A stretch of 64,000 nt of DNA from the IMG/VR virus record IMGVR_UViG_3300020463_003402; one strand, 5' to 3'. Each line of letters begins with the position of its first letter. Positions within the stretch are counted from its first letter, which is position 1. The notes beneath the pieces are model-generated. The model ran no database searches. It was not told the origin of the DNA and was given only the letters and a program-made list of their open reading frames with translations. Shown here in pieces: positions 1 to 64,000 of this stretch. The stretch is from an uncultured virus (IMG/VR IMGVR_UViG_3300020463_003402) (taxonomy: Duplodnaviria; Heunggongvirae; Uroviricota; Caudoviricetes). Position numbers and translations under genes: made by a program.

Positions 1-321
1 TTACTTTTGTTTTGTTGGTTCTGGTGGTTCTGGGTTGGGGTCTGGTGTAGGGGTTGAGGGTTCACCAATCACCTCGCTTTCGGAAAGCTCCGCCTCTCGC
101 CTTTTCCTCAGTTCGATTTCAACCTCGTTTGATATTGCTTCGATATACCACTGCATAGATTCGATATCACTTTTGAACCCTGCGTTGATCAAACCAACAA
201 CATTGTCGTCGATTTTGTTTTCAGTAAATTTAGCCGCAAGCTTTAACAAGAACAAAACCATATGTCGTGTCAGCAATGCGGCACCAAAGTTTCTAAAAAG
301 AAGTATTAATGCGGCTTTCAT
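1..321 (-). CDS. Lysis-cassette protein (holin/spanin-like), Pro-rich C-terminus
   Basis: Directly after the endolysin; hydrophobic N-terminus; SD GGAG; preceded by the ATTGACGAT motif. Confidence 0.5.
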   Translation of the reverse strand: MKAALILLFRNFGAALLTRHMVLFLLKLAAKFTENKIDDNVVGLINAGFKSDIESMQWYIEAISNEVEIELRKRREAELSESEVIGEPSTPTPDPNPEPPEPTKQK

Positions 322-340
322 GTTGTAGCTCCAATTATCG

Positions 341-910
341 TCAATCTCTTAGCGCTATGCGCTTATTTATCCAACCAAAGACAAATGTTTCGTCTGTCTC
401 TCGGGATTCGGCCAGTTCTAAATAATAAGCACCTTGTAAACAATTGAGCGCTTTTAAAAGAACAGGTTCGGCCAAGGCTTTACGATGAGCAAAGTAAAGC
501 TGCATGGCCTTAAGGGTTTTGCTACCAAATATCCCATCCACCTTTATATCGATGTAGATGGTTTGCATCTTATTAAAGGCATTCAACGCACGCTGCAGGA
601 ACTTAATCCCTGTGCCGGTACCAAGATTTACCCCAGCTTCAAACACCTCCCACGCTACGTCAGGGCTTACCGAAGCCAGCTCCGAGATACGAGGGCCAAA
701 CCAATAGGTCTGTAAGTAGATTTCTCGGGCTTTGGATTGCGGCATATCTTTCATAGCGCCAGTGTAACCGTGAGCGCGTGCAACCTTTTCAGTAATTCCC
801 CAGTTCGTAGGCCCACCTTTATCGTGAGGGTTATCTACGTACCCCGCTTCTAGTTTCACAATTTGAGCGACGTAAGCTTGGACTCTTGGGTCTGCGGAGT
901 AGTTAGCCAT
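341..910 (-). CDS. Endolysin, glycoside hydrolase family 108 with C-terminal peptidoglycan-binding domain
   Basis: EAGYVDNPHDKGGPTNWGIT GH108 signature; LQRALN...VDGIFG; ATG at 910 with GAGG SD. Confidence 0.9.
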   Translation of the reverse strand: MANYSADPRVQAYVAQIVKLEAGYVDNPHDKGGPTNWGITEKVARAHGYTGAMKDMPQSKAREIYLQTYWFGPRISELASVSPDVAWEVFEAGVNLGTGTGIKFLQRALNAFNKMQTIYIDIKVDGIFGSKTLKAMQLYFAHRKALAEPVLLKALNCLQGAYYLELAESRETDETFVFGWINKRIALRD

Positions 911-1361
911 TTTTAGCCTCAAAATTTTTGTTTTTAACCAGTTCTTTTAAATAGGACATTGTTTGTGATTGCTGGTTACTGATCTGGGTCATATGCTGAA
1001 TGACGATACTTTGGTCAGATTCCAGTTTTGAAAGACGGTGATTTATACCTGAGAGGGCTTGGTCAATATGTTGCTTGTTGAATTCAAGCTTTTCGTTAAC
1101 GCGTTCTTCTCTAGGGTGAGCCAATGCAACGTGCTCTTTAAAGGCCGCGAGTTCTCCCGCGATTTTTGTGGCAGAAGCGTTTGCCGTGGCGTGGTTTTTA
1201 TTTACGGTTTCCCACAGGTTTTTATTACTTTGTGAAAAACTTTCATGTGCGCTTTTCATATCAGATTTTATTCCCGATATGATAAATAGCGCGATTGTTA
1301 CCGCTACACCACTAATAGTGGCCATCACCCCTAAGAGTGCTAGCAAGGTTGTTGAGTCCAT
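903..1361 (-). CDS. Membrane-anchored coiled-coil protein of the lysis cassette (holin/spanin candidate)
   Basis: One N-terminal TM helix then coiled coil; overlaps the endolysin start. Confidence 0.5.
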   Translation of the reverse strand: MDSTTLLALLGVMATISGVAVTIALFIISGIKSDMKSAHESFSQSNKNLWETVNKNHATANASATKIAGELAAFKEHVALAHPREERVNEKLEFNKQHIDQALSGINHRLSKLESDQSIVIQHMTQISNQQSQTMSYLKELVKNKNFEAKNG

Positions 1362-1362
1362 C

Positions 1363-1755
1363 TTAGTGCCCCAAATACTTCATTAAACCGAGATTAATAC
1401 CAAGTGAACTCAAGATAATTAGCACCCAGACGCCAAAGTATGAGAGCTTTAAGCGAAGGGTATTTATAGAAAAATAAGATACATCGGAGGACCGCGTTTT
1501 GAAGTTTAAGAACCTGCGATAATCCCCACTCTTTTCCGCAGCTAGAAATGAGTTGAGTATCTGGCAGACACTATCCTCATAACTAACGTCTAGAAGCACT
1601 GAAGTAAAAGTGTATCGGCCTTTCTTAACGGCCAGAGGCGAACAGATAAATAGAGCGACAAGTTTCTGTCGTTCATTGAAGATTTTAATAACTTCACTTT
1701 CGGTAGGAATTTGCTCAACTTTTATATTGAGCTTAGAGGGATCGAGTATGCCCAT
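1363..1755 (-). CDS. Hypothetical protein with C-terminal TM helix
   Basis: ORF; ATTGACGAT motif and SD-like AGGCGG upstream. Confidence 0.55.
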   Translation of the reverse strand: MGILDPSKLNIKVEQIPTESEVIKIFNERQKLVALFICSPLAVKKGRYTFTSVLLDVSYEDSVCQILNSFLAAEKSGDYRRFLNFKTRSSDVSYFSINTLRLKLSYFGVWVLIILSSLGINLGLMKYLGH

Positions 1756-1830
1756 CTTGCCGCCTAAGTATCGTCAATTAGCCTAATTTTCAATCAAGCA
1801 TACTACCCTTAAGCAAGACTGTAAATGAAC

Positions 1831-1850
1831 AATGGCCATCCTTGGCCATT
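1831..1850. terminator. Hairpin after the tail-fibre cluster
   Basis: AATGGCCA-tcct-TGGCCATT inverted repeat; weak U-tract. Confidence 0.35.
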
Positions 1851-1855
1851 GATAG

Positions 1856-3562
1856 TTATGCACCTAAGTTAGCTTGCACATAAGCGCTTATGGGTGAGGC
1901 TCCCTGCGTCGATAGCGCTTCACTGGTTGAGTACACCACAACCCCTCTGCCATCACCCTCAATGTAGAGAACTACAGCAACATCAAAAGGCTCTCTCGCG
2001 CTCTTAGGTTGGAAGTCTCCAAAGCGGCAATGGGCTTCTGAGCCTTCGAAAACAATAGCGGTGGTGTCTGAGTCAATCCGCGCTTTTTCAGAAGTGTTAT
2101 ATATGATTACTTCTAGCTTGCTAATGGTGTTAGCTGGGGCTTCGAAGTCTATACAACCATCCTCATCAACTACCAAACCTAACTCGCTACTAGGGCGAAG
2201 CTTGATAATCTCACGGTTCGCTCTGCCAGGGTAAATCATTAAGTTACCATCTGTGATCAACTCAAAAGCTACCGAGTCGATTAACTCCAAAATACTACCG
2301 TCGAAGTTGAACGCGGCCACGGCAATTGAAACCGTTTTAGCTGTGCTTCGGGTTCCCTCAGTGTCGATGGCCACGACACTAAACGTAATTGTTTGTGCGT
2401 CATTCTCGCTTGGCGCGATGAAGCTCGGGCTGGCCGTAGTCCCAGATACTAGCGTGACAGTATCCCCCGCGGTCTGAGTCCATTCATAGCTGGCAATCGG
2501 ATGAGAACCAGCAGTACTTTGCGATGCATCTAATTGTACGGTGTCCCCTGAAGAGACTGATTGATTAGGTCCTAGAACCACGGTGGGGGGTGTAATCACG
2601 GGTTCTTGAGCAGCTGCAAGAATTGAGTGAGTGAACGTCACAGGTGAAGAATTTAAACCATCGCTATCAGTTACAATTAATTGAAAAACCAAATCTTGTG
2701 CGAAAGACTCAGAGGGCGCGGTATATGAACGGGAATTGCCCGAACCCATTAATGTAACAGCATCGCCACTTACTTGCGTAACATTATACGAAGCAATAGT
2801 TGCAGGCGCTACGGCTGAAGAGCCGCTAAAATCCATTGTGACTGGTGAGCCTGCAACTAAGTCCTGTTTATCTCCGTCAGCTGCAGCTGTTGGTGGTGTT
2901 TGTTCCGTTCCACCGCCTTGTTCACTTGCATACCTAAACTCAGACACCCGATAACCTGTATAACCGAGCCGCATACCTGCCTTAGTCGCGGTCTGATTAA
3001 AAGTGTCGTTAATGTTAGCTACCAGTGTAAAACCTGAATCGGTTGGGTCTGTTATATCGGTAATGTTTCTCTCATCACCAATATAGCCTTTAATGTTTTG
3101 ACCATTCGCCACCACCAAAATAACTGGCTTAGCATTAGAGCCAGCAACAACGGCATCTACTGTGGTGTATGTTGAAGAGCCATTTACAAATTTGCCTATT
3201 CTGGCAATAGGGTTGTCTTTAGATTGCCACATCAAAATGTGGTAGTTGTCAGGGTCTGAAATACGAAACCTTACCCCGATAAACGAACTTGTCTGAGCGG
3301 CCGCAGAATCAGTAAACATTCTCGCGACAAATTTGCCATCAGCTAAGCTGTCAACTTCAAAGTAATCACCGCCACCAGAGCTTGTGTCTGTTGGTTTTAA
3401 ACCGCCGCCTAATATTTCACCACCGCCTGTGGTAAATGTTATTTCACTAGGAAGTGCTGCACCGTTTTCCAGTGTGCTAAAATCTAATATCTTCACGCCA
3501 TTTCCTCCACCACTATTTGAAGCGCCATTTGTGTTTAATTCACCTTCTGTGTTTAATTCCAT
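1856..3562 (-). CDS. Virion/tail-associated protein with a lectin-like domain and two PKD-like domains
   Basis: Two repeats of the type GPNQSVSSGDTVQLDASQS..YEWTQTAG..PSFIAP; beta-rich N-terminal domain. Confidence 0.65.
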   Translation of the reverse strand: MELNTEGELNTNGASNSGGGNGVKILDFSTLENGAALPSEITFTTGGGEILGGGLKPTDTSSGGGDYFEVDSLADGKFVARMFTDSAAAQTSSFIGVRFRISDPDNYHILMWQSKDNPIARIGKFVNGSSTYTTVDAVVAGSNAKPVILVVANGQNIKGYIGDERNITDITDPTDSGFTLVANINDTFNQTATKAGMRLGYTGYRVSEFRYASEQGGGTEQTPPTAAADGDKQDLVAGSPVTMDFSGSSAVAPATIASYNVTQVSGDAVTLMGSGNSRSYTAPSESFAQDLVFQLIVTDSDGLNSSPVTFTHSILAAAQEPVITPPTVVLGPNQSVSSGDTVQLDASQSTAGSHPIASYEWTQTAGDTVTLVSGTTASPSFIAPSENDAQTITFSVVAIDTEGTRSTAKTVSIAVAAFNFDGSILELIDSVAFELITDGNLMIYPGRANREIIKLRPSSELGLVVDEDGCIDFEAPANTISKLEVIIYNTSEKARIDSDTTAIVFEGSEAHCRFGDFQPKSAREPFDVAVVLYIEGDGRGVVVYSTSEALSTQGASPISAYVQANLGA

Positions 3563-4986
3563 TACGCCACCTCAGAAGCCGCTAGCGCGTGATAGAAAAC
3601 AGGGAACCAGTTGTAAAGTGTTTCACCATCTACAATTGATGGAATGCTTTGCGAGTCGCGAACATTCAGTGCAGGTGTGCCCAGTTGCGTGTCTGAATAT
3701 CCGAAGTCTAAAACACCACCCTCTTCAAGCTGCACACCAAACTCGACAATCAAATTATTGCCGCTGACGTTTACGCTTGTAGCTACGGTTTCAACGTTCG
3801 TCGGTGAAATGTATTTGAAACCCCAACCCGACAACTGTGGGATTGTTGTCGTATCAATGACTATAGGGGGAACGGGAACGTGCATAGCTATAGTTACGCT
3901 TGTCCCGCTGACAGAATAGCTTTCTGGCTGTAAGCATTTGGACACTGGGGGGTTATCACCTGCAGCAACACTTTGCATCAATCTGTGCGCCGCTAGTGCG
4001 TGGTATTCGCCTTGCATCATGTATCCCTGCGCTTTCATGTGCGTTGTATCACTGCTACTCGCTGGGTATTTGTGGCTGATGTACCATTTGCTGCCAGCGT
4101 AGTGTGCATCATCGTTTTCTAGCGCGTATTGATAAAGGGCATTGTTGATTTCTCTTCGGCCTATACCGCTACCAATGCCAGTTAAAATCATATCGAAACG
4201 GCTCTGCCCCGTCTTCGCATTTGCTAATGATGTAACATAGTCGTGACCTGCCCTGACCGTTGTTTTGTAAGTGTCGGGGTCTGTATTGGTGTCAGACTCG
4301 CCTTGGTCCCAAAGCCAGAAAGGTAGGCTTACACCAAGGCCAATATCTGCCGCTCTTAAATCTGAACGGGTGATAAATCGGCCAGCATTATTCATAGACG
4401 GGTTTGATGTATCAAATAGCCAATCTGCTGTTTTGCCACCAACACCCGTACTCGCCCATAAAACAGGATTATTTCTATTGTCGTTAGACTTCTCTAACGA
4501 TCTGAAAAGTTGAATGAATGAATAACCGTGAGATTCAACCAGCTCGTTTTGATATGGTCTTAAAGACTCCATTTCTGCGACTTGCGCAACGTTATCCCCT
4601 TTACCCTCTGCGCGAATGCCGTTGAACATAAACCCACCAAACGGAGATTCTGCGTTAACAGCGCTGGAAGCAACACCGACAGAAAGTGATTGGCCAGCCA
4701 CTAAAACAGTATGTAATACCGTAGGCTCTCCAACTCCCCAAGCTGCAGAAGCCTGTTCATTGACAACCGCTTTAATTGATGCGCCGAAAATATCTGATTC
4801 TGGCGAATAAACCAGTAGTTCGTCACCCTCGTCAATTAAAAAGCTCTCTATCTCTGCATAACCATTTGTGAACGAAACTGAGCGCTCTTCAATTAACGAT
4901 TTGCTTTGATAATCAATTAAAGAAACGCGTCTCGCACCACTTTCGGGCTTGCCGTCTTTAGTTTGAATGATGATCTTACTAGCCAT
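3562..4986 (-). CDS. SGNH-type carbohydrate esterase (sialate O-acetylesterase/CE6-like) tail-associated protein
   Basis: LVAGQSL, WDQGESD and DTTH (DxxH) motifs. Confidence 0.75.
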   Translation of the reverse strand: MASKIIIQTKDGKPESGARRVSLIDYQSKSLIEERSVSFTNGYAEIESFLIDEGDELLVYSPESDIFGASIKAVVNEQASAAWGVGEPTVLHTVLVAGQSLSVGVASSAVNAESPFGGFMFNGIRAEGKGDNVAQVAEMESLRPYQNELVESHGYSFIQLFRSLEKSNDNRNNPVLWASTGVGGKTADWLFDTSNPSMNNAGRFITRSDLRAADIGLGVSLPFWLWDQGESDTNTDPDTYKTTVRAGHDYVTSLANAKTGQSRFDMILTGIGSGIGRREINNALYQYALENDDAHYAGSKWYISHKYPASSSDTTHMKAQGYMMQGEYHALAAHRLMQSVAAGDNPPVSKCLQPESYSVSGTSVTIAMHVPVPPIVIDTTTIPQLSGWGFKYISPTNVETVATSVNVSGNNLIVEFGVQLEEGGVLDFGYSDTQLGTPALNVRDSQSIPSIVDGETLYNWFPVFYHALAASEVA

Positions 4987-4997
4987 GTTTTGACTCT

Positions 4998-7898
4998 CTA
5001 TACTGTAATTGAAATTGTGTTAGACCATGCGCCAACTAGCGCCCCGTTTAGGCAACGGCATCTGATCTGGTATGTGCCTGAAGAAAAATTAAGCGAGCGC
5101 CTAAAACACCCAACAACACCAGGTAACCCTGTGTTGGGAACGGAAAGAGTTTGCCAGTCTGCGCCAGCATTACTCGAAACTTGAAATTCCATATCGGTCA
5201 GTGCTGCACGGTTTAAATCGTCCAGCGTTGGATAGGTTTTAAGAACGTGAATGAGTCTTGGCCGAAGCCTTACAGGACTGTATGTGCTGTAAGTACCAAA
5301 TCCCTTAGGTTGGTTTTGTAACTGTTCTGTAGAGATGCAGCGAATGTCATCCACCACGCAGTTCCATAGCTCAATGTATGGACTAGAGTGATTGGGCGAA
5401 AATACTTCACGAACTCCTGAAGTTCTAACGAACTCGGTATTAGCTACCGTTGCAGAACCTTTAGCGTGAGTACGGAGCATTTTACAAGCACCTTCATAGC
5501 GCGAGTAGTTTATTTCAGTGCGCTTCTTTAAATCGGTAACTGAGTCTGAACCATTCCTTAAATCACAGCCGTAGATATGCGCAGAGTAAAGGAATGCAGG
5601 CTCTCCGTGATATTCGCCATTAACTACAACACAATCGGAATTACCAAATTGCGCTTCGTAATTGCCGTAGTTAGAGTCCAATAAAAGGTCGATGTCACAG
5701 AAGAGCAGCTGCTGCACTTCTGCGAAGTCATCGTATAAATCGCACTGAATGCCTACCTGCCATGTATCGCTTTGGCCTGTGTACCCTCCAATAATTTCTG
5801 CACCCATTACCTCAACGGATTTAGCGCCGTAGATGCTGATACCTTTTCTTTTTCCAGTGGCCCAAACATTTTCAAAAAGATAATGCTTTTCGGGGTCTTT
5901 CCTGTAATAGCCTGATTGAGCATTGTAATCCAACTGTTGATTGGTAACCGCTATATCGGCTGTGTAAGTATCTCGCAGGCGAGTAACCGGAAGAACGTTA
6001 AATTTGAGATTAACGTCATTTCCATCAACCGTTGCGCTTAGTTCGGGTACTGCTGGCGTTTCGGTTCTGAGTAGCTTGCGAACATAAATATTTAGCACAT
6101 CACCGGAGTAACTTTGCCCTGCAACTGTAATAGTTGTTGCGTTAGCTGGTGCTCGAATAAGCCAAACTTCTGTACCGTCTATATAGTGGCTGTACTGCCC
6201 TTGGGCGCTCCCTATAGAAGGTACAACTCCACCTGAAGTTCGCCCCTCTAGTTTTACTGATATTTGGTAAACCTCTCGCTCTTCAAAAGCGTAATTAGCA
6301 GTCAGTGAAGCACTAGAGTTACTTGCTGTGTACCTATCTCCATTTTTAGACCAGCCAGAGCCGCTAAACGCATCGGGTTGAACTACCTTTGCTCCCACTT
6401 CTGGTGAGGGTAGTATTTTGAATCGGTGCATATAGATAAAGTTTTCAGTGCTGTATCTGAAATAGTCTATTGCTTCTTCGCCCGGGTCTAAATGCAACCA
6501 AGCATCTAAAGGCATGTAACGTAACGAACCATCTTCAGTAGGTACTATTCTCGCCCCACTAGGCAAATCAATCTGGCTAGAGAAAGCATTCTCAGCACCT
6601 TGCACTGACACCGCATTATCTAGTTGCGGAATGTGCATGTAAGGCAGAGACAGTGTTTTATTTGCGTATACAGGTAATGCGTCATCGGTCACCGTAGCTT
6701 TTACGCCACGCCAGCTTTCACCTTCGCTCAAAACTACGGTTTCATTATACAGTTCACCATTTACGGTAACGTTGTTTAAAATAAACGTACAAGCGCCACG
6801 AGCGTACACAAAAGGTAAAGGTGCTAATGCTTTATAGTCTCCACCGTTTATTGTGATAGTAGAGCCAGCATGACCTAAGATTACGCCAAGACCGCTTGTT
6901 TCATCCAAGTTGCAACCGCAATTGTTTAGCTCACCGTCTTTTTCAAACTCATAGGCAAAACCATCGCCTTGTATTCTTCGCGTCCATGACACCATGCAAT
7001 CACGCGCCTTAGACGTTTCAGAAAAGTGAAAACCTTTACAGTCGTAGGTGGACGTTAAGCCCTTAACATCAACAGGACACTCAAACCGAAAACCTTCATC
7101 ACTGAAACCCTGCGTATCAACATAGCGAACAATCGCCTTGTTACCTTGCTCTAAGTGAACACCAATAAAAGGCGTAGATTTTTCAGCAAAAAGGTTGTTT
7201 TCGTTAATAACCTTTCCGCCTACGATTTCAATCTCAGAGTGCCCCGCTCTTACTGCAATACCTATATCGCCAGAACCGGTAATGTCAAAGCCCTGCAATG
7301 AGATGTTGCTAGAGGCTGATGGAATAATAAGCGCTTTAAGTGTTGTTTTAATCCACGTTAAGCTTCGTAAAACCCAGTCAAACATACGATATCCACCTGT
7401 GTTTATTAGACCTGCGTTACTCATAATCGCGCCATGTATCTCTGTGCCACGGTTGTCTTTGGTTAGAGTTAGAAAGTTTTGGGAGTCCTTAATTTTTACG
7501 CTATAAAAGCGGTGATAATTCGCGCTTAATAAGATGAAGTTCGTGGGGGCGTTGATAATCCAAGGAGAGTGATTATCCAACCGTGTGTCTATGTCGCTTT
7601 CACCAACTTGCAAGCCAAAGTAAAATGAGAACCAAGCCCCTTTAGTGGCCTCATCGACATCAAAATCCCAAGGCGCGGTTCTTGGCACCCAGTCGCGAAC
7701 TTCAGAAGGGTGTGAGCCAATATAAAAATTATCGCCTCGTTCTATTCGGTAGTTTGGGTTCTCCCCATCACTATCGTTGTAGATTCGGTGGTATATGCTA
7801 TTTATTTCTTGGGCAGGATTGCAGTCGTCCCATTCCTCGCCCTGCGTCCAACCCTCAGCGGTTTTTAAATTCACATCAAATAAACGATTAATACTCAC
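4998..7898 (-). CDS. Putative depolymerase/tailspike: beta-helix (pectate-lyase-like) domains plus Ig/FN3-like domains
   Basis: Beta-helix-like repeats; C-terminal FN3-like GTYQIRCRC..GAWSNTISITV; position in the fibre cluster. Confidence 0.55.
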   Translation of the reverse strand: MSINRLFDVNLKTAEGWTQGEEWDDCNPAQEINSIYHRIYNDSDGENPNYRIERGDNFYIGSHPSEVRDWVPRTAPWDFDVDEATKGAWFSFYFGLQVGESDIDTRLDNHSPWIINAPTNFILLSANYHRFYSVKIKDSQNFLTLTKDNRGTEIHGAIMSNAGLINTGGYRMFDWVLRSLTWIKTTLKALIIPSASSNISLQGFDITGSGDIGIAVRAGHSEIEIVGGKVINENNLFAEKSTPFIGVHLEQGNKAIVRYVDTQGFSDEGFRFECPVDVKGLTSTYDCKGFHFSETSKARDCMVSWTRRIQGDGFAYEFEKDGELNNCGCNLDETSGLGVILGHAGSTITINGGDYKALAPLPFVYARGACTFILNNVTVNGELYNETVVLSEGESWRGVKATVTDDALPVYANKTLSLPYMHIPQLDNAVSVQGAENAFSSQIDLPSGARIVPTEDGSLRYMPLDAWLHLDPGEEAIDYFRYSTENFIYMHRFKILPSPEVGAKVVQPDAFSGSGWSKNGDRYTASNSSASLTANYAFEEREVYQISVKLEGRTSGGVVPSIGSAQGQYSHYIDGTEVWLIRAPANATTITVAGQSYSGDVLNIYVRKLLRTETPAVPELSATVDGNDVNLKFNVLPVTRLRDTYTADIAVTNQQLDYNAQSGYYRKDPEKHYLFENVWATGKRKGISIYGAKSVEVMGAEIIGGYTGQSDTWQVGIQCDLYDDFAEVQQLLFCDIDLLLDSNYGNYEAQFGNSDCVVVNGEYHGEPAFLYSAHIYGCDLRNGSDSVTDLKKRTEINYSRYEGACKMLRTHAKGSATVANTEFVRTSGVREVFSPNHSSPYIELWNCVVDDIRCISTEQLQNQPKGFGTYSTYSPVRLRPRLIHVLKTYPTLDDLNRAALTDMEFQVSSNAGADWQTLSVPNTGLPGVVGCFRRSLNFSSGTYQIRCRCLNGALVGAWSNTISITV

Positions 7899-9174
7899 TG
7901 ACGGGTATCCTTATTTTTATTGATTCAACGGTTATACTTCCTGTAATCCCATTGTTTCTTCTTTTAAAATAAATACGCTCTGCGTCAGTAAGAAAACGAT
8001 AAGGCTCGGCTTCGTAGACAATATTAGGAGCGCTATTGGAAATAGTTACAGCCATGTGACGGTTCATGGCATGTACCACAAGAATGATTTCAAAGCTGTA
8101 TTCGTCATAGTCGTCCCCGAAGAACCTTAAGGCATCGGTAGAGCCTGAAGCGTCTTCAACGGAATAGTTACGGTAGTTGTCAGGGTCTTGTGTCCAACTA
8201 AGCCCCATGTGATTAGGTGTTTGAGGTGTTACGTCTTCGCTATACCAGTAACCATCCGCTTTTTGATAGAAAGTTCTAAACGGGCTTTTTAATGTGCCAA
8301 AGGCAACATCAAAATAACCATTCAATGAACGATAGTACGAACGGTCAGCATCTAACGTGGCCCACGAGTTATCGAGTTCAATATAATCAATAATTCCCTC
8401 AAAATATTCGCTGTTGAACTCCCCTATTTTGTATAGGTCCGTAACAGTCGTTTCATATTCTTGCCACTCGTGATCATTGATAAAGGGGGGGTTGTTAGGT
8501 AATCCTAATCCACCGGTACCCATCGGGTAAACTCTAAGCTTTATGCTCCCCGAGTAAGCCGAGTTGAGGCGAATGATGGTGCCTCGTTGGAAAATAGCGA
8601 ACTTCCTTGAACCGATAACTGTAGGGATAGTTATCCATCTATCGGTTAATGAAATATGTACTAATCCGCGCACATCGTCGTAACGAATTTGCGGTTCATT
8701 ATTAGGTGAGTCTTGTGGTAAAACCTCTGTCTTTTTTAGCGTTGGGTAATCACTCAGGATATGGGTGAGACTTTGACTTTGGCGAACCGGAGGACTCTGG
8801 GCAACTTGGGTATATAAATATTCCAGTGCGGCTTCTACTGCGGGTTGTAAGTCTCCTGCGGGGTTGTTTATAGCTTCAATAAGCGCATTATATGCTGCCC
8901 TATTAGCTTCAACCGCACTTAAATAAACGTCCGCGTCCCCTAAAGGAATTATCTTTGCCGGTTTTTCTACAACGTTAGCATTTGGCCACGGAACTGTAAG
9001 TGTTAGCGTTCTATCCTGAGTGTTAGAGCTCTCCACCGTAACCGGTAGGGAATACCCTTCTATAAATAACTGACTATTTGTTTTAATCGCAAAGTTTGAA
9101 ACGTTGTCATTAATTTGAACAACGTTTTCATTCGTATCTATAGAGACGGAGGTAAAATCTCTGAGGTAATTCAT
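7888..9174 (-). CDS. Tail fibre / receptor-binding protein
   Basis: Follows the gpJ-like gene; fibre-like N-terminus (TLTLTVPWP). Confidence 0.55.
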   Translation of the reverse strand: MNYLRDFTSVSIDTNENVVQINDNVSNFAIKTNSQLFIEGYSLPVTVESSNTQDRTLTLTVPWPNANVVEKPAKIIPLGDADVYLSAVEANRAAYNALIEAINNPAGDLQPAVEAALEYLYTQVAQSPPVRQSQSLTHILSDYPTLKKTEVLPQDSPNNEPQIRYDDVRGLVHISLTDRWITIPTVIGSRKFAIFQRGTIIRLNSAYSGSIKLRVYPMGTGGLGLPNNPPFINDHEWQEYETTVTDLYKIGEFNSEYFEGIIDYIELDNSWATLDADRSYYRSLNGYFDVAFGTLKSPFRTFYQKADGYWYSEDVTPQTPNHMGLSWTQDPDNYRNYSVEDASGSTDALRFFGDDYDEYSFEIILVVHAMNRHMAVTISNSAPNIVYEAEPYRFLTDAERIYFKRRNNGITGSITVESIKIRIPVSEY

Positions 9175-12100
9175 TAGGCTGGTCTCTCTTCTACACTAAC
9201 CAAACTCAGACGCTGGGTGTCAATAAATTGCTGCAGTAAACCGCGTTGCTGGTCTATTACGCGAAGCCGGTAGTAGAAGTTGTTTTGTGATGTGTTTGTG
9301 TCTGTAAAGGTGAAAGACCCACTGGTGATATCCCTTTGTATACAAGAGCTAGAGTCAGGGTCAGAATAATCATCCGCGTTAAAATCTATGTAAGTCATAG
9401 TCCCCGTGATATTCATTCTTTGAAGTTCAGACCAACCCGAACCGGTGAAGCTACGCTCAAGAATAAGGGTGGCGGAGGGAACGAAATCTTGATTAGTGGG
9501 ACAGGCATCACCTGAGGTAAATGTGCCTCGCCAACTTAAGCTACAGTTTACCGTTTTAGGGTTGCCGTTTGTAGTGAATGGACCAACCTCTACTGAAGGA
9601 TTTAGCGTCAGTAGTGTAGTGTCCCCACCATTTATCAACTGGCCAGTAGTTACAGACCCACCGAAATATTCGTTACCGTTAAGGTCTCGCCAACCTAAAG
9701 ATGCGTTCTGTTTTGTAAGCGCACTATAATTAGGCTCCGCGCCATTAAGGATAGGGGTCCCTTTCCAGATCCAAAGATTATCTGGACCAAAGCCATTAGG
9801 GTCTTCAATCTCCATAACATTTGGTGTAACAGTAACTTTTCTGGTTGAAACTAACGTTCCTCTAACCTCAACATCCGCGGTCATTACTAGCTTCTGAGAG
9901 GATGAGTCATAGGTAAAAAAGTCTTTCCCTGCTTTATTGGAGAACGTTAGGTTATCCATATAAAGCTTAATAGCGCTGACCCCGCTTCCCCCTGTTATCT
10001 CTAACCCTGTAAACGTTTGTTCTTCATCAACTACACCAAGGGTAAAGGTTGCTTCTAAGTTACCCATAGCGTTTTCTAACGCTTGCATGTAGCTGACGAC
10101 TGATACTGAATCACCATCTAGATTTTTTATTTTTAGCTCCGTGAAAGCACGGGCCAACGGTGCACCCATAACCCAATTACCTTCATCGTCTTCATAACCA
10201 ATCTGGACGATGTTATTTTCGACAATCTGGGTTTGAACAGTTTTATCGCCGACCTTACCCCTTAGCGCGATAATATCGAGGGAGTTAATCTTATTGGCAT
10301 CATCAAGACTTGACTGAGTTAGGATTAGGTTCTCATAGGTATCACCTAACGCGGTGGTTCTTTCATCCCAGATAGTCATATCCGCAAGCATTTGTGTAAT
10401 GCTGTCGCTTAAAGATTTACCCCAGTCGGCTCCTTCGTAATTAAGTACTTGGTCAACAACACTCCCAAGGTCTACTTGGAAGGCTTCTGTTGCCGTAATC
10501 TCTTTACGTACCCATGCGCCAAAACCTTCTTTAGAGGCTAAGCGGTACCAAATGTGGAAGACTTGCCCCTCCGCAGAGGAATAGAGCGTAATCGTGCTAC
10601 CGTTTGAATAGTCAGTAGCTTCGGTGATCACATTTTCACTATGATATTTGAACTCATAGTAACTAGAAGTCTTATCAACTTTCGGAGGCGTGAGCGTGAT
10701 AATGCCGCCTTCGTTAGTGATGGTTGGTTCTTCTGGTGGAGTTGGTGGTGCGGTAACCGTGAATGTTATCGTCTTAGGCTTGCCGTAGCTAAGTGTATTA
10801 GTAAAACCCTTAACTTTTACGACATAGCCTTCGGCTGCTCGTAAGAACCCGAATACTTGGCTACTGTCATATATCTTGTAACTAGAAATCGCGCTCTGGC
10901 CATCCGGCTTATAAAGCGTAATTTCATACCCATAGTTGTTATCATCCCACGTTACCAAATGGGGGTCTTCATCCGAGAAAACGTATTGATATCTTAAGTT
11001 CGTTATCTCTTGCGCTGGGTTACTTACTTGGAATGCTAGGGGACTTTGGAACAGGTCGGGGTAAAAGCCTCCGACAAGATCCACAACGCGTGCTGTAATA
11101 TATAAATCAGAAGGCAGTTCCTTACCTTCAACAGCAACCTCGAACTCGCTTTTAGGAATAATTAGCGAAGACTTTGCGGTCTTGGTCAAAAGGTGCACGC
11201 GGTTATCTGGGTCCACATCGTCGTATATCTTAAACTGAATACCCAACACACCATTTGTCTCAAGTAAGTTAACGCGGTTAACTTCTGTAGAGCCAAAGTC
11301 AAACATTACTTTACTGTCAATAGTTAAGGCGTAGTTCTCATAGCGAATAGCGATTTCTGGGGTTATACCCGCGTCTCTCAAATCCTCCGCAGAAACCATC
11401 GTTGTAGACCATTGCAGAACCGTCCAAGGGCTGGCGTTATCCCCTTGAGCACTGCGTACCTCTATTTGAATATCCCCAAGCTTTACGTTCTGAATTTCGA
11501 AATAAAGGTTGTTGGTTTTTGTGGTGTACTCTCGACCATTAACCGATTGTTCCGTAATGCGAACCTCAAAATAACCCCCAGGGGGTAATGGGGCCTCTAG
11601 CTCCCAACCAATCCATAAGTTTATCTGCTCTACACCACGAACCTGAATATGCTCTTCATCAACAACCCGAAGGTTTTTTACTTTGCGAACTTGCGGCCTC
11701 AGAAGAAACGAGTATTTAGGGGCTTCCGAAATAATAAGGTTGTCGGCATCCGTGTGTTTGTTGAGGTTTACTTCCTGACAAAAGAAGTCATAAAGCTCGG
11801 GGATGCTATCATTCTCATTTACCGAGATAATGCGCCATGGCTTGGGGAGACCTATAAGCTGGCCATTTCTTGAAGCTGAAACCACAACCGGCGCATATTT
11901 ATTAAATAGTGCAAGGTCCGGCATAGGTTGTTTTAGCTTCAACCTGTAAATAGGTTTACCAATGTCTGAAGAGAGCACATCCATTGTGAAATCGAAGTTT
12001 TCGTATTTCCCCATAACTTTTACGTTATAGGTCCCGCCCTCATCGAAATACACGGGGTCTCTAAGTGTGACCGCTTTGCTCTCTAACTTAACCGCTCTTC

Positions 12101-13745
12101 CCGAATACGCATGGCCTGTCTCGGGGTCCACAATATTGATAATATCCATAGGTTCAAATTCCATCCCTAATTGGGGTGCGGAAAAAGAAACCGTTCTAGT
12201 CTCTGTCGTTACGGAAGAGATATAAAACGTCATTCTACGTTTTACTTCCCAGATATCCGTCGCGCCTTTTGCATCAAACTCGTGGGTATTCAACCCATAT
12301 TTAAGGATAGAGTCCTCATCACGAATCTCGGCAACGTACTGTTGTTCATAATCTAGTGAGGCATCGATGTAGCTTGAAGTCACAGCATTGTGGCGCTCAG
12401 ATAGTGCCGAAAAATTATACGAGAATGGAGACCCGTCCGTTTCGGTCATGCACATTTCAGGTGTAACCCAAGCAACTGGTAGGCTTGGCAAATCGGCTAT
12501 AAATTTTATTTCGCCGGAGTCTTCTTCAATCGGCCTAGCGAAAGCACTACCTAAGACATAACGAAGAACGTCCCACCCATTTTGAGGCTCAGTCAATACC
12601 GCATTAAATGTATAACGAGGGCACTTTTCCTGTCCCGTAATAGGGTTGGTTAAGTTCTTTTCATTAGTCTGAAAGTCATAACCATCCGCGTACTTCGCCA
12701 TACGATAAACGGTATAACGATTAATCTTCACGCGGGGGTTTGCTTTTACTATGCCCCAAACAGGATTGGTAACCAGCTCATAAGCAATCCAAAATGGGTT
12801 GTCTGTAGTAGCCTTTTGAGCTTTAAACTGACCATCCCACGCCGAGCTCTCTTCATAAGTCTTGGCTTTAGGATCGTAATTGGAGGGTATTGAACACTTT
12901 ATCCCGTCATAATTGGCACTGACATTTGGGATATTTGTGAGCTGCTGGCCAAGAACCCCAACCACATGCATCATCGCAAGCCCAGGATGATACTCTAAAT
13001 CCGAGTCGCTATATTCCACACCGTTCTCGGTGTAGGCGTCACCAGATTTAGTTAACAGTTCATAGCTAGTCCAAGATATTGCCGCTATTTCTTCCTCATT
13101 AGAGTCTTCAGTCAAACGGGTAACTCTAATCTCAAACTGGTCATTAGGTTTAGTTCTGGGGAGGCGTATATTATGAACTTTTATAAAAGGACTGACCGTG
13201 GTTTTACCCGAAATAACCATAGAGCTAGAAACCCAGTTATCATCCAGTAGGTTTTTATACTCGATTCGAAAGTTAGCTCGGTGGGTTTTTGAACCATCAT
13301 CAGTGTAGCGAACTAACTGGGATACCGTAAAACGTAACTCAATCTCATCGAACCCCGACACTGTTGTAACCGTAGTTCGTGTCACCGGCGCGAGATACGC
13401 TAAGTTCGCAGAAACTTGCTGAATAATATTTTGTCCCCCTAAAGCAAACCATATAGGGGTTTGGCCTTCTTCAGGGTCGTCTTTTGCTGAAATCAAAGTA
13501 CCTTGCTCGAAACGCAGCATTAAGCTGGCGTTATCAAAGTTAGTTTGATTTAGGCTGTTGAATACTGGTGTATCGTCAATGAAGATATTGCGAAGCTTTT
13601 CTTCTGGGGTATCACCCACGACGCCGCCTATCGGTCCCTCGGATACTCCAAGGACGAATTCAAATGCGTCTGTAGAAAATAGGTTGTCCGCGTCATTAGA
13701 GGGTTTACTACCCCCTCCGCGGCCTTTGAACGTGTTATGCGCCAC
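9174..13745 (-). CDS. Central tail tip / host-specificity protein (lambda gpJ-like)
   Basis: GVSEGPIGG, TDNPFWIAYELVTNPVWG and PRYTFNAV gpJ motifs; 1523 aa. Confidence 0.9.
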   Translation of the reverse strand: MAHNTFKGRGGGSKPSNDADNLFSTDAFEFVLGVSEGPIGGVVGDTPEEKLRNIFIDDTPVFNSLNQTNFDNASLMLRFEQGTLISAKDDPEEGQTPIWFALGGQNIIQQVSANLAYLAPVTRTTVTTVSGFDEIELRFTVSQLVRYTDDGSKTHRANFRIEYKNLLDDNWVSSSMVISGKTTVSPFIKVHNIRLPRTKPNDQFEIRVTRLTEDSNEEEIAAISWTSYELLTKSGDAYTENGVEYSDSDLEYHPGLAMMHVVGVLGQQLTNIPNVSANYDGIKCSIPSNYDPKAKTYEESSAWDGQFKAQKATTDNPFWIAYELVTNPVWGIVKANPRVKINRYTVYRMAKYADGYDFQTNEKNLTNPITGQEKCPRYTFNAVLTEPQNGWDVLRYVLGSAFARPIEEDSGEIKFIADLPSLPVAWVTPEMCMTETDGSPFSYNFSALSERHNAVTSSYIDASLDYEQQYVAEIRDEDSILKYGLNTHEFDAKGATDIWEVKRRMTFYISSVTTETRTVSFSAPQLGMEFEPMDIINIVDPETGHAYSGRAVKLESKAVTLRDPVYFDEGGTYNVKVMGKYENFDFTMDVLSSDIGKPIYRLKLKQPMPDLALFNKYAPVVVSASRNGQLIGLPKPWRIISVNENDSIPELYDFFCQEVNLNKHTDADNLIISEAPKYSFLLRPQVRKVKNLRVVDEEHIQVRGVEQINLWIGWELEAPLPPGGYFEVRITEQSVNGREYTTKTNNLYFEIQNVKLGDIQIEVRSAQGDNASPWTVLQWSTTMVSAEDLRDAGITPEIAIRYENYALTIDSKVMFDFGSTEVNRVNLLETNGVLGIQFKIYDDVDPDNRVHLLTKTAKSSLIIPKSEFEVAVEGKELPSDLYITARVVDLVGGFYPDLFQSPLAFQVSNPAQEITNLRYQYVFSDEDPHLVTWDDNNYGYEITLYKPDGQSAISSYKIYDSSQVFGFLRAAEGYVVKVKGFTNTLSYGKPKTITFTVTAPPTPPEEPTITNEGGIITLTPPKVDKTSSYYEFKYHSENVITEATDYSNGSTITLYSSAEGQVFHIWYRLASKEGFGAWVRKEITATEAFQVDLGSVVDQVLNYEGADWGKSLSDSITQMLADMTIWDERTTALGDTYENLILTQSSLDDANKINSLDIIALRGKVGDKTVQTQIVENNIVQIGYEDDEGNWVMGAPLARAFTELKIKNLDGDSVSVVSYMQALENAMGNLEATFTLGVVDEEQTFTGLEITGGSGVSAIKLYMDNLTFSNKAGKDFFTYDSSSQKLVMTADVEVRGTLVSTRKVTVTPNVMEIEDPNGFGPDNLWIWKGTPILNGAEPNYSALTKQNASLGWRDLNGNEYFGGSVTTGQLINGGDTTLLTLNPSVEVGPFTTNGNPKTVNCSLSWRGTFTSGDACPTNQDFVPSATLILERSFTGSGWSELQRMNITGTMTYIDFNADDYSDPDSSSCIQRDITSGSFTFTDTNTSQNNFYYRLRVIDQQRGLLQQFIDTQRLSLVSVEERPA

Positions 13746-13777
13746 TTAAGCCCCAATATCGTCAATTTATCCAGATT

Positions 13778-14545
13778 TTAAAGTGTTCGTTGGTTTCTTA
13801 TACCATCAATCTCTCGACCCCCTCTTGGGGTCCAAGTAGTTTGGCCTACTTCCTGAGACTCACTATTGAAGTATAGAGTAGACCAAGAATCTCGTCGGTT
13901 GTCACTAACTTCATCCCAAACAACGTTAGTAAAATTTCTAATATCTGCAGAAGACCTACCGACACTTTCAATATTAAACTGGAACAAGTGGCCACCGAAC
14001 CTATGGCGCCCAAAAATCATCGCCACGGGGGTACCTGAACGTATGGTGTTAGGGTAAGACGTTGCGGTATTGCTGGTTTCTTCTGAAGTATTGTTCTCGG
14101 GGGTGGGCATGAGCTCCTGTGCTAGTCCCCCTACGATTAAGGCAAAACCAATATTAGCTAATAAAACATTAACACTTACCATACCCGCAGAGCCTAAAGC
14201 CGTAAATCCCACTGCAATTGGTGGGGCTATAATAGCTATCGATATTAAGATAATACCGACTACTATTTTTACCCACCCATTACTACCCCCACTACCTTGA
14301 AAACCTTTTAGTGTTTTAAGTGTTTGCTTGCGTCTTAGGGTCATTACCCCTTCATTAACGGCCTCATCTAAGTCTAACGTAGAGTTAATTCCCTCTATCT
14401 CACAAACATAGCGAACCTTAGCCTTACGCGGATTAAAAGGCTCTTGCAGTTTTAATGCTTCAAGGGCTTCCCTATAATTGGCCGCAACGGTTTTAATAAC
14501 CTTAGGGATAGTATCCCCAAACCCCACGAGATTAATTGTCACCAT
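13778..14545 (-). CDS. Tail assembly protein (lambda gpI-like)
   Basis: Hydrophobic Gly-rich middle; NTIRSGTPVAMIFGRHRFGG motif. Confidence 0.8.
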   Translation of the reverse strand: MVTINLVGFGDTIPKVIKTVAANYREALEALKLQEPFNPRKAKVRYVCEIEGINSTLDLDEAVNEGVMTLRRKQTLKTLKGFQGSGGSNGWVKIVVGIILISIAIIAPPIAVGFTALGSAGMVSVNVLLANIGFALIVGGLAQELMPTPENNTSEETSNTATSYPNTIRSGTPVAMIFGRHRFGGHLFQFNIESVGRSSADIRNFTNVVWDEVSDNRRDSWSTLYFNSESQEVGQTTWTPRGGREIDGIRNQRTL

Positions 14546-14867
14546 GAGGGACTACCTCCTCTAAAATTACACATTCAGACTTCACCGAGAATTTAACCAC
14601 TTTGTACTTCGACACTATCCAATGGTCCCATTCTGGAAGAGCTAAAAAGGTGTAGTAGTCTGATAAGCTAAGATTTGAAAAATCATCGGTATGTGAATGC
14701 CACGAGGCCACGGTGTCCTCGTAGTACTTTTCAAAATCTGACTCTGAGACTTCAAACTCATTCTTGGGATCTTCAGCTATGTTATCGACTTCAACAATTT
14801 CACCGGACTTTAGAATAAAGCCACAGCGCTCGGCTTTCTCATTCCATAAATCACTCAACTTTTTCAC
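14532..14867 (-). CDS. JAB/MPN-domain tail protein (gpK N-terminal half)
   Basis: ERCGFIL, WHSHT and SLSD JAB motifs; GTG start with GGAG SD. Confidence 0.8.
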   Translation of the reverse strand: MKKLSDLWNEKAERCGFILKSGEIVEVDNIAEDPKNEFEVSESDFEKYYEDTVASWHSHTDDFSNLSLSDYYTFLALPEWDHWIVSKYKVVKFSVKSECVILEEVVPHGDN

Positions 14868-15348
14868 TTTTAGCACTCCGTAATTTGGCACGCAGGTGAA
14901 TAGGTAAACCTTTATGCAGATTGTGAAGGGCTACAGCATCCGTGGTTTTTTGAATCTCTGGGTGTCGAACCACACGAACCACACGAAAACGCCATTTATC
15001 GTCATAGTCAACGATTTCACTTACGCGGCCTTGCAAATGATGAAGGATCTTTTGTCGTCCCACGTAGATAGCTACGTGGTTTACTACTTCACTTCCGACA
15101 ATTCGCATCATTAATACATCACCGAACCTCACTTTGTGCGGACAATTATTCGTGTCCTCAAAGCCCTCTCTTTCAAACAGCCTAGAAAAGAAATCTAAAT
15201 TCGGGTCTTGAATCCAGTTGTTCGGCCTCGCGTAATTCGTCAATTCCATCTGGTAACGAGTTTTATAAAAATCTCTAATTAGGGTGTAACAGTCTTGAAT
15301 ACCCTGTTCGTAGATATGGCCGCAAAAGGTGTTTAATTCTTTGATCAT
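14851..15348 (-). CDS. NlpC/P60 tail peptidase (gpK C-terminal half)
   Basis: QDCYTLIRDFY, NHVAIYVG, ILHH. Confidence 0.85.
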   Translation of the reverse strand: MIKELNTFCGHIYEQGIQDCYTLIRDFYKTRYQMELTNYARPNNWIQDPNLDFFSRLFEREGFEDTNNCPHKVRFGDVLMMRIVGSEVVNHVAIYVGRQKILHHLQGRVSEIVDYDDKWRFRVVRVVRHPEIQKTTDAVALHNLHKGLPIHLRAKLRSAKSEKVE

Positions 15349-15833
15349 ATTATTACCGTACTAAATTCGGGCTGGATATATCTGCGTGGGGGGAACTTAG
15401 TTTTATTACCGTCAGAAAGCCTTCTTAACTGAAGGGTGAGAATAGACGAGCTAATATTACTAGGGTGAGAAACATAAAAAACGTGGCGAGACGTTAGAGA
15501 GCCACCTTTTTCGTGAGGAAGTGCTTTGTAGCGTGTCACCACCGAATCTTCTAACAAGCCTTGGTTTAGATAATAACTGTATAGCCCCCCCTCGTTGGGG
15601 AGTGATAGGCTAGGACGGTTCTTCTCTCCGGTGGATTTATTGGATATACCAGAGACTTTAAAAGGTGAATGTACCCATGTGGAACCATTCCAGTCACGGG
15701 TTTCTCTATCCGTAAGACGAATAATAACCGGCTGACCATCGGTGTCTTCGATAATGATTTCTAAATAGGTGGTTAAGTCTTCAGGGGTCAGCGAATGCCG
15801 TTGAGACTGAATTTCTTGTGAAAGTTCTTTCAT
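15345..15833 (-). CDS. Minor tail protein (lambda gpL-like)
   Basis: PFKVSGIS..GEKNRPSLSL; synteny; ATG abuts GGAAATTGACG. Confidence 0.7.
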   Translation of the reverse strand: MKELSQEIQSQRHSLTPEDLTTYLEIIIEDTDGQPVIIRLTDRETRDWNGSTWVHSPFKVSGISNKSTGEKNRPSLSLPNEGGLYSYYLNQGLLEDSVVTRYKALPHEKGGSLTSRHVFYVSHPSNISSSILTLQLRRLSDGNKTKFPPRRYIQPEFSTVII

Positions 15834-15902
15834 CGTCAATTTCCCTCAATTTTCGCCTAGTATACCGAAAAGAGGAATAGATTGAATATTTTTCAAGCGC
15901 CC

Positions 15903-15935
15903 AAAAACAGAACACCCCAGCAAGGCTGAGGCGTT
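15903..15935 (-). terminator. Intrinsic terminator of the candidate sRNA
   Basis: AACGCCUCAGC-cuu-GCUGGGGUGUU stem followed by CUGUUUUU. Confidence 0.7.
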
Positions 15936-15981
15936 GATTTGGAAATTGACGATAATTAGGAGCCACATGGACTACTAACCG
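15903..15981 (-). ncRNA. Candidate ~80-nt trans-acting antisense sRNA complementary to the genome-wide start-associated motif
   Basis: Own promoter and terminator; contains CUCCUAAUUAUCGUCAAUUUCCAAAU, the reverse complement of ATTTGGAAATTGACGATAATTAGGAG. Confidence 0.7.
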
Positions 15982-15987
15982 AGGTCA

Positions 15988-16016
15988 ATACTACGGACTC
16001 ACAATTTTATTGTCAA
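15988..16016 (-). promoter_or_regulatory. Sigma70 promoter of the candidate sRNA
   Basis: TTGACA-17bp-TAGTAT with an AT-rich UP-like tract at 16017-16050. Confidence 0.75.
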
Positions 16017-16053
16017 TAATATTGTTTAAATTAATTAATAAATATTTTATCAA

Positions 16054-16440
16054 TTAAAGTCCTACCTCACGCAACGTAATAGTAAAAGGTTCAATAGCGC
16101 CATCCCCCCCTGTAATACCTTCCGGTAGCTCAAGGGGTTGGTCAAACCTTACCACGACATTCCCGAATTTGTGGTGTTGAAAAATAAACTCTTTCCAAGT
16201 TTCGTGACGTTGGTAAAACTCATCCAAATGATCAGCACTATACCGACGTTCCTTTGGACCTAGAAGTTGGGGATTTTCAAAATATTTCATTACTGAATAT
16301 TTCAATGTAAATATCCTGCTAACAGGGGCCGTAGGCTTAGTTACATAGTCCCATTGATTACCTAAGGTCAACTTAGTTGAGCGGTCCCTATAACGATGAG
16401 AGACCTTATGGTAAATAAAATTAAACTGTTCCAATGACAT
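16054..16440 (-). CDS. Distal/minor tail protein (lambda gpM-like)
   Basis: After the tape measure gene; LDEFYQRH..WKEFIF; size. Confidence 0.7.
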   Translation of the reverse strand: MSLEQFNFIYHKVSHRYRDRSTKLTLGNQWDYVTKPTAPVSRIFTLKYSVMKYFENPQLLGPKERRYSADHLDEFYQRHETWKEFIFQHHKFGNVVVRFDQPLELPEGITGGDGAIEPFTITLREVGL

Positions 16441-19400
16441 TATTTAGTCCTCATTGCTACCTGTGCTACCAGTGAAGCAAGTTCACCGTCTCTCGCGATA
16501 TCATCACCAATAATAGCTTTCACATCGTTTGGCCCCATAGGTGGTAATTGCTTCTCACTTACCACGTAAACATTAACAACGCCGCCGCCTTCACTATTTG
16601 ATGCCGACATAGCCTGGGTAGCATTGCTATTCATCATTTCTTTATCTTTGACACTATTAGGGTCTGCAGAGTTGAGTGCTTTGACCGTCTCTAGACCTAA
16701 AGCATCTACTGCCGCTTTGCGAAGAACAAACTCACCACGACTCACTTTGGCATAGGTTGAATCTCGAGTAGACATCCCACTGGTAATTAATCCCCCAGTC
16801 TTATAACTACCGGCTATTACTGGACCACCAGTAAACATCCCGCCACCAAAGAAACCACCCATTCCGCCGCCCATACCTCCACCCATCAGGCCGAGACCGG
16901 AGAAGAGTGACATTATTAACTGGTTAGCTAAAGCGCGGGTCGCGATATTGGCCATTTCCGTAAGTATGCTTACCCCTAATGACCTGAATGCGTCTTCTGA
17001 GTCACTGGCCCCTGTAATGATATCCGCGAACGTTGCTCCAAAAGCATCACCTAAACCTTTAGCAGCTTCCGTCGCTTCCATCGTCATTTGGGTTAAGACG
17101 TCAAAGTTTTCGTAACTACTATTAACTTCATCAACAATATAGGAACCCGCGTTAGCGAACTGAGAAGCTACACCTTTGCCTCCTCGACCTCCGTAGGTTT
17201 CATCAACCCCTTGCTCCCCCAGAGGAGAATACTGCGTGCCATAAATCGCGGCTTGAGTTTGGCGAAACTGGTCACTTTCATAAATACTCTGATTTATCTT
17301 TCGAACCGTGTCCCCCATCTGGTCTCTAAATTCCCGTAGGCCACGATCCGCTTCTTTAGAAGCTTGTGAAAGGTCCTCAAGATTAGAGTCAAGACTAATA
17401 TTTTGCCCTTCAATTCCTTCAATAGACTTTCTTGTTTTCGCTTTAGAGCGGCCATCCGTTAGCGCGGGGTTATCAACAATGGTTTCTTGAAGATAATTAG
17501 CAAAATCCATTAAGGCTTCTTTCGCTTGTCGAACGGCTTGTTCTTCTAAAGCGATCGCCTCTTTTTCTAGTTGTACTGCTTGGCTCTCAATATCGTTAGC
17601 AATACCCGCGGCACGCTCTCGGGTTTCGTCGGTGTAGCCTTCATTGTTTGAGATATCAATATAGCGCTGGGCTTCATAGCGGGTGTCTTCCGCTTGGGTT
17701 CTTAGTTTTTCAGCTTCTTGCCGTGCTTTGGCCAAAGCATTGTTTATCTCACCTTGTTCCGTACCAATAACATCAGTTAAGAGACGCGATAACTCATCAT
17801 CATCACCAAGCAATTTAAAATCACGAACGTCTAGGTCTTGTTGTTCACCAATAGAACGTTCGAGACGACTTCTTGCAAAGGTCTTTGCTTGTATCGTATC
17901 GAATTCTTGGTTCCCTAAGGTAACCCGAGCATTTAGCTCTCTGTCTCGCTGAGCAACAGAGACAGGAGAGTTACCATCAATGGCCGCAAAGAGAGTGTCT
18001 TGCTCATTGGCCACACGCTCTCGCTCAAGGTTTAGTTCTTGGAGCTTAGTTTTTATTTCATCTGAAGTTTCTCGGTCCGTAACTTGGCGAAGTTGATCAC
18101 GAAGTACATCCAGCTCTTTATCTAACTCCGCCAGTCGTGCGGGGTAATATAAATTAGCATCCGGCCTAGCATCCTTCGCAACCGATTGTAGTGAGCGCTC
18201 AAGCTTACCTCTCGCTTCCCCTGCGGCTTGGTAATAGCCTTGTTCCTGAAGCACAAGTCTAGGGTTAGAAACCCCTTGCGCTTCTAATTCCGCAATGGCC
18301 TCTTTCTCATCTTCTAGCAAGGCTTTTATCTGGTCACGAACCAGTGTATTTATGTCCTTGAATGTGCCTAAGTAGTCACTGGTCTCGTAGTCTTTGTTTT
18401 TCTCTGTTAACGCATTGATTTCCTCGCTGGTCTCAGCGATATCATTTAACAGTTCGCGACGATTCTTAATTACCACTTGGGCAATTTTTCGCTCTTCCTC
18501 TTTGATACTCGGGTCTAACGAATCGTATTGTTTCTGGTTGTTCTCCACTTCCAGCAACGTGTTCGCTCGATTAAGCATTTCTTGAGCAAGGTTGTTTATA
18601 TACTCTTCGGCTTTATCCCGTGCATCACCGGATAGGCCAAATTGCTGCATTAGGGAATCTAGTTCTTGCGGAGATTGATTTAGGATATTAAATAACTGGC
18701 TTTGCAATGCTTGTGTTTGCGTGCGTGCCTCTTGTGCACGGCCATAAGCACCGGCCTCTTGAGGGTTAATGTTGCGAATAAGCTCGTTGATACCCGCAAG
18801 ATCATCCCCAAAATTCGGCAGCGCTGTATCTATCAGACTTCTATAAACATTTCCTCGACTTGCAAAACGGCCACGTTGGGTCGCGGTTTTACCGCTACCA
18901 ACGCTAACATCCGTTCCCTTCTCTTCGGCTAGAAGTCTGCGTTCAGATGAATCGAAAAAGCCGATTGAAAACAACTCATTTAATTTAGCTTCCGAGTTGT
19001 CAACAAAGTTATTCCGGTTTTGGTTCTGAAGGTACCCCACTCCATCCCGAGTAGCGTCTTCAAACTCCTTCATCTTGGTAATAAGCTTGTCGTAGCTGTC
19101 TATCGAATCATCAATGTACAACCCTTGCTGGCGAAACTCATCGTTAAGACGACGTATCTCGCGCTGAAGAGACTCATTATTCGTAAGGTCATTTTGCTTT
19201 AAGATAAGCGTATCGATAGCCGACCCAACTTTTTTAAGCTGGTCTTCATAAACCTTAGTTTCAGAGGTACCACGGTTTAAGGCTGCTTGCGTGCTATCAA
19301 CACGGTCATTAGCTCGGGCTCGGCCATCGAGATACTGATATCCGTAAACCCCTGCGGTACCTACGGCAGTAGCAAGACCAACCCCAGGTATTGCACGAGC

Positions 19401-21761
19401 GGCGAACCCCGCCGCGGTACCTAATCCCCGACCAGTGGCAACCTTAGCAAGCCTAGAGATTGTGCTACCTTTACCTTTTCCTCCGGTCAGCATATCCACG
19501 CCGCCAAGTAACCCCGCGCCCAGACGAAGAACGCTCCTTGTGGCCAGCACGCCACCTAGTATCGAGGCCGGTACTGCTAAAGCGCTTAGAATGGGGCCGA
19601 GGTCTCTTACCACTGAAAGAAAGTCAGCGGTCTTTTCAGTAAGCTTGGTAATGGTGTCTAGTAGTGGCTCCATTGACTCGTAGACAATCGATTTACTGAT
19701 AGAGCCCAAACGGTCTAACTGGTTAGCTAATGCTTCCATCTGCGTGTCGTTCGCACGGGCCGCAGAACCACCAATACGCATTTGTTCGCTTAGGTCTTCC
19801 GCTACGCTAATGTTATTTGCAAAAGCTCCGTATGCAGATGCTGCACGCACTTCCATACTTTCCATAGCATCACGGACAGTAAAACCACTCTCGGCCAGCG
19901 TTTTCATTACTGGTATCAAACCGTGAGTCGTAATATCTAGGTCAGACATTGAGAGCCCGAGGTTGTGTACAATCTCGGTAAAAGACTCTGACGGTTTCTG
20001 CAGGGATATAATAATTTGTCGAAGGCCGGTACCAAGGGTCGAACCAGCTCGGATACCCGAGTTAGCCATTGCGCCCAGTGCGGAGACCGTTTCTTCAAAC
20101 GTCACATTAGACTGGGCCGCTAAGTTACCCGAGTACTGAAGACCTAAGGCAAGTTTATCAAGGTTCAATTTGGAGCTGTTCACAGCCGTAGTCATTTTGT
20201 CTACTATGTTGATCATCTGCGAACTGTCTTTATTAAATACCCCTAATGTTGATGTGGCGAGGTCAACGGCACTTTTTAAGTCAGAACCTACCGCGGTAGC
20301 AAAGAGCGTAACTCCCTCTATCGCATTCTGGATATCATTTTGACCTAAGCCAGCCTGACCAAGCGTTATGGCCGCATCTGCGACGTCCGTGGCTGTAAAC
20401 TTAGTTTTTTCAGAAACATCAATAAGGTTTTTAGACAGCTCTTCCATTTCCTCATTGGTGAGGTTCACAATGGATTGAAGTTGTTTGAACTGTCTATCTA
20501 GCTCAGTTGAGAACGTCGCGGACGTTGCAAGACCACCAACACCGGCGCCCATCACAGCGTAGTTACGAAGTAACTGCCCTTGGTTTCTGAATAGCTGGGC
20601 TCCGCCATCTAAGCGCTGATTGGTTTGCGATTGTCTAATCTGTTCAATACGACGAGCGACACGCTGTTGTTCGGTTACTTGTGTCGAGGGCCTCTGGGCT
20701 TTTTGTGCTGCTTTTTCAGCACGCTTGGCCTCGGCCGCAGCATCAGCGAATTCTTTTAATCGTGCTTTGGCAAGCTTGGTTGATTCTTCAAGTTCTCTTA
20801 GCGCTTTACCCGCGTTATTCTCTAGCGTTTTATTTCTCGTCTCCGGCGCGAGACTGGACTTCAGCGCTTTACGGGCGGCATTCTCGTAAACCTTATTCCG
20901 AGCAATAGCGTCCTCTAGTTGAGTTCTGTTCAACGTAGAGATTTGAGACGCTTTAACCTTCTGCCCTTTAGCTACGGTAGGGTTTAATCGAAACTCATCA
21001 TCATTGTAGGATTTAAGGGTTCGTCTTACAGTTCGAGCTTGCGTGTCTTGCGCTACTTCTGCTTTTTTAGAAGCGTCGGTAAATTTCTTTAGTCTTGCTT
21101 CCGCAGCGACTAAGCCTGACTCGAGCTTCTTAAGCGCATTTTGAGCTTTCTTCTCAAGACTGGTATCACCTAAGCGAATCGCATCGTTAAGCGCACTTTG
21201 TGCTCCACTACGTAAAAGCTTTTGCCTTTGAATCCCTGTGCGCAATTCACTTTCGTTTAACGTGTTTACTCGAGACTTATAGAGCTGGCTTCCTTTTGGA
21301 ACGGTAGGGTTCTTACGAAATTGAAGGTCGTAATAGTCAGCAAGGTCCTTTGCTTGTTTCTTGGCTTGCGCTTGGGCCTGTTTAGTGAAGCGGCCTGTAA
21401 TTTCCCCAAAGGCTTGATTCAGCCCTTTCACTAATTGCTGTTGCTGTTGAGGGTTGAGTCCCTTCCCAAGGGTTAAGGCAATTTGATCTAGTAACGCACG
21501 CGCATTCTTTTGGTTCTCACTTAAGATTTTGCGCTGAGTGTTAACTTCATTCTTAGCGTTCTGGGCGAGTTCAGAGCGCCCCTGTGGGGTGTCCTTAATG
21601 GCCTTAATGTTGGCTTGAAGTTGTTGACTAGCGGCTTGTGTGACCCGCTCTAGCTTTTCAAACTCGCGAGTTAGTTCCTCGATTACCTTTTTGGATTTAG
21701 GATCGACGGTAAAATTAAGTAAGGTATTTCTAATTGTATTGGATGCATTGCTGCCGGCCAT
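16440..21761 (-). CDS. Tape measure protein
   Basis: ~1770 aa helical; TMP core (KTKFTATDVADAAITLGQAG, MANSGIRAGSTLGTGLR). Confidence 0.95.
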   Translation of the reverse strand: MAGSNASNTIRNTLLNFTVDPKSKKVIEELTREFEKLERVTQAASQQLQANIKAIKDTPQGRSELAQNAKNEVNTQRKILSENQKNARALLDQIALTLGKGLNPQQQQQLVKGLNQAFGEITGRFTKQAQAQAKKQAKDLADYYDLQFRKNPTVPKGSQLYKSRVNTLNESELRTGIQRQKLLRSGAQSALNDAIRLGDTSLEKKAQNALKKLESGLVAAEARLKKFTDASKKAEVAQDTQARTVRRTLKSYNDDEFRLNPTVAKGQKVKASQISTLNRTQLEDAIARNKVYENAARKALKSSLAPETRNKTLENNAGKALRELEESTKLAKARLKEFADAAAEAKRAEKAAQKAQRPSTQVTEQQRVARRIEQIRQSQTNQRLDGGAQLFRNQGQLLRNYAVMGAGVGGLATSATFSTELDRQFKQLQSIVNLTNEEMEELSKNLIDVSEKTKFTATDVADAAITLGQAGLGQNDIQNAIEGVTLFATAVGSDLKSAVDLATSTLGVFNKDSSQMINIVDKMTTAVNSSKLNLDKLALGLQYSGNLAAQSNVTFEETVSALGAMANSGIRAGSTLGTGLRQIIISLQKPSESFTEIVHNLGLSMSDLDITTHGLIPVMKTLAESGFTVRDAMESMEVRAASAYGAFANNISVAEDLSEQMRIGGSAARANDTQMEALANQLDRLGSISKSIVYESMEPLLDTITKLTEKTADFLSVVRDLGPILSALAVPASILGGVLATRSVLRLGAGLLGGVDMLTGGKGKGSTISRLAKVATGRGLGTAAGFAARAIPGVGLATAVGTAGVYGYQYLDGRARANDRVDSTQAALNRGTSETKVYEDQLKKVGSAIDTLILKQNDLTNNESLQREIRRLNDEFRQQGLYIDDSIDSYDKLITKMKEFEDATRDGVGYLQNQNRNNFVDNSEAKLNELFSIGFFDSSERRLLAEEKGTDVSVGSGKTATQRGRFASRGNVYRSLIDTALPNFGDDLAGINELIRNINPQEAGAYGRAQEARTQTQALQSQLFNILNQSPQELDSLMQQFGLSGDARDKAEEYINNLAQEMLNRANTLLEVENNQKQYDSLDPSIKEEERKIAQVVIKNRRELLNDIAETSEEINALTEKNKDYETSDYLGTFKDINTLVRDQIKALLEDEKEAIAELEAQGVSNPRLVLQEQGYYQAAGEARGKLERSLQSVAKDARPDANLYYPARLAELDKELDVLRDQLRQVTDRETSDEIKTKLQELNLERERVANEQDTLFAAIDGNSPVSVAQRDRELNARVTLGNQEFDTIQAKTFARSRLERSIGEQQDLDVRDFKLLGDDDELSRLLTDVIGTEQGEINNALAKARQEAEKLRTQAEDTRYEAQRYIDISNNEGYTDETRERAAGIANDIESQAVQLEKEAIALEEQAVRQAKEALMDFANYLQETIVDNPALTDGRSKAKTRKSIEGIEGQNISLDSNLEDLSQASKEADRGLREFRDQMGDTVRKINQSIYESDQFRQTQAAIYGTQYSPLGEQGVDETYGGRGGKGVASQFANAGSYIVDEVNSSYENFDVLTQMTMEATEAAKGLGDAFGATFADIITGASDSEDAFRSLGVSILTEMANIATRALANQLIMSLFSGLGLMGGGMGGGMGGFFGGGMFTGGPVIAGSYKTGGLITSGMSTRDSTYAKVSRGEFVLRKAAVDALGLETVKALNSADPNSVKDKEMMNSNATQAMSASNSEGGGVVNVYVVSEKQLPPMGPNDVKAIIGDDIARDGELASLVAQVAMRTK

Positions 21762-21780
21762 CGTCAATTTCCCCTAATTG

Positions 21781-22152
21781 TTACCCAAAAACGGCTCTTG
21801 CTCGGGCCTCAGCTTCTATTTCATCTTTTGGTACCGTGCTCGTAGTTTTACGTCTGGGCTTGCCTGAACCACTTTCTTTTTTACCGAAGATAGTCCCTGC
21901 GGCATTCAATAACGTCACATACTCTTGGGTCATTGTGACAGTCTTTAATCCAAGTGTTAGCTTGGTTTTAACTTTGATATCTTGGTTGCTATGAGACCAA
22001 AATATCTTCTGTAGCTGGCTGGGTACAGTTTCGAAAACAAAACACAACTGCTCTTCAAACGACAGTTTTAGGTACCAAGAATTGAAGACCTCTAAGTGGT
22101 CTGCTTCTTCTTCATTCGTTGCTTGGCTCTTTGTAGAGCCTTCATAAAAAAA
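21781..22152 (-). CDS. C-terminal extension of the tail assembly chaperone (gpGT-like, -1 frameshift)
   Basis: T-TTT-TTT slippery heptamer at 22146-22152; -1 frame open to 21781. Confidence 0.75.
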   Translation of the reverse strand, partial: FFYEGSTKSQATNEEEADHLEVFNSWYLKLSFEEQLCFVFETVPSQLQKIFWSHSNQDIKVKTKLTLGLKTVTMTQEYVTLLNAAGTIFGKKESGSGKPRRKTTSTVPKDEIEAEARARAVFG

Positions 22153-22439
22153 GTCTCAACGTGCTCCGATACCCATTCCAGCAAGTCCAGTATTTGGTCT
22201 GGGTCTGCCTTCATTCTATTAATATCGAAATTCTGGGTTATTCGGCCAGTCTCATTTCTTTCAGATAGGAGTTCAGTAATTACACTCGCTCGAACGTCGG
22301 AATTTAAGAGGATTTGTTCGAGTTCTTCCGCATTTCTAAAGTACCCTGTGATGGTATTGAGTAGCGCAAAACTCATGAAAACTTCTTTATCTTCGCCGTT
22401 AACGCTGATGTTAAAGGTTACAGAAGGGTTATCACTCAT
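22092..22439 (-). CDS. Tail assembly chaperone (gpG-like)
   Basis: Between major tail and tape measure genes; contains the slippery site. Confidence 0.8.
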   Translation of the reverse strand: MSDNPSVTFNISVNGEDKEVFMSFALLNTITGYFRNAEELEQILLNSDVRASVITELLSERNETGRITQNFDINRMKADPDQILDLLEWVSEHVETFFMKALQRAKQRMKKKQTT

Positions 22440-22452
22440 CGTCAATTTCCTT

Positions 22453-22476
22453 AAAAAAGGCCTCCGAAGAGGCCTT
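22453..22476 (-). terminator. Intrinsic terminator after the major tail gene
   Basis: AAGGCCTC-TTCG-GAGGCCTTTTTT. Confidence 0.8.
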
Positions 22477-22501
22477 CTAAACAGTTTTTAAACCCAGGGT
22501 T

Positions 22502-23332
22502 TTACGACAATGCGTTTTGTACTGAGTCATGAACCAACTTACCAGAGGTACCTTTGAAAGGTGCATAGTAAGTATCGGAAGGTGTAACTTTAAGTGGCGT
22601 AAACTCAAATGGTGTATTACCAAAGTTGTCGGTACCAAATGCCATAGTAAGACCTGAAGAAACACGCATCTTAGGAATAAGAAGTGTGATCCACTTACCG
22701 TTAGCTAGCTGGCCTTGAACCTTAGCCGCAAAGTCTCGGTCAACATCCGTTGAGCCCACATCAAGTACCGTAACGATAGACACATACGAGCCTGCTGGGA
22801 CCGACCATGCCATAGTAGAGTCTGGGACTTCCACTTCGATAGTAGCGGTTGCTGCCGTGCCGGAGGTTAGTCCTGAAACATTTGTTACGGTTCCTAAAAC
22901 GATATTTTCTGAAATAGGATCGCGAACACTAACCACGCTACCAGCTTTAATATCCTGTCCCGTACCATCATTGAGTTCTAGAGATACCGTTCCACCTGAA
23001 AACGCCGCAGTGGTCTTAACTACGTGGGCATCACCTTCAGGAGATACCAACTCCCCACCGTCTAAACCCAACGCATACGCAAGGTTCTTTTCGGTGTATT
23101 CGTACATTTCGAATGTGCCTCGAGTCGTGGCACCCGTTGTTAGTGTGAAAACAACATCGTTAGTTCGGCCTTGGGTAAGGTCAGAACGTTCCTTGGTTGC
23201 TTCGATTGTGAAATTCTTAACTAGGCCCACAGAATGCTCTTCTGGGTTTAGTTTATAGAGGTCTTCTGGGTTACCAATCATTACAGTGGCAGTACCCAAC
23301 ATAAAATCAGTTGTTTTAGCTTCACCAGCCAT
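22502..23332 (-). CDS. Major tail protein
   Basis: Synteny; beta-rich tail-tube-like sequence; followed by terminator and chaperone. Confidence 0.8.
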   Translation of the reverse strand: MAGEAKTTDFMLGTATVMIGNPEDLYKLNPEEHSVGLVKNFTIEATKERSDLTQGRTNDVVFTLTTGATTRGTFEMYEYTEKNLAYALGLDGGELVSPEGDAHVVKTTAAFSGGTVSLELNDGTGQDIKAGSVVSVRDPISENIVLGTVTNVSGLTSGTAATATIEVEVPDSTMAWSVPAGSYVSIVTVLDVGSTDVDRDFAAKVQGQLANGKWITLLIPKMRVSSGLTMAFGTDNFGNTPFEFTPLKVTPSDTYYAPFKGTSGKLVHDSVQNALS

Positions 23333-23387
23333 CGTCAATCTCCAAATTTTAGGTTATTATTGATACCTTGCTGAAGGAGGATGAAAC

Positions 23388-23729
23388 ATGGCAAAACTTA
23401 CACCAATTTCAATCATCACACCCACGAACATTTTTGTGACCGCAGCCAGAGCACCTATTGAAGGTGAATCGGATGCGGACAAGTTGCGCGTCTTATTAGA
23501 CCACTTTTTACACAATAACTTAAGTCCAATCGATATGCGTGTTGTTCCTAAGTCGGCATCATCAAAAAGCTTTACCTTAAGACTACCCAAAAAAGTTTTG
23601 AATCGTCTTGATCAGTACTGCCAACGAACACTATACACCCGTCAACAAGCTTTTCAAATCGCTGTTTGCGCAAGCTTGAAGGACTTAGGACTTACTCATT
23701 TTGTCGATTCATCTAAAGCTGAGGCTTGA
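23388..23729 (+). CDS. Ribbon-helix-helix-like DNA-binding protein, antisense within the tail operon
   Basis: Strong SD GGAGG; SFTLRLPKKVLNRLDQYC..TRQQAFQIAV RHH pattern. Confidence 0.6.
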   Translation: MAKLTPISIITPTNIFVTAARAPIEGESDADKLRVLLDHFLHNNLSPIDMRVVPKSASSKSFTLRLPKKVLNRLDQYCQRTLYTRQQAFQIAVCASLKDLGLTHFVDSSKAEA

Positions 23730-24154
23730 AAAATTATCGACTGAATAACCCGAGAATTTTTTCCGTCTTGAACTGGAAGAATCTGGGTCATATTCATACA
23801 CGTAATATTTCCCCTTCTAGCCCCTGTAGTCTCATCAAAAAGCGTAAAGGTTTTCGTTGGCCTTAAACACTCAAAAATATGATCTACGACTTTGGTTAGT
23901 CGCATATTGTTAGTGTCCGATACCGTACTAATAGTTACTGCCGCAGAAAGCGTGTCTAGCGGAATATCGTCCGTGCCCGACTGTACTGCTAAATCCTCAA
24001 TACCAATAAAGTCCCCTTCTGGTAACTCATCTTCATTGGAAAAGGCATCGAGGTTGAGGCTCTTAAATTCAGTTCCGACAAGCGCACGCAATAGCTTTGC
24101 ATTATCACTGCAGAAGCGAAGTAGAGAGGCTTGGATATTTATATACTGGGCCAT
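23696..24154 (-). CDS. Tail terminator/completion protein
   Basis: Synteny upstream of the major tail gene; size. Confidence 0.55.
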   Translation of the reverse strand: MAQYINIQASLLRFCSDNAKLLRALVGTEFKSLNLDAFSNEDELPEGDFIGIEDLAVQSGTDDIPLDTLSAAVTISTVSDTNNMRLTKVVDHIFECLRPTKTFTLFDETTGARRGNITCMNMTQILPVQDGKNSRVIQSIIFQASALDESTK

Positions 24155-25063
24155 TTAAAGGACACCTTCTCGTTGTAGGTAAGAGGTTAAAGAATTTTTT
24201 CCTGTACTAGAAAGTAAGGCGCCAAAGTAAGGTAACAAAATAGCATGCTTGTACTTATGCAAATGACCTATCTTGTTTCGTTCCTTTTGGTCAATTAAGC
24301 CTAACGTTTCAAGTATATCGGCCAGTTCATCAAAGTCCGATTTAGCACCTAGAAAGCTGTTGAGTTTAGATAGAAAACTAACGTTGATACCTGCACTGGC
24401 CAACCCCTCGACCAAGGCACGTTGTGCGGATATCTGGCCTCGTCTTCCTTCAACCGAGACTCTAGAGTTGGGACCTAATCTTGCACCTGTATTGGTTCTA
24501 ACCGCGCCTTGTCTCAAGTAATGATTTACCGCAGGGATCACGGCATCTTTCCACGCCACATACTCTCGGGTTCTAGGGTTATAAGCTTTACCAGCCCATT
24601 TTGAAAACTTGAGCCCAGGCTTTAAAGCGGAGGAACCCGTAGCAACCGGAGACAAAGAAAGCCCCCCCAGTCCCGTATAAAGCTTTGCACCAACATCATT
24701 ATTGCTGCCTAATCGTCTTAGCAACTGAACTAGAGAAGTCTTACCTTTTTTCTCACTGAGCCCCCTAAACAACATCGGCTCTTGAGTTAAAGGCTTCTTA
24801 CCTAGGCCTATATTTTTGCGAATTTGCCATCGTGAGGTTATTCGTTTACTTGTTCCCTCATAGCCAAAAGCATTCGGCGCGTAGCCAATTACCTCCGCCT
24901 CCTTCGACATAGCGCTTATCATTGCAGCAAGAGAAGTAAAAACATTATTCAGAAAAGCAACGGTGGCCGACTCTATCTCACTTCGAACAAAAGCGGTTTC
25001 CCCTTCGGTTAAACCTGTAACTAGAGCTTCGAACTGGGCTTGAAAATCAGCGGTAACCGACAC
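24155..25063 (-). CDS. Neck/tail completion protein (putative)
   Basis: Basic protein in the head-tail joining block. Confidence 0.45.
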   Translation of the reverse strand: MSVTADFQAQFEALVTGLTEGETAFVRSEIESATVAFLNNVFTSLAAMISAMSKEAEVIGYAPNAFGYEGTSKRITSRWQIRKNIGLGKKPLTQEPMLFRGLSEKKGKTSLVQLLRRLGSNNDVGAKLYTGLGGLSLSPVATGSSALKPGLKFSKWAGKAYNPRTREYVAWKDAVIPAVNHYLRQGAVRTNTGARLGPNSRVSVEGRRGQISAQRALVEGLASAGINVSFLSKLNSFLGAKSDFDELADILETLGLIDQKERNKIGHLHKYKHAILLPYFGALLSSTGKNSLTSYLQREGVL

Positions 25064-25066
25064 GGC

Positions 25067-25549
25067 CTACACCTCTACGCGGTAAATTCCTGAAACAGGC
25101 ATAACCTTAGTTACGGTTCGGCCATTTATCTTGGCATCCTTGGGGATTTTAGAACCAAAGTAAAAGACCTCCTGTGAGACCGTAAGACCTTTTACCTCAG
25201 TGGGGGTTTCAATTTCCTGTACACAGGAAAGGGTTTCACTTTCAGTACTAAAGCCATTGGTCTCCAACCCCGTTACAGGATGGCGGACGCGAATAGAATA
25301 GGTAACATTAACCTCAGCGTTAATAGCCAATCCAAGGAAAACGTTATTTAGTCCGTAGGCATGGTGTTCGGCCAGTAGGAAGGCTGTGTGTTCATTCTTA
25401 CGAATAATATCCCCTGCTTTAACCCTGAAGCGCTTTGGTATATGCACCAAGGACCTAACGGGTACCAGACTTCTAAAACTCTCATTCGGCTGCGTAGTAC
25501 GTGCAACCAAATTAAGATTCCCCGAAGTATATCGGGTGAAGATATTCAT
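25067..25549 (-). CDS. Head closure protein (putative)
   Basis: Synteny; beta-rich. Confidence 0.45.
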   Translation of the reverse strand: MNIFTRYTSGNLNLVARTTQPNESFRSLVPVRSLVHIPKRFRVKAGDIIRKNEHTAFLLAEHHAYGLNNVFLGLAINAEVNVTYSIRVRHPVTGLETNGFSTESETLSCVQEIETPTEVKGLTVSQEVFYFGSKIPKDAKINGRTVTKVMPVSGIYRVEV

Positions 25550-26232
25550 GCGTCCTCACCTGTGAATGGGTCGGTTCGGCTCACAAACTCAAGTAGTGGG
25601 GCTTGAGGGAATTCAGCCACGGACTCAAACGTTAATTTGTGAGCCCAGTACTGAGAGGTAATAGAGTCCTGCACGGCTTTTATATCAATATTTGATAGTC
25701 GAGACTTCTTAGTGTCGTCAATTTCATTAGACTTTAGCGTTTTCAGTCCTAACGCAGGAAGGTGGCGCACAGCTTCATGTAGCAAAATTAACTTGTTGAT
25801 ACGAGCGTTTGTATCTTCAAGTAGGCCTTGGCCAAGTTCATTTACCAGCTCATTGAACGAGTAAATAAAATCAATCTCACTATCAGGGAGTTCTTCTTCG
25901 TATAGCCCGATAAGGGTTCTTAGATTCGAAGGTGTGGATGTAAACATAAAATCCATATGAACCCGAACAATATCCGTATAAATACGTTGGCGATTTTCGC
26001 TAGTGAACTTAACCGTCAACTTAAAAAAGCTCAAGATATCACTGCTGCTGACTTTCAGGATATCTTGAGGGATGCTGTAATCAGCATCAAAAGGTACATC
26101 CACCGAATGTACCTCAACGCCCTCTTGGTCCTTGAGGGAGACACTTACGGTCCCAAAGTCCGGCAAATAGGTGTAGTCACCTATTTGAAACTCGGTCAGC
26201 ATTAACATTTCGTTATTTGGGACGCTTAACAT
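25546..26232 (-). CDS. Head-tail adaptor (putative)
   Basis: Synteny; helical C-terminal half. Confidence 0.5.
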   Translation of the reverse strand: MLSVPNNEMLMLTEFQIGDYTYLPDFGTVSVSLKDQEGVEVHSVDVPFDADYSIPQDILKVSSSDILSFFKLTVKFTSENRQRIYTDIVRVHMDFMFTSTPSNLRTLIGLYEEELPDSEIDFIYSFNELVNELGQGLLEDTNARINKLILLHEAVRHLPALGLKTLKSNEIDDTKKSRLSNIDIKAVQDSITSQYWAHKLTFESVAEFPQAPLLEFVSRTDPFTGEDA

Positions 26233-26241
26233 GGTTGTTCC

Positions 26242-26655
26242 TTAAGACTTCGCTTTAGTTGTGCGAGTCGTGGTTTTCTTAGGGGCTGGTGCCGGTGCTG
26301 GTTCTGGTGAGTCTTCCTTATCACCTTCGCCAGAGTCTTCCTTATCACCTTCGCCAGAATCGTCCTTATCACCTTCACCCGAGTCTTCCTTACTCTCTTC
26401 AATGCCTTCAAGACTCAGCTTGAAATTTTCCAGTGCGGTTTCCCAGTCACCATCGTGATCGTCAAAGAACTTTTTGAACTCTTCATCCGTGGCGTTATCT
26501 GGCAAGTCGTTATCCAGCACCTTTATTTGCTGCTGTGAAACAAACTGGTCCACTTCCGTGCAATGGCCAATTACCGAAGGGCGGAACGCTTCAATAATTC
26601 CGAAACGCGTCATTAGCATAAAATTTTTAGTGGTTTTAGCTAAGATCATTTTCAT
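26242..26655 (-). CDS. Acidic low-complexity protein after the capsid gene
   Basis: SD GGAG before ATG 26655; EDSGEGDK repeats; basic tail. Confidence 0.65.
   Translation of the reverse strand: MKMILAKTTKNFMLMTRFGIIEAFRPSVIGHCTEVDQFVSQQQIKVLDNDLPDNATDEEFKKFFDDHDGDWETALENFKLSLEGIEESKEDSGEGDKDDSGEGDKEDSGEGDKEDSPEPAPAPAPKKTTTRTTKAKS
26311..26392. repeat. 24-bp tandem repeat (~3.4 copies), encodes EDSGEGDK
   Basis: gtcttccttatcaccttcgccaga units. Confidence 0.9.
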
Positions 26656-26702
26656 TAGTTGATTCTCCAAGTAGCCCCCTTAATTAAGGGGGCTATTGTT
26701 GG

Positions 26703-27908
26703 TTAGGTCGTGGTATCGAAGATTACGCGAGTATCACCGTAAACTAGGCGATAACCTGAGTTCTCAGTCTTCACGTAAGTAATCGACTGGTTCTTGATTG
26801 CTGTCTCAGACTCAGACAGTACAGAACCGGCTTCGATAAGTTCTTCCAGCGTGTCAGCCTTTGAATAACAAATCAGCTTACCAGTTGGGGCTGAGCTTGA
26901 AATATGGAAGTTAACACCGCTTAAGAAGTCCATGGCCAGAGCCACGCGAGGACCACCGTTCTCCTGAAGAATTTCAGAAGTAGACTTACCGTTAGGTTGA
27001 GTTGGTAAGAACATTAGGAACAGTTCTAACCACATATCGTAGTTACCTACGATAGTATCCACAGGAACACCTTTACGCGCACGCTGGGCCAAGAAGTCCG
27101 CTAATGCCACGTAGTTACCTTTAAGTCCTTTAGCAGCATCCCAATCTTTATAGGCTGAGGCTGCAACCACTTCTGCCGCTTCGTGAACACCATCACCATT
27201 GATCAATAGCGAGGTAGCCATCTTCACTTTGCTGATTTCTTTGTTACGCGCAATACGGGCCGCATATGGAGTCAGGATATCTAGGCTCACACGACGTTCA
27301 AATTCGTATGAGGTACGGATACCTGAACCATGCTTGAAGAACTTAACCGACTTCTCAGAGCTTTTGATAGTCTGCATCGGAATGTTCGCAAGTTCCGCGA
27401 TAGGCGAAGTATTTAGCTGGCCTTGATCGTCAAAAATTGCGGTGGTAATAAGCTCGTGGCCCGTGATAGTTCGGGTCTGTGCAACCATAGGTGCCGTTGA
27501 TTCGAACATATCTTGGCGCGTATTCCACTGAAGCATATCATCGATAACTTCTGGGAAAAGTGCGCGAGAGCCTGGGCGTGCACTGAAAGTATCCGCTGCA
27601 GCTTGAAGTGTAATGCCTTGCTCAAAAGCGTTTTTGAACGGAAGGTTCAACTCTACGATCGCCGCTTGATAGCCGGTCATAAAGTTACCATTATCCAAAC
27701 GGAAGTTTTTACCAGACTCAGCATCATTTGACGCACGAACGTCAACTGCTAGGTTTAGGTAATCACGAACGTTAATACCGTATTGTTTTGCTGCTTGTAC
27801 CAGCTTTACGCCAGCGCGAATAGATTCGTCGCTGTGCTCACTATTAATACCCGCTAAAACCACGTTAAGTGGGGCGCGTTTAATCTGACTAAGATTTGCT
27901 GCTTGCAT
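26703..27908 (-). CDS. Major capsid protein
   Basis: ~400 aa after protease and decoration genes; HK97-like features (LFPEVI, KHGSGIRTSYE, LLINGDG); followed by a hairpin at 26672-26695. Confidence 0.85.
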   Translation of the reverse strand: MQAANLSQIKRAPLNVVLAGINSEHSDESIRAGVKLVQAAKQYGINVRDYLNLAVDVRASNDAESGKNFRLDNGNFMTGYQAAIVELNLPFKNAFEQGITLQAAADTFSARPGSRALFPEVIDDMLQWNTRQDMFESTAPMVAQTRTITGHELITTAIFDDQGQLNTSPIAELANIPMQTIKSSEKSVKFFKHGSGIRTSYEFERRVSLDILTPYAARIARNKEISKVKMATSLLINGDGVHEAAEVVAASAYKDWDAAKGLKGNYVALADFLAQRARKGVPVDTIVGNYDMWLELFLMFLPTQPNGKSTSEILQENGGPRVALAMDFLSGVNFHISSSAPTGKLICYSKADTLEELIEAGSVLSESETAIKNQSITYVKTENSGYRLVYGDTRVIFDTTT

Positions 27909-27950
27909 CGTCAATCTCCAAATTTTTATTTGCGGTGAGAATCTTCCGAA

Positions 27951-28343
27951 TTAACGGAAGATTACCGATACCGTTTGGTTGGTGGTATCAACGGCGGCAA
28001 CAACCACGTTGCGACCCGCCCCAGCTCCGGCAACTTTTACCTTACCGTCACCGTTTGATACAACATTGCCACCTACGGTTGGGGCTGTACCGGCGTATTC
28101 AAAAACCGCGCACATATGCCAAGAAACCGCACCCATTTTTACTTTTTCTACATCACGGTCTTCATAAGACTCGAGATAACCTAGAATCTCATCGTCTGCT
28201 GATCCGAAACCCACCGTAAAATTACCGGTAATAGAAACAGGCTTACCAATGGCGTCGAAGCCTGTAATAGAGGTATCCAAATAGAATGACGCTGCCGCGG
28301 ATTCAGTGCGGATACCTTGATGTTGTAAATCGCCAATTTGCAT
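27951..28343 (-). CDS. Head decoration/cement protein
   Basis: Small Gly/Ala/Val-rich protein between scaffold and capsid genes. Confidence 0.65.
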   Translation of the reverse strand: MQIGDLQHQGIRTESAAASFYLDTSITGFDAIGKPVSITGNFTVGFGSADDEILGYLESYEDRDVEKVKMGAVSWHMCAVFEYAGTAPTVGGNVVSNGDGKVKVAGAGAGRNVVVAAVDTTNQTVSVIFR

Positions 28344-28354
28344 GACTCTTCCCC

Positions 28355-29521
28355 TTATCGATTAGAAACAAACGCACTGTTATGCGCGGCAGTAAGCACC
28401 AGAACGTCGTCAGCTACCGGTGTATCCGCACCTTTGCCAACACCACCCCGTGGGATTGCTGCCAGTTTAATTTGAGCTTGTTTTAATAGCTCAATTTTAT
28501 CGTCCGCGCTGGCGTCGTCTGCCAACGTTAAACCCGCTGCAACTACAGCTAGTTTTAGTTGTTCATCGAACACGCCGACAATTTTGTTCGCCGTTTCAAG
28601 TTGCGCTTGAGCGGCTGAAAGATCAGATTGAAGTTTGGTCTCAGAACCATTTTCAATCTTCGTATTTAGTTCTTCTACTTGTCCTTTCAGCGCGGCAACT
28701 TCCGACTGAGAAGCGGTAAGCGCTGCCTCTGCCGTTTCGAGTTTAACTTCTAGCTTGCCGTTAGCTGCGGACAACGTAGAAACTTGGTTTGTTAAAGCTG
28801 ATAAATCCATAGTTTCACCTGTTGTTTCACTTTGAGTGGGGGAGCAAGTCATATAACTGTACTGTACGGCTTCAGGAGAACTTGAAGCGGCAAGCTGGTT
28901 ATATGCGTCTTTGCCCAGACGTTGCTTGGCAGAGCCAAGTATCTTCGGTTTATTACTCGCGCCTTTGTTCACGAGTGATAATTCTTTCCAAGCACGGAGG
29001 TCGGTTAAGCGAAGGTGGGTTCCGTTCTCACCGATTCGATGGCCGTTATCACATTCACGAAACCAGAAACTCATTTCGTTGCCTTCGGCCATGTAGTCGA
29101 AACTACATTCAGAACAGTACGCGTGATTGGGAGCTGCCCCGACAGAAACCTCATCTAGAATAGAAAGGTCAATATCTCGGGCGTAAGGGCCTTCAGCATC
29201 GACATAGAAAAGAACGTTTAAGTCCGTGTGTCCTTCATCCGCGCTATAGGTATCTGCGGCAAACACCTTACCTACTGGTAGCATCTGACCATTGTGCATG
29301 ACCTGAATAGGGACACTTTCTTCTTTGTAGTACGCCGCCATCTGTGACAGAAAGCCTTCTGTCATTTGTGCGCCATGGTAGGCTGTGCTTGGTTGATTGA
29401 TTGGACGAGTAGATGCCGCAACGCTCTCATACGCTGCAATCTGCGAAAAGTCTATTTCATCACCCGCGGCTGCGGTGATAAGCGATTTGATACGCTCAGT
29501 GAGGGTTAGCCGTTTAGCCAT
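28355..29521 (-). CDS. Prohead protease with C-terminal scaffold
   Basis: MHN..LPVGKV, EVSVG, ELSLVNKGA; coiled-coil C-terminus. Confidence 0.8.
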   Translation of the reverse strand: MAKRLTLTERIKSLITAAAGDEIDFSQIAAYESVAASTRPINQPSTAYHGAQMTEGFLSQMAAYYKEESVPIQVMHNGQMLPVGKVFAADTYSADEGHTDLNVLFYVDAEGPYARDIDLSILDEVSVGAAPNHAYCSECSFDYMAEGNEMSFWFRECDNGHRIGENGTHLRLTDLRAWKELSLVNKGASNKPKILGSAKQRLGKDAYNQLAASSSPEAVQYSYMTCSPTQSETTGETMDLSALTNQVSTLSAANGKLEVKLETAEAALTASQSEVAALKGQVEELNTKIENGSETKLQSDLSAAQAQLETANKIVGVFDEQLKLAVVAAGLTLADDASADDKIELLKQAQIKLAAIPRGGVGKGADTPVADDVLVLTAAHNSAFVSNR

Positions 29522-29596
29522 CGTCAATTTCCATCCAAATTTTCGATTATCTTAGGGCTTTTCAATCGCGTTGCCAAGCCCGATTAAAAATTAACC

Positions 29597-31057
29597 TTAA
29601 GACTGGTTAGCGTTAGACTTTGCACTTTTGTCTGAAGCACGACTAACAGAACGTCCTTGTGGGTCAGAATTAGGGCTTACTTTTTCTGCTTCTACTTCCA
29701 TAGCGCCGCCAATAAACCCCGTTCCACTTAGCTCAGCTACGGAGTCCGGTCTAATGCGACGGTACATGGCAATATGGTAATCATCGTCGGTTATCAACCC
29801 ATCACTTAGGTCGGTTCGCAAGCGGTTTGACTTCAAGTTCAATTGGGCCTCTAGCTCAAGCTCCGAACGCAAATCAATATTAGGGAATCTGACAATAACT
29901 CGACTCTCGGAGCCTTGCATACGTAAAGCCATCGTAAGCATGCTGCCTAAGATTTCTCCGATAGGTTCATTCAAGCTATCGGCAGCTTTGGCAAACAAGT
30001 TCGCTTCAACTGTAGCGGTATTTACACCAGATTCACCCCGACCAAGTACAGTGGCCATCGTCTTTAACCCTGCTTGGTTTTGGGCGTTAAGCGTATCAAT
30101 CACTTCCTGAATTTTAATACCCGTCGCTGGGTTCTTTTCATTAAGCATTGAAACTTCAGCACTGTCGGTGTGAACCATCGCTTGGTCTGGGCGCAGCGAA
30201 GCAAACGCGCCTCCAATATCTTGGCGGCGTTGAGAAATATAGGTTCTTAGTTTTTGTGGATCGACCTTAACATCCGCAGGGGCATTTTTCACCAAGACTT
30301 CTTCAAGTACCTTGATAGCGATTCGCGGGAACCCTGTAACTTGCATGATTCGATACAAGTCATTAATCACCTGTTGCCTTGCTGCCATGGTATTAATTGC
30401 ACTAACGAAGGGGCTATGGCCGTAAGCTTCAATAGGTGATTTTCGGTACCAAGCTACGAAGAAAGAAGGGATATCCATTTTAATTGGGTCCCCGCCCCCT
30501 TGGTCTTGCCATGGCACCATTTTCCCAGGCTCTTTTTCTTGCCATCGAATACTGGCCATATCGATATTGCGAAGCTCAGTTAATTGAAGTTGATCCCCAA
30601 ATACCGTTTCACAGCCTATACCACCTCGGGCTAATAGCATGTAGCGGAATTCTTCTGATAGTTCTCGCAGAGTCTTAGGTCTTAAATAACCTTTAGAGTA
30701 GTCGCGGCGGGTCTCTAAGGCTTCAATAAGTTCATTAACTATCTTGGCGCCATCGCGGTCAATCGCCCCATCTGGGTCTTTTACAACAATATACGGGATA
30801 GAGCTCCCAGCCGTAGTTAGATATGCGCCTAATGCGGCTGACGCATCAGGGTCGGACTTAACAAGCTTCATAATGAGTGTTTGTGAATTATCCGAAACTC
30901 GACTTGAATAGATATCTTCTAGGTGTTCCCGATAATCTGGGAGCGATAGGACTTCTGTGTTGTTCTCTGCGTTATAGGTCGCAGTTTGTGTACTCCCTTT
31001 CGGCTTAAACCGATTAGGCACAATTACCTTGAGCTTGCTAAGTATTGTTACGGCCAT
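29597..31057 (-). CDS. Portal protein
   Basis: ~486 aa directly after the terminase; synteny. Confidence 0.8.
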   Translation of the reverse strand: MAVTILSKLKVIVPNRFKPKGSTQTATYNAENNTEVLSLPDYREHLEDIYSSRVSDNSQTLIMKLVKSDPDASAALGAYLTTAGSSIPYIVVKDPDGAIDRDGAKIVNELIEALETRRDYSKGYLRPKTLRELSEEFRYMLLARGGIGCETVFGDQLQLTELRNIDMASIRWQEKEPGKMVPWQDQGGGDPIKMDIPSFFVAWYRKSPIEAYGHSPFVSAINTMAARQQVINDLYRIMQVTGFPRIAIKVLEEVLVKNAPADVKVDPQKLRTYISQRRQDIGGAFASLRPDQAMVHTDSAEVSMLNEKNPATGIKIQEVIDTLNAQNQAGLKTMATVLGRGESGVNTATVEANLFAKAADSLNEPIGEILGSMLTMALRMQGSESRVIVRFPNIDLRSELELEAQLNLKSNRLRTDLSDGLITDDDYHIAMYRRIRPDSVAELSGTGFIGGAMEVEAEKVSPNSDPQGRSVSRASDKSAKSNANQS

Positions 31058-31075
31058 CGTCAATTTCCCAAATTG

Positions 31076-32857
31076 TTAGTACCGACGAATTATTTTTGTC
31101 GGGTTATTGCTGGAAGAATAACCGATTAAGTCGGTTGTGCCAAAGATATCATTATCTTGTTGGCCTAGAAGGATACCTCCGCCGTGGCCAGCGTTAGAGA
31201 AATCGGTATTCACATTCACCCAGCCCTCAAGACCGTCTTTTATAATTTTATACGAGACCCCTGCGGCGAGATAGGCCATTGCGTGGAAGAAGTGGTCTTT
31301 ACCCGAAAGCTTAACCCAAACGGCTTGTTCCTCTTCGACTTCTTCTCTGATCATATCCTGAAGATGAGACTCTATTTTGTCTTGGTTGCTGGTGTAACCT
31401 TCAATCGACCACGTTAAGTTTCTTATACCTGTGGCCACATGGTCTAGCATATCGGTACGGTTCACCTTGATATAGTCCACTTCTCCGAGTGCATTCTTCT
31501 CTTCAGCAACTTCCTTACTTTTCGTGTAGTGCACCGGCATAATTCGCCCGAGGCTACCGTTACGGATATCATTACTGGTAGGTGTATAAGGGTACCTATC
31601 CAAGCCTCCCCCAACAAAATGATATTGCTCATCTAGCTTATTAACCAACCCCCGTAATTGGTCTATATGGCAGTAAGTGGCTAAAATAATCCGCATCTTT
31701 CTAGGGTCGGTACCACAACCTACAACGATGTAGCACGTTACCCCCATATCAATACCAATGAAGTGTGGTTCACCTTGTCTTGGCTCTGGGATAGCTGGGC
31801 TTCCCATGGCTAGTTTTATCTGGCTTAACGAAAGCTTCTGGTCTTCGTTGTTGTAGGGCTCACCCTTAACCGTGTTGTAAAAGCCCTTCAGGTTATCATT
31901 CGATTTGTAATCAAATAACTGAGCGAAACAATATTGAGGGTCTAGTCTGTGGGTAGAGAACGTGCGGATACGGTACCCGCGGTTGAGCACCCGACTCGGG
32001 TATTTAGCCACCCATTCACGGTTTTCATAGTCAGCAAGGTTTAGGGGCTTCCGGCATTTTTCACAAACCACGCGTGCGGATTGAATATCGAGCTGGCCAG
32101 AGTCGATAAGGTTATCTGAGATATCTTCAAATTTTTCCAAATCATCGGGTAGGCCATCGACTTCGACGAACGCTCGGCTAAATACGGGTATTTGGTAATG
32201 GTTGCAGCAACGGCACTTAATCACGTACTCATGCTGGTCACTTCTTCGGTATCCTCTGTCTACGCCTACCCCTTCATAAGTTGGGGTACTGAAACGCTGG
32301 TTAACACGATGATCGGAACCTTGTAGACGAGAGTTAAAGAGTGACAACATTGACGGGTCTGTTAAGTCAATCTCATCGTTAAAAACAAAGTCCGCGTTGA
32401 TACTCGTGGCGTCGGCCTCTGCAGAGCCGGTAACGTAAAGGAAACTGGTACCAATCCTCATTAGGTCCATAGACTGCTTGGTCTTGTCCCCACTCTCTTG
32501 CCTAAAAGCTTTATCAAAATTAATCAACGGTTGGATACGCGCTTTTGAAATACGCTTAAACATCCGCTCATTCGGCATGGTGTAAATCAAAGAGGTGTTA
32601 GGGATTCGGCTTAATATCGCCAGCGCTTTACGAATCTGTATTTCGGTAAGACCAACCTGAGAGGGCTTTATACAATCGAGGCTGGGGTGCATATCATCGG
32701 CAATCTGTTTTTGGAAGGGATAGCGCTCGAAACTAAAAGGTCGCTTGTTAAGTGAAGTGTTCGCACACATCCAATCCCCATGCGTCATATCTTTCGAATC
32801 TTTGTTGTACCGGCCTTCTGCAGTCGAGTACAAATCCATTAAAAACTGATTAGCCAC
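31076..32857 (-). CDS. Terminase large subunit (lambda gpA-like)
   Basis: KPSQVGLTE, FNDEID, FSTP, CRCC..CEKC, GIDMG nuclease motif; GTG start with GAGG SD. Confidence 0.9.
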   Translation of the reverse strand: MANQFLMDLYSTAEGRYNKDSKDMTHGDWMCANTSLNKRPFSFERYPFQKQIADDMHPSLDCIKPSQVGLTEIQIRKALAILSRIPNTSLIYTMPNERMFKRISKARIQPLINFDKAFRQESGDKTKQSMDLMRIGTSFLYVTGSAEADATSINADFVFNDEIDLTDPSMLSLFNSRLQGSDHRVNQRFSTPTYEGVGVDRGYRRSDQHEYVIKCRCCNHYQIPVFSRAFVEVDGLPDDLEKFEDISDNLIDSGQLDIQSARVVCEKCRKPLNLADYENREWVAKYPSRVLNRGYRIRTFSTHRLDPQYCFAQLFDYKSNDNLKGFYNTVKGEPYNNEDQKLSLSQIKLAMGSPAIPEPRQGEPHFIGIDMGVTCYIVVGCGTDPRKMRIILATYCHIDQLRGLVNKLDEQYHFVGGGLDRYPYTPTSNDIRNGSLGRIMPVHYTKSKEVAEEKNALGEVDYIKVNRTDMLDHVATGIRNLTWSIEGYTSNQDKIESHLQDMIREEVEEEQAVWVKLSGKDHFFHAMAYLAAGVSYKIIKDGLEGWVNVNTDFSNAGHGGGILLGQQDNDIFGTTDLIGYSSSNNPTKIIRRY

Positions 32858-32969
32858 AGCTACCTCAATTATCGTCAATTAATCTATTTTCCGAATAGAT
32901 TACGCTTTACTGACTATACAGGCAATCTTGCGGTATGATATTTAACCTATAACAAAGCGGAGATTGACG

Positions 32970-33458
32970 ATGAAAACACCCAAGTTCTATCCTGAGTTCA
33001 CCCCGAACCTTTTCACAACGCTGAATACGTGGAAAAAACTAATTCAAGACGACCCAACCTACCTCGACGATGAAGACTGCCCTTACGAGCCCAACGAGAT
33101 AGAATTCCTTACTGCGCTTTTTAGCATTCAAACCGACGCTGGCATAACCGTTGCAGACTCAGAAATAGAGGATTTAGAGTCTATTCCAGATTTCGAGACG
33201 GAAGCGTTGCAACTGTATCGAGATATGAAAACCTTCAAAAACTCGCTCAACCACGGGGACACAAGCGAAATGACCAGTACGTTTCGTACCATGGTGTCAC
33301 TGATGGAAAAAATCCTCGATGTTCAAGAACGGGCCTCAGGTATAAAACAATTTGGTGTATTCAAAACGTTTATCCTCGATAGCATGGAGCGCTATCTAAC
33401 ACCGCAGCAAAAAACTGAGTTTATCGACGAAATGCAACTCGTACTTAATCAGGAGTAA
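32970..33458 (+). CDS. Hypothetical helical protein (possible terminase small subunit), divergent from terL
   Basis: ORF with GGAGATTGACG-ATG start; function inferred from position only. Confidence 0.5.
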   Translation: MKTPKFYPEFTPNLFTTLNTWKKLIQDDPTYLDDEDCPYEPNEIEFLTALFSIQTDAGITVADSEIEDLESIPDFETEALQLYRDMKTFKNSLNHGDTSEMTSTFRTMVSLMEKILDVQERASGIKQFGVFKTFILDSMERYLTPQQKTEFIDEMQLVLNQE

Positions 33459-33462
33459 CCGC

Positions 33463-35970
33463 ATGTATAGTTTATTATCGAAAGCCTTATTTGCTGTGGG
33501 TGTGCCAACGATTCCGTTGTTTAAAACTTCAAAGCTCCCCGCTATCCCCAGTGACAAAATCCAGCAAGCCACCCAGGAGTTACACCAAAAGAATTGGCAA
33601 GCGACACATGCGGATAAGCTTTGTGGCGTGGCTTTAGGTCAGGCCCTCAAAGACGAGAGTGAGTATTGTCTTGTTGCGGTAAGGCTCGATCATAAACAAT
33701 CCGATTTAAAGCTTTCACTTTCGCATAAGCTTCCTTCAAGCTTTTGGCTGGTCTCTGAATCAAATAGTCACTACATGATTTTTAAAGCGCCGGCACCTTC
33801 GCCTTGTAGTGAATCATTAAAATCATTCGCGGTTCTTGGCTCTGGCCTCGAGGGACGGTTGCTTTCATTCTTGGCGGAAGACGCGTTTGTGGTACTGAGC
33901 TCACCAACTCAGGTACCGACCAAAGACGTCGTAGATAACTTACCGGTATTTGAACCACACCACATCATGGATGTGTTGCAGGAGATTATGCCGGATGTGG
34001 AGTTTCAAAAAGAGCCATATCAGCACGAAGCAAGGACAAAATTACACACTCTCGGCCAATTGGACGTAACTATGCGCTCTTACCTGACGCATTTTTGCTA
34101 CGATTTTTTACTAAATTGCGACCAAAACACGTACCTTTTGCCCGTTTTGCAAGAAATTGACGCACTTTATGACAGTTTTTCGCAGAATTTTGCCGAAATA
34201 CCACCAAATCATCAAAAAGACGCCTATTTCCAGACCTTCTACTCACTTATCCACCAAGTGCGTATGTATTACAACCTTCGCCTTCCGCCCCACTGGGACG
34301 TCAATATTGGCTCTAATTTAAGGGACAGATACGCGATTCCGTTCACCTCTAAAGACGCGCAATACACCTATCAAGGCCTTCAGAAGTACGTTTACGATAA
34401 AATGTCCGATGCCATAGGCAACGAAACCCAAATGTTGAGTGCATGCCAGTCGGCCATGGAAGAAATCGCACGCTCATTCACGGTAACCAAACTTGAAGTA
34501 GACCAGCTCAAGCGATATATCTCGCGACAGTCTGGGATGAAGCTAAACATGACGAAGATGGATAGTCAGATAACCAACCTAAGGAAGCAAGCGCGAGGCG
34601 TGATAGACCTACCTGCCATCGTGTCTATCGTCACACAGTTTCTCTCAAGTCAAACCGAGCATCGCTATGATGCGGCCATCGACGCCCAGAGATTATGTCG
34701 CTGGATAGGCACGCATTGGGAACCAGTAGAAGACCATGAAATAAGCCATATCATCAACACCTACTTTCCCTCGAACTTCACAGACAAGGGTACGCGTAAC
34801 ACCAATACGATTATTACGGCCATCAAAAATAAACTGGCCCTGCCCCTTCGACGCGTCAATTCTGTAGGTGTGAACTTCAACAACGGGTTTGTAAATTCCC
34901 AACTTCAACTATTACCCCACGACCCAGATATGGGGCTAACGTATACGTTGCCATTTACATTCAACCCAGACCAAGTTTACCCACCGGAAAAGCTATATAA
35001 ATTTATCACCCAGATTTGGACCTCAGACGACGAGAGCGATAACATTATGGCTTTGCAAGAAGCGATGGCCGCGACGTTCTTCAACACCGGTACACTTTTC
35101 CAACGGGCCATCCTACTTCACGGCACGCCAAAATCAGGAAAGAGCCAGATACTCAATATCATTCGCGGTCTGGTACCACCACAAAAGCGCGTTTCACTCC
35201 CACCCAACAAGTGGGGAGATAACGACGCGCTGGCCGCGCTATCGAATAAACTACTAAACCTGTGTGGCGAACTCTCTGAAAACGAACCTATCAACAGCCA
35301 GCGCTTCAAAGATATTGTTGATGGCCAAGAAGTCACGCTTAAGCGAAACATCAACCAACATAACACCCTGCAACCGATGGCTACACATTGGTTCGCCTCA
35401 AACCATCTGCCAAAAACTAAAGATTTCTCCGAAGGATTTACTCGACGCTGGTTGATACTCAATACGGAAAGACCTATTCCCCCTGAAAATCGAGAGCTGG
35501 ATATTGGTAACAAAATTGTTGCCGAAGAAAAGGACAAGATTATCTCGTGGGCCTTACGCGCTTATCCGAGACTGGTCAACAATCGCGACTACACTTTACC
35601 CGACTCACATCATGAGCTCGTGCGCCAGCTCGGACAGATGAATAATAACGTTCGATACTTCTTCGAAGCCTCTGGGTATATTGAATTGTCTGATGATTCT
35701 ATGATAGCGGTGCTTAAATCCCTACCAAAAGACGAGTTGATTGATGAGCTTAAGTCGCTCCCCTCTATAGCGGGTAGGGATTTATATACACTCTACGCCG
35801 CATCTGTTCGCGAATTTAAAAACGGGGCTGTCGTGGATGAAGGTGAATTCTATCGTCGAACCAAAGAGCTCAGTACGCTTTATCAGTTTCTCCAAGTCGT
35901 GGGACGCGATTCGAAAAACCGATTAGTTATTCAGTATTATGGACTGAACATTCAATTAAACGCTCATTAA
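33463..35970 (+). CDS. D5/P4-family primase-helicase (SF3 helicase)
   Basis: NFNNG (D5_N), HGTPKSGKS Walker A, ASNHLP, GFTRRWLIL. Confidence 0.85.
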   Translation: MYSLLSKALFAVGVPTIPLFKTSKLPAIPSDKIQQATQELHQKNWQATHADKLCGVALGQALKDESEYCLVAVRLDHKQSDLKLSLSHKLPSSFWLVSESNSHYMIFKAPAPSPCSESLKSFAVLGSGLEGRLLSFLAEDAFVVLSSPTQVPTKDVVDNLPVFEPHHIMDVLQEIMPDVEFQKEPYQHEARTKLHTLGQLDVTMRSYLTHFCYDFLLNCDQNTYLLPVLQEIDALYDSFSQNFAEIPPNHQKDAYFQTFYSLIHQVRMYYNLRLPPHWDVNIGSNLRDRYAIPFTSKDAQYTYQGLQKYVYDKMSDAIGNETQMLSACQSAMEEIARSFTVTKLEVDQLKRYISRQSGMKLNMTKMDSQITNLRKQARGVIDLPAIVSIVTQFLSSQTEHRYDAAIDAQRLCRWIGTHWEPVEDHEISHIINTYFPSNFTDKGTRNTNTIITAIKNKLALPLRRVNSVGVNFNNGFVNSQLQLLPHDPDMGLTYTLPFTFNPDQVYPPEKLYKFITQIWTSDDESDNIMALQEAMAATFFNTGTLFQRAILLHGTPKSGKSQILNIIRGLVPPQKRVSLPPNKWGDNDALAALSNKLLNLCGELSENEPINSQRFKDIVDGQEVTLKRNINQHNTLQPMATHWFASNHLPKTKDFSEGFTRRWLILNTERPIPPENRELDIGNKIVAEEKDKIISWALRAYPRLVNNRDYTLPDSHHELVRQLGQMNNNVRYFFEASGYIELSDDSMIAVLKSLPKDELIDELKSLPSIAGRDLYTLYAASVREFKNGAVVDEGEFYRRTKELSTLYQFLQVVGRDSKNRLVIQYYGLNIQLNAH

Positions 35971-36089
35971 TCAATCAGGCATAACCTTAGGCGAAAAAAT
36001 TTTTAAAAATTTTTTCGCCTTTTTTACGTTTCTTTGCACACACTGACAATGTGTGTAAGTGCTTTCAAGTGACGAACTTTTCCAGCTAC

Positions 36090-36114
36090 AAAAACACAAT
36101 TTTATTGTGTCTTT
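36090..36114. promoter_or_regulatory. Operator-like palindrome AAAAACACAA-N5-TTGTGTCTTT
   Basis: Near-identical to the perfect palindrome at 53671-53695. Confidence 0.55.
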
Positions 36115-36229
36115 TATTTCAGAAATACGACAACAAAAGCCCTCGTGATTTAACACTTATATAACAGAATATAAGGTCTGCCACCGGTTTACTTACTTGA
36201 CCAATCAAGGAGATTTTTATACTTTAGTT

Positions 36230-36429
36230 GGCGTTGACAGCAAACAGCTTACATGCCTCAACCGCGGGAGCCAGCGCTCCTTACAATTTGGAAATTGACG
36301 ATAAAGCCTGTTCTAATCTTTGTGCCCGTCCGCATACCTAGTTTCAAGCTTATCCTACGAACAACGACCTCTGATTACGTTGAACGTCTCAAACCCCGAG
36401 TGGCTATAATCCCTCGGGGTTTTCTTTTT
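36230..36429 (+). ncRNA. Candidate ~200-nt non-coding (sponge-like) RNA carrying a 19-nt perfect target of the sRNA
   Basis: TTGACC..TATACT upstream (short 15-bp spacer); ATTTGGAAATTGACGATAA at 36286-36304 with no start codon after it; terminator at 36391-36429. Confidence 0.45.
36391..36429 (+). terminator. Intrinsic terminator
   Basis: AAACCCCGAG..CTCGGGGTTTTCTTTTT. Confidence 0.75.
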
Positions 36430-36431
36430 GG

Positions 36432-36537
36432 CCTAGGTTCTCGGGTCGAGGTTCTCGGGTAAAGTTTCTAGTTTCCCGGGTCGAGGTTCTAGGTTCTCGG
36501 GTCTAGGGTCGCGGTTCTATGTTTGAGGGTCGAGGGT
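36432..36537. repeat. Degenerate short direct repeats (GTTCTCGGGT / GGTCGAGG / CTAG units)
   Basis: Visible tandem degenerate units in non-coding DNA. Confidence 0.7.
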
Positions 36538-36734
36538 AGTATCTATAACCTTCCAAAATTCCAAAAATTTTTCATGTGGAGTGAGAGGGCCACCCCACTA
36601 TATCACCCCATTTTCTTGCATAAAATCCACCCCCCCTTTTATAGTGAATGCAACTCGGGACACGTACCACTTAACACGGCTCGAGGGGGGAACATTCCCC
36701 CACCAACAAATTAACTTTTAAGGAATTGACGATT

Positions 36735-37454
36735 ATGACTACTGCTACCACTTTCAATGCTTCTGTTTTTGCTTCTGCTCTTGTTACCGCTGATAAGAAT
36801 GATCTACGTGTGCCAGCCGTGAAAATGGCTATTGCGTGCTATGCCGTAGCGCACAACATGGAACAAGGTGCAAACATCGCGCTTTGTTGTGACTTGTACG
36901 GCGTGCCAGCTAACCAACGTACAAAAGCCAACCGCGACAGCTCACGCCTATACAACCAAGCAAAAGGTTACTGGAAAACATACGTGAAATTCGTAAATGA
37001 TAACCGTCAATATCTAACCAAGTTTTTCGACTCAATCAAAACGATCGAGTTAAATGGCACCTTTGCGCAAATCGGTGACAAGGTATTAAACGCGGATATT
37101 TACGGCGAAAACGGTGCTCCTCAAGGGCGCGTTGAATGGCTTAACTTTTTAGGTGAATACTTGCCTAAAGAAGCGAAAGAAGAAAAGCCAAGCAAAGACG
37201 CGAAAAGCACGCCTGTAAAGGGCAAAGATAAGGAAGGTGGCGCAGCAAAACGCGCGGCTGATGATAATGTATCTAGCGCGGTAATGGCTCTTGTTTCTAA
37301 GCTTGAGGATCACACACAAGCGCTAATCAATAACCAACTTGAAGCGCTAGACGCGGCCGGTTTACCTAAGGCTCACCGCGCCAAGGTTAGCAAAGCAATG
37401 CTTGCCCTATCGCTTGAGATTCAAAAGGATCTCGAAAAGCAACTTAATAAGTAA
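36735..37454 (+). CDS. Hypothetical early protein
   Basis: ORF after palindrome and start motif; followed by a terminator. Confidence 0.75.
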   Translation: MTTATTFNASVFASALVTADKNDLRVPAVKMAIACYAVAHNMEQGANIALCCDLYGVPANQRTKANRDSSRLYNQAKGYWKTYVKFVNDNRQYLTKFFDSIKTIELNGTFAQIGDKVLNADIYGENGAPQGRVEWLNFLGEYLPKEAKEEKPSKDAKSTPVKGKDKEGGAAKRAADDNVSSAVMALVSKLEDHTQALINNQLEALDAAGLPKAHRAKVSKAMLALSLEIQKDLEKQLNK

Positions 37455-37500
37455 GCCCAGCGGGACGGGGGGAACATTCCCCCCCTCAATTCGAGAAACG

Positions 37501-37538
37501 AAAAACCGATTAGCACGGCTAGTGCTAATCGGTTTTTT
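37501..37538 (+). terminator. Intrinsic terminator (bidirectional)
   Basis: AAAAACCGATTAGCAC-ggcta-GTGCTAATCGGTTTTTT. Confidence 0.85.
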
Positions 37539-37574
37539 ATTTTTCGCGAGGCTATTAAGCGCGTGCCTACCTAT

Positions 37575-37990
37575 GCTGGTGGTGTGTGCCAGTGCCTAGG
37601 CTCTCGTGTCTAGGGGCTTGGCTGGTGGATTGTGATAGCAATTCGCGTGAAGGGAATTTGGGCAACTACAGGGCCGTGACTGTCGCGGCGATTTTAGGGG
37701 GGAACATTCCCCCCCAGATACAAGGAAATTGATGATGATTACACGTACAGATATTGCTTTATTTATCGCGTTTATGGTGCATTTTATGCTGCTGGTGGCT
37801 GGGTTCACGGTACTCATTACGAGTGCCAATGGTCTGGGCTTAATTGAGGTATCGAGTTACGCCAGTGTGCCGTTGTTTTTGATCTCCGTAGCGACCCTCA
37901 AAGCAGAGACTCTAGACAGAAGAAGTAATTTTCGGCTGGTGGAAGTGCGCTTTCATTCTAAAAAATAGAATCTAGAATCGAGGCTGGTGG
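37575..37990 (+). other. Cluster of five Chi octamers GCTGGTGG
   Basis: At 37575, 37621, 37791, 37935 and 37983, all in the same orientation. Confidence 0.75.
37735..37968 (+). CDS. Small membrane protein
   Basis: Hydrophobic; start motif variant GGAAATTGATGATG. Confidence 0.5.
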   Translation: MITRTDIALFIAFMVHFMLLVAGFTVLITSANGLGLIEVSSYASVPLFLISVATLKAETLDRRSNFRLVEVRFHSKK

Positions 37991-38288
37991 TTTTTAGTTC
38001 GAGGAAAAAGGACAAAAAATTCGAATCGAGGGTTGACAGCGCGGAAATAGGAGCAGCGCCGATTCCGACCCTCAAGCCTCTCTTCAAGCTTCTCGCATGA
38101 GAATATAGGACCTCTACAAGGGTCGTGTAAAGTATTTTAAGGCCACAGGTATTCGCCTTAACCTCAAAACCGAGCCCAATTTAAGGGCTTCAAGGGGGAA
38201 CATTCTCCCCTATTTTAGGACAAATTAAGAGGCTTCAGGGGGGAACATTCTCCCCCATATTTGAGCACATTTTGACAGGAAATTGACG

Positions 38289-38597
38289 ATGGAATTTAAC
38301 AACGTTTCGATACGATTTGGCTGGCATAAGCCGGTGGTTGTCCTCCAATATGGCACGCTGCAATACGAGATTGGCACGCTAGAATTGAAAGGTGTGACAC
38401 TCATGGAATTGGGAAATTTAGACCCAGAACACGTAGCCAAGCATCACCAAATGTTGTTGATTTGTGAAATGAGCACAACAATTAGACTCGCGCAAAAGGA
38501 TATTCCAGAGCCAGTTAACACCTGTTCCCGTAAACTTTTTGACGAAACGGGTGTAGAACCCTCAAAAGTCACACACAAGCCCAACTTAAGTGCTTAA
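38289..38597 (+). CDS. Hypothetical protein
   Basis: GGAAATTGACG-ATG start. Confidence 0.6.
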   Translation: MEFNNVSIRFGWHKPVVVLQYGTLQYEIGTLELKGVTLMELGNLDPEHVAKHHQMLLICEMSTTIRLAQKDIPEPVNTCSRKLFDETGVEPSKVTHKPNLSA

Positions 38598-38834
38598 ATA
38601 CAATAACTTAAGTTTTGTGTTCCCATAAACTTTCTAGGCCATTTTTCGCAAATTGTGAAACGGTAGAATGCGGCCTGTAGCTGTGCGAATTTTGACCAGT
38701 TACGCGTAACTTCGGTGAGGGTAATTATTACTCGCAATGCCGTGGGTAACAAGGGCTTCAGAGCCGGTGACAAAAATGTTCCCACAAACTTTCGTTATTA
38801 AATGTACATTTATATATTTTACTGGGAACATTTT
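38523..38834. repeat. Iteron-like repeats TGTTCCCRYAAACTTT (3 direct, 1 partial inverted) beside an AT-rich tract
   Basis: 38523, 38618 and 38777 direct; TTTACTGGGAACA inverted at ~38818. Confidence 0.6.
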
Positions 38835-39094
38835 TTAAGAAGTATACTTTTAAAAACTTCGCTTTCGATTTAATTCGTACCTGAGGTTTATTTACACACA
38901 ATGTCCTCGTTACTCCTTGTGACTTGCTGCGAGTCGCAGTGATCTACCTAACGACCTTTGTGTGACGACCTGTTAGCTCTGCGTGATAAGAATTTGAATT
39001 CACTTGTGGTCTTCACTGTCGCAACGTGCAACAAACCACCGCGAAAGTGAATCACACCCAAATTGTGTTTTTGGTCGAAATAAGACCATTGCGA

Positions 39095-39123
39095 TTGACT
39101 CGGGCATTTTGCCCTTGTATAAC
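39095..39123 (+). promoter_or_regulatory. Sigma70 early promoter
   Basis: TTGACT-17bp-TATAAC. Confidence 0.75.
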
Positions 39124-39185
39124 TGAAATCCGCCCTTCGGGGTGTTACGGCGTGAGCCGATTAATTAACTTAGGAAATTGACGAT

Positions 39186-39572
39186 ATGACTACCACCATT
39201 CCCCAGCCTGTAAACCAGACTGCTCCCTCCCCTCACGAACTTATGCGCCAAACTCAGCGCGAGATTGCTGAAGCTGTCATGCAGATGAAAGCCAAACAAA
39301 TCGAATGTCTCATTGGTCTCTACCGAAAATCGGATGCACTGGAAGGTACCAACGACCTCGGTGAAATGCACCGTCGTACTCAAGCATTGTCTCGCGAACT
39401 CGAACTGGACTTTTCAGTGGTTGAAAAACTGGTCGATTTTGGCTTTAACTGTGGTGTTGAATGCGCGACCTCTATCGCATCCTCAGCGGGCGCAATGGAA
39501 AAGGTGCTAGGTAAGGACGAATTCACCGATAAGTCTTCGCGTGGTGACGCTGCGGCGCGAGAATCGGCATAG
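39186..39572 (+). CDS. Hypothetical protein
   Basis: Start motif; first gene after the promoter. Confidence 0.7.
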   Translation: MTTTIPQPVNQTAPSPHELMRQTQREIAEAVMQMKAKQIECLIGLYRKSDALEGTNDLGEMHRRTQALSRELELDFSVVEKLVDFGFNCGVECATSIASSAGAMEKVLGKDEFTDKSSRGDAAARESA

Positions 39573-39603
39573 TTTAACCCGACAATTAGTGAGATTGACG
39601 ATT

Positions 39604-39909
39604 ATGAGTAAAAAAGTGACTAATAGTACGATGTTAAATTCGAGACTTATGAAACATTGTGTGCGGGTTATGTATCTTTTGGATGAATTGAAAAGGTTGT
39701 GTGATTTACAAGGCACGGTTCACCTTGACGGAGATTATCCGTTGGCTATTCACGGGACAGATAAAATTTGTGTTGGTCCTTTCAATGTGAGTGGGGGCTG
39801 GTTTCAGGAGATTATCGCCCGTCGTAAAAGTGAAATTATCGACGAGCTCTACGATATGGGTTACGACCTTACCGCTTTTGAGGAGCCTAAGGACGAGGAC
39901 GATGAGTAA
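39604..39909 (+). CDS. Hypothetical protein
   Basis: GAGATTGACGATT-ATG start. Confidence 0.65.
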   Translation: MSKKVTNSTMLNSRLMKHCVRVMYLLDELKRLCDLQGTVHLDGDYPLAIHGTDKICVGPFNVSGGWFQEIIARRKSEIIDELYDMGYDLTAFEEPKDEDDE

Positions 39910-40396
39910 AAATATGCCTATTTTCCGGCGTATGATTGCGGTTGCGCATACGGCGAGAAACTGTGGTCGTTTGGCTATGATAATCGAGGGTGAAGACGAA
40001 GGTTCTCGAGCCTCGATTGATAACCTCAAGCCGATAACCAAAGACACGCCACACACCACAATCGAGGGTTACTGTGTCCGTGACGCGAAGATTCGAACCT
40101 TAATGGGCTGGGAGTATTCGCACTGGATGTTGATTGAGTCCGCGTTGATCTGTGCCTTGGTGGAAGAAGTTAGCCTTGTGCTGGATGATTTTGAAATGGG
40201 CTCGTTGATGATTGATTCGCTCTTGGGTGTCAATATCCACATTCGCCGGTATTCGGCTGAAGGTATAGGACTTGACCGCGATAAAATCAAAAGCTTTGCG
40301 TGGTTGTATCTGGGTAGTGAATACCTAGACGATTTTATCAGCTACGCCGATTATCTCCTGGCCATGCTCGAGGTAAGAGCGAAAGACGCCGCCTAA
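39902..40396 (+). CDS. Hypothetical protein
   Basis: Coupled ATG with GAGG SD. Confidence 0.65.
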   Translation: MSKNMPIFRRMIAVAHTARNCGRLAMIIEGEDEGSRASIDNLKPITKDTPHTTIEGYCVRDAKIRTLMGWEYSHWMLIESALICALVEEVSLVLDDFEMGSLMIDSLLGVNIHIRRYSAEGIGLDRDKIKSFAWLYLGSEYLDDFISYADYLLAMLEVRAKDAA

Positions 40397-40467
40397 GAGG
40401 GGGGAATGTTCCCCCCTGTGGTTCAAAAAATTTGGTAATTAACTTTTTAAATTGGAAATTGACGACT

Positions 40468-40956
40468 ATGACTAGCCTAACTGAATGTGGTCCTTACACC
40501 CCTACCGAGAAACGCGCTATCACTCGATCGCTAAACATCATTCGTGAGAAACAGCCTAATTTCTATGGCCGTTCTAAGATTACTAATCCTATCGCTTGTC
40601 AGCAATATTGTGCCTTGCAACTGGTCGATGGCTCTCGCGAACGATTTCTTTGCCTATTTCTAGACTCTCAACATGGTTTGATTAGCGGTGAAATCATGTT
40701 TGAAGGAACGATAAACGCGGCCTCGGTTTACCCTCGTGAGATTATTCGTCGTGTTTTAGAGCTCAATGCCGCGGCGTTGATAATCGCACATAACCATCCC
40801 TCGGGGCACCCTGAGCCAAGTCGAGCGGATATTAGTTTGACGCAAGACATTAAACAGGCGTTAGCGAGTATCGATGTGCCGTTACTCGATCACATTATCG
40901 TAGGTAACGGCCAAGGTTGCCCGACTATTTCTCTTTCACAACGAGGTGACTTATGA
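40468..40956 (+). CDS. radC: RadC-like JAB domain protein
   Basis: ERFLCLFLD, GTINAASVYPREI, AHNHPSG, PSRAD, LLDHIIVG. Confidence 0.9.
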   Translation: MTSLTECGPYTPTEKRAITRSLNIIREKQPNFYGRSKITNPIACQQYCALQLVDGSRERFLCLFLDSQHGLISGEIMFEGTINAASVYPREIIRRVLELNAAALIIAHNHPSGHPEPSRADISLTQDIKQALASIDVPLLDHIIVGNGQGCPTISLSQRGDL

Positions 40957-41438
40957 GTGCTGGTAATTTTCCGCTGTTAGAACTGTTAATCGAGACCATG
41001 GAACAAGTGGTTGCGTCTAACCTAGATTTTCGGATGGATGATTTCTATTTGGATAGGGATACCGCAGACCAAGCTACAGATATTCACACTTGTGGTACGG
41101 CAGCGTGTGTTGCTGGGTATGGTGCGGTTAACCCTAAAATTCAGAAATTCTTGGAAGTAGATATGCCCTACTTCCGAGCGGCAGAAACGGCTGAGGATAT
41201 TGCGGACTATTTGTTAGAAGAAATCGGCTATTTAGGCTACTCCGTTTTTGCAAGTAAAGCTTACGAAAGATATCAACATGCCGCTGATTATCTACCAGAA
41301 ACCGACCTTGAGTTTGAGCACCTACACAAAGATGAGCCCGAGGCTAAGGAAACCTTGAAGTACATGAAGTATGTGCTGGCCTTCAAAGAGCGTGAACTAA
41401 AACGCTGGGAACGTGAGGAAGCGGAAGATGAAAAATAA
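40953..41438 (+). CDS. Hypothetical protein, paralog of the N-terminus of 42905-43801
   Basis: DIHTCGTAACVAGYGAV motif. Confidence 0.75.
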   Translation: MSAGNFPLLELLIETMEQVVASNLDFRMDDFYLDRDTADQATDIHTCGTAACVAGYGAVNPKIQKFLEVDMPYFRAAETAEDIADYLLEEIGYLGYSVFASKAYERYQHAADYLPETDLEFEHLHKDEPEAKETLKYMKYVLAFKERELKRWEREEAEDEK

Positions 41439-41760
41439 GCATGGAATTGAAATTGAACTAGGTACCGTGATCCATGCTACCCACCGCACGCAGGATTTAA
41501 TTCCTGCGTTTCTAGAAGCGGTCCGTAGGTATGCGGATGCTGAGTATACCCAGATAATGGCCTCACCTTTCAGCTTTATCCCCGCATGGGTAACCGATGA
41601 AGGTGACGACTGCGAGTGGTGGAACAGTGAAGAGGCCGGTTACCGGCTTGATGAACTGTTCAATATCTTAGATAACCAAGCCCCTGAAGGTTATTACTTT
41701 GGGGCTCATGAAGGGGATGGGTCGGACTTTGGCTATTGGCCTATCCCTGAAGAGGACTAA
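41428..41760 (+). CDS. Acidic phage protein
   Basis: Ends in PEGYYFGAHEGDGSDFGYW. Confidence 0.7.
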   Translation: MKNKHGIEIELGTVIHATHRTQDLIPAFLEAVRRYADAEYTQIMASPFSFIPAWVTDEGDDCEWWNSEEAGYRLDELFNILDNQAPEGYYFGAHEGDGSDFGYWPIPEED

Positions 41761-41804
41761 ACGCTAACGGGTGGGAACATTCCCCCCTCTTTTGGAGATT
41801 GACG

Positions 41805-41960
41805 ATGCGCGAAGTGTGCAAAAAGTGTGGTGGCACCATGCTAGGTGATGGGTATAAAACGGTTGAGCACTGCGAGTTTGCTACCAACCCAGAAATTGAC
41901 TTTATGGCCCCTGATGAAGGGCCAGTTTATTGTGACTTTAAGGAAATTGACGATGAGTGA
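41805..41960 (+). CDS. 51-aa Cys-containing protein (not in the ORF track)
   Basis: MREVCKKCGG...HCE...YCDFKEIDDE; palindrome plus GGAGATTGACG-ATG start. Confidence 0.7.
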   Translation: MREVCKKCGGTMLGDGYKTVEHCEFATNPEIDFMAPDEGPVYCDFKEIDDE

Positions 41961-42420
41961 AATTAACAGAAAAAATTATTTACAATCACGCCCCCATTCG
42001 GAGCTTGTAGATCTGGTTTTGTCGTTGGAAAAGCTTTCTTTGAAGGGGGCGCAAGTGTGCCAGCAAATCTACGAAAGTGAACAGTTATTCTCTGGCATTG
42101 TGCATGGCGAGGTCAAAGATTTTAAGATTCAATGCGACGAAGGCAAAGCGTTCTTCGTTAAACCTCGAGTGATGTTTGATGTGTGCACCGACGATGAAAC
42201 TCACGTTCCCGACTGCACCACACTCGAGGAAGCGGAACGTTATTGCAAACAGCTCAATATTGAAGACCGCATGGGCAATGGCCGCGTAGACTTCGGCGGG
42301 GAAACACCCAACGACTTAACCGGCTTTATCGAAGCGAACGAGCAGATGATACGTAACATTCTTACGCTGTCAGATGATGTTCTAGCCTATCTTGCAACCC
42401 TACCGTTAGGGGACGAGTAA
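41953..42420 (+). CDS. Hypothetical protein
   Basis: GGAAATTGACG-ATG start. Confidence 0.7.
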   Translation: MSEINRKNYLQSRPHSELVDLVLSLEKLSLKGAQVCQQIYESEQLFSGIVHGEVKDFKIQCDEGKAFFVKPRVMFDVCTDDETHVPDCTTLEEAERYCKQLNIEDRMGNGRVDFGGETPNDLTGFIEANEQMIRNILTLSDDVLAYLATLPLGDE

Positions 42421-42908
42421 TGAGCGACTTAAAAGAATTCAAAATAGTGCTAGAAGAGAGCGATACCGGCCGACAGCTTGTTTTACCTAACGTTATGGCA
42501 AGCGATTATGACGTTGCTGAAGCTTATGGCAACCATGTTGCGGCGGACCTACCGGTTTCTGAAATTGACCGACAACAAGGCTTTGGCCTGAGTGAAACGT
42601 CGTGGTCTTGTTACCCTGAAGAAGTGAAACCAGAACCTGAAAAAATGCGCCGTATGGAGTGGAACACTGGGCGTCACTATGGTTCGGAGGGCCAAATTAT
42701 TCGAGCGGTTGAGTACAAAGAAGTTGTTGATGAAACCCTTACGTTATGTGGTGTGTTTTTGCTCGATATGACTCGAAATCTTTGCTATCAGATTGAGGAT
42801 TGTCCTTTCACACACTCAGGTATCCTTCACCGCTACGATCTAGGGGGAAATTTCAGCTATTCGACAGCCGAGTTCGAAAAAGCCTGGGCGGAGGCCGTAG
42901 ACGTATGA
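42420..42908 (+). CDS. Hypothetical acidic protein
   Basis: Coupled TAATG. Confidence 0.7.
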   Translation: MSDLKEFKIVLEESDTGRQLVLPNVMASDYDVAEAYGNHVAADLPVSEIDRQQGFGLSETSWSCYPEEVKPEPEKMRRMEWNTGRHYGSEGQIIRAVEYKEVVDETLTLCGVFLLDMTRNLCYQIEDCPFTHSGILHRYDLGGNFSYSTAEFEKAWAEAVDV

Positions 42909-43801
42909 ATAACCAACCACCAAAAGTAAACCCGCGTTTTCCCCTATTCCGCATGTTAATCGCAACGATGGAAGAAGTCGTTAAGGATGAGTTGCCTTTG
43001 AAAATGATTTCTTACTTTGAAAATGAGATGGTGGCTAACGAAGCGAAAGATATTCACACCTGTGGTACTCCTGCTTGTGTCGCTGGCTATGGGGCGGTAA
43101 CACCTGAAATTCAGAAATTCATAGCTATTGATACGGAGGATTTTCGAAGCTCTATCGCGGCCGAACAAGTTCTTTGGGCTTTACACCATGAAATAGGCAA
43201 TGTCGCGGAGGCAATTGTCTCAGGATCACTTTATCTTCGACGCCGAGCAGCCGAAGTTTATCTCCCGTGGGATTGCCTCCGATTCAAACATATTGAATCC
43301 GAGGAACCTACCGCTTCTGAAGCGTTGGAGTTTATGAAGCATGTGCTGGCTTTGTTATTAGAAGGCCGTGTGGGAGTGGAAGAAAGAAAACAACCACATC
43401 CACACCGATACACCTCAGAAGAGATTTTGGCGGATAAAGATATAGCGTTCTACAACATACCCGAAAGAGTCAGTTCGGGTATGCCTATTCACTATATCCT
43501 AGCGGATGAAGAATGGGTCTGGATGAACTTCATTGAAGGTAAGTACAGCATTCACGACTACATCATGGAAAACCTTGAGTGGGTTGACCCTGATGATCCT
43601 GAAGCGGAATACCAAGTTGCGGTTCTCACTATCTCGTGTGCCGATGAATTGAGTCGAGCGCTCGATGCCGATTGTGGGGGTGCGGGTAAAGCCGTTTGCT
43701 TGGCGGATGATACCGCACTACAGGCTATTTTCTTCTCGCTGTATCAAGAAGACTGGAACGAACGTTTGGAGGACTTTGAAGATGCCAAAGAAGAAGAATA
43801 A
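42905..43801 (+). CDS. Hypothetical two-domain protein (N-terminus paralogous to 40953-41438; acidic C-terminus)
   Basis: DIHTCGTPACVAGYGAV; ATGA coupling; GGAGG SD. Confidence 0.7.
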   Translation: MNNQPPKVNPRFPLFRMLIATMEEVVKDELPLKMISYFENEMVANEAKDIHTCGTPACVAGYGAVTPEIQKFIAIDTEDFRSSIAAEQVLWALHHEIGNVAEAIVSGSLYLRRRAAEVYLPWDCLRFKHIESEEPTASEALEFMKHVLALLLEGRVGVEERKQPHPHRYTSEEILADKDIAFYNIPERVSSGMPIHYILADEEWVWMNFIEGKYSIHDYIMENLEWVDPDDPEAEYQVAVLTISCADELSRALDADCGGAGKAVCLADDTALQAIFFSLYQEDWNERLEDFEDAKEEE

Positions 43802-44042
43802 AAACGTCCACATGATTGTTTGTCGTAAGCCTAATTCGGAGGACTTTAGTTTCTGGCCCCCGAAGATATTCCATGGCCGCGTTGAAGCTATTACTGAGTT
43901 CGACAAGACATTTATTAAGTGTGATTCCTTTGAGGAAACGCGTAGAAAAGAATACTGCGACCAAACAGGCCAGTTATTGTTTTTCGAAACCTCAGCCGGT
44001 TTTCGCTGGCAGTTGTATTTAGACCTAGAACCTAACGATTAA
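43782..44042 (+). CDS. Hypothetical protein
   Basis: GGAGG SD. Confidence 0.55.
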   Translation: MPKKKNKNVHMIVCRKPNSEDFSFWPPKIFHGRVEAITEFDKTFIKCDSFEETRRKEYCDQTGQLLFFETSAGFRWQLYLDLEPND

Positions 44043-44065
44043 AATTGACGATAAGGAGAAAAGCC

Positions 44066-44293
44066 GTGAGTAAGATTGGATTAATGACCGCGATGGTTGC
44101 TGGTATGGGGGCCTCGGTCTCTGGGGCGTGGGGTGAGAAAGTAAAAGCCTCACACCTCGAGTCTATCAACCTTGCTAAGAATCACGCACCTAAGGTTGAG
44201 CACTTAGGCCGAAAGAAGCCTAAAGGTAGCGCTGCGGTTCAGCGTCGTGAAGCGAAAAAGCGTAAAGCGCTTCGAGCGCGTTCGAAGAAATAG
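44066..44293 (+). CDS. Small basic protein
   Basis: ATTGACGAT-AAGGAG-GTG start; K/R-rich C-terminus. Confidence 0.65.
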   Translation: MSKIGLMTAMVAGMGASVSGAWGEKVKASHLESINLAKNHAPKVEHLGRKKPKGSAAVQRREAKKRKALRARSKK

Positions 44294-44302
44294 GAGGTTG
44301 GT

Positions 44303-44500
44303 ATGCAATATTTCACAACAGTCTTATTTGACCACCGACGCGGCAAGCGAGTGAACCACTGTGCCGCTGAGTGCTTAGCGGCTAATATTCACCAAGCGGC
44401 AAACTTTGGTAACTCTTTAGCGGAGAAGTTTGCGGTTACGGTAGAAGTTGAAATTCGCTTGGGACGCTTAAGCACTCATAGGGATTTACACGGTGAGTAG
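44303..44500 (+). CDS. Hypothetical protein
   Basis: AGGAGG SD. Confidence 0.6.
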   Translation: MQYFTTVLFDHRRGKRVNHCAAECLAANIHQAANFGNSLAEKFAVTVEVEIRLGRLSTHRDLHGE

Positions 44501-44684
44501 TATCCCCAACCTATTTAAGGGCCTTGTTCCGGCAAAGGCTGACGCGCACTGTTCAAAGTGCCAGTCAAAGATAAGTGACTCGAGACGCCGTGCAATAGAA
44601 ATGGAACTTGAGTTGATGGGTTCGAGCAAGAATATCTGCTCGGAATGTTTTAACCGTGAAGCAGTAATAATTAGCGTAATTTAG
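44493..44684 (+). CDS. Small zinc-finger protein (DksA/TraR C4-like spacing)
   Basis: CSKC..ISDSRRRA..CSEC. Confidence 0.5.
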   Translation: MSSIPNLFKGLVPAKADAHCSKCQSKISDSRRRAIEMELELMGSSKNICSECFNREAVIISVI

Positions 44685-44730
44685 GGGGGAATGTTCTCCC
44701 CCTTTGAAATTAACTTTTTGGAGATTGACG

Positions 44731-45558
44731 ATGAATAAAGGTTTGAAATTAGGTAACGGTGCCGTAGTACAGGCCCAAATGATTGTATGGAATAAAGATA
44801 AACTTGGTGACGCCATGAGTAACTTAACGGATTACGAGGAAAGGCAAGTTCACCTTAAGTTAGTCGAAAAGAAGACACCGGCTTCAACTAAAAATTACGA
44901 AACACTGATTGCCGTGGAAGAAATAACACAAAATAGTTTCTCTACGAAAATCCCCCTCACCTGTCCTGAGACCGCGAATGCAATCATTACGGCATTCACC
45001 AACGAGGCGGATGTTGAGCTGGGCTACTATGTTTACCACGCCCACCAAACACACGGGGGCTCTGAACCTGTAGCCTTTAGTGGTTATGATTTTGCCCAAT
45101 CGTATTCAGATATTCTTTCAATGGTACGTAGCGAGATATTTGTGATTAATGGTAAGGGCACGGGCTTTCACAAACGTAAGCCAGAACCAAGGCAATACCC
45201 TCAGGAAGTGGGGCTTCAACCTGAATTGCCAAAAAGAAGAGCCTATATTGATCACAGGGGTAAAACTCCAGATAGATTAAATCTTAATTGTAGTCTAAAA
45301 AAACAATTCATTGTTCCGCCGGAGTCCGGCTGGGAAGAACATACGTGGTATCTGGTTGATGTTTCTTTTAGAGGGGTCAACCCAATCCACCGTGTGCTCT
45401 TTTTCTCGGGATTCCTCAACGATAAAGATAATGGGCCTGGGGGTTATAACCAACTTTATTCGCCTAATTACGATAAAGATGCCTCATATAATATTAAGGA
45501 TGTTGTTTATCTCTCAGTAGCGAAAAAGCTGGCGTCTGAGGATGAATGGGGCGTTTAG
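44731..45558 (+). CDS. Hypothetical protein
   Basis: Palindrome plus start motif. Confidence 0.7.
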   Translation: MNKGLKLGNGAVVQAQMIVWNKDKLGDAMSNLTDYEERQVHLKLVEKKTPASTKNYETLIAVEEITQNSFSTKIPLTCPETANAIITAFTNEADVELGYYVYHAHQTHGGSEPVAFSGYDFAQSYSDILSMVRSEIFVINGKGTGFHKRKPEPRQYPQEVGLQPELPKRRAYIDHRGKTPDRLNLNCSLKKQFIVPPESGWEEHTWYLVDVSFRGVNPIHRVLFFSGFLNDKDNGPGGYNQLYSPNYDKDASYNIKDVVYLSVAKKLASEDEWGV

Positions 45559-45596
45559 CCCTCTTTGGAATTAACTTTTAAATTTGGAAATTGACG

Positions 45597-46496
45597 ATGC
45601 AAATAAACGTAAACAGTTATTTTTGTGGTGCTGGCCTGATGGATATTGGGCTGATAAATGCGGGATTAACTATTAACCAGTCTTTTGAAATTGATACCGA
45701 CGCGGTTAAGACGTATCGCGAGAATATTGGCCACCATGTTCAACAGTGCGATTTGACTGAAGAGCTCGTGTTAAACCAAGAAGAATGCGATGCGATGGTT
45801 TTTACCTACCCTTGCACCAAGTATTCCACGATAGGTGATATTCACGGCGTAAGAACTGGTGACGATTTATTCCTTCATGCTTTGCGTCACTTAGCCATTC
45901 GCAAGCCCGATGCCTACGTGGTGGAAAATGTGCCAGGAATGAGAGCGTTTCCGCTGGTAATGGAAGCTATGACAAAGTTGCCGGATTACTACGTTCACGT
46001 TTTTTGTCCGGTCCAATCTCAGCATTGGTTACCCCAGCGAAGAGATCGTCTGATTATTTTTGGTACCCGCCGACCTTTTGAAGTTCGCCCCCCTAAGAAC
46101 TGTCGTCCAGTGACGCTGGCTGAAATTGTCGAGCATGACCCAGAAGTAACCTTGCCCAGCGCTATTAAAGCGCGAATGTCGGGTAAGTACCGTGACCTCC
46201 CAATAATCAGCGACCCCAGCAAAGGAGATATCGCGCCGACTTGTGTTGCTCACTACGCCAAGGATAAATCGACACGCTTGGTTGCTGACAAGCGATTCCC
46301 AATGGGTGTTCGTCCTTACTCAGTGCGTGAGTATGCGAGGCTACAAGGAGTACCAGACTGGTTTACGTTCCCTGTCTCGGCTACGGCAGCATATCGCCAG
46401 ATTGGTAATGGTGTGTCAGTGCCGAAAGGTGAATGGGTAGGCGGCGAGTTGTTCCGCTATTTTCAACAAAGTAAAAAATTAGACAAGGTGGCTTAA
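45597..46496 (+). CDS. DNA cytosine-5 methyltransferase
   Basis: FCGAG, YPC, ENV, QRRDRL and YRQIGNGV motifs. Confidence 0.92.
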   Translation: MQINVNSYFCGAGLMDIGLINAGLTINQSFEIDTDAVKTYRENIGHHVQQCDLTEELVLNQEECDAMVFTYPCTKYSTIGDIHGVRTGDDLFLHALRHLAIRKPDAYVVENVPGMRAFPLVMEAMTKLPDYYVHVFCPVQSQHWLPQRRDRLIIFGTRRPFEVRPPKNCRPVTLAEIVEHDPEVTLPSAIKARMSGKYRDLPIISDPSKGDIAPTCVAHYAKDKSTRLVADKRFPMGVRPYSVREYARLQGVPDWFTFPVSATAAYRQIGNGVSVPKGEWVGGELFRYFQQSKKLDKVA

Positions 46497-46739
46497 GTGA
46501 AGTACGAACTGGTGTATCACGACAGGTTTACGCATGAGCGCCGTATGCAAGAGTTCTTTGCTCCGAATCCTGAGAAAGCAAAAGAGCACGCAGACAGCAT
46601 GTGTGAGCGACGTAAAGTGCCTTACTGTTTAGTAGATGCAAATGGCCGAACGTGGGAGCGAGATTATAGTCGAGAGACTATGAAGCTCTATGATTGGTAT
46701 GAAGTAACAACCCATAGCCCGATACGGGCTGCAAGCTAA
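46497..46739 (+). CDS. Hypothetical protein
   Basis: Adjacent ORF with GTG start. Confidence 0.55.
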   Translation: MKYELVYHDRFTHERRMQEFFAPNPEKAKEHADSMCERRKVPYCLVDANGRTWERDYSRETMKLYDWYEVTTHSPIRAAS

Positions 46740-46750
46740 GGAAATTGACG

Positions 46751-47029
46751 ATGTGTAATTGTTTTGAAGAAACGATGGAAAAAGTAACCGAGCATATTAA
46801 AGAGCAATTGCCGGACAACGTGGAAGAATTTAAAGCCGAATGGCAGGGCCGAGCTTATATGCTTGCGGAAGGTCAGTATGCTCCAACCAGTCCTAAAATT
46901 GACTACGAGTATCGGCCTATGAAGCGAGACGGTACCCCGCAAAAGAATCTTAAGAAAGATTCAATAACGATACTAGCAAGCCATTGCTGCTATTGTGGTG
47001 AGAAGTTCGAAAGACCTGAAAAGTCGTAA
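46751..47029 (+). CDS. Small Cys-rich protein
   Basis: MCNC...CCYCGEK; start motif. Confidence 0.7.
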   Translation: MCNCFEETMEKVTEHIKEQLPDNVEEFKAEWQGRAYMLAEGQYAPTSPKIDYEYRPMKRDGTPQKNLKKDSITILASHCCYCGEKFERPEKS

Positions 47030-47088
47030 CGCTCGGGGGAGAATATTCCCCCCTCTTAATTAACTTTTAAAATTGGAAATTGACGATC

Positions 47089-47892
47089 ATGACTGATGTT
47101 AAACGTATCAATAAACAGGCTATGGCCACGATGCTGTTTGTAATTGCTGACGCGATTACACAACCACGCTTCGTAAAGTTCTTAGAAGATAACACCTCTC
47201 GATTTGGCTCAGATGGTACCGGTACCGTTGAAGACCTTCACGACAAGTTACGCCAGTTATTTGATTTTCAGCTTAAGCAAGCGGTAAGTGTGTATTCCGA
47301 GCAGTATTCAGTTTTGAGCTGGGAAGAAAAGTTACAAATGATGAGTGAAAAACTTATCAACTTAGGCAACCGCACGGCTCACAAGTGGCGTGTAAAGCTA
47401 CACCAAAGCAGTAAGAAATTTATTGTCCCTCGCGGTGTGAGTTTATCGAAAGCTTTAACTGACTTGATGTTAAGTGCCCAGCCTCACCGAATAATTCTAA
47501 GTCAGTCTCGAGCCCCTACTCATCCAGACCATGACTGGCGTTGGGGTGGCGATATTGCCAATGCCGATATCTTTCTGGCCGCGCTATATAGTTTCGTTAT
47601 TGCCAAAGACACGCTGGCCTACGACACAGGCATGATGTTTTTTGAAGACGTATTAACCGAGTTCGGCAATAAAATCGAATGGTTCGTGAAGGGGTATCCA
47701 CACGACTTATTGGTTGTTGACCGAATGATAAATACGGGTGATCAGCGCAAAGACTATCAAGGTATCGGGCTACGCACTGAGTTCTGTTCTACGTGGTCTA
47801 TCACTTCCGAGACTAGAAATATCTTGAGCAGTCACGGTTATCGAGAACTACGCCATAAAACGTATGGCCGAACTAAACAGGTGGCCGCATGA
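47089..47892 (+). CDS. Hypothetical protein
   Basis: Palindrome plus start motif. Confidence 0.7.
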   Translation: MTDVKRINKQAMATMLFVIADAITQPRFVKFLEDNTSRFGSDGTGTVEDLHDKLRQLFDFQLKQAVSVYSEQYSVLSWEEKLQMMSEKLINLGNRTAHKWRVKLHQSSKKFIVPRGVSLSKALTDLMLSAQPHRIILSQSRAPTHPDHDWRWGGDIANADIFLAALYSFVIAKDTLAYDTGMMFFEDVLTEFGNKIEWFVKGYPHDLLVVDRMINTGDQRKDYQGIGLRTEFCSTWSITSETRNILSSHGYRELRHKTYGRTKQVAA

Positions 47893-48025
47893 AGAACTAG
47901 CAGAAGAAGAAATCGCGGAAGAAGAAAAAGTCCTGGCTGAAGCAAAAGCGATTGCTGCAGCCGTTTAACCTGGGGGGAATGTTCTCCCCCTTCAATTAAC
48001 TTTTACAATTTGGAAATTGACGATT

Positions 48026-49411
48026 ATGACTAATCAAACTATTGCTACAAAACACGAAGATATCGAACGCGCTACTTACTCACCAGAAGATAACAAGTTG
48101 CGTATCTACCCCCTAAATCGCCTAGATACAGACCTTTACAACGAGCTTAAGGAACTGGGCTTTGGTTGGGCACCAAAACAAGAACTTTTCGTGAAACCTT
48201 CTTGGTCGCCTCAAGCGGAAGATTTATGTATTCGCTTGGCCGGCACTATTGAACCTGAAGACACGACGATGGCCGAGCGTGCAGAAGCTAAGGCTGAGCG
48301 ATTAAGGGCTCTTGCTGAAAAGCGTGCTGACCAAGCACGAGGTTTTAGTGCTGCGGCTAACAATATGCAATTTGGTGATCAACCTATTCTAATGGGCCAT
48401 CACAGCCAGCGTAAAATGCAGAAAGCGCAAGAAGCCCAAGAGCGTAACGAAGAACGCGCCAAAGAAGCCAGCTCAGCGGTCCGATATTGGAACTGGCGCA
48501 TGATGGGCACCATTGCTCATGCTAACCACAAAAATCGCCCTGACGTTATTTATAGACGTATTAAAACGTTACTCACGGACTTGCGAAAGCAACAACGCTA
48601 TTTGCACGCTGCAGGGGATTGCTTATCTCTTTGGGAACGCTGCAAAGGGATGGAGGATGCCGATAAGCAAAAAGAGTTTGCTTTGATGATTGCGAATTAC
48701 CGTTGGGATATCTGTATCTCAGATAGTTACCGCGACATTAAGGAAGATAAGAAACCTTTATCGGAAATTATCGACGCCAATATTGAGCTAGGTACCAAGC
48801 GTAAGAACGACCAGAACTTACACCGCAAGATAAACCATATCTTGAACCGTCTTACTTACGAACGGGCTCAGTTGGGGGAAGTTGAATATTTTACCGGTAA
48901 GCTTACCGCCCCTGTATTGCAAACGTTCCTTAGAACACACGGCGCGGATAAACCTAAAGCGACCAAATCTGACGTTGGTTGGATTGTGGAGTGTGACAAC
49001 GACTTACCTATCCACATTGGTACAGGTTCGACACTGGAACTGGAAGAATTGGAATGGCGCGACCTGATGTATGAGGTGGGCTATGAAGTACCGGTCCCTA
49101 AGCCGAAGGCTCCCCCAATTGTTAACCTGTCACCGGAAGAAGTAAAAAGCGTGACGGTGAAAATGTGGGGCAGCGCACACAAGTACCCTATCGTCTCAAT
49201 GACGAAAGCGGAGTACAGCGCTATTTATAGTGATTACCGTGGGGTTAAGCCGAGTACCTGTGGTCTGTTCAGAGTCAAGGTATGTAAGCAGGTTCCTGCA
49301 GGAGGTGACCATTGGAACTCTAACTGGGCTGTGGTTTACCTAACGGACTCAAAGACGCACGCCGCGCCGAATTCAACGGCTCTTGAGTATGTGGAAGTGG
49401 AGACAGCCTAA
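48026..49411 (+). CDS. DUF3560-like protein of mobile elements
   Basis: ATYSPEDNKLRIYP, GFGWAPKQELFV, QPILMGHHSQR. Confidence 0.75.
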   Translation: MTNQTIATKHEDIERATYSPEDNKLRIYPLNRLDTDLYNELKELGFGWAPKQELFVKPSWSPQAEDLCIRLAGTIEPEDTTMAERAEAKAERLRALAEKRADQARGFSAAANNMQFGDQPILMGHHSQRKMQKAQEAQERNEERAKEASSAVRYWNWRMMGTIAHANHKNRPDVIYRRIKTLLTDLRKQQRYLHAAGDCLSLWERCKGMEDADKQKEFALMIANYRWDICISDSYRDIKEDKKPLSEIIDANIELGTKRKNDQNLHRKINHILNRLTYERAQLGEVEYFTGKLTAPVLQTFLRTHGADKPKATKSDVGWIVECDNDLPIHIGTGSTLELEELEWRDLMYEVGYEVPVPKPKAPPIVNLSPEEVKSVTVKMWGSAHKYPIVSMTKAEYSAIYSDYRGVKPSTCGLFRVKVCKQVPAGGDHWNSNWAVVYLTDSKTHAAPNSTALEYVEVETA

Positions 49412-50028
49412 TGGATTCATCAGTGTATGTAAGACCCAATAAACCCAAGCATGTTACGGCACCGGAAAAAGTAGAACTCGAGCCTATCGAGTTCTCCGAG
49501 GCCCCAAAGCCTGTCGTTGTTCATGCCTCAACGGAATGCCACGTTACGCCCTATGATGTGGCGGAGCGTATGGTCGAGCTGTTGGAGTTGGAATCCGACG
49601 ATCATGTTCTAGAACCTTCGGGGGGTACCGGTAATTTGGTTCAGGCTGTTAAAGCCGAGGGGCATGATGCTGACCTTATTACGATTGTTGAGCGTGAATA
49701 CTCGTTGGTTGAAGCTTTGTTACAGCGTTTTTGTAGTGCCGATTGCGAGGGGGCTGTCCCCTTGGTGCATCATGAAGACTTTCTTAGCTGGGCCGAGGCT
49801 CGTTACAACGCGGGGTATCGTTATGAAAAGATCATAATGAACCCCCCGTTCAAACAGGTAAAAAAGCATATGGAGGCCGCACGCAAGTTACTCCGCTTCA
49901 CGGGGGTACTTATTGCGGTGGTACCAACGTCGTTCGACCACCCCAGTTACGAGGAAGTCGAGACGTTACCCAGCGACACGTTTAGCACCTGTAAGGTGTT
50001 CACGAAAATCGTGCGGTATGAGGGTTAG
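49411..50028 (+). CDS. SAM-dependent (N6-adenine-type) methyltransferase
   Basis: VLEPSGGTG, IMNPPF. Confidence 0.85.
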   Translation: MDSSVYVRPNKPKHVTAPEKVELEPIEFSEAPKPVVVHASTECHVTPYDVAERMVELLELESDDHVLEPSGGTGNLVQAVKAEGHDADLITIVEREYSLVEALLQRFCSADCEGAVPLVHHEDFLSWAEARYNAGYRYEKIIMNPPFKQVKKHMEAARKLLRFTGVLIAVVPTSFDHPSYEEVETLPSDTFSTCKVFTKIVRYEG

Positions 50029-50030
50029 CC

Positions 50031-50222
50031 ATGGCTATTTTAAAAGTTGAGTGGCGGTATGTGTATAAGGCCAAAGGTAAAGTAGACCCCAACCTAGACC
50101 GGAAGCTAACAGCTCAAGTATTACCAATGATATCTAAGGCCCTAGAAGATAATCAAACCGAAGGGTTTCTGGATGCGGTATCTGAAGGAGACAAACTGAA
50201 AGGCCATTGGATGTTGGTCTAA
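50031..50222 (+). CDS. Hypothetical protein
   Basis: GAGG SD. Confidence 0.55.
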   Translation: MAILKVEWRYVYKAKGKVDPNLDRKLTAQVLPMISKALEDNQTEGFLDAVSEGDKLKGHWMLV

Positions 50223-50271
50223 CTACAGGGGGGAATTGCCCCCCCTATTTAATTAACTGAGGAAATTGACG

Positions 50272-50709
50272 ATGCGAGTATCAAACACAAAATTAGAAAT
50301 AAATATTGAAAGCGGGGACGACGCGCTATCTACCACCGAAGGGGCAGCGAGTGAAATAAAGAAAGCCCTACAGAAAGTAATAGATAGTATCGGTGATGAT
50401 GCGCCAATTGAAGGCTGCTCTGGAGCGTTTTTAGACTCTAACGGTAACGGTATGGGGGATTGGTGCCTCGATTTCGAAGAAATGGCCTGGATTTCAGACT
50501 GGGACGAATGGATTGAACACTGCAAAGAGTATATCTGTGAGAACGGTTTCTACCTCGAACAGGAAAGCACCACTGTCTATGAGTGGGACACGTTAGCCGA
50601 ACTCGACGAAACGGCGTTAGCTGAGTGGTTCAGTAATTACACGGACAGCGCGGTAACTCGCGAAGAAGTTTGCCCTGAAGCGCGTAACTGGGGATGGGAC
50701 AGCGAATGA
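50272..50709 (+). CDS. Highly acidic protein (DNA-mimic candidate)
   Basis: About one quarter D/E; Trp-rich; palindrome plus start motif. Confidence 0.7.
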   Translation: MRVSNTKLEINIESGDDALSTTEGAASEIKKALQKVIDSIGDDAPIEGCSGAFLDSNGNGMGDWCLDFEEMAWISDWDEWIEHCKEYICENGFYLEQESTTVYEWDTLAELDETALAEWFSNYTDSAVTREEVCPEARNWGWDSE

Positions 50710-50918
50710 GTAAAAAATCACTAGGTACCCTCCTCAGGGCAAAAGGTACCGTGGCGTCCTATTACACCCCTCGACCTAATGAATCTAAGGTTAAGACTTT
50801 CAAACGAGCAAAAGCGGATGCCACGCTAAATCTACTTTCTCACTTGCACGACGTTGAACAGTTGACAGAGGAAGAGTTCTTCACTTTTTCACAACAGGAA
50901 ATTGACGATGCAAATTAG
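50706..50918 (+). CDS. Hypothetical protein
   Basis: ATGA coupling. Confidence 0.55.
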   Translation: MSKKSLGTLLRAKGTVASYYTPRPNESKVKTFKRAKADATLNLLSHLHDVEQLTEEEFFTFSQQEIDDAN

Positions 50919-51258
50919 TAACGAAGACAAACAAGCAATCCTTGAAGAAATTAACGCGGCCTTTATAGGCCATTGTGTTCGAGCCTACATGAATTTGCTT
51001 AACCCAAGCCTTAAAGAGTTTATTGAAGCTCACCTCAACGAAATAGACCCCCAAGTGGTGTTTATCTATAACGATATTGATTTGAGGGGCGCGTATAGAG
51101 CTCGAAATTCTTTGAAGCCCACCTTGTTCGTGTTCACCGAAAACATGCTTCCCGACTCCTATATAACGAGCTGTGCGGACAAGGTAGAAATACCAGAACC
51201 TATTCGGTTACGAGTTGTTGAGGCTTGGTACGACGCCCAACCTGAAACTGAAATGTAA
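50908..51258 (+). CDS. Hypothetical protein
   Basis: Start motif. Confidence 0.65.
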   Translation: MQISNEDKQAILEEINAAFIGHCVRAYMNLLNPSLKEFIEAHLNEIDPQVVFIYNDIDLRGAYRARNSLKPTLFVFTENMLPDSYITSCADKVEIPEPIRLRVVEAWYDAQPETEM

Positions 51259-51312
51259 ACCTTACAGGGGGGAATTGCCCCTCTTATTTAATTAACTTGT
51301 TGGAGATTGACG

Positions 51313-52152
51313 ATGCACCCTGAATTAACAAAACAACTGAAAGTAAATTGCGCGAAACTCGGGCTTTCATTCTCAAGCCTCGACCTAATTGGCGAGTCTG
51401 AGACTCAGATAAAAGATATCACTATTAAAATAGAGCGCGATGCGGATGTTGAAAGCCCTCGTGAGTGGGATAACGTAGGTACTATGGTGTGTTGGCATAG
51501 TAGATACAATTTAGGTGATGAACAACCGTCAGCAAGCTACCAAGACTACCGCATTGGTATGGTAGAAGACGTTGAGCCAGGGTTTGAAGCGATGTTGGAA
51601 AGACTCGAACAGACTTGGCTTTCAAAACCTTGGGAGGCTGAATGGACTAAAGAATACGAAGAACTAGTAGAAGCGAAGATAGAAGCACGACTTGAGAAAT
51701 ACTATTTTATCCTGCCACTCTACTTATACGATCATTCAGGCATTACGATGAATACCGGCGGATTATCATGCTCTTGGGATTCGGGTCAAGTTGGGTTTAT
51801 TTATGTCACTAAAGAGAGAGCCCGTGAACAGTATGGTTTTAAGCGATTAACGAAAGAACGTGTTCAAAAGGTCTACGAATACTTAGATAGCGAAGTTAAG
51901 ACTTATGCCGCCTATCTTGAGGGTGATGTATATGGTTACATTATCGAAGGTGAAGATATCAACGATTCTTGCTGGGGCTATATTGGGCCGGATGGAGAAG
52001 GCTCAGCATTATCCGAAGCTTTATCTAATGTTGTAGCTCATAAAGAAAGTCGGGTAGATAGACGAATAGATAAGATTAAAACTTGGATCAAAAACCAAGT
52101 CCCACTCTTAAAACGTCGCGAACTGGCAACAGAGTTACCAATATTGTTATAG
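51313..52152 (+). CDS. Conserved phage/mobile-element protein of unknown function
   Basis: SPREWDNVGTM, LPLYLYDHSG, WDSGQVGFIY, DSCWGY. Confidence 0.75.
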   Translation: MHPELTKQLKVNCAKLGLSFSSLDLIGESETQIKDITIKIERDADVESPREWDNVGTMVCWHSRYNLGDEQPSASYQDYRIGMVEDVEPGFEAMLERLEQTWLSKPWEAEWTKEYEELVEAKIEARLEKYYFILPLYLYDHSGITMNTGGLSCSWDSGQVGFIYVTKERAREQYGFKRLTKERVQKVYEYLDSEVKTYAAYLEGDVYGYIIEGEDINDSCWGYIGPDGEGSALSEALSNVVAHKESRVDRRIDKIKTWIKNQVPLLKRRELATELPILL

Positions 52153-52304
52153 TGATTACGAAATCTTGCCACCCCGCGGCAACATTTCGCCTCTTATATC
52201 ACTCCTTATGGCTTGAAACGGTCTAAAACTCTTAGACTTTCGTTTAGGCACATGCTTTGCAATTAACTCCATAGAAACAACCAAACCTCTTATGGAGAAA
52301 CACA

Positions 52305-52457
52305 ATGAAAAAATTAGGATTCGCAATCGCGCTAGTACTTGGTATGGGTTCAACAATGGCTATGGCTGATGTTGGTAGTAATGTTGTTGTCCCAAAACCA
52401 GCGGACAACCCTAAAACCGAATCACTCAAGCCTAAAAAGCCTACGGTTGGTTTTTAA
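52305..52457 (+). CDS. 50-aa secreted peptide precursor (not in the ORF track)
   Basis: MKKLGFAIALVLGMGSTMAMA-DVGSNVVVPKPADNPKTESLKPKKPTVGF; GGAG SD; Sec signal with AMA cleavage site. Confidence 0.75.
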   Translation: MKKLGFAIALVLGMGSTMAMADVGSNVVVPKPADNPKTESLKPKKPTVGF

Positions 52458-52468
52458 GTCTAGAAATT

Positions 52469-52493
52469 AAAAGAGCGGCTAAGCCGCTCTTTT
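52469..52493. terminator. Bidirectional intrinsic terminator
   Basis: AAAAGAGCGGC-taa-GCCGCTCTTTT between convergent genes. Confidence 0.85.
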
Positions 52494-53237
52494 AAATAGT
52501 ACTTCCAATTTTCTAGGTATGGACCCTGCGAGGTCCTTGACGTAGAACTCTTGAATACTCGCGTGGAACAACAACATAAGAAACATAATAGTCTGGGTAA
52601 TAAACACGATATTAAACAGGAAATAGAAGCTCGGTAAGTGTAGCGCGTACTCAATATCAACGAGGCGATAATCATAAAGTAGTGGGCCTGTCTCATGAAT
52701 ACCAAAATGTATCGTGAATATGTGGTAGTAAACCGCAATAGCAAAACAGATAAACCAGCACAACTTATAAACCATACATAACCATGTACCTAGGTTTGTG
52801 TCTTCAGTTTTATCCAGCAATTTGAATCCAGCTTCTCTAAATCTTTCAGACCTAATAAGTTGGTTCGCTACCCAAAACTGGAATTTAACCCGATATTGGT
52901 ACATCACCATGGTTAGAATACCTGGCACATAAATCATGGCAATAGCCGTATGAAGTGTCGGGCTTAAGCTAAACATTAGGCTGGCAATTGCCTGTTCGGA
53001 TATTGAAGCAATTATGATCAAAGCCAAAACGATACGGTTATTGAAACCCTTAACCATTACGCCAGCTAAGATTATGCATGAGAACATCACCGCGTAGTAG
53101 CTGATAATATCGGACAAAGAATACAGTTGCCATTTCCCTTCCACAAGGAAGTTGTTTAAAACAGCCGTAAAGATAAGTAGGGCCGTAACGAAAAACGCGA
53201 ACCGTAAGCCGTAGGTTTTAAAGAAGTGACGGTACAT
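52479..53237 (-). CDS. Polytopic membrane protein (~6 TM)
   Basis: Multiple hydrophobic helices; 4 bp downstream of the XRE gene. Confidence 0.8.
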   Translation of the reverse strand: MYRHFFKTYGLRFAFFVTALLIFTAVLNNFLVEGKWQLYSLSDIISYYAVMFSCIILAGVMVKGFNNRIVLALIIIASISEQAIASLMFSLSPTLHTAIAMIYVPGILTMVMYQYRVKFQFWVANQLIRSERFREAGFKLLDKTEDTNLGTWLCMVYKLCWFICFAIAVYYHIFTIHFGIHETGPLLYDYRLVDIEYALHLPSFYFLFNIVFITQTIMFLMLLFHASIQEFYVKDLAGSIPRKLEVLFKRAA

Positions 53238-53241
53238 AAAA

Positions 53242-53562
53242 TTACTCCCAAAACGTCGCTAAGAATCTTTTAAAATCCGAGAATGGGATATCCGATAAGG
53301 TAATTTTACTCACTACCGCACCGAGTCCCTTCTTCATGTGAGCGCGTTTTGCAATTTGTTGGTATTTGTAGAATTCTTCTGTGGAAATTTTGCCGTATCG
53401 CTCGGCATTTGAAATAGTATTCTTGTGAACGTCCGCAGCAATAGCGAGTTCTTCTTGCGTCAATCGATAGTTCTGGCGCATGTTTTTAAACTTTCGAGCT
53501 ATTCGCCTACGACGCTCTAGCTCCCATTGTGGTTCTATATTATCGTCAATTTTCTTAGACAC
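53242..53562 (-). CDS. XRE-family HTH transcriptional regulator
   Basis: LTQEELAIAADVHKNTISNAERYG. Confidence 0.85.
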   Translation of the reverse strand: MSKKIDDNIEPQWELERRRRIARKFKNMRQNYRLTQEELAIAADVHKNTISNAERYGKISTEEFYKYQQIAKRAHMKKGLGAVVSKITLSDIPFSDFKRFLATFWE

Positions 53563-53670
53563 GGCAGTACTCCATCAAGGCCATAATGTAAATCTTTTAC
53601 TACAAAACAAAACGAACAAATTCTAACCAATTAAATAAATTAAAGAAAGCAGAATTTTTTAATAAATATT

Positions 53671-53695
53671 AAAAACACAAATAAATTGTGTTTTT
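53671..53695. promoter_or_regulatory. Perfect operator-like palindrome AAAAACACAA-ATAAA-TTGTGTTTTT
   Basis: In the divergent XRE/ligase intergenic region, near TTGATA-17-TAGTTT. Confidence 0.65.
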
Positions 53696-53791
53696 GCAGC
53701 GTAACTTCGTTTTTAACTTGATATACCAAAGTTGAAAGCGTAGTTTTAACTCCGCCTACGGGCTTAACTTTAAAATTTGGAAATTGACGAT

Positions 53792-54967
53792 ATGAATATC
53801 CCCGCTAATACCCCTAGCACCACCTCTTTAGATGCCGACGTTCGCTTTGAACAAACACTATACAAAGTCCATTCGGGCGGGAAAGTCGGTTCGTGGCATA
53901 TCAAGGTTACGCTTAACCCTGACGATACGGCCAGCACACTTGTTACCTCCCGTAAGGTCTTGGGTGGCAAAGGTGTCGAAACGCCTACTGATTACACCGA
54001 AGGTAAGAATATTGGTCGCAGCAATGAAACCACGCCAATTATGCAAGCCGTGTTTGAAGCTCAAAGCAAAGTCAAAAAACAACTGGATAAAGGCTATGTT
54101 GAAGACCAACCGGAGGAAGGTGCAGCGGTCACCAATGCCTTAGGTTTGGTTAAACCGATGTTGGCCCAGCCGATTGATAAAGTAAAAGACTGGGAATTCC
54201 CTGTATTTGTTCAGCCTAAGATGGATGGCCACCGTTGCTTAGCAACCATACAAGATGAAAAGGTGTTCCTTTACTCTCGTGGCGGAAAGCCAATCACGGT
54301 TGTTCACGTTATGGAACGTTTACAGTTTCTTTATGATAGAGGCATTTGGGATGGTACAACGTTGGATGGTGAGCTCTATGCACACGGTAAAGCCTTTGAA
54401 AATATTTCTAGTCTTATCAAGAAGCCACAAGAAGACAGTAAATACCTGTCGTACAATATTTATGACGTTGTTCTTAATCTTCCTTACGCTGATAGATTTG
54501 ATTACTTGGACTCTCGTATAACCGAAAGCTCTTACCCTACCCTATGCTTAACGGCGTGTTACAAAGTCGATGATCAAGCTGGTATCGACAAATATCATGA
54601 TTTTTGGACCTCTAACGGCTATGAAGGCACGATGGTTCGCCAAGGGGATGCCCCTTACGAAACGGATAAACGCAGTGCATCTTTGATGAAGCGTAAGGAC
54701 GAAGAAGACGCCGAGTTTGAAATTATTGGGGTCCGCAAAGGTAAGCCTAATAAGCGCCTAGGTACAGAAGTAGGTATTTATGTATGTCAGACAGAAGACG
54801 GTAAAACCTTTGATGTTACGGCGCCTGGGGATGCTCACGAAAAGCATGAACACGCCATGAACGGTCATAAGAATATCGGTAAGAAACTCACGGTGTTCTC
54901 GTTTGGCTACACCAAAGAAGGTAAGCCTTGTCATGTTACTAATTCCCGTATTCGTGAGGACCTGTAA
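53792..54967 (+). CDS. ATP-dependent DNA ligase
   Basis: QPKMDGHRC (KxDG), LDGELY, YEGTMVR, LMKRK. Confidence 0.92.
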   Translation: MNIPANTPSTTSLDADVRFEQTLYKVHSGGKVGSWHIKVTLNPDDTASTLVTSRKVLGGKGVETPTDYTEGKNIGRSNETTPIMQAVFEAQSKVKKQLDKGYVEDQPEEGAAVTNALGLVKPMLAQPIDKVKDWEFPVFVQPKMDGHRCLATIQDEKVFLYSRGGKPITVVHVMERLQFLYDRGIWDGTTLDGELYAHGKAFENISSLIKKPQEDSKYLSYNIYDVVLNLPYADRFDYLDSRITESSYPTLCLTACYKVDDQAGIDKYHDFWTSNGYEGTMVRQGDAPYETDKRSASLMKRKDEEDAEFEIIGVRKGKPNKRLGTEVGIYVCQTEDGKTFDVTAPGDAHEKHEHAMNGHKNIGKKLTVFSFGYTKEGKPCHVTNSRIREDL

Positions 54968-55602
54968 TGGCCCAGCTACGTCGTGATAATGTATTTCGAT
55001 TACAGCGTAGCTTGTTCTACTGGGATAAGTCTTTCGATGCGCCTTTCGTTCACCTTATTTACAAAAAGCTGAAAGCATATGTTGAAAATAAGTTCCCCGA
55101 TTTAGACTGGGATGAGGAACTTAAGTTAGCGCGAGAAGACTTCTGGCATGTGAAGACTTGGGGGAACCTAGAGACGGGACTTGAAAAGTCTCGTCTAGTT
55201 ATCGATGTAAAAGGGCAAAAGATAAATATTCAGGTCAGTAAAATGATGTGGTGTTTACTTTACCCCGATTACTTATTGATAACTTATCCACTCTGGCCCC
55301 CAGGAAAACAAAAGACGATGGATAGTGAAACGCTGAATTGGGCGAACCCTATGTTTCACTACCCCTCAAGATATTGGCATCTTCCGGCACACGTTTATAG
55401 TTACTTTGAAAGTGTCTATGGGGAGCGTAGGCCTGAAGAGATTAAAGGGGACCGTTACCAAAAGTACCTTGTTAAGCGTAGTGAATATTGCCAGTACTTT
55501 GCTAGGAAGTACCGTTTACCGTTAAACCATTTTGAAGCGGTAACAGGAACGAGAGTTCAGGCAAGACACCACGATTTAAAAACTATCCTAGCGCTTTATT
55601 GA
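54967..55602 (+). CDS. Hypothetical protein
   Basis: Coupled ORF. Confidence 0.65.
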   Translation: MAQLRRDNVFRLQRSLFYWDKSFDAPFVHLIYKKLKAYVENKFPDLDWDEELKLAREDFWHVKTWGNLETGLEKSRLVIDVKGQKINIQVSKMMWCLLYPDYLLITYPLWPPGKQKTMDSETLNWANPMFHYPSRYWHLPAHVYSYFESVYGERRPEEIKGDRYQKYLVKRSEYCQYFARKYRLPLNHFEAVTGTRVQARHHDLKTILALY

Positions 55603-55621
55603 CTTGGAGGACCTAAACAAT

Positions 55622-55891
55622 ATGCCACAAAACTTACAGGCGGATTACTTTGTAAAGCTAAGGAAAGTGCAAGCTGAGTTGTCCCAGCTACGTAACCTGG
55701 GTTCGAGCGCTAACTTTAAAGCTTTGCTGAAGGATATTGAGTCCGCTAACAAAATGGCCGATACGCTTGGGATCAAGCAACCTTATCCCGACTCATTAGT
55801 GAGTGAAATTGAGGCCATGCAAGACCGTTTAACGCGTTATCAGCAGACGGGGTTAGATATCCCGAATCTTTCTAATGTCGTTAAACACTAA
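55622..55891 (+). CDS. Hypothetical protein
   Basis: GGAGG SD. Confidence 0.6.
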   Translation: MPQNLQADYFVKLRKVQAELSQLRNLGSSANFKALLKDIESANKMADTLGIKQPYPDSLVSEIEAMQDRLTRYQQTGLDIPNLSNVVKH

Positions 55892-56153
55892 GTCCCAACC
55901 CAAGTTGGAGCCAGTATCGCTTCAACTTGAGGTTGTATCCCCCTTGCACAAGGCTATTGGGATGCGAATAGATTTCCACACAACGTTTACGTTTGATGAT
56001 GATGGCGAGGCGCTGAGGAAGAAACTCGGGATGGCTGGAAGTAGTTTCAGTCGCTTAAGACGAGGGACCAAAGAAATAACTTTGACAGACTTACAAAATC
56101 TGGCAGAATTCTTTAACACTGGGGTAATAAATATTATCAAATCTAATTTTTAA
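55875..56153 (+). CDS. HTH (XRE-like) protein
   Basis: LRKKLGMAGSSFSRLRRGTKEITLTDLQNLAEFF. Confidence 0.7.
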   Translation: MSLNTKSQPKLEPVSLQLEVVSPLHKAIGMRIDFHTTFTFDDDGEALRKKLGMAGSSFSRLRRGTKEITLTDLQNLAEFFNTGVINIIKSNF

Positions 56154-56179
56154 TTACTCAGACAATCAGGAAATTGACG

Positions 56180-56872
56180 ATGCAACTGCAAAAAGAACCC
56201 GCACCCCTCGGGCACTATGGTATTCACGAGGACGAAGGTGTTAACTATATCTACCAAGATACTTGTCCGCATGGCTGGAACTTTATCGGCCTAAGCACCA
56301 AATCAAATCTTACGGTTAAACAACTGAGAAACCAGTGCTCACATAATATCAATGTGAATTTAGCCACACGTAAGCTAAGCAAAATCCACTTAAGTAAGTT
56401 CAACAACATTGTAGCCGACCCACTGGTTCAAGCTATGTTACCGGTACCGAATGGAAAAACTTACTTCCTAGACGAAGAACAACTACCGGATGCTGCGGTA
56501 TGGCTTGCGTGCTTAGAACGGTTGAACTCTCCACTTTATACGTGGGTGAAGCCTTTGTTCGCTGTGAGCATGAACCACGCTATCAAACACATTGATAAAA
56601 CCAATATTCACCCAATGGTGTTTGTTGATTTGAAGAACACCGATAACGAATCTGTATTGAAGCTGGCCACGGCTGCAAAGACGTCTCCTAGAACGGTGAT
56701 CTTCTGCGGTGACTCCTCAATGGTGCTCCCAAAACACGTTCATCGTTTAGAAACGAAACTTAGTGAACTTATGCCACTACAAGATTTAATCAGCTTGCCC
56801 CTCGAACACTTGGGGAGTTACGTATTATCCGAGTACTGCAAAGGTACCCGTTCGTTTGACAAAGTAGCATAA
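56180..56872 (+). CDS. Hypothetical protein
   Basis: Start motif. Confidence 0.65.
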   Translation: MQLQKEPAPLGHYGIHEDEGVNYIYQDTCPHGWNFIGLSTKSNLTVKQLRNQCSHNINVNLATRKLSKIHLSKFNNIVADPLVQAMLPVPNGKTYFLDEEQLPDAAVWLACLERLNSPLYTWVKPLFAVSMNHAIKHIDKTNIHPMVFVDLKNTDNESVLKLATAAKTSPRTVIFCGDSSMVLPKHVHRLETKLSELMPLQDLISLPLEHLGSYVLSEYCKGTRSFDKVA

Positions 56873-56902
56873 GAATAATTGACGATAAGAGACACGATAG
56901 CC

Positions 56903-57244
56903 ATGTTGAAATTTTCAGAAAGACTCGCTCTTTTGAAGAATGCGATACGAGAAAAAGACCTTAAGCAGAAAGACCTTGCAGACGCGCTAGGCTGCAATCA
57001 AGCCAAAGTTTCTTTGGCTCTTTCTGGGACTAAAGAGGTCCCAATGGAATTTTTACTCGAGATACTTCTTAAATCTGAGTTCCCAATCGAGAGAGTGTTC
57101 CCAGACCTGAGAAACGATTTACAAGAAATTGTAACGTTACTTGAGAAGGGGGCTAGTCAACAGGCCACGACTAATTTACTTAATTTGATGAAATTAACTA
57201 ACCATTATGACCAGCATTCAAAAGATACCAAAGCAGCCAGCTAA
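56903..57244 (+). CDS. XRE/Cro-like HTH protein
   Basis: LKQKDLADALGCNQAKVSLALSG. Confidence 0.8.
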   Translation: MLKFSERLALLKNAIREKDLKQKDLADALGCNQAKVSLALSGTKEVPMEFLLEILLKSEFPIERVFPDLRNDLQEIVTLLEKGASQQATTNLLNLMKLTNHYDQHSKDTKAAS

Positions 57245-58685
57245 CGAAATCTGGTTCGATATGAATGATGTGTATGACAGAAGAGATTCACTGTCATTGC
57301 GCCCCTATCAAATCGAGCACTTAGGTTTTTCACTGGCGAACTCTCGTTCTATGGACTTATCCGAGGCCGGTACCGGTAAAACTCCGGCCGGTTGCCTCTG
57401 GGTTTACCATCACTCTAAAGATGGCCGCGTTATTTGGACGATGCCTAAATCTCTGCTCGTAAAGAACTACCATGAATTATTGTTGTGGTCAGACTTAGAG
57501 CCTCACCAAATTATGGTGATAGATGGTACGCCAGCTCAACGCGCTAAGCAGTTCGCGAACAAAGAAACCAAAGTATTTATGATGGGGTTCGATGCCTTTG
57601 CCAACAATCACAAAGAAATTGTTGAACGATACCCTGACACCTATCACCTCTGTGGTGATGAGTGGCATTTGGGTTTCAGCACTCACGGCGAACCGCATTA
57701 CAGAAAACCCAACACGTTCATTGGTCCCAAGCGCACCCACAAAATGTACCAGTACATGAAGCGCGGAGGTGACTTGTTGATCATGACGGGAACCTTTATC
57801 AATGGCCGGTTGTGTTCCGCGTATCCAGGCTTGAAGTTAATTAATCCCCTGTACTACCCAACGTACAACAACTTCATGATGTGGCACGCCATGTTAGATG
57901 AGTATGGGAAGCCCTTCATGTGGAAGAACCATGACCGACTTCAAGCGCTTATTGATAAGCACAGTCGTCGGGTTACATATGAACAAGCTTACGGCAAGGA
58001 AAAGAAAATTATCGTTGCCGAAATGTGCACCATGTCAAAGTCTCAGGCCAAAGCGTTTAACGATATTAAGCAAAAAGGTATCACTGAACTAGAAGATGAT
58101 TTCTTAGAAGCTGAAAACGAAGCGGTAACGCTACAGCGCTGCTTTAAGATCATGCAATGCCCAGAAGAGTATGGTTTAAAGCATAACGACTCTGATGGTA
58201 AAGACGCACACCTTATGCAGCACCTTGAGACGCACAAGTTTAACGAAGAACCTTTGATTATCTTCGAAACTGTTGTTGCGGCCCATGCACGCTATAAGAA
58301 GATATGCGAAAAAATGGGTCTACGTGCTGAGTATATAAACGGCAGCATAACCAGCCGACGCGGAGAAATAGACCACAAGTTTCGCCAAGGTGAAATTGAT
58401 GTGTTGATTTGTAGCCCTGAAGTAGCTGGTGTGGGTTTTAACTGGGGTCATGTAGACCACATGATATTTACCTCTTTCGACTGGCAAGACACGACATTCA
58501 TCCAGAACTATCGAAGAGCGCTTCGGGGTGTTCGAGAGAAAGCCGTGAGAATTACCTTGCTTGTCTATCGTGGTGGCCTAGAGCTTCACGTAGCTAAGAA
58601 ACTGCTGAATAAATCGAATGACCGTACACAAGTTGAAGAAGGTGTGACGGTTGACCTTGTAACCCCAATAATGCAAGCCGCTTAA
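57207..58685 (+). CDS. SNF2-like superfamily 2 helicase
   Basis: AGTGKT, DEWH, MTGT, AGVGFNW, QNYRRALR. Confidence 0.85.
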   Translation: MTSIQKIPKQPANEIWFDMNDVYDRRDSLSLRPYQIEHLGFSLANSRSMDLSEAGTGKTPAGCLWVYHHSKDGRVIWTMPKSLLVKNYHELLLWSDLEPHQIMVIDGTPAQRAKQFANKETKVFMMGFDAFANNHKEIVERYPDTYHLCGDEWHLGFSTHGEPHYRKPNTFIGPKRTHKMYQYMKRGGDLLIMTGTFINGRLCSAYPGLKLINPLYYPTYNNFMMWHAMLDEYGKPFMWKNHDRLQALIDKHSRRVTYEQAYGKEKKIIVAEMCTMSKSQAKAFNDIKQKGITELEDDFLEAENEAVTLQRCFKIMQCPEEYGLKHNDSDGKDAHLMQHLETHKFNEEPLIIFETVVAAHARYKKICEKMGLRAEYINGSITSRRGEIDHKFRQGEIDVLICSPEVAGVGFNWGHVDHMIFTSFDWQDTTFIQNYRRALRGVREKAVRITLLVYRGGLELHVAKKLLNKSNDRTQVEEGVTVDLVTPIMQAA

Positions 58686-58775
58686 GGACCATTATGAAAA
58701 TGACAAAAGTTGCACTCGCTGTACAACTCGCGCTGTATACAGACGAATTCCATCAAACCGTTATGGAGAATAGAA

Positions 58776-59045
58776 ATGCTGAAGTTTAAGCCGACTGAGG
58801 TTATGTTACTTCCCACGCTTCTGAAGTCCCAGTTAGATTTTTTATCTAAGTCGATGAAAAACCCTACGGACAAAGCAGAGCATCTAATGGAGTATGGGAT
58901 ACTAAAAATGCAAAACACGCTTCAAACTCTTGAAGGTGAGGAATTAGCAACGTTCCTTGCAGAAGCAAAGAATAATTTAGCGACAATAAGAATGGTCTTA
59001 GACGACGCTGAAAAAGAATTAGCAACATTAGTTGACGAAGGTTAA
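58776..59045 (+). CDS. Hypothetical protein
   Basis: GGAG SD before ATG 58776. Confidence 0.55.
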   Translation: MLKFKPTEVMLLPTLLKSQLDFLSKSMKNPTDKAEHLMEYGILKMQNTLQTLEGEELATFLAEAKNNLATIRMVLDDAEKELATLVDEG

Positions 59046-59178
59046 TTAATAAGCTAAGGTTACCATCTATACCGCATTAAACTGCGCTATAGCTGGACTT
59101 CGGAGAAAAGCGAAGGGCGAAAGCCGCACAAACAGTAATTAATCAAAATGTAATTAATCTACAATCAGGAAATTGACG

Positions 59179-60270
59179 ATGAACAATATCGAACAAATGA
59201 TCGCCGCTGCTCAAAATAACGCAGCTCAAGCCGCTACTGCTCAGCAAGAAACTCAAGTTACCCAGCAAGCCGTAGGTCAAGACTACCAGCAAGCTAACAC
59301 CGCTCAAGCCGATACTACGCAGCAGCAAGCTACACAGGCTCAAGCTAACCCTCAGGTTGTTAACCAGACTGAGACTTATACTCAGACTGCGGGAGCCACA
59401 CCACAACAAACCATGAACCAAGCTAACCCCCAAGTTGTTAACCAGCAAGCTAATACCACGCCGGTTAATACGCAGCAAACAAGTGCTATTCCACAGCACT
59501 TACAACAACAGTTACAAGCACAGCAAGCAGCGCAAGCCCAGCAAGCCCAGCAAGCCCAGCAAACGGCTCAGGCTCAGCAAACGCCTATGGCTGTGAACCC
59601 AGTTGGAAACACCGGCATGGACCTACCAGCGAACTTACCGCCAGAGTTGGCTAAGTTTATTGGTCAGCGCGAAATGTCGATGGATACCATGTCTAACTCT
59701 GACCTGTTGGTTCAAGATTGGCTGAAGCCAAGCTACCACGGTATGGTTTTAGGTAGTGCTCCGTCAACACTTCTTAACCCCTTCCAGGTTGAGATTGATA
59801 TGACTGAGAACGTGGGCTATATGTTGTGCCAAATGGTTCGCTGGACCGTAGCAGGGGCTACAGGTGACCAAACCAACTACGTTCACACATACGATGGTTT
59901 GATTGGCTCAGATGGCCAACCTTGGGCGAATGCGGTAATGACAGCCTACGGCACCACCACAGACCCGAAAAAGCCTAACGTACCGTTCCCCAGCGTTCAG
60001 TTACCAATGCGCTTAATCAACGACATTGCTAACCAACAAGGCGAGGTAATTGCTCAAGCAGGTATTATGATTGGTCATACTACGGCTAAGACGGGATGGC
60101 AGAACTGGCAGAACTTCCACAATGCGTGTAAGCAAGCTGGTTTATTAGGTCAGAAAGTGATTGTTGAAGTGTCTAACCAACCGGTTGCTCCTAAAGGTAT
60201 CACTTACAAGTGGGGTACCTTGGAATTCAAACTGATTGGTCCGGCACAAGGCCAAATCGCAGCACAATAA
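59179..60270 (+). CDS. Probable ssDNA-binding/recombination protein with a Gln/Ala-rich N-terminus
   Basis: Lies between helicase and exonuclease; low-complexity Q/A N-terminus; beta-rich C-terminus; own terminator. Confidence 0.45.
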   Translation: MNNIEQMIAAAQNNAAQAATAQQETQVTQQAVGQDYQQANTAQADTTQQQATQAQANPQVVNQTETYTQTAGATPQQTMNQANPQVVNQQANTTPVNTQQTSAIPQHLQQQLQAQQAAQAQQAQQAQQTAQAQQTPMAVNPVGNTGMDLPANLPPELAKFIGQREMSMDTMSNSDLLVQDWLKPSYHGMVLGSAPSTLLNPFQVEIDMTENVGYMLCQMVRWTVAGATGDQTNYVHTYDGLIGSDGQPWANAVMTAYGTTTDPKKPNVPFPSVQLPMRLINDIANQQGEVIAQAGIMIGHTTAKTGWQNWQNFHNACKQAGLLGQKVIVEVSNQPVAPKGITYKWGTLEFKLIGPAQGQIAAQ

Positions 60271-60285
60271 CCTTTTAATTAACTT

Positions 60286-60313
60286 AAAAAGGGTCGGCTA
60301 GTCCGGCCCTTTT
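60286..60313 (+). terminator. Intrinsic terminator
   Basis: AAAAAGGGTCGG-ctagt-CCGGCCCTTTT. Confidence 0.7.
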
Positions 60314-60332
60314 ACTCTCGGAAATTGACGAT

Positions 60333-61136
60333 ATGACAAAGCTAAAACTACACATTTGTGATGGTAATAACCTTCTTCGCCGCAAGTTTGAAAGCGATGG
60401 TCCTAGCTGGGCTATTCACGCCTATGTTCAGGCCTGTGCAAATAACTCACCTTATGGCTCATTAATATGGGTTTGGGATGGTGCGAACGCTAAGAAGCCT
60501 CGCCAAGATATCCACCCAGCCTATAAAGCCAGCTCCGATTCTACCGACGAATTTTACCTCTTCATGGATAAGTTTCGTGAATTACTTACACATTCAGGCT
60601 GCATTCAAATTCGATGTGAAGGCCGAGAAGCGGATGATGTTATTGCCGAGCTGGTAAATACCAAATCCCCTGAAACTGAAATCTTTATTGATAGTAACGA
60701 CCAAGACTATCGCCAGCTACTCAGCGACACGGTAACCATGGACTACGTTAGTGAGAAGCTTAAAGAATTCAAGCCTGATGATATGCGCCTTTACAAAACC
60801 CTGGTAGGTGATAAATCAGACGCCATTACCGGCCTTTCACGTTTTGGTCACGGCACGTATCAAAAGCTAAGTGACTTTGCCAAGTGCTTTTTAGAAGATG
60901 CTCTGCAGAGTGACGACCCTATCACAGCGGATCAAGTTGAAGCTGAAGCGGGTTTCACTAAAGCGATGGCTACTCGATTTGTTGAGAGTCGTGATGAGCT
61001 GAAGAAGTTCTGGAAGATCATCGGTTTCTTCCACGTACCACAAAGCGAAATTCACGCTGGTACGATTATCGGTAAGCAAGACACCGTAGCGGCCAAAGCT
61101 GTCTTCGACGCTTTAGCAATTCCTATCAACTTATAG
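60333..61136 (+). CDS. 5'-3' exonuclease / flap endonuclease (PolI N-terminal-like)
   Basis: DGNN, WDG, YKA, EADDVI, SNDQD, LVGDKSDAITG. Confidence 0.9.
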   Translation: MTKLKLHICDGNNLLRRKFESDGPSWAIHAYVQACANNSPYGSLIWVWDGANAKKPRQDIHPAYKASSDSTDEFYLFMDKFRELLTHSGCIQIRCEGREADDVIAELVNTKSPETEIFIDSNDQDYRQLLSDTVTMDYVSEKLKEFKPDDMRLYKTLVGDKSDAITGLSRFGHGTYQKLSDFAKCFLEDALQSDDPITADQVEAEAGFTKAMATRFVESRDELKKFWKIIGFFHVPQSEIHAGTIIGKQDTVAAKAVFDALAIPINL

Positions 61137-61167
61137 TGGTTGGGGCTTCGGCCCCTCGAGAACGATT

Positions 61168-61794
61168 ATGAGTAGCACAAATAAAAAGGTCGCTGAGTTC
61201 GAAGACTACCCTACCCCGCGAGAACTTGTCGAAGCCTTATTCAAGTATATTGACTGGGATGCACTTAGGCACTTTGCGTCCTACGACAACCGGCCAGCTA
61301 GGTTCCTAGAGCCGTGTCGTGGTCTGAAAAGAAATATCTACGACTTGGTACCACAGGACTTTGAAAAGTATTACTGCGAGATTCAGGAAGGTTTGAACTA
61401 CCTAGAGACAGACCTCAGCCCATTACACTTCGATATTATCGTAACTAATCCCCCATTCTCGCTTTTCGAAGAGTTTGTCACCAAAGCACGCAGTGAGGCC
61501 GCGGACCACGGGTTTGTATGCTTCTTAATGCGTATTAACGCTTTAGGGACAAAGAAGCGTGAGAAGTTCTGGGCTGATAATCCGCCCGATAAAATTATTG
61601 TCGCGGTACCTCGCCCTGACTTTAGTGGTGGGGGTGGTGATAGCTGCGAGTATGCGTGGTTCTGCTGGGACCCTACGGGGATCTTATTAGTAGACTCGAA
61701 CGTTGGGCGCCTTAACTGGGATAAGCCTAAAAAGCGTCGCAGCAAGAAGATAGACAACCGGAAATTGACTGATGAAAAAGAAAGCCAAGCGTAA
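61168..61794 (+). CDS. DNA N6-adenine methyltransferase
   Basis: DYPTP, FLEPCRG, IVTNPPFS, EYAWFCWD. Confidence 0.85.
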   Translation: MSSTNKKVAEFEDYPTPRELVEALFKYIDWDALRHFASYDNRPARFLEPCRGLKRNIYDLVPQDFEKYYCEIQEGLNYLETDLSPLHFDIIVTNPPFSLFEEFVTKARSEAADHGFVCFLMRINALGTKKREKFWADNPPDKIIVAVPRPDFSGGGGDSCEYAWFCWDPTGILLVDSNVGRLNWDKPKKRRSKKIDNRKLTDEKESQA

Positions 61795-62290
61795 TAAGAA
61801 ATACAACCCTAGAAAGTACCTAGACCTTGTGGTTCGCGACAAAGTGAAGAACTTTGCTATCGCGATGGTGTTGGGTGAAACGAAGTATTGCACGCTTATT
61901 GACTATAAGACGGGCGAGGAACTTAACGTAACGGTGGATGTGGCCGAGAGCGTTGAGAAGGGTTGCTTCAATTGGTACTACGAATGTTCTGTGGTTTGTC
62001 GTGACCAGACAGGCAAAGAGTACGTCGTAAGTGAACCGCATTATTTTCAATCGCGATACCGCCAGTCCGATGAACGTTTAAATAAATACCTTAACGATGT
62101 TCATGTAGCCTTCAAAGAAAAACAAAATCCACTCCATATTATCACGATGGCCTGGGTCGCTATTCCCGTTATGGACGAAACGGAAAACCTCGACCTCGAG
62201 ACCCTTGGCAAAATTTACGAAAACCTTGGTGCGTTCGATTATCTCTCAAAGTGGGAGAGCGACCAGCTTGAGAGGGAGAAAGTGGCGTGA
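61772..62290 (+). CDS. Hypothetical protein
   Basis: Variant motif GGAAATTGACTG-ATG. Confidence 0.65.
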   Translation: MKKKAKRNKKYNPRKYLDLVVRDKVKNFAIAMVLGETKYCTLIDYKTGEELNVTVDVAESVEKGCFNWYYECSVVCRDQTGKEYVVSEPHYFQSRYRQSDERLNKYLNDVHVAFKEKQNPLHIITMAWVAIPVMDETENLDLETLGKIYENLGAFDYLSKWESDQLEREKVA

Positions 62291-62934
62291 GCAAATACAA
62301 ATTTAACAATGGTTTCATTTATTGCAACGGTTTTAGGATGCCAATGACTAGAGTTGTAGAAGCTTTGAACGAAATGGACGGGGAGCTAAGCAAGGACGAA
62401 GAGGGTTATAAAAACTTATTTGAGGCATTTGAGGATTGTCAAAAGGTTTTAGGGGATGCGAATAAGCGTTTGGAAAATCTCTCTCGAGTAAACAAAGAAT
62501 ACAAAGAGGTTCTAACCCCTATCTGGGATTACTGTCGGAAGAACGTAAAGGTTGAGCTAGGGAAAAGTATTACTGAGGCCTTAATTGAATCACATAAGGA
62601 GTTAGTGACTAAAGTTTGGAGCCTAGAACCTCGATGTAAATTGCTTGAGGAAGATGCCGAGGATACCGCTAAGTATGTAGAAATTCAGCGGGGAGAACTA
62701 GCAAAGGCTAATGAACGTGTTGCGGGTTTGGAGAAAGAGATTTCCAGTAAAGAGCTATTGCATGTTGGCTTTACTAACGGAGACCAAGTTAAATACGCAA
62801 AAGTAGAGGAAGGTGCTTTTTACCCTGACACAGAAGGTGATTGCTACATACCTCTTTACATGCTTAAAAGTCACGAGCATAGAATTGAGACAACAAGCTT
62901 CGAACAACTACGCAAGGAGCAAGAAAATGGGTAA
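62287..62934 (+). CDS. Coiled-coil phage protein
   Basis: GTGA coupling; heptad pattern. Confidence 0.65.
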   Translation: MSKYKFNNGFIYCNGFRMPMTRVVEALNEMDGELSKDEEGYKNLFEAFEDCQKVLGDANKRLENLSRVNKEYKEVLTPIWDYCRKNVKVELGKSITEALIESHKELVTKVWSLEPRCKLLEEDAEDTAKYVEIQRGELAKANERVAGLEKEISSKELLHVGFTNGDQVKYAKVEEGAFYPDTEGDCYIPLYMLKSHEHRIETTSFEQLRKEQENG

Positions 62935-63361
62935 CGGTGTGACAGTAAGCAACACGGCATCAGTGATCCAGCAACAAATTATCGACTCGCTAACAGAAAA
63001 ACTAAAAAAGTCTAATGAGCGCGTGAGGGAACTTGAAGAGCGCTGTTCTTCGCATGAAAAAGATATGCTTCGCCAATGTGTATTTATGGAAAAGACAGCC
63101 GAAAAGATAGAAAGACACAGAGAGTGGCAAGCAACGGCAAATGTATTGCGCAGACCAACACGCGAAGCTAAGCAAGCACTAAACAAATTCGCCCTAGAGC
63201 GGAAGATTGAGGCGCTTGATGATTTGCTTGAAGAAATACAATGCAGTGTTGTAGTACCAAAGCGCTATGAACAGCTTCAGGAGCCTTATTTAGAAGGGAT
63301 AAAGCACTGTATTCAGTTTATTGAGTGCCAGTTAGAACAACTACGCAAGGGGCAACAGTGA
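62927..63361 (+). CDS. Coiled-coil phage protein, partly related to the preceding gene
   Basis: AGGAG SD; shares NERV..LE and EQLRK segments. Confidence 0.65.
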   Translation: MGNGVTVSNTASVIQQQIIDSLTEKLKKSNERVRELEERCSSHEKDMLRQCVFMEKTAEKIERHREWQATANVLRRPTREAKQALNKFALERKIEALDDLLEEIQCSVVVPKRYEQLQEPYLEGIKHCIQFIECQLEQLRKGQQ

Positions 63362-63558
63362 TGGATGATTTTTACAAAGACTTAGCGGAATTGCTAAAGA
63401 AACACAAAGTCGCAATAGTTTCAAAGCCTAATGATTTCAATGACTCTATTATAGGTTTTCAGTCTAATTACTGCGACAACTACTGGACCAACAGGCATCA
63501 TGTTACTGGCTACGACGTAGAGTGTGAAATAAAGAAACAAGACCATGAAAAAACTTAA
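63361..63558 (+). CDS. Hypothetical protein
   Basis: Coupled TGATG. Confidence 0.55.
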   Translation: MDDFYKDLAELLKKHKVAIVSKPNDFNDSIIGFQSNYCDNYWTNRHHVTGYDVECEIKKQDHEKT

Positions 63559-63751
63559 AGCTAAACAGCTAGGCCCGTGGTGTTCGTTCTGCGCTCCTAA
63601 GACGAACCGAGCGGTTTACCGAGAGAACGGCTTTGCCTATAAGTTCGCTTGTTCAGAGCATAAGAGCGCTTTAGTTGAACATGAGCGCCAGCAAGCAGAA
63701 CGAGAGAAGCATCTTACCGAAGCCGATTATCAAACTTGGATGAGGGTATAG
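63545..63751 (+). CDS. Small zinc-binding protein
   Basis: WCSFC..ACSEH. Confidence 0.55.
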   Translation: MKKLKAKQLGPWCSFCAPKTNRAVYRENGFAYKFACSEHKSALVEHERQQAEREKHLTEADYQTWMRV

Positions 63752-63753
63752 CA

Positions 63754-63948
63754 ATGTCATTAAGTGACAAGAGGCGACAAGCCAGGATTAACGCTCTCAC
63801 TACGGCTGCGGCTTATTTAGATACTTTTGATTGGTCGAACTTTGATAAGGCCAATACCGACGAAGAGACTTTCGCTATCTTTCTAGAGGAATGTAACACC
63901 GTTTATAAACGACTGGAAAACCAAGCCGAAAAGTTACGAAAGAAATAA
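63754..63948 (+). CDS. Hypothetical protein
   Basis: GAGG SD. Confidence 0.55.
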   Translation: MSLSDKRRQARINALTTAAAYLDTFDWSNFDKANTDEETFAIFLEECNTVYKRLENQAEKLRKK

Positions 63949-64000
63949 AGGATACGAGAACTGTGAAAAATATAATTTTAGAATTGTTATCTATGGTGTT

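Follow-up and report, generated by a model that had tools for sequence, protein, structure and literature searches.

What use might a phage have for a gene for a short exported peptide that faces, across a shared terminator, an operon encoding a regulator and a polytopic membrane protein? The question is raised by a stretch of 64,000 nucleotides from an uncultured member of the Caudoviricetes, analysed here at its full length (the window), in which a first-pass annotation made from the sequence alone had pointed out such an arrangement and proposed a peptide-signalling module or, alternatively, an exclusion-type one. The three genes have proved to be real and conserved, and the described layout, with the peptide open reading frame (ORF) on the plus strand facing a minus-strand operon for an XRE-type helix-turn-helix (HTH) regulator and a protein with six transmembrane helices (6-TM) across a bidirectional terminator, was recovered at the same coordinates:

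52305 to 52457, plus strand: pre-peptide gene, 50 aa, with a 21-aa Sec signal (AMA, cut before D) and a 29-aa Pro/Lys-rich mature part
52467 to 52495, either strand: bidirectional intrinsic terminator, common to both convergent units, with 14-nt perfect arms
52479 to 53237, minus strand: 6-TM gene, 252 aa, of an orphan inner-membrane family, with helices taken from AF2 models and the hydropathy profile
53242 to 53562, minus strand: XRE-type HTH gene, 106 aa, first in the leftward operon, with HTH_3 and HTH_31 matches

The stop codons of the peptide and 6-TM genes are 21 nt apart. As had also been claimed, the operon holds the sole minus-strand genes of the right arm, since no further minus-strand ORF of at least 90 aa is present in 32964-64000 when those inside a longer plus-strand ORF are left out. 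Comparison with phage records gave zero matches, both by megablast of 51300-55000 and by tblastn of the 6-TM and XRE proteins.

The phage and its lifestyle

The best reading of the phage is that of a temperate marine siphovirus, with the locus representing its immunity region plus an add-on. A tyrosine integrase with an arm-binding domain was found in five of the six relatives' records searched, the remaining record (G007) being 81% complete, and three relatives (G004, G005 and G006) are of the provirus class. In KB12-38, the nearest named phage, the genome end is formed by an excisionase and an integrase. By TerL comparison, the nearest named relatives are phages of Pseudoalteromonas, Achromobacter, Caulobacter and Acinetobacter, which bears out the earlier view that the phage is of a Gram-negative type. 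At the provirus end that was read, no tRNA genes are present, and phage lysis and tail genes lie on one side with a second integrase and island-type ORFs on the other.

The regulator and its divergent control region

Given the temperate lifestyle, the XRE gene is a repressor candidate in its own right, and it is the best one because it heads the sole leftward unit of the early arm. The protein matches HTH_3 with an E-value of 9e-5 and 22.9 bits against a cut-off of 23, a score that lies above the cut-off with its neighbours in frame, as well as repressor and regulator families of PHROG, and Pfam detects in it HTH families only, at residues 20-67. Its dN/dS is 0.02-0.03, and the sister phage (L041/G006) has an XRE gene of 69% identity in the same slot. 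An HTH protein transcribed against the lytic genes in a clade of integrase-carrying phages fits the description of a CI-type regulator, and the XRE protein is likely to be the lysogeny repressor. Observations against this role are that the protein is short and devoid of an S24 cleavage domain, that its divergent neighbour is a ligase and not a cro-like gene, and that a second ORF with a weak HTH is present at 56879-57244.

The operon is separated from the ligase gene by a region with the following features:

53563 to 53791: AT-rich divergent control region between XRE and ligase, 28.8% GC
53620 to 53625, minus strand: -10-like TAGAAT, within this region
53671 to 53695: inverted repeat AAAAACACAA-N5-TTGTGTTTTT, with the stem kept and the loop varying in relatives

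The region probably has operator and promoter roles, and an RNA contig ends inside it, at 53613. The dyad AACACAA-N5-TTGTGTT matches the early arm at 53674, 36093 and 39051, each time in non-coding sequence (3 matches versus 0.41 expected), and is kept in G001, G004 and G005; this candidate operator was not found in the sister phage although the HTH stretch of that phage is almost identical, which also counts against the repressor role.

The peptide gene

The peptide ORF had been credited with a good ribosome-binding site and a classic Sec signal, and both hold on closer reading:

52294 to 52297, plus strand: Shine-Dalgarno sequence GGAG, 7 nt before the peptide ATG, read from the sequence and invariant in relatives

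The N-terminus consists of an MKK n-region, a hydrophobic core of 12 residues (LGFAIALVLGMG) and a c-region STMAMA ahead of D, with Ala at -3 and -1, and thus reads as a type I Sec signal when the latter is defined by a basic n-region, an h-region 7-15 residues long and, in positions -3 and -1, small amino acids. Export by Sec and cleavage after Ala21 would accordingly be predicted from the sequence to yield a periplasmic species of 29 aa, which contains 5 Pro and 5 Lys and is basic, with a net charge of +2, and unstructured.

Selection acts on the peptide itself. The C-terminal 11 residues, SLKPKKPTVGF, are identical in all seven aligned variants, and the signal sequence is near-invariant, with two conservative changes in one variant of the seven, the start residue aside. 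The dN/dS is 0.03 in comparison with L012 and L013, indicative of strong purifying selection, and over three pairs the peptide frame shows 64 synonymous versus 12 non-synonymous differences (pN/pS 0.06), with values of 3.4-4.2 in four of the five other frames and of 0.11 in the codon-aligned antisense frame. The substitution pattern confirms that the ORF is more than a chance one. Pfam, PHROGs, PADLOC and NCBIfam gave no usable match for the peptide, the sole NCBIfam row being a fimbrial signal-sequence match at E 0.2, and the top score in the ESM Atlas, 0.80, is inside the chance range of the search.

The six-helix membrane protein

Six long helices are seen in the 6-TM protein in both AF2 models and in the hydropathy profile, and the positive-inside rule predicts an N-in/C-in topology. 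The first model, from 7 sequences, was unusable (pLDDT 49), and the second, from 10 sequences, reached a pLDDT of 66 and a pTM of 0.58. The residues that are invariant in the family (GFNN[RK], E-T-N and E-Y-KDL-G-P) are predicted to be on the cytoplasmic face, a location that fits signalling or partner binding at least as well as a passive periplasmic block. By the predicted topology, the protein has a long acidic loop in the periplasm, the mature peptide being basic. The gene has a dN/dS of ~0.05 and is tightly joined to its upstream neighbour, as 4 nt separate the XRE stop from the 6-TM ATG and the 6-TM Shine-Dalgarno sequence lies inside the final XRE codons.

The family is a tiny one. For the protein of the window, Pfam gave nothing at E up to 1, none of the ten family members has a Pfam family at E up to 10 save for a single chance OppC_N row, and PHROG, PADLOC and NCBIfam gave no match. 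The PDB sequence search with the family profile produced 0 hits, and the top ESM Atlas score of 0.88 is inside the chance range of that search. By structure, Foldseek of the model against PDB and BFVD returned nothing at E 0.001 or better, and the top match of a wide VIA fold search (Z 7.7, rhodopsins) is under the stated noise level for helical bundles. An intramembrane metalloprotease, CPBP or AgrB-like peptidase was considered and rejected, as the His of the close clade is not invariant in the wider family and no Pfam match exists. Distant homologues include P0010 (contig of 15 kb), P0012, P0013, P0015 and P0016 (contigs of up to 23 kb for the last three), and for P0010, P0012 and P0013 viral contigs gave the five known loci or none; searches for distant homologues in metagenome contigs gave close relatives only and those in species-representative genomes, run twice, gave none.

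An optional cassette next to the repressor gene

The comparison of relatives divides the locus into a regulator that stays and an optional pair of genes:

52153 to 53241: accessory cassette (moron-like insert) of 1.09 kb, from the phrog_6186 stop to the XRE stop, with the peptide gene, the terminator and the 6-TM gene

In the sister phage the XRE and phrog_6186 stops are 2 nt apart with nothing in between, and G006 and G007 lack both the peptide and the 6-TM gene (positive controls: G001 and G005). Since the sister phage retains XRE without either gene, the pair is dispensable for the switch, and 52153-53241 is a moron-like add-on and not a core part of it. The GC content of the cassette is 40.3%, compared with an arm mean of 45.0%, which puts it among the lowest 3.3% when 300 windows of the same size are ranked. 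The cassette thus combines extra DNA relative to a sister, a promoter-like element and a terminator of its own and a deviating GC content, in keeping with the definition of morons in PMC3594210, the promoter-like element belonging to the peptide gene only and the 6-TM gene riding on the XRE transcript.

The two genes are jointly present or absent in all nine loci read. A membrane-protein homologue without such a peptide, which the first-pass annotation had named as an argument against a common module, was not encountered, as both genes are carried by seven of the seven readable cassette-bearing loci. All genomes with the cassette are closely related, their 6-TM proteins being 76-100% identical, so that constant co-occurrence may reflect one acquisition and does not in itself show interaction. 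Both genes have been under purifying selection while synonymous sites came near to or reached saturation.

Promoter-like elements, terminator and RNA

Three elements were identified upstream of the peptide gene:

52161 to 52190: inverted repeat GAAAT(C/G)TTGCC-N7/8-GGCAACATTTC, with the stem kept and the loop varying in five of five relatives
52221 to 52237: palindrome GTCTAA-N5-TTAGAC, present and not conserved
52247 to 52261, plus strand: sigma-54-type -24/-12 element GGCAC-ATGCT-TTGCA (GGCAC-N5-TTGCA), with a start site probably near 52273

Sigma-54 promoters have GG and GC elements 10 nt apart, with the consensus TGGCAC-N5-TTGCW. The element at 52247-52261 is the sole exact match to GGCAC-N5-TTGCA within the 64-kb window, and its GG and TTGCA are kept in seven of seven loci around a variable 5-nt spacer; by fit to the consensus, upstream position and conservation it has the sequence properties of a sigma-54-dependent promoter. 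A consensus scan for sigma-70 promoters found none upstream of the peptide gene or of the XRE gene. As the Sigma54_activat domain was detected in none of five phage records, an activator of the host would be needed. The repeat at 52161-52190 (folding energy -12.1 kcal/mol, z -4.1), centred ~98 nt upstream of the probable start site, is a candidate enhancer (UAS) for this promoter, or may be an RNA hairpin. The palindrome is present as first described; conservation is what it lacks. L012 has lost its left half and L011 carries a mutated version, so that it is not a required site, and its role as an operator was dropped.

Downstream, the terminator hairpin overlaps the 6-TM gene over its final 5 codons and its stop, folds with -20.6 and -21.2 kcal/mol on the two strands (z -5.5 and -6.0) and is unchanged in five of five relatives. 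An Rfam match to STnc540 at 52418-52551, which reaches 30.6 bits where the gathering score is 38, falls on this hairpin and was rejected.

RNA data are available as unstranded contigs only, whose depth is a poor measure for ranking genes. In the metatranscriptome run X15, contig word depth is 121-469 over the XRE and 6-TM genes, 1.4-9.5 in the covered plus-strand bins of the flanks, several flank bins being without cover, and ~12 over the peptide region, near the values of the flanking genes. In X19, from a second study, contigs of at least 99% identity span 52206-53613. X19 has no contigs at 51300-52167 and 53656-54895 and X15 has none at 53532-53779, and missing cover of this kind proves nothing. 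The X15 and X19 contigs give a weak hint of expression of the XRE and 6-TM genes. X16 (a single 18-kb contig, depth 234) and X20 are uninformative, because the module and its flanks are both covered. Three studies have contigs that stop at 52201, 52206 and 52214, where an RNA end might lie.

A possible envelope cassette for exclusion or immunity

The explanation that we favour, while holding it tentatively, is that the pair could form an envelope cassette, expressed by the prophage to give exclusion or immunity and placed on the repressor transcript of a temperate phage. The XRE repressor would be transcribed leftward from the AT-rich region that it has in common with the ligase operon, opposite to all the early and replication genes, and the two orphan genes of the cassette would have become joined to the 3' end of the repressor gene. 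In particular, the 6-TM protein would be translationally coupled to the repressor gene, and owing to this coupling it should be made whenever the repressor is, i.e. in lysogens. The convergent peptide gene would be read from its own sigma-54-type promoter, and the nature of this promoter implies that an enhancer-binding protein of the host would have to activate it. Sec export and cleavage behind Ala21 would then turn the pre-peptide into the 29-aa basic, proline-rich periplasmic peptide, and peptide and 6-TM protein may act jointly at the cell envelope in a form of lysogenic conversion. The likeliest role would be to protect the lysogen, whether through superinfection exclusion or with the 6-TM protein serving as immunity partner to the peptide. 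That the two products are partners, that they protect and that the prophage expresses them are suppositions of this scheme. The exclusion-type alternative of the first-pass annotation stays the best guess as to the class of system.

Precedents exist. Lambda cI-rexA-rexB links prophage exclusion genes to the repressor. Known exclusion proteins of the repressor-linked or moron type resemble the 6-TM protein in being small or polytopic inner-membrane proteins that come with a promoter or terminator of their own or are placed on the repressor transcript. P22 SieA and HK97 gp15 are described, in PMC10883804 and PMC3594210, as inner-membrane exclusion proteins that are expressed from the repressed prophage and encoded by extra DNA relative to sister phages. 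The present proteins differ from lambda rex, SieA and gp15 in showing no homology to them (PHROG and PADLOC searches being empty) and in the presence of a partner exported peptide and a sigma-54-type promoter, neither of which features in the descriptions of those systems. Neither protein of the cassette has an annotated relative, which counts against the favoured explanation, and we know of no exclusion system with a sigma-54-gated periplasmic peptide.

The interest of the locus lies in its being a small, conserved and removable cassette on a repressor transcript, for which the cassette-free sister phage is a natural control, and it is open to direct tests in culturable marine hosts. Should the pair protect lysogens, it would constitute a new two-component exclusion or immunity system in which both protein families are new; should it act back on the repressor instead, it would be the first case in a diderm of a membrane receptor that links an exported peptide to a prophage switch. 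Under either reading, the timing of peptide production would seem, from the sigma-54-type promoter, to be set by a host signal.

Alternative explanations

A circuit like the Sdp system of Bacillus subtilis is unlikely, yet it is the first alternative to be weighed. Here the exported peptide would be a toxin or signal and the 6-TM protein both its immunity protein and its receptor, which, once bound by the peptide, would hold the XRE protein at the membrane. Capture of XRE would lift the repression of the operon, and it could push the prophage towards induction if XRE is its repressor, with the host sigma-54 activator setting the timing of peptide production. In Sdp, as described in PMC2910880, SdpC is secreted and the convergent operon has an HTH autorepressor first and, in the standard arrangement, a 6-TMS protein (SdpI) second, and the autorepressor is sequestered at the cytoplasmic face, where conserved SdpI motifs are proposed to hold it. 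The anatomy of the present locus is that of sdpC versus convergent sdpI/sdpR, as the gene of a Sec-exported product converges on an operon with the HTH gene first and the six-helix gene second, the 6-TMS protein being encoded downstream of a regulator in one operon. Moreover, the invariant residues of the membrane protein are cytoplasmic here as well, according to the predicted topology, the acidic periplasmic loop would face a basic peptide, and an immunity-like gene on what would be a constitutive lysogenic transcript is combined with a peptide gene under a conditional promoter. Against this stands the failure of any of the ten 6-TM members to show membership by sequence, with no Pfam match to support homology with SdpI even at E up to 10. 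The regulator is of the XRE type and not, as in Sdp, of the ArsR type, and it does not exist for the cassette, because the sister phage keeps it without the pair. Further differences are the diderm host, the setting in a phage immunity region, the sigma-54-type promoter of the peptide gene and a 50-aa pre-peptide in place of the long SdpC precursor. A 29-aa peptide confined to the diderm periplasm would have no evident route to other cells, and one that is unstructured with a net charge of only +2 is unlike a membrane-active toxin.

The two genes may also be unrelated neighbours that have in common a terminator and a history only, which is likewise improbable. The 6-TM protein would then be a repressor-linked exclusion or abortive infection protein and the peptide gene an independent small moron. 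This would agree with the promoter-like element, Shine-Dalgarno sequence and terminator that the peptide gene has for itself, with a co-occurrence that comes from one clade and may trace to a single event, and with the X15 depth of ~12 over the peptide compared with 121-469 over XRE and 6-TM, depth being a poor basis for such ranking. On the other hand, both genes are present or absent together in 9/9 loci, their stop codons are so close that the joint hairpin overlaps the 6-TM coding end, and purifying selection has been maintained on both through saturating synonymous divergence.

Lower still in probability is a peptide-gated prophage switch in a Gram-negative host, in which a sigma-54 activator of the host would turn on the peptide gene, the peptide would bind the 6-TM protein on its periplasmic face, and the conserved cytoplasmic face would then capture the repressor translated from the transcript that also encodes 6-TM. 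Host physiology or cell density would thereby lead to derepression, i.e. induction or boosted immunity. The pathway would resemble the three-protein one of Sdp, built from unrelated proteins, as an optional sensory module borne by the phage.

Arbitrium-like signalling, which the first-pass annotation had brought up, is not supported by what was found and is very improbable. Peptide released by lysogens or infected cells would set lysis versus lysogeny by its concentration, via 6-TM and XRE. The locus does resemble arbitrium (AimR-AimP-AimX) and other RRNPP systems in placing a short signal-bearing pre-peptide beside the HTH regulator of a temperate phage, and the invariant peptide C-terminus could be the active part. 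However, the XRE protein is confined to its HTH and has no peptide-binding domain of the TPR type, a membrane protein standing in place of the intracellular receptor. In arbitrium the propeptide gene is usually co-oriented downstream of the receptor gene, whereas here it is convergent, with the 6-TM gene between peptide and XRE. Arbitrium peptides differ between phages, and the last 11 residues are invariant here, the peptide showing no diversification between phages at 6-TM identities of 76-97%. A temperate sister phage does without the pair, the outer membrane offers no evident route across, and the sigma-54-type promoter ties expression to host state and not to infection. To our knowledge, peptide control of phage dormancy has so far been found only in phages of Gram-positive hosts and with intracellular receptors. 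RRNPP systems are described, in PMC10075063, as belonging to Gram-positive Firmicutes, unlike the Gram-negative host expected here.

Finally, there is very little to recommend an uncleaved 50-aa product acting as a small membrane-anchored toxin or regulator of the Hok or MgrB kind, controlled in a toxin-antitoxin-like manner by the convergent operon or its 3' end: its size and N-terminal hydrophobic segment are those of small membrane proteins and the convergent 3' ends do meet at one hairpin, but no toxin family of PADLOC or NCBIfam is matched, the strong terminator keeps the transcripts apart, and a core of only 12 residues with a canonical Ala-X-Ala site behind it is more in line with a cleaved signal than with an anchor.

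Anatomy of the three-gene locus

The three open reading frames of the proposed peptide-signalling or exclusion module were found inside the plus-strand arm of the phage:

52305-52457, plus strand: peptide gene, 50 aa, inside the plus-strand arm
52479-53237, minus strand: gene of a predicted six-helix (6-TM) membrane protein, 252 aa
53242-53562, minus strand: XRE-type regulator gene, 106 aa

The XRE gene ends with TGG GAG TAA and the ATG of the 6-TM gene follows 4 nt on, so that the Shine-Dalgarno (SD) sequence of the latter falls within the last XRE codons. As the first-pass annotation had claimed, these are the sole minus-strand genes in the right arm, all other minus-strand ORFs of at least 90 aa (32964-64000) lying within longer plus-strand ORFs. 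It was also right that they converge on the peptide gene across a bidirectional terminator, a hairpin with a perfect 14-bp stem between an A-tract and a T-tract (52467-52495). This hairpin covers the last five 6-TM codons and is invariant in all five relatives; its folding energies for the two strands are -20.6 and -21.2 kcal/mol (z -5.5 and -6.0). Over the shared terminator (52418-52551, minus strand) there is a sub-threshold match to the enterobacterial sRNA family STnc540 of Rfam (30.6 bits, gathering score 38), which the hairpin most likely accounts for.

Judged from its sequence and conservation, the peptide gene is real. A good SD had been noted and is present as GGAG 7 nt upstream of the ATG; the classic Sec signal consists of MKK, a 12-residue hydrophobic core and STMAMA followed by Asp, and the predicted Pro/Lys-rich mature peptide of 29 aa has five Pro, five Lys and a net charge of +2. 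The length of the ORF is identical in all relatives. In comparison with the two most distant of them, synonymous differences amount to 16.5 and 24 and non-synonymous ones to 2.5 and 6, with a dN/dS of around 0.03. Across three pairs, pN/pS is 0.06 in the sense frame and 3.4-4.2 in four other frames. The codon-aligned antisense frame gives 0.11, so the ratio alone is insufficient against an antisense ORF; SD, ATG, fixed length and signal sequence all favour the sense frame. The C-terminal SLKPKKPTVGF is invariant across seven variants, and a search of 5.8 billion clustered proteins yielded just two matching clusters, at 94% and 82% identity.

The peptide and membrane protein genes as an add-on

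A profile search with XRE homologues led to two further viral contigs, L041 (from the sister phage, G006) and L042, where the XRE protein has 110 aa and 69% identity. Its slot is unchanged, between the ligase gene and a phrog_6186 gene, and the convergent XRE and phrog_6186 stop codons are separated by 2 nt. Profiles of the 6-TM protein and the peptide found nothing anywhere in G006, a 94% complete provirus with integrase, or in the related record G007; the same profiles recovered both in the positive controls G001 and G005 (6-TM E ≤1e-129, peptide E ≤1e-36). The sister phage without the pair thus delimits a cassette of 1,089 bp (52153-53241), whose GC content of 40.3% is below the arm mean (45.0%, sd 2.3) and among the lowest 3.3% when compared with 300 windows of equal size. 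By gene order and composition, the two genes are an add-on. As the cassette has a terminator and a promoter-like element of its own, it matches what PMC3594210 defines as a moron.

Conserved three-gene synteny, suggested earlier as a check, holds: XRE gene, peptide gene and promoter-like element accompany the 6-TM gene in 7 of 7 loci. These belong to the clade of the window only (6-TM identity 76-100%), so that their constant co-occurrence represents one evolutionary observation, not seven.

A temperate phage and its candidate repressor

The window comprises most of a siphovirus-type phage genome, with structural genes on the minus and replication genes on the plus strand:

9174-13745, minus strand: J-like tail protein
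16440-21767, minus strand: tape measure protein
26703-27914, minus strand: major head protein
31076-32878, minus strand: large terminase
minus-strand structural arm, minus strand: portal
33463-35970, plus strand: primase
53777-54967, plus strand: ATP-dependent ligase
57207-58685, plus strand: helicase

From the gene content of its relatives, the phage is temperate. In particular, the nearest related record (G001; 81,404 bp, direct terminal repeats, 97% identity across the module) carries at its replication-arm end a tyrosine integrase of 412 aa with an arm-binding domain, which in window terms lies just past the left end. An integrase is present in G001 and in four of five further records, the exception being G007 (81% complete), and G004, G005 and G006 are classed as proviruses. 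The closest named phage, Pseudoalteromonas phage KB12-38 (large-terminase identity 50.6%), has a genome that likewise terminates in excisionase and integrase genes.

Since the phage is temperate and the only operon against the early genes has the HTH protein first, XRE presents itself as candidate lysogeny repressor. It borders on a possible control region:

53563-53791: control region from the XRE to the ligase gene, 28.8% GC, conserved within the clade
53671-53695: perfect repeat AAAAACACAA-N5-TTGTGTTTTT in the control region

The dyad AACACAA-N5-TTGTGTT (53674-53692) recurs at 36093-36111 and 39051-39069 with one and two mismatches, both times in non-coding gaps of the early arm; this makes three sites against 0.41 expected, one of them being the query itself. 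G001 and G004 have three sites each (reversed-pattern control 0) and G005 has two (control 2), and across the relatives stems are conserved and loops variable. In the sister phage, dyad matches are not above control, and the control region is unrelated in the half next to XRE, while the HTH stretch is almost identical. The dyads may be operators, weak or small terminators, or sites of another protein. A terminator-like structure 3' of the primase gene (35990-36060), a long and perfect A/T-rich hairpin with a T-run behind it, is adjoined by a second dyad, CACACA...TGTGTG.

Putative control of the peptide gene

The consensus of sigma-54 promoters is characterized by GG-N10-GC spacing. Upstream of the peptide gene two features stand out:

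52247-52261, plus strand: sigma-54-type element GGCAC-ATGCT-TTGCA with GG-N10-GC spacing
52161-52190: conserved inverted repeat with variable loop, around 98 nt before the inferred start

GGCAC-N5-TTGCA has a single exact match in the window and, at one mismatch, 2 matches against 3.6 expected, a window-wide count that alone is not significant. What counts for this candidate promoter is its place and its pattern of conservation: it sits on the correct strand 44 nt before the peptide ATG, and all 7 loci retain GG and TTGCA around a 5-nt spacer that reads ATGCT, AGGCT, AGGCA or ACGCT. A consensus scan found no sigma-70-like site upstream of the peptide gene. A sigma-54 activator domain was found in none of five phage records, so a host activator would be needed; the inverted repeat could be its binding site, or simply a hairpin. 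The palindrome described earlier at 52221-52237 is present, but it lacks its left half in one related locus (L012) and is mutated in another (L011).

Contig ends from three metatranscriptome studies (X15, X19, X16) fall within 13 nt at 52201-52214 with no loose ends, around 60 nt before the inferred sigma-54 start; the cluster may mark where an RNA ends, or a break in the assembly beside the variable loop 52172-52180.

The RNA data are assembled, unstranded metatranscriptome contigs, and genes cannot be ranked by their depth. Over 52633-53531 (6-TM and XRE), near-identical contigs of X15 have a word depth of 121-469, the peptide region around 12, and covered flanking plus-strand bins of the same phage 1.4-9.5, several flank bins being uncovered. 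In X19, contigs of at least 99% identity span 52206-53613; the end of one of them, at 53613, falls 7 nt downstream of a minus-strand TAGAAT that resembles a -10 box. These data hint weakly at transcription of the leftward operon at times when neighbouring genes are not transcribed.

The membrane protein

Six long helices are present in both AF2 models and in the hydropathy profile. The N-terminus, loop 2, loop 4 and the C-terminus carry 2, 2, 7 and 5 Lys or Arg residues and the other loops 1, 0 and 1, which predicts a topology with both termini inside. Library, profile and fold searches gave no usable match for the protein. A word-indexed search returned only seven proteins, all of at least 74% identity, two being hypothetical proteins from assemblies that carry the labels Tenacibaculum sp. 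KUL113 and KUL118. When 1.84 billion representatives were searched exhaustively with a profile, six proteins emerged at E ≤0.001, including three full-length distant relatives (251-260 aa, E 2.5e-56 to 3.4e-25, 28-38% identity). Invariant in the 10-sequence alignment are GFNN (64-67), E81, P105, E145/T147/N148, G184, P202, Q215/T216 and E230-Y232-K234-D235-L236-G238-P241, most of them on the predicted cytoplasmic face. The appearance of a His metal site in the close clade was discarded, as these residues are not invariant in that alignment.

In the homologue P0007 (264 aa, 2.5-kb contig), around 146 residues of 6-TM sequence are followed by the C-terminal part of an SMC/RecF-like ATPase. Since the two genes lie on opposite strands around 25 kb apart in G001, this chimera probably reflects misassembly or a rearrangement.

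Possible roles of the cassette

Our tentative reading, held at a little under even confidence, combines an XRE prophage repressor with a lysogenic-conversion cassette that protects the lysogen. XRE would act as the repressor, and the 6-TM protein of the add-on would be made together with it; a host sigma-54 signal would lead to production of the exported peptide, and peptide and 6-TM protein would act jointly at the envelope, by exclusion or immunity. Among the papers listed for prophage morons and superinfection exclusion none used the term sigma-54; the literature covered does not show that the cassette is undescribed.

A circuit in the manner of SdpC/SdpR-SdpI is unlikely. In that system, according to PMC2910880, a six-helix membrane protein senses the secreted product and sequesters an HTH autorepressor, whose gene precedes its own in a convergent operon. 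The anatomy is strikingly similar, but the likeness is one of layout: no membership by sequence was found when tested, and the sister phage indicates that XRE does not exist for the cassette. It is also unlikely that the peptide and 6-TM genes are independent neighbours with just a terminator and a history in common. Communication as in arbitrium, a comparison drawn in the first-pass annotation, is very improbable, since no peptide-binding domain is present, the gene order is convergent, the peptide is invariant and the pair is dispensable; there is similarly little to expect from the 50-aa product as an uncleaved membrane toxin or regulator.

Further features of the genome

At least three DNA methyltransferase-like genes (45591-46496, 49411-50028, 61168-61794) lie in the early arm, and KB12-38 carries Dnd and PAPS-reductase-type genes, which together suggests heavy investment in DNA modification. 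In G005 the stretch directly past the phage integrase (locus L053, G005:81000-90777, 737-9778) contains two more integrase-like ORFs, a resolvase-like one and three large ones, of which one is helicase-like and two are of unknown type. Labelled from reading translations alone, these ORFs may form a neighbouring mobile or defence island.

The motif TTTGGAAATTGAC lies a few bases 5' of the start codons of many genes in both arms (for example 53776-53788, 48009-48021, 45583-45595, 36287-36299 and 15938-15950). With 26 matches in the window against 2.66 expected at up to two mismatches, it resembles a ribosome-binding or leader sequence conserved throughout the phage, and because it contains a TTG many starts are called 2-5 codons early in the ORF listing.
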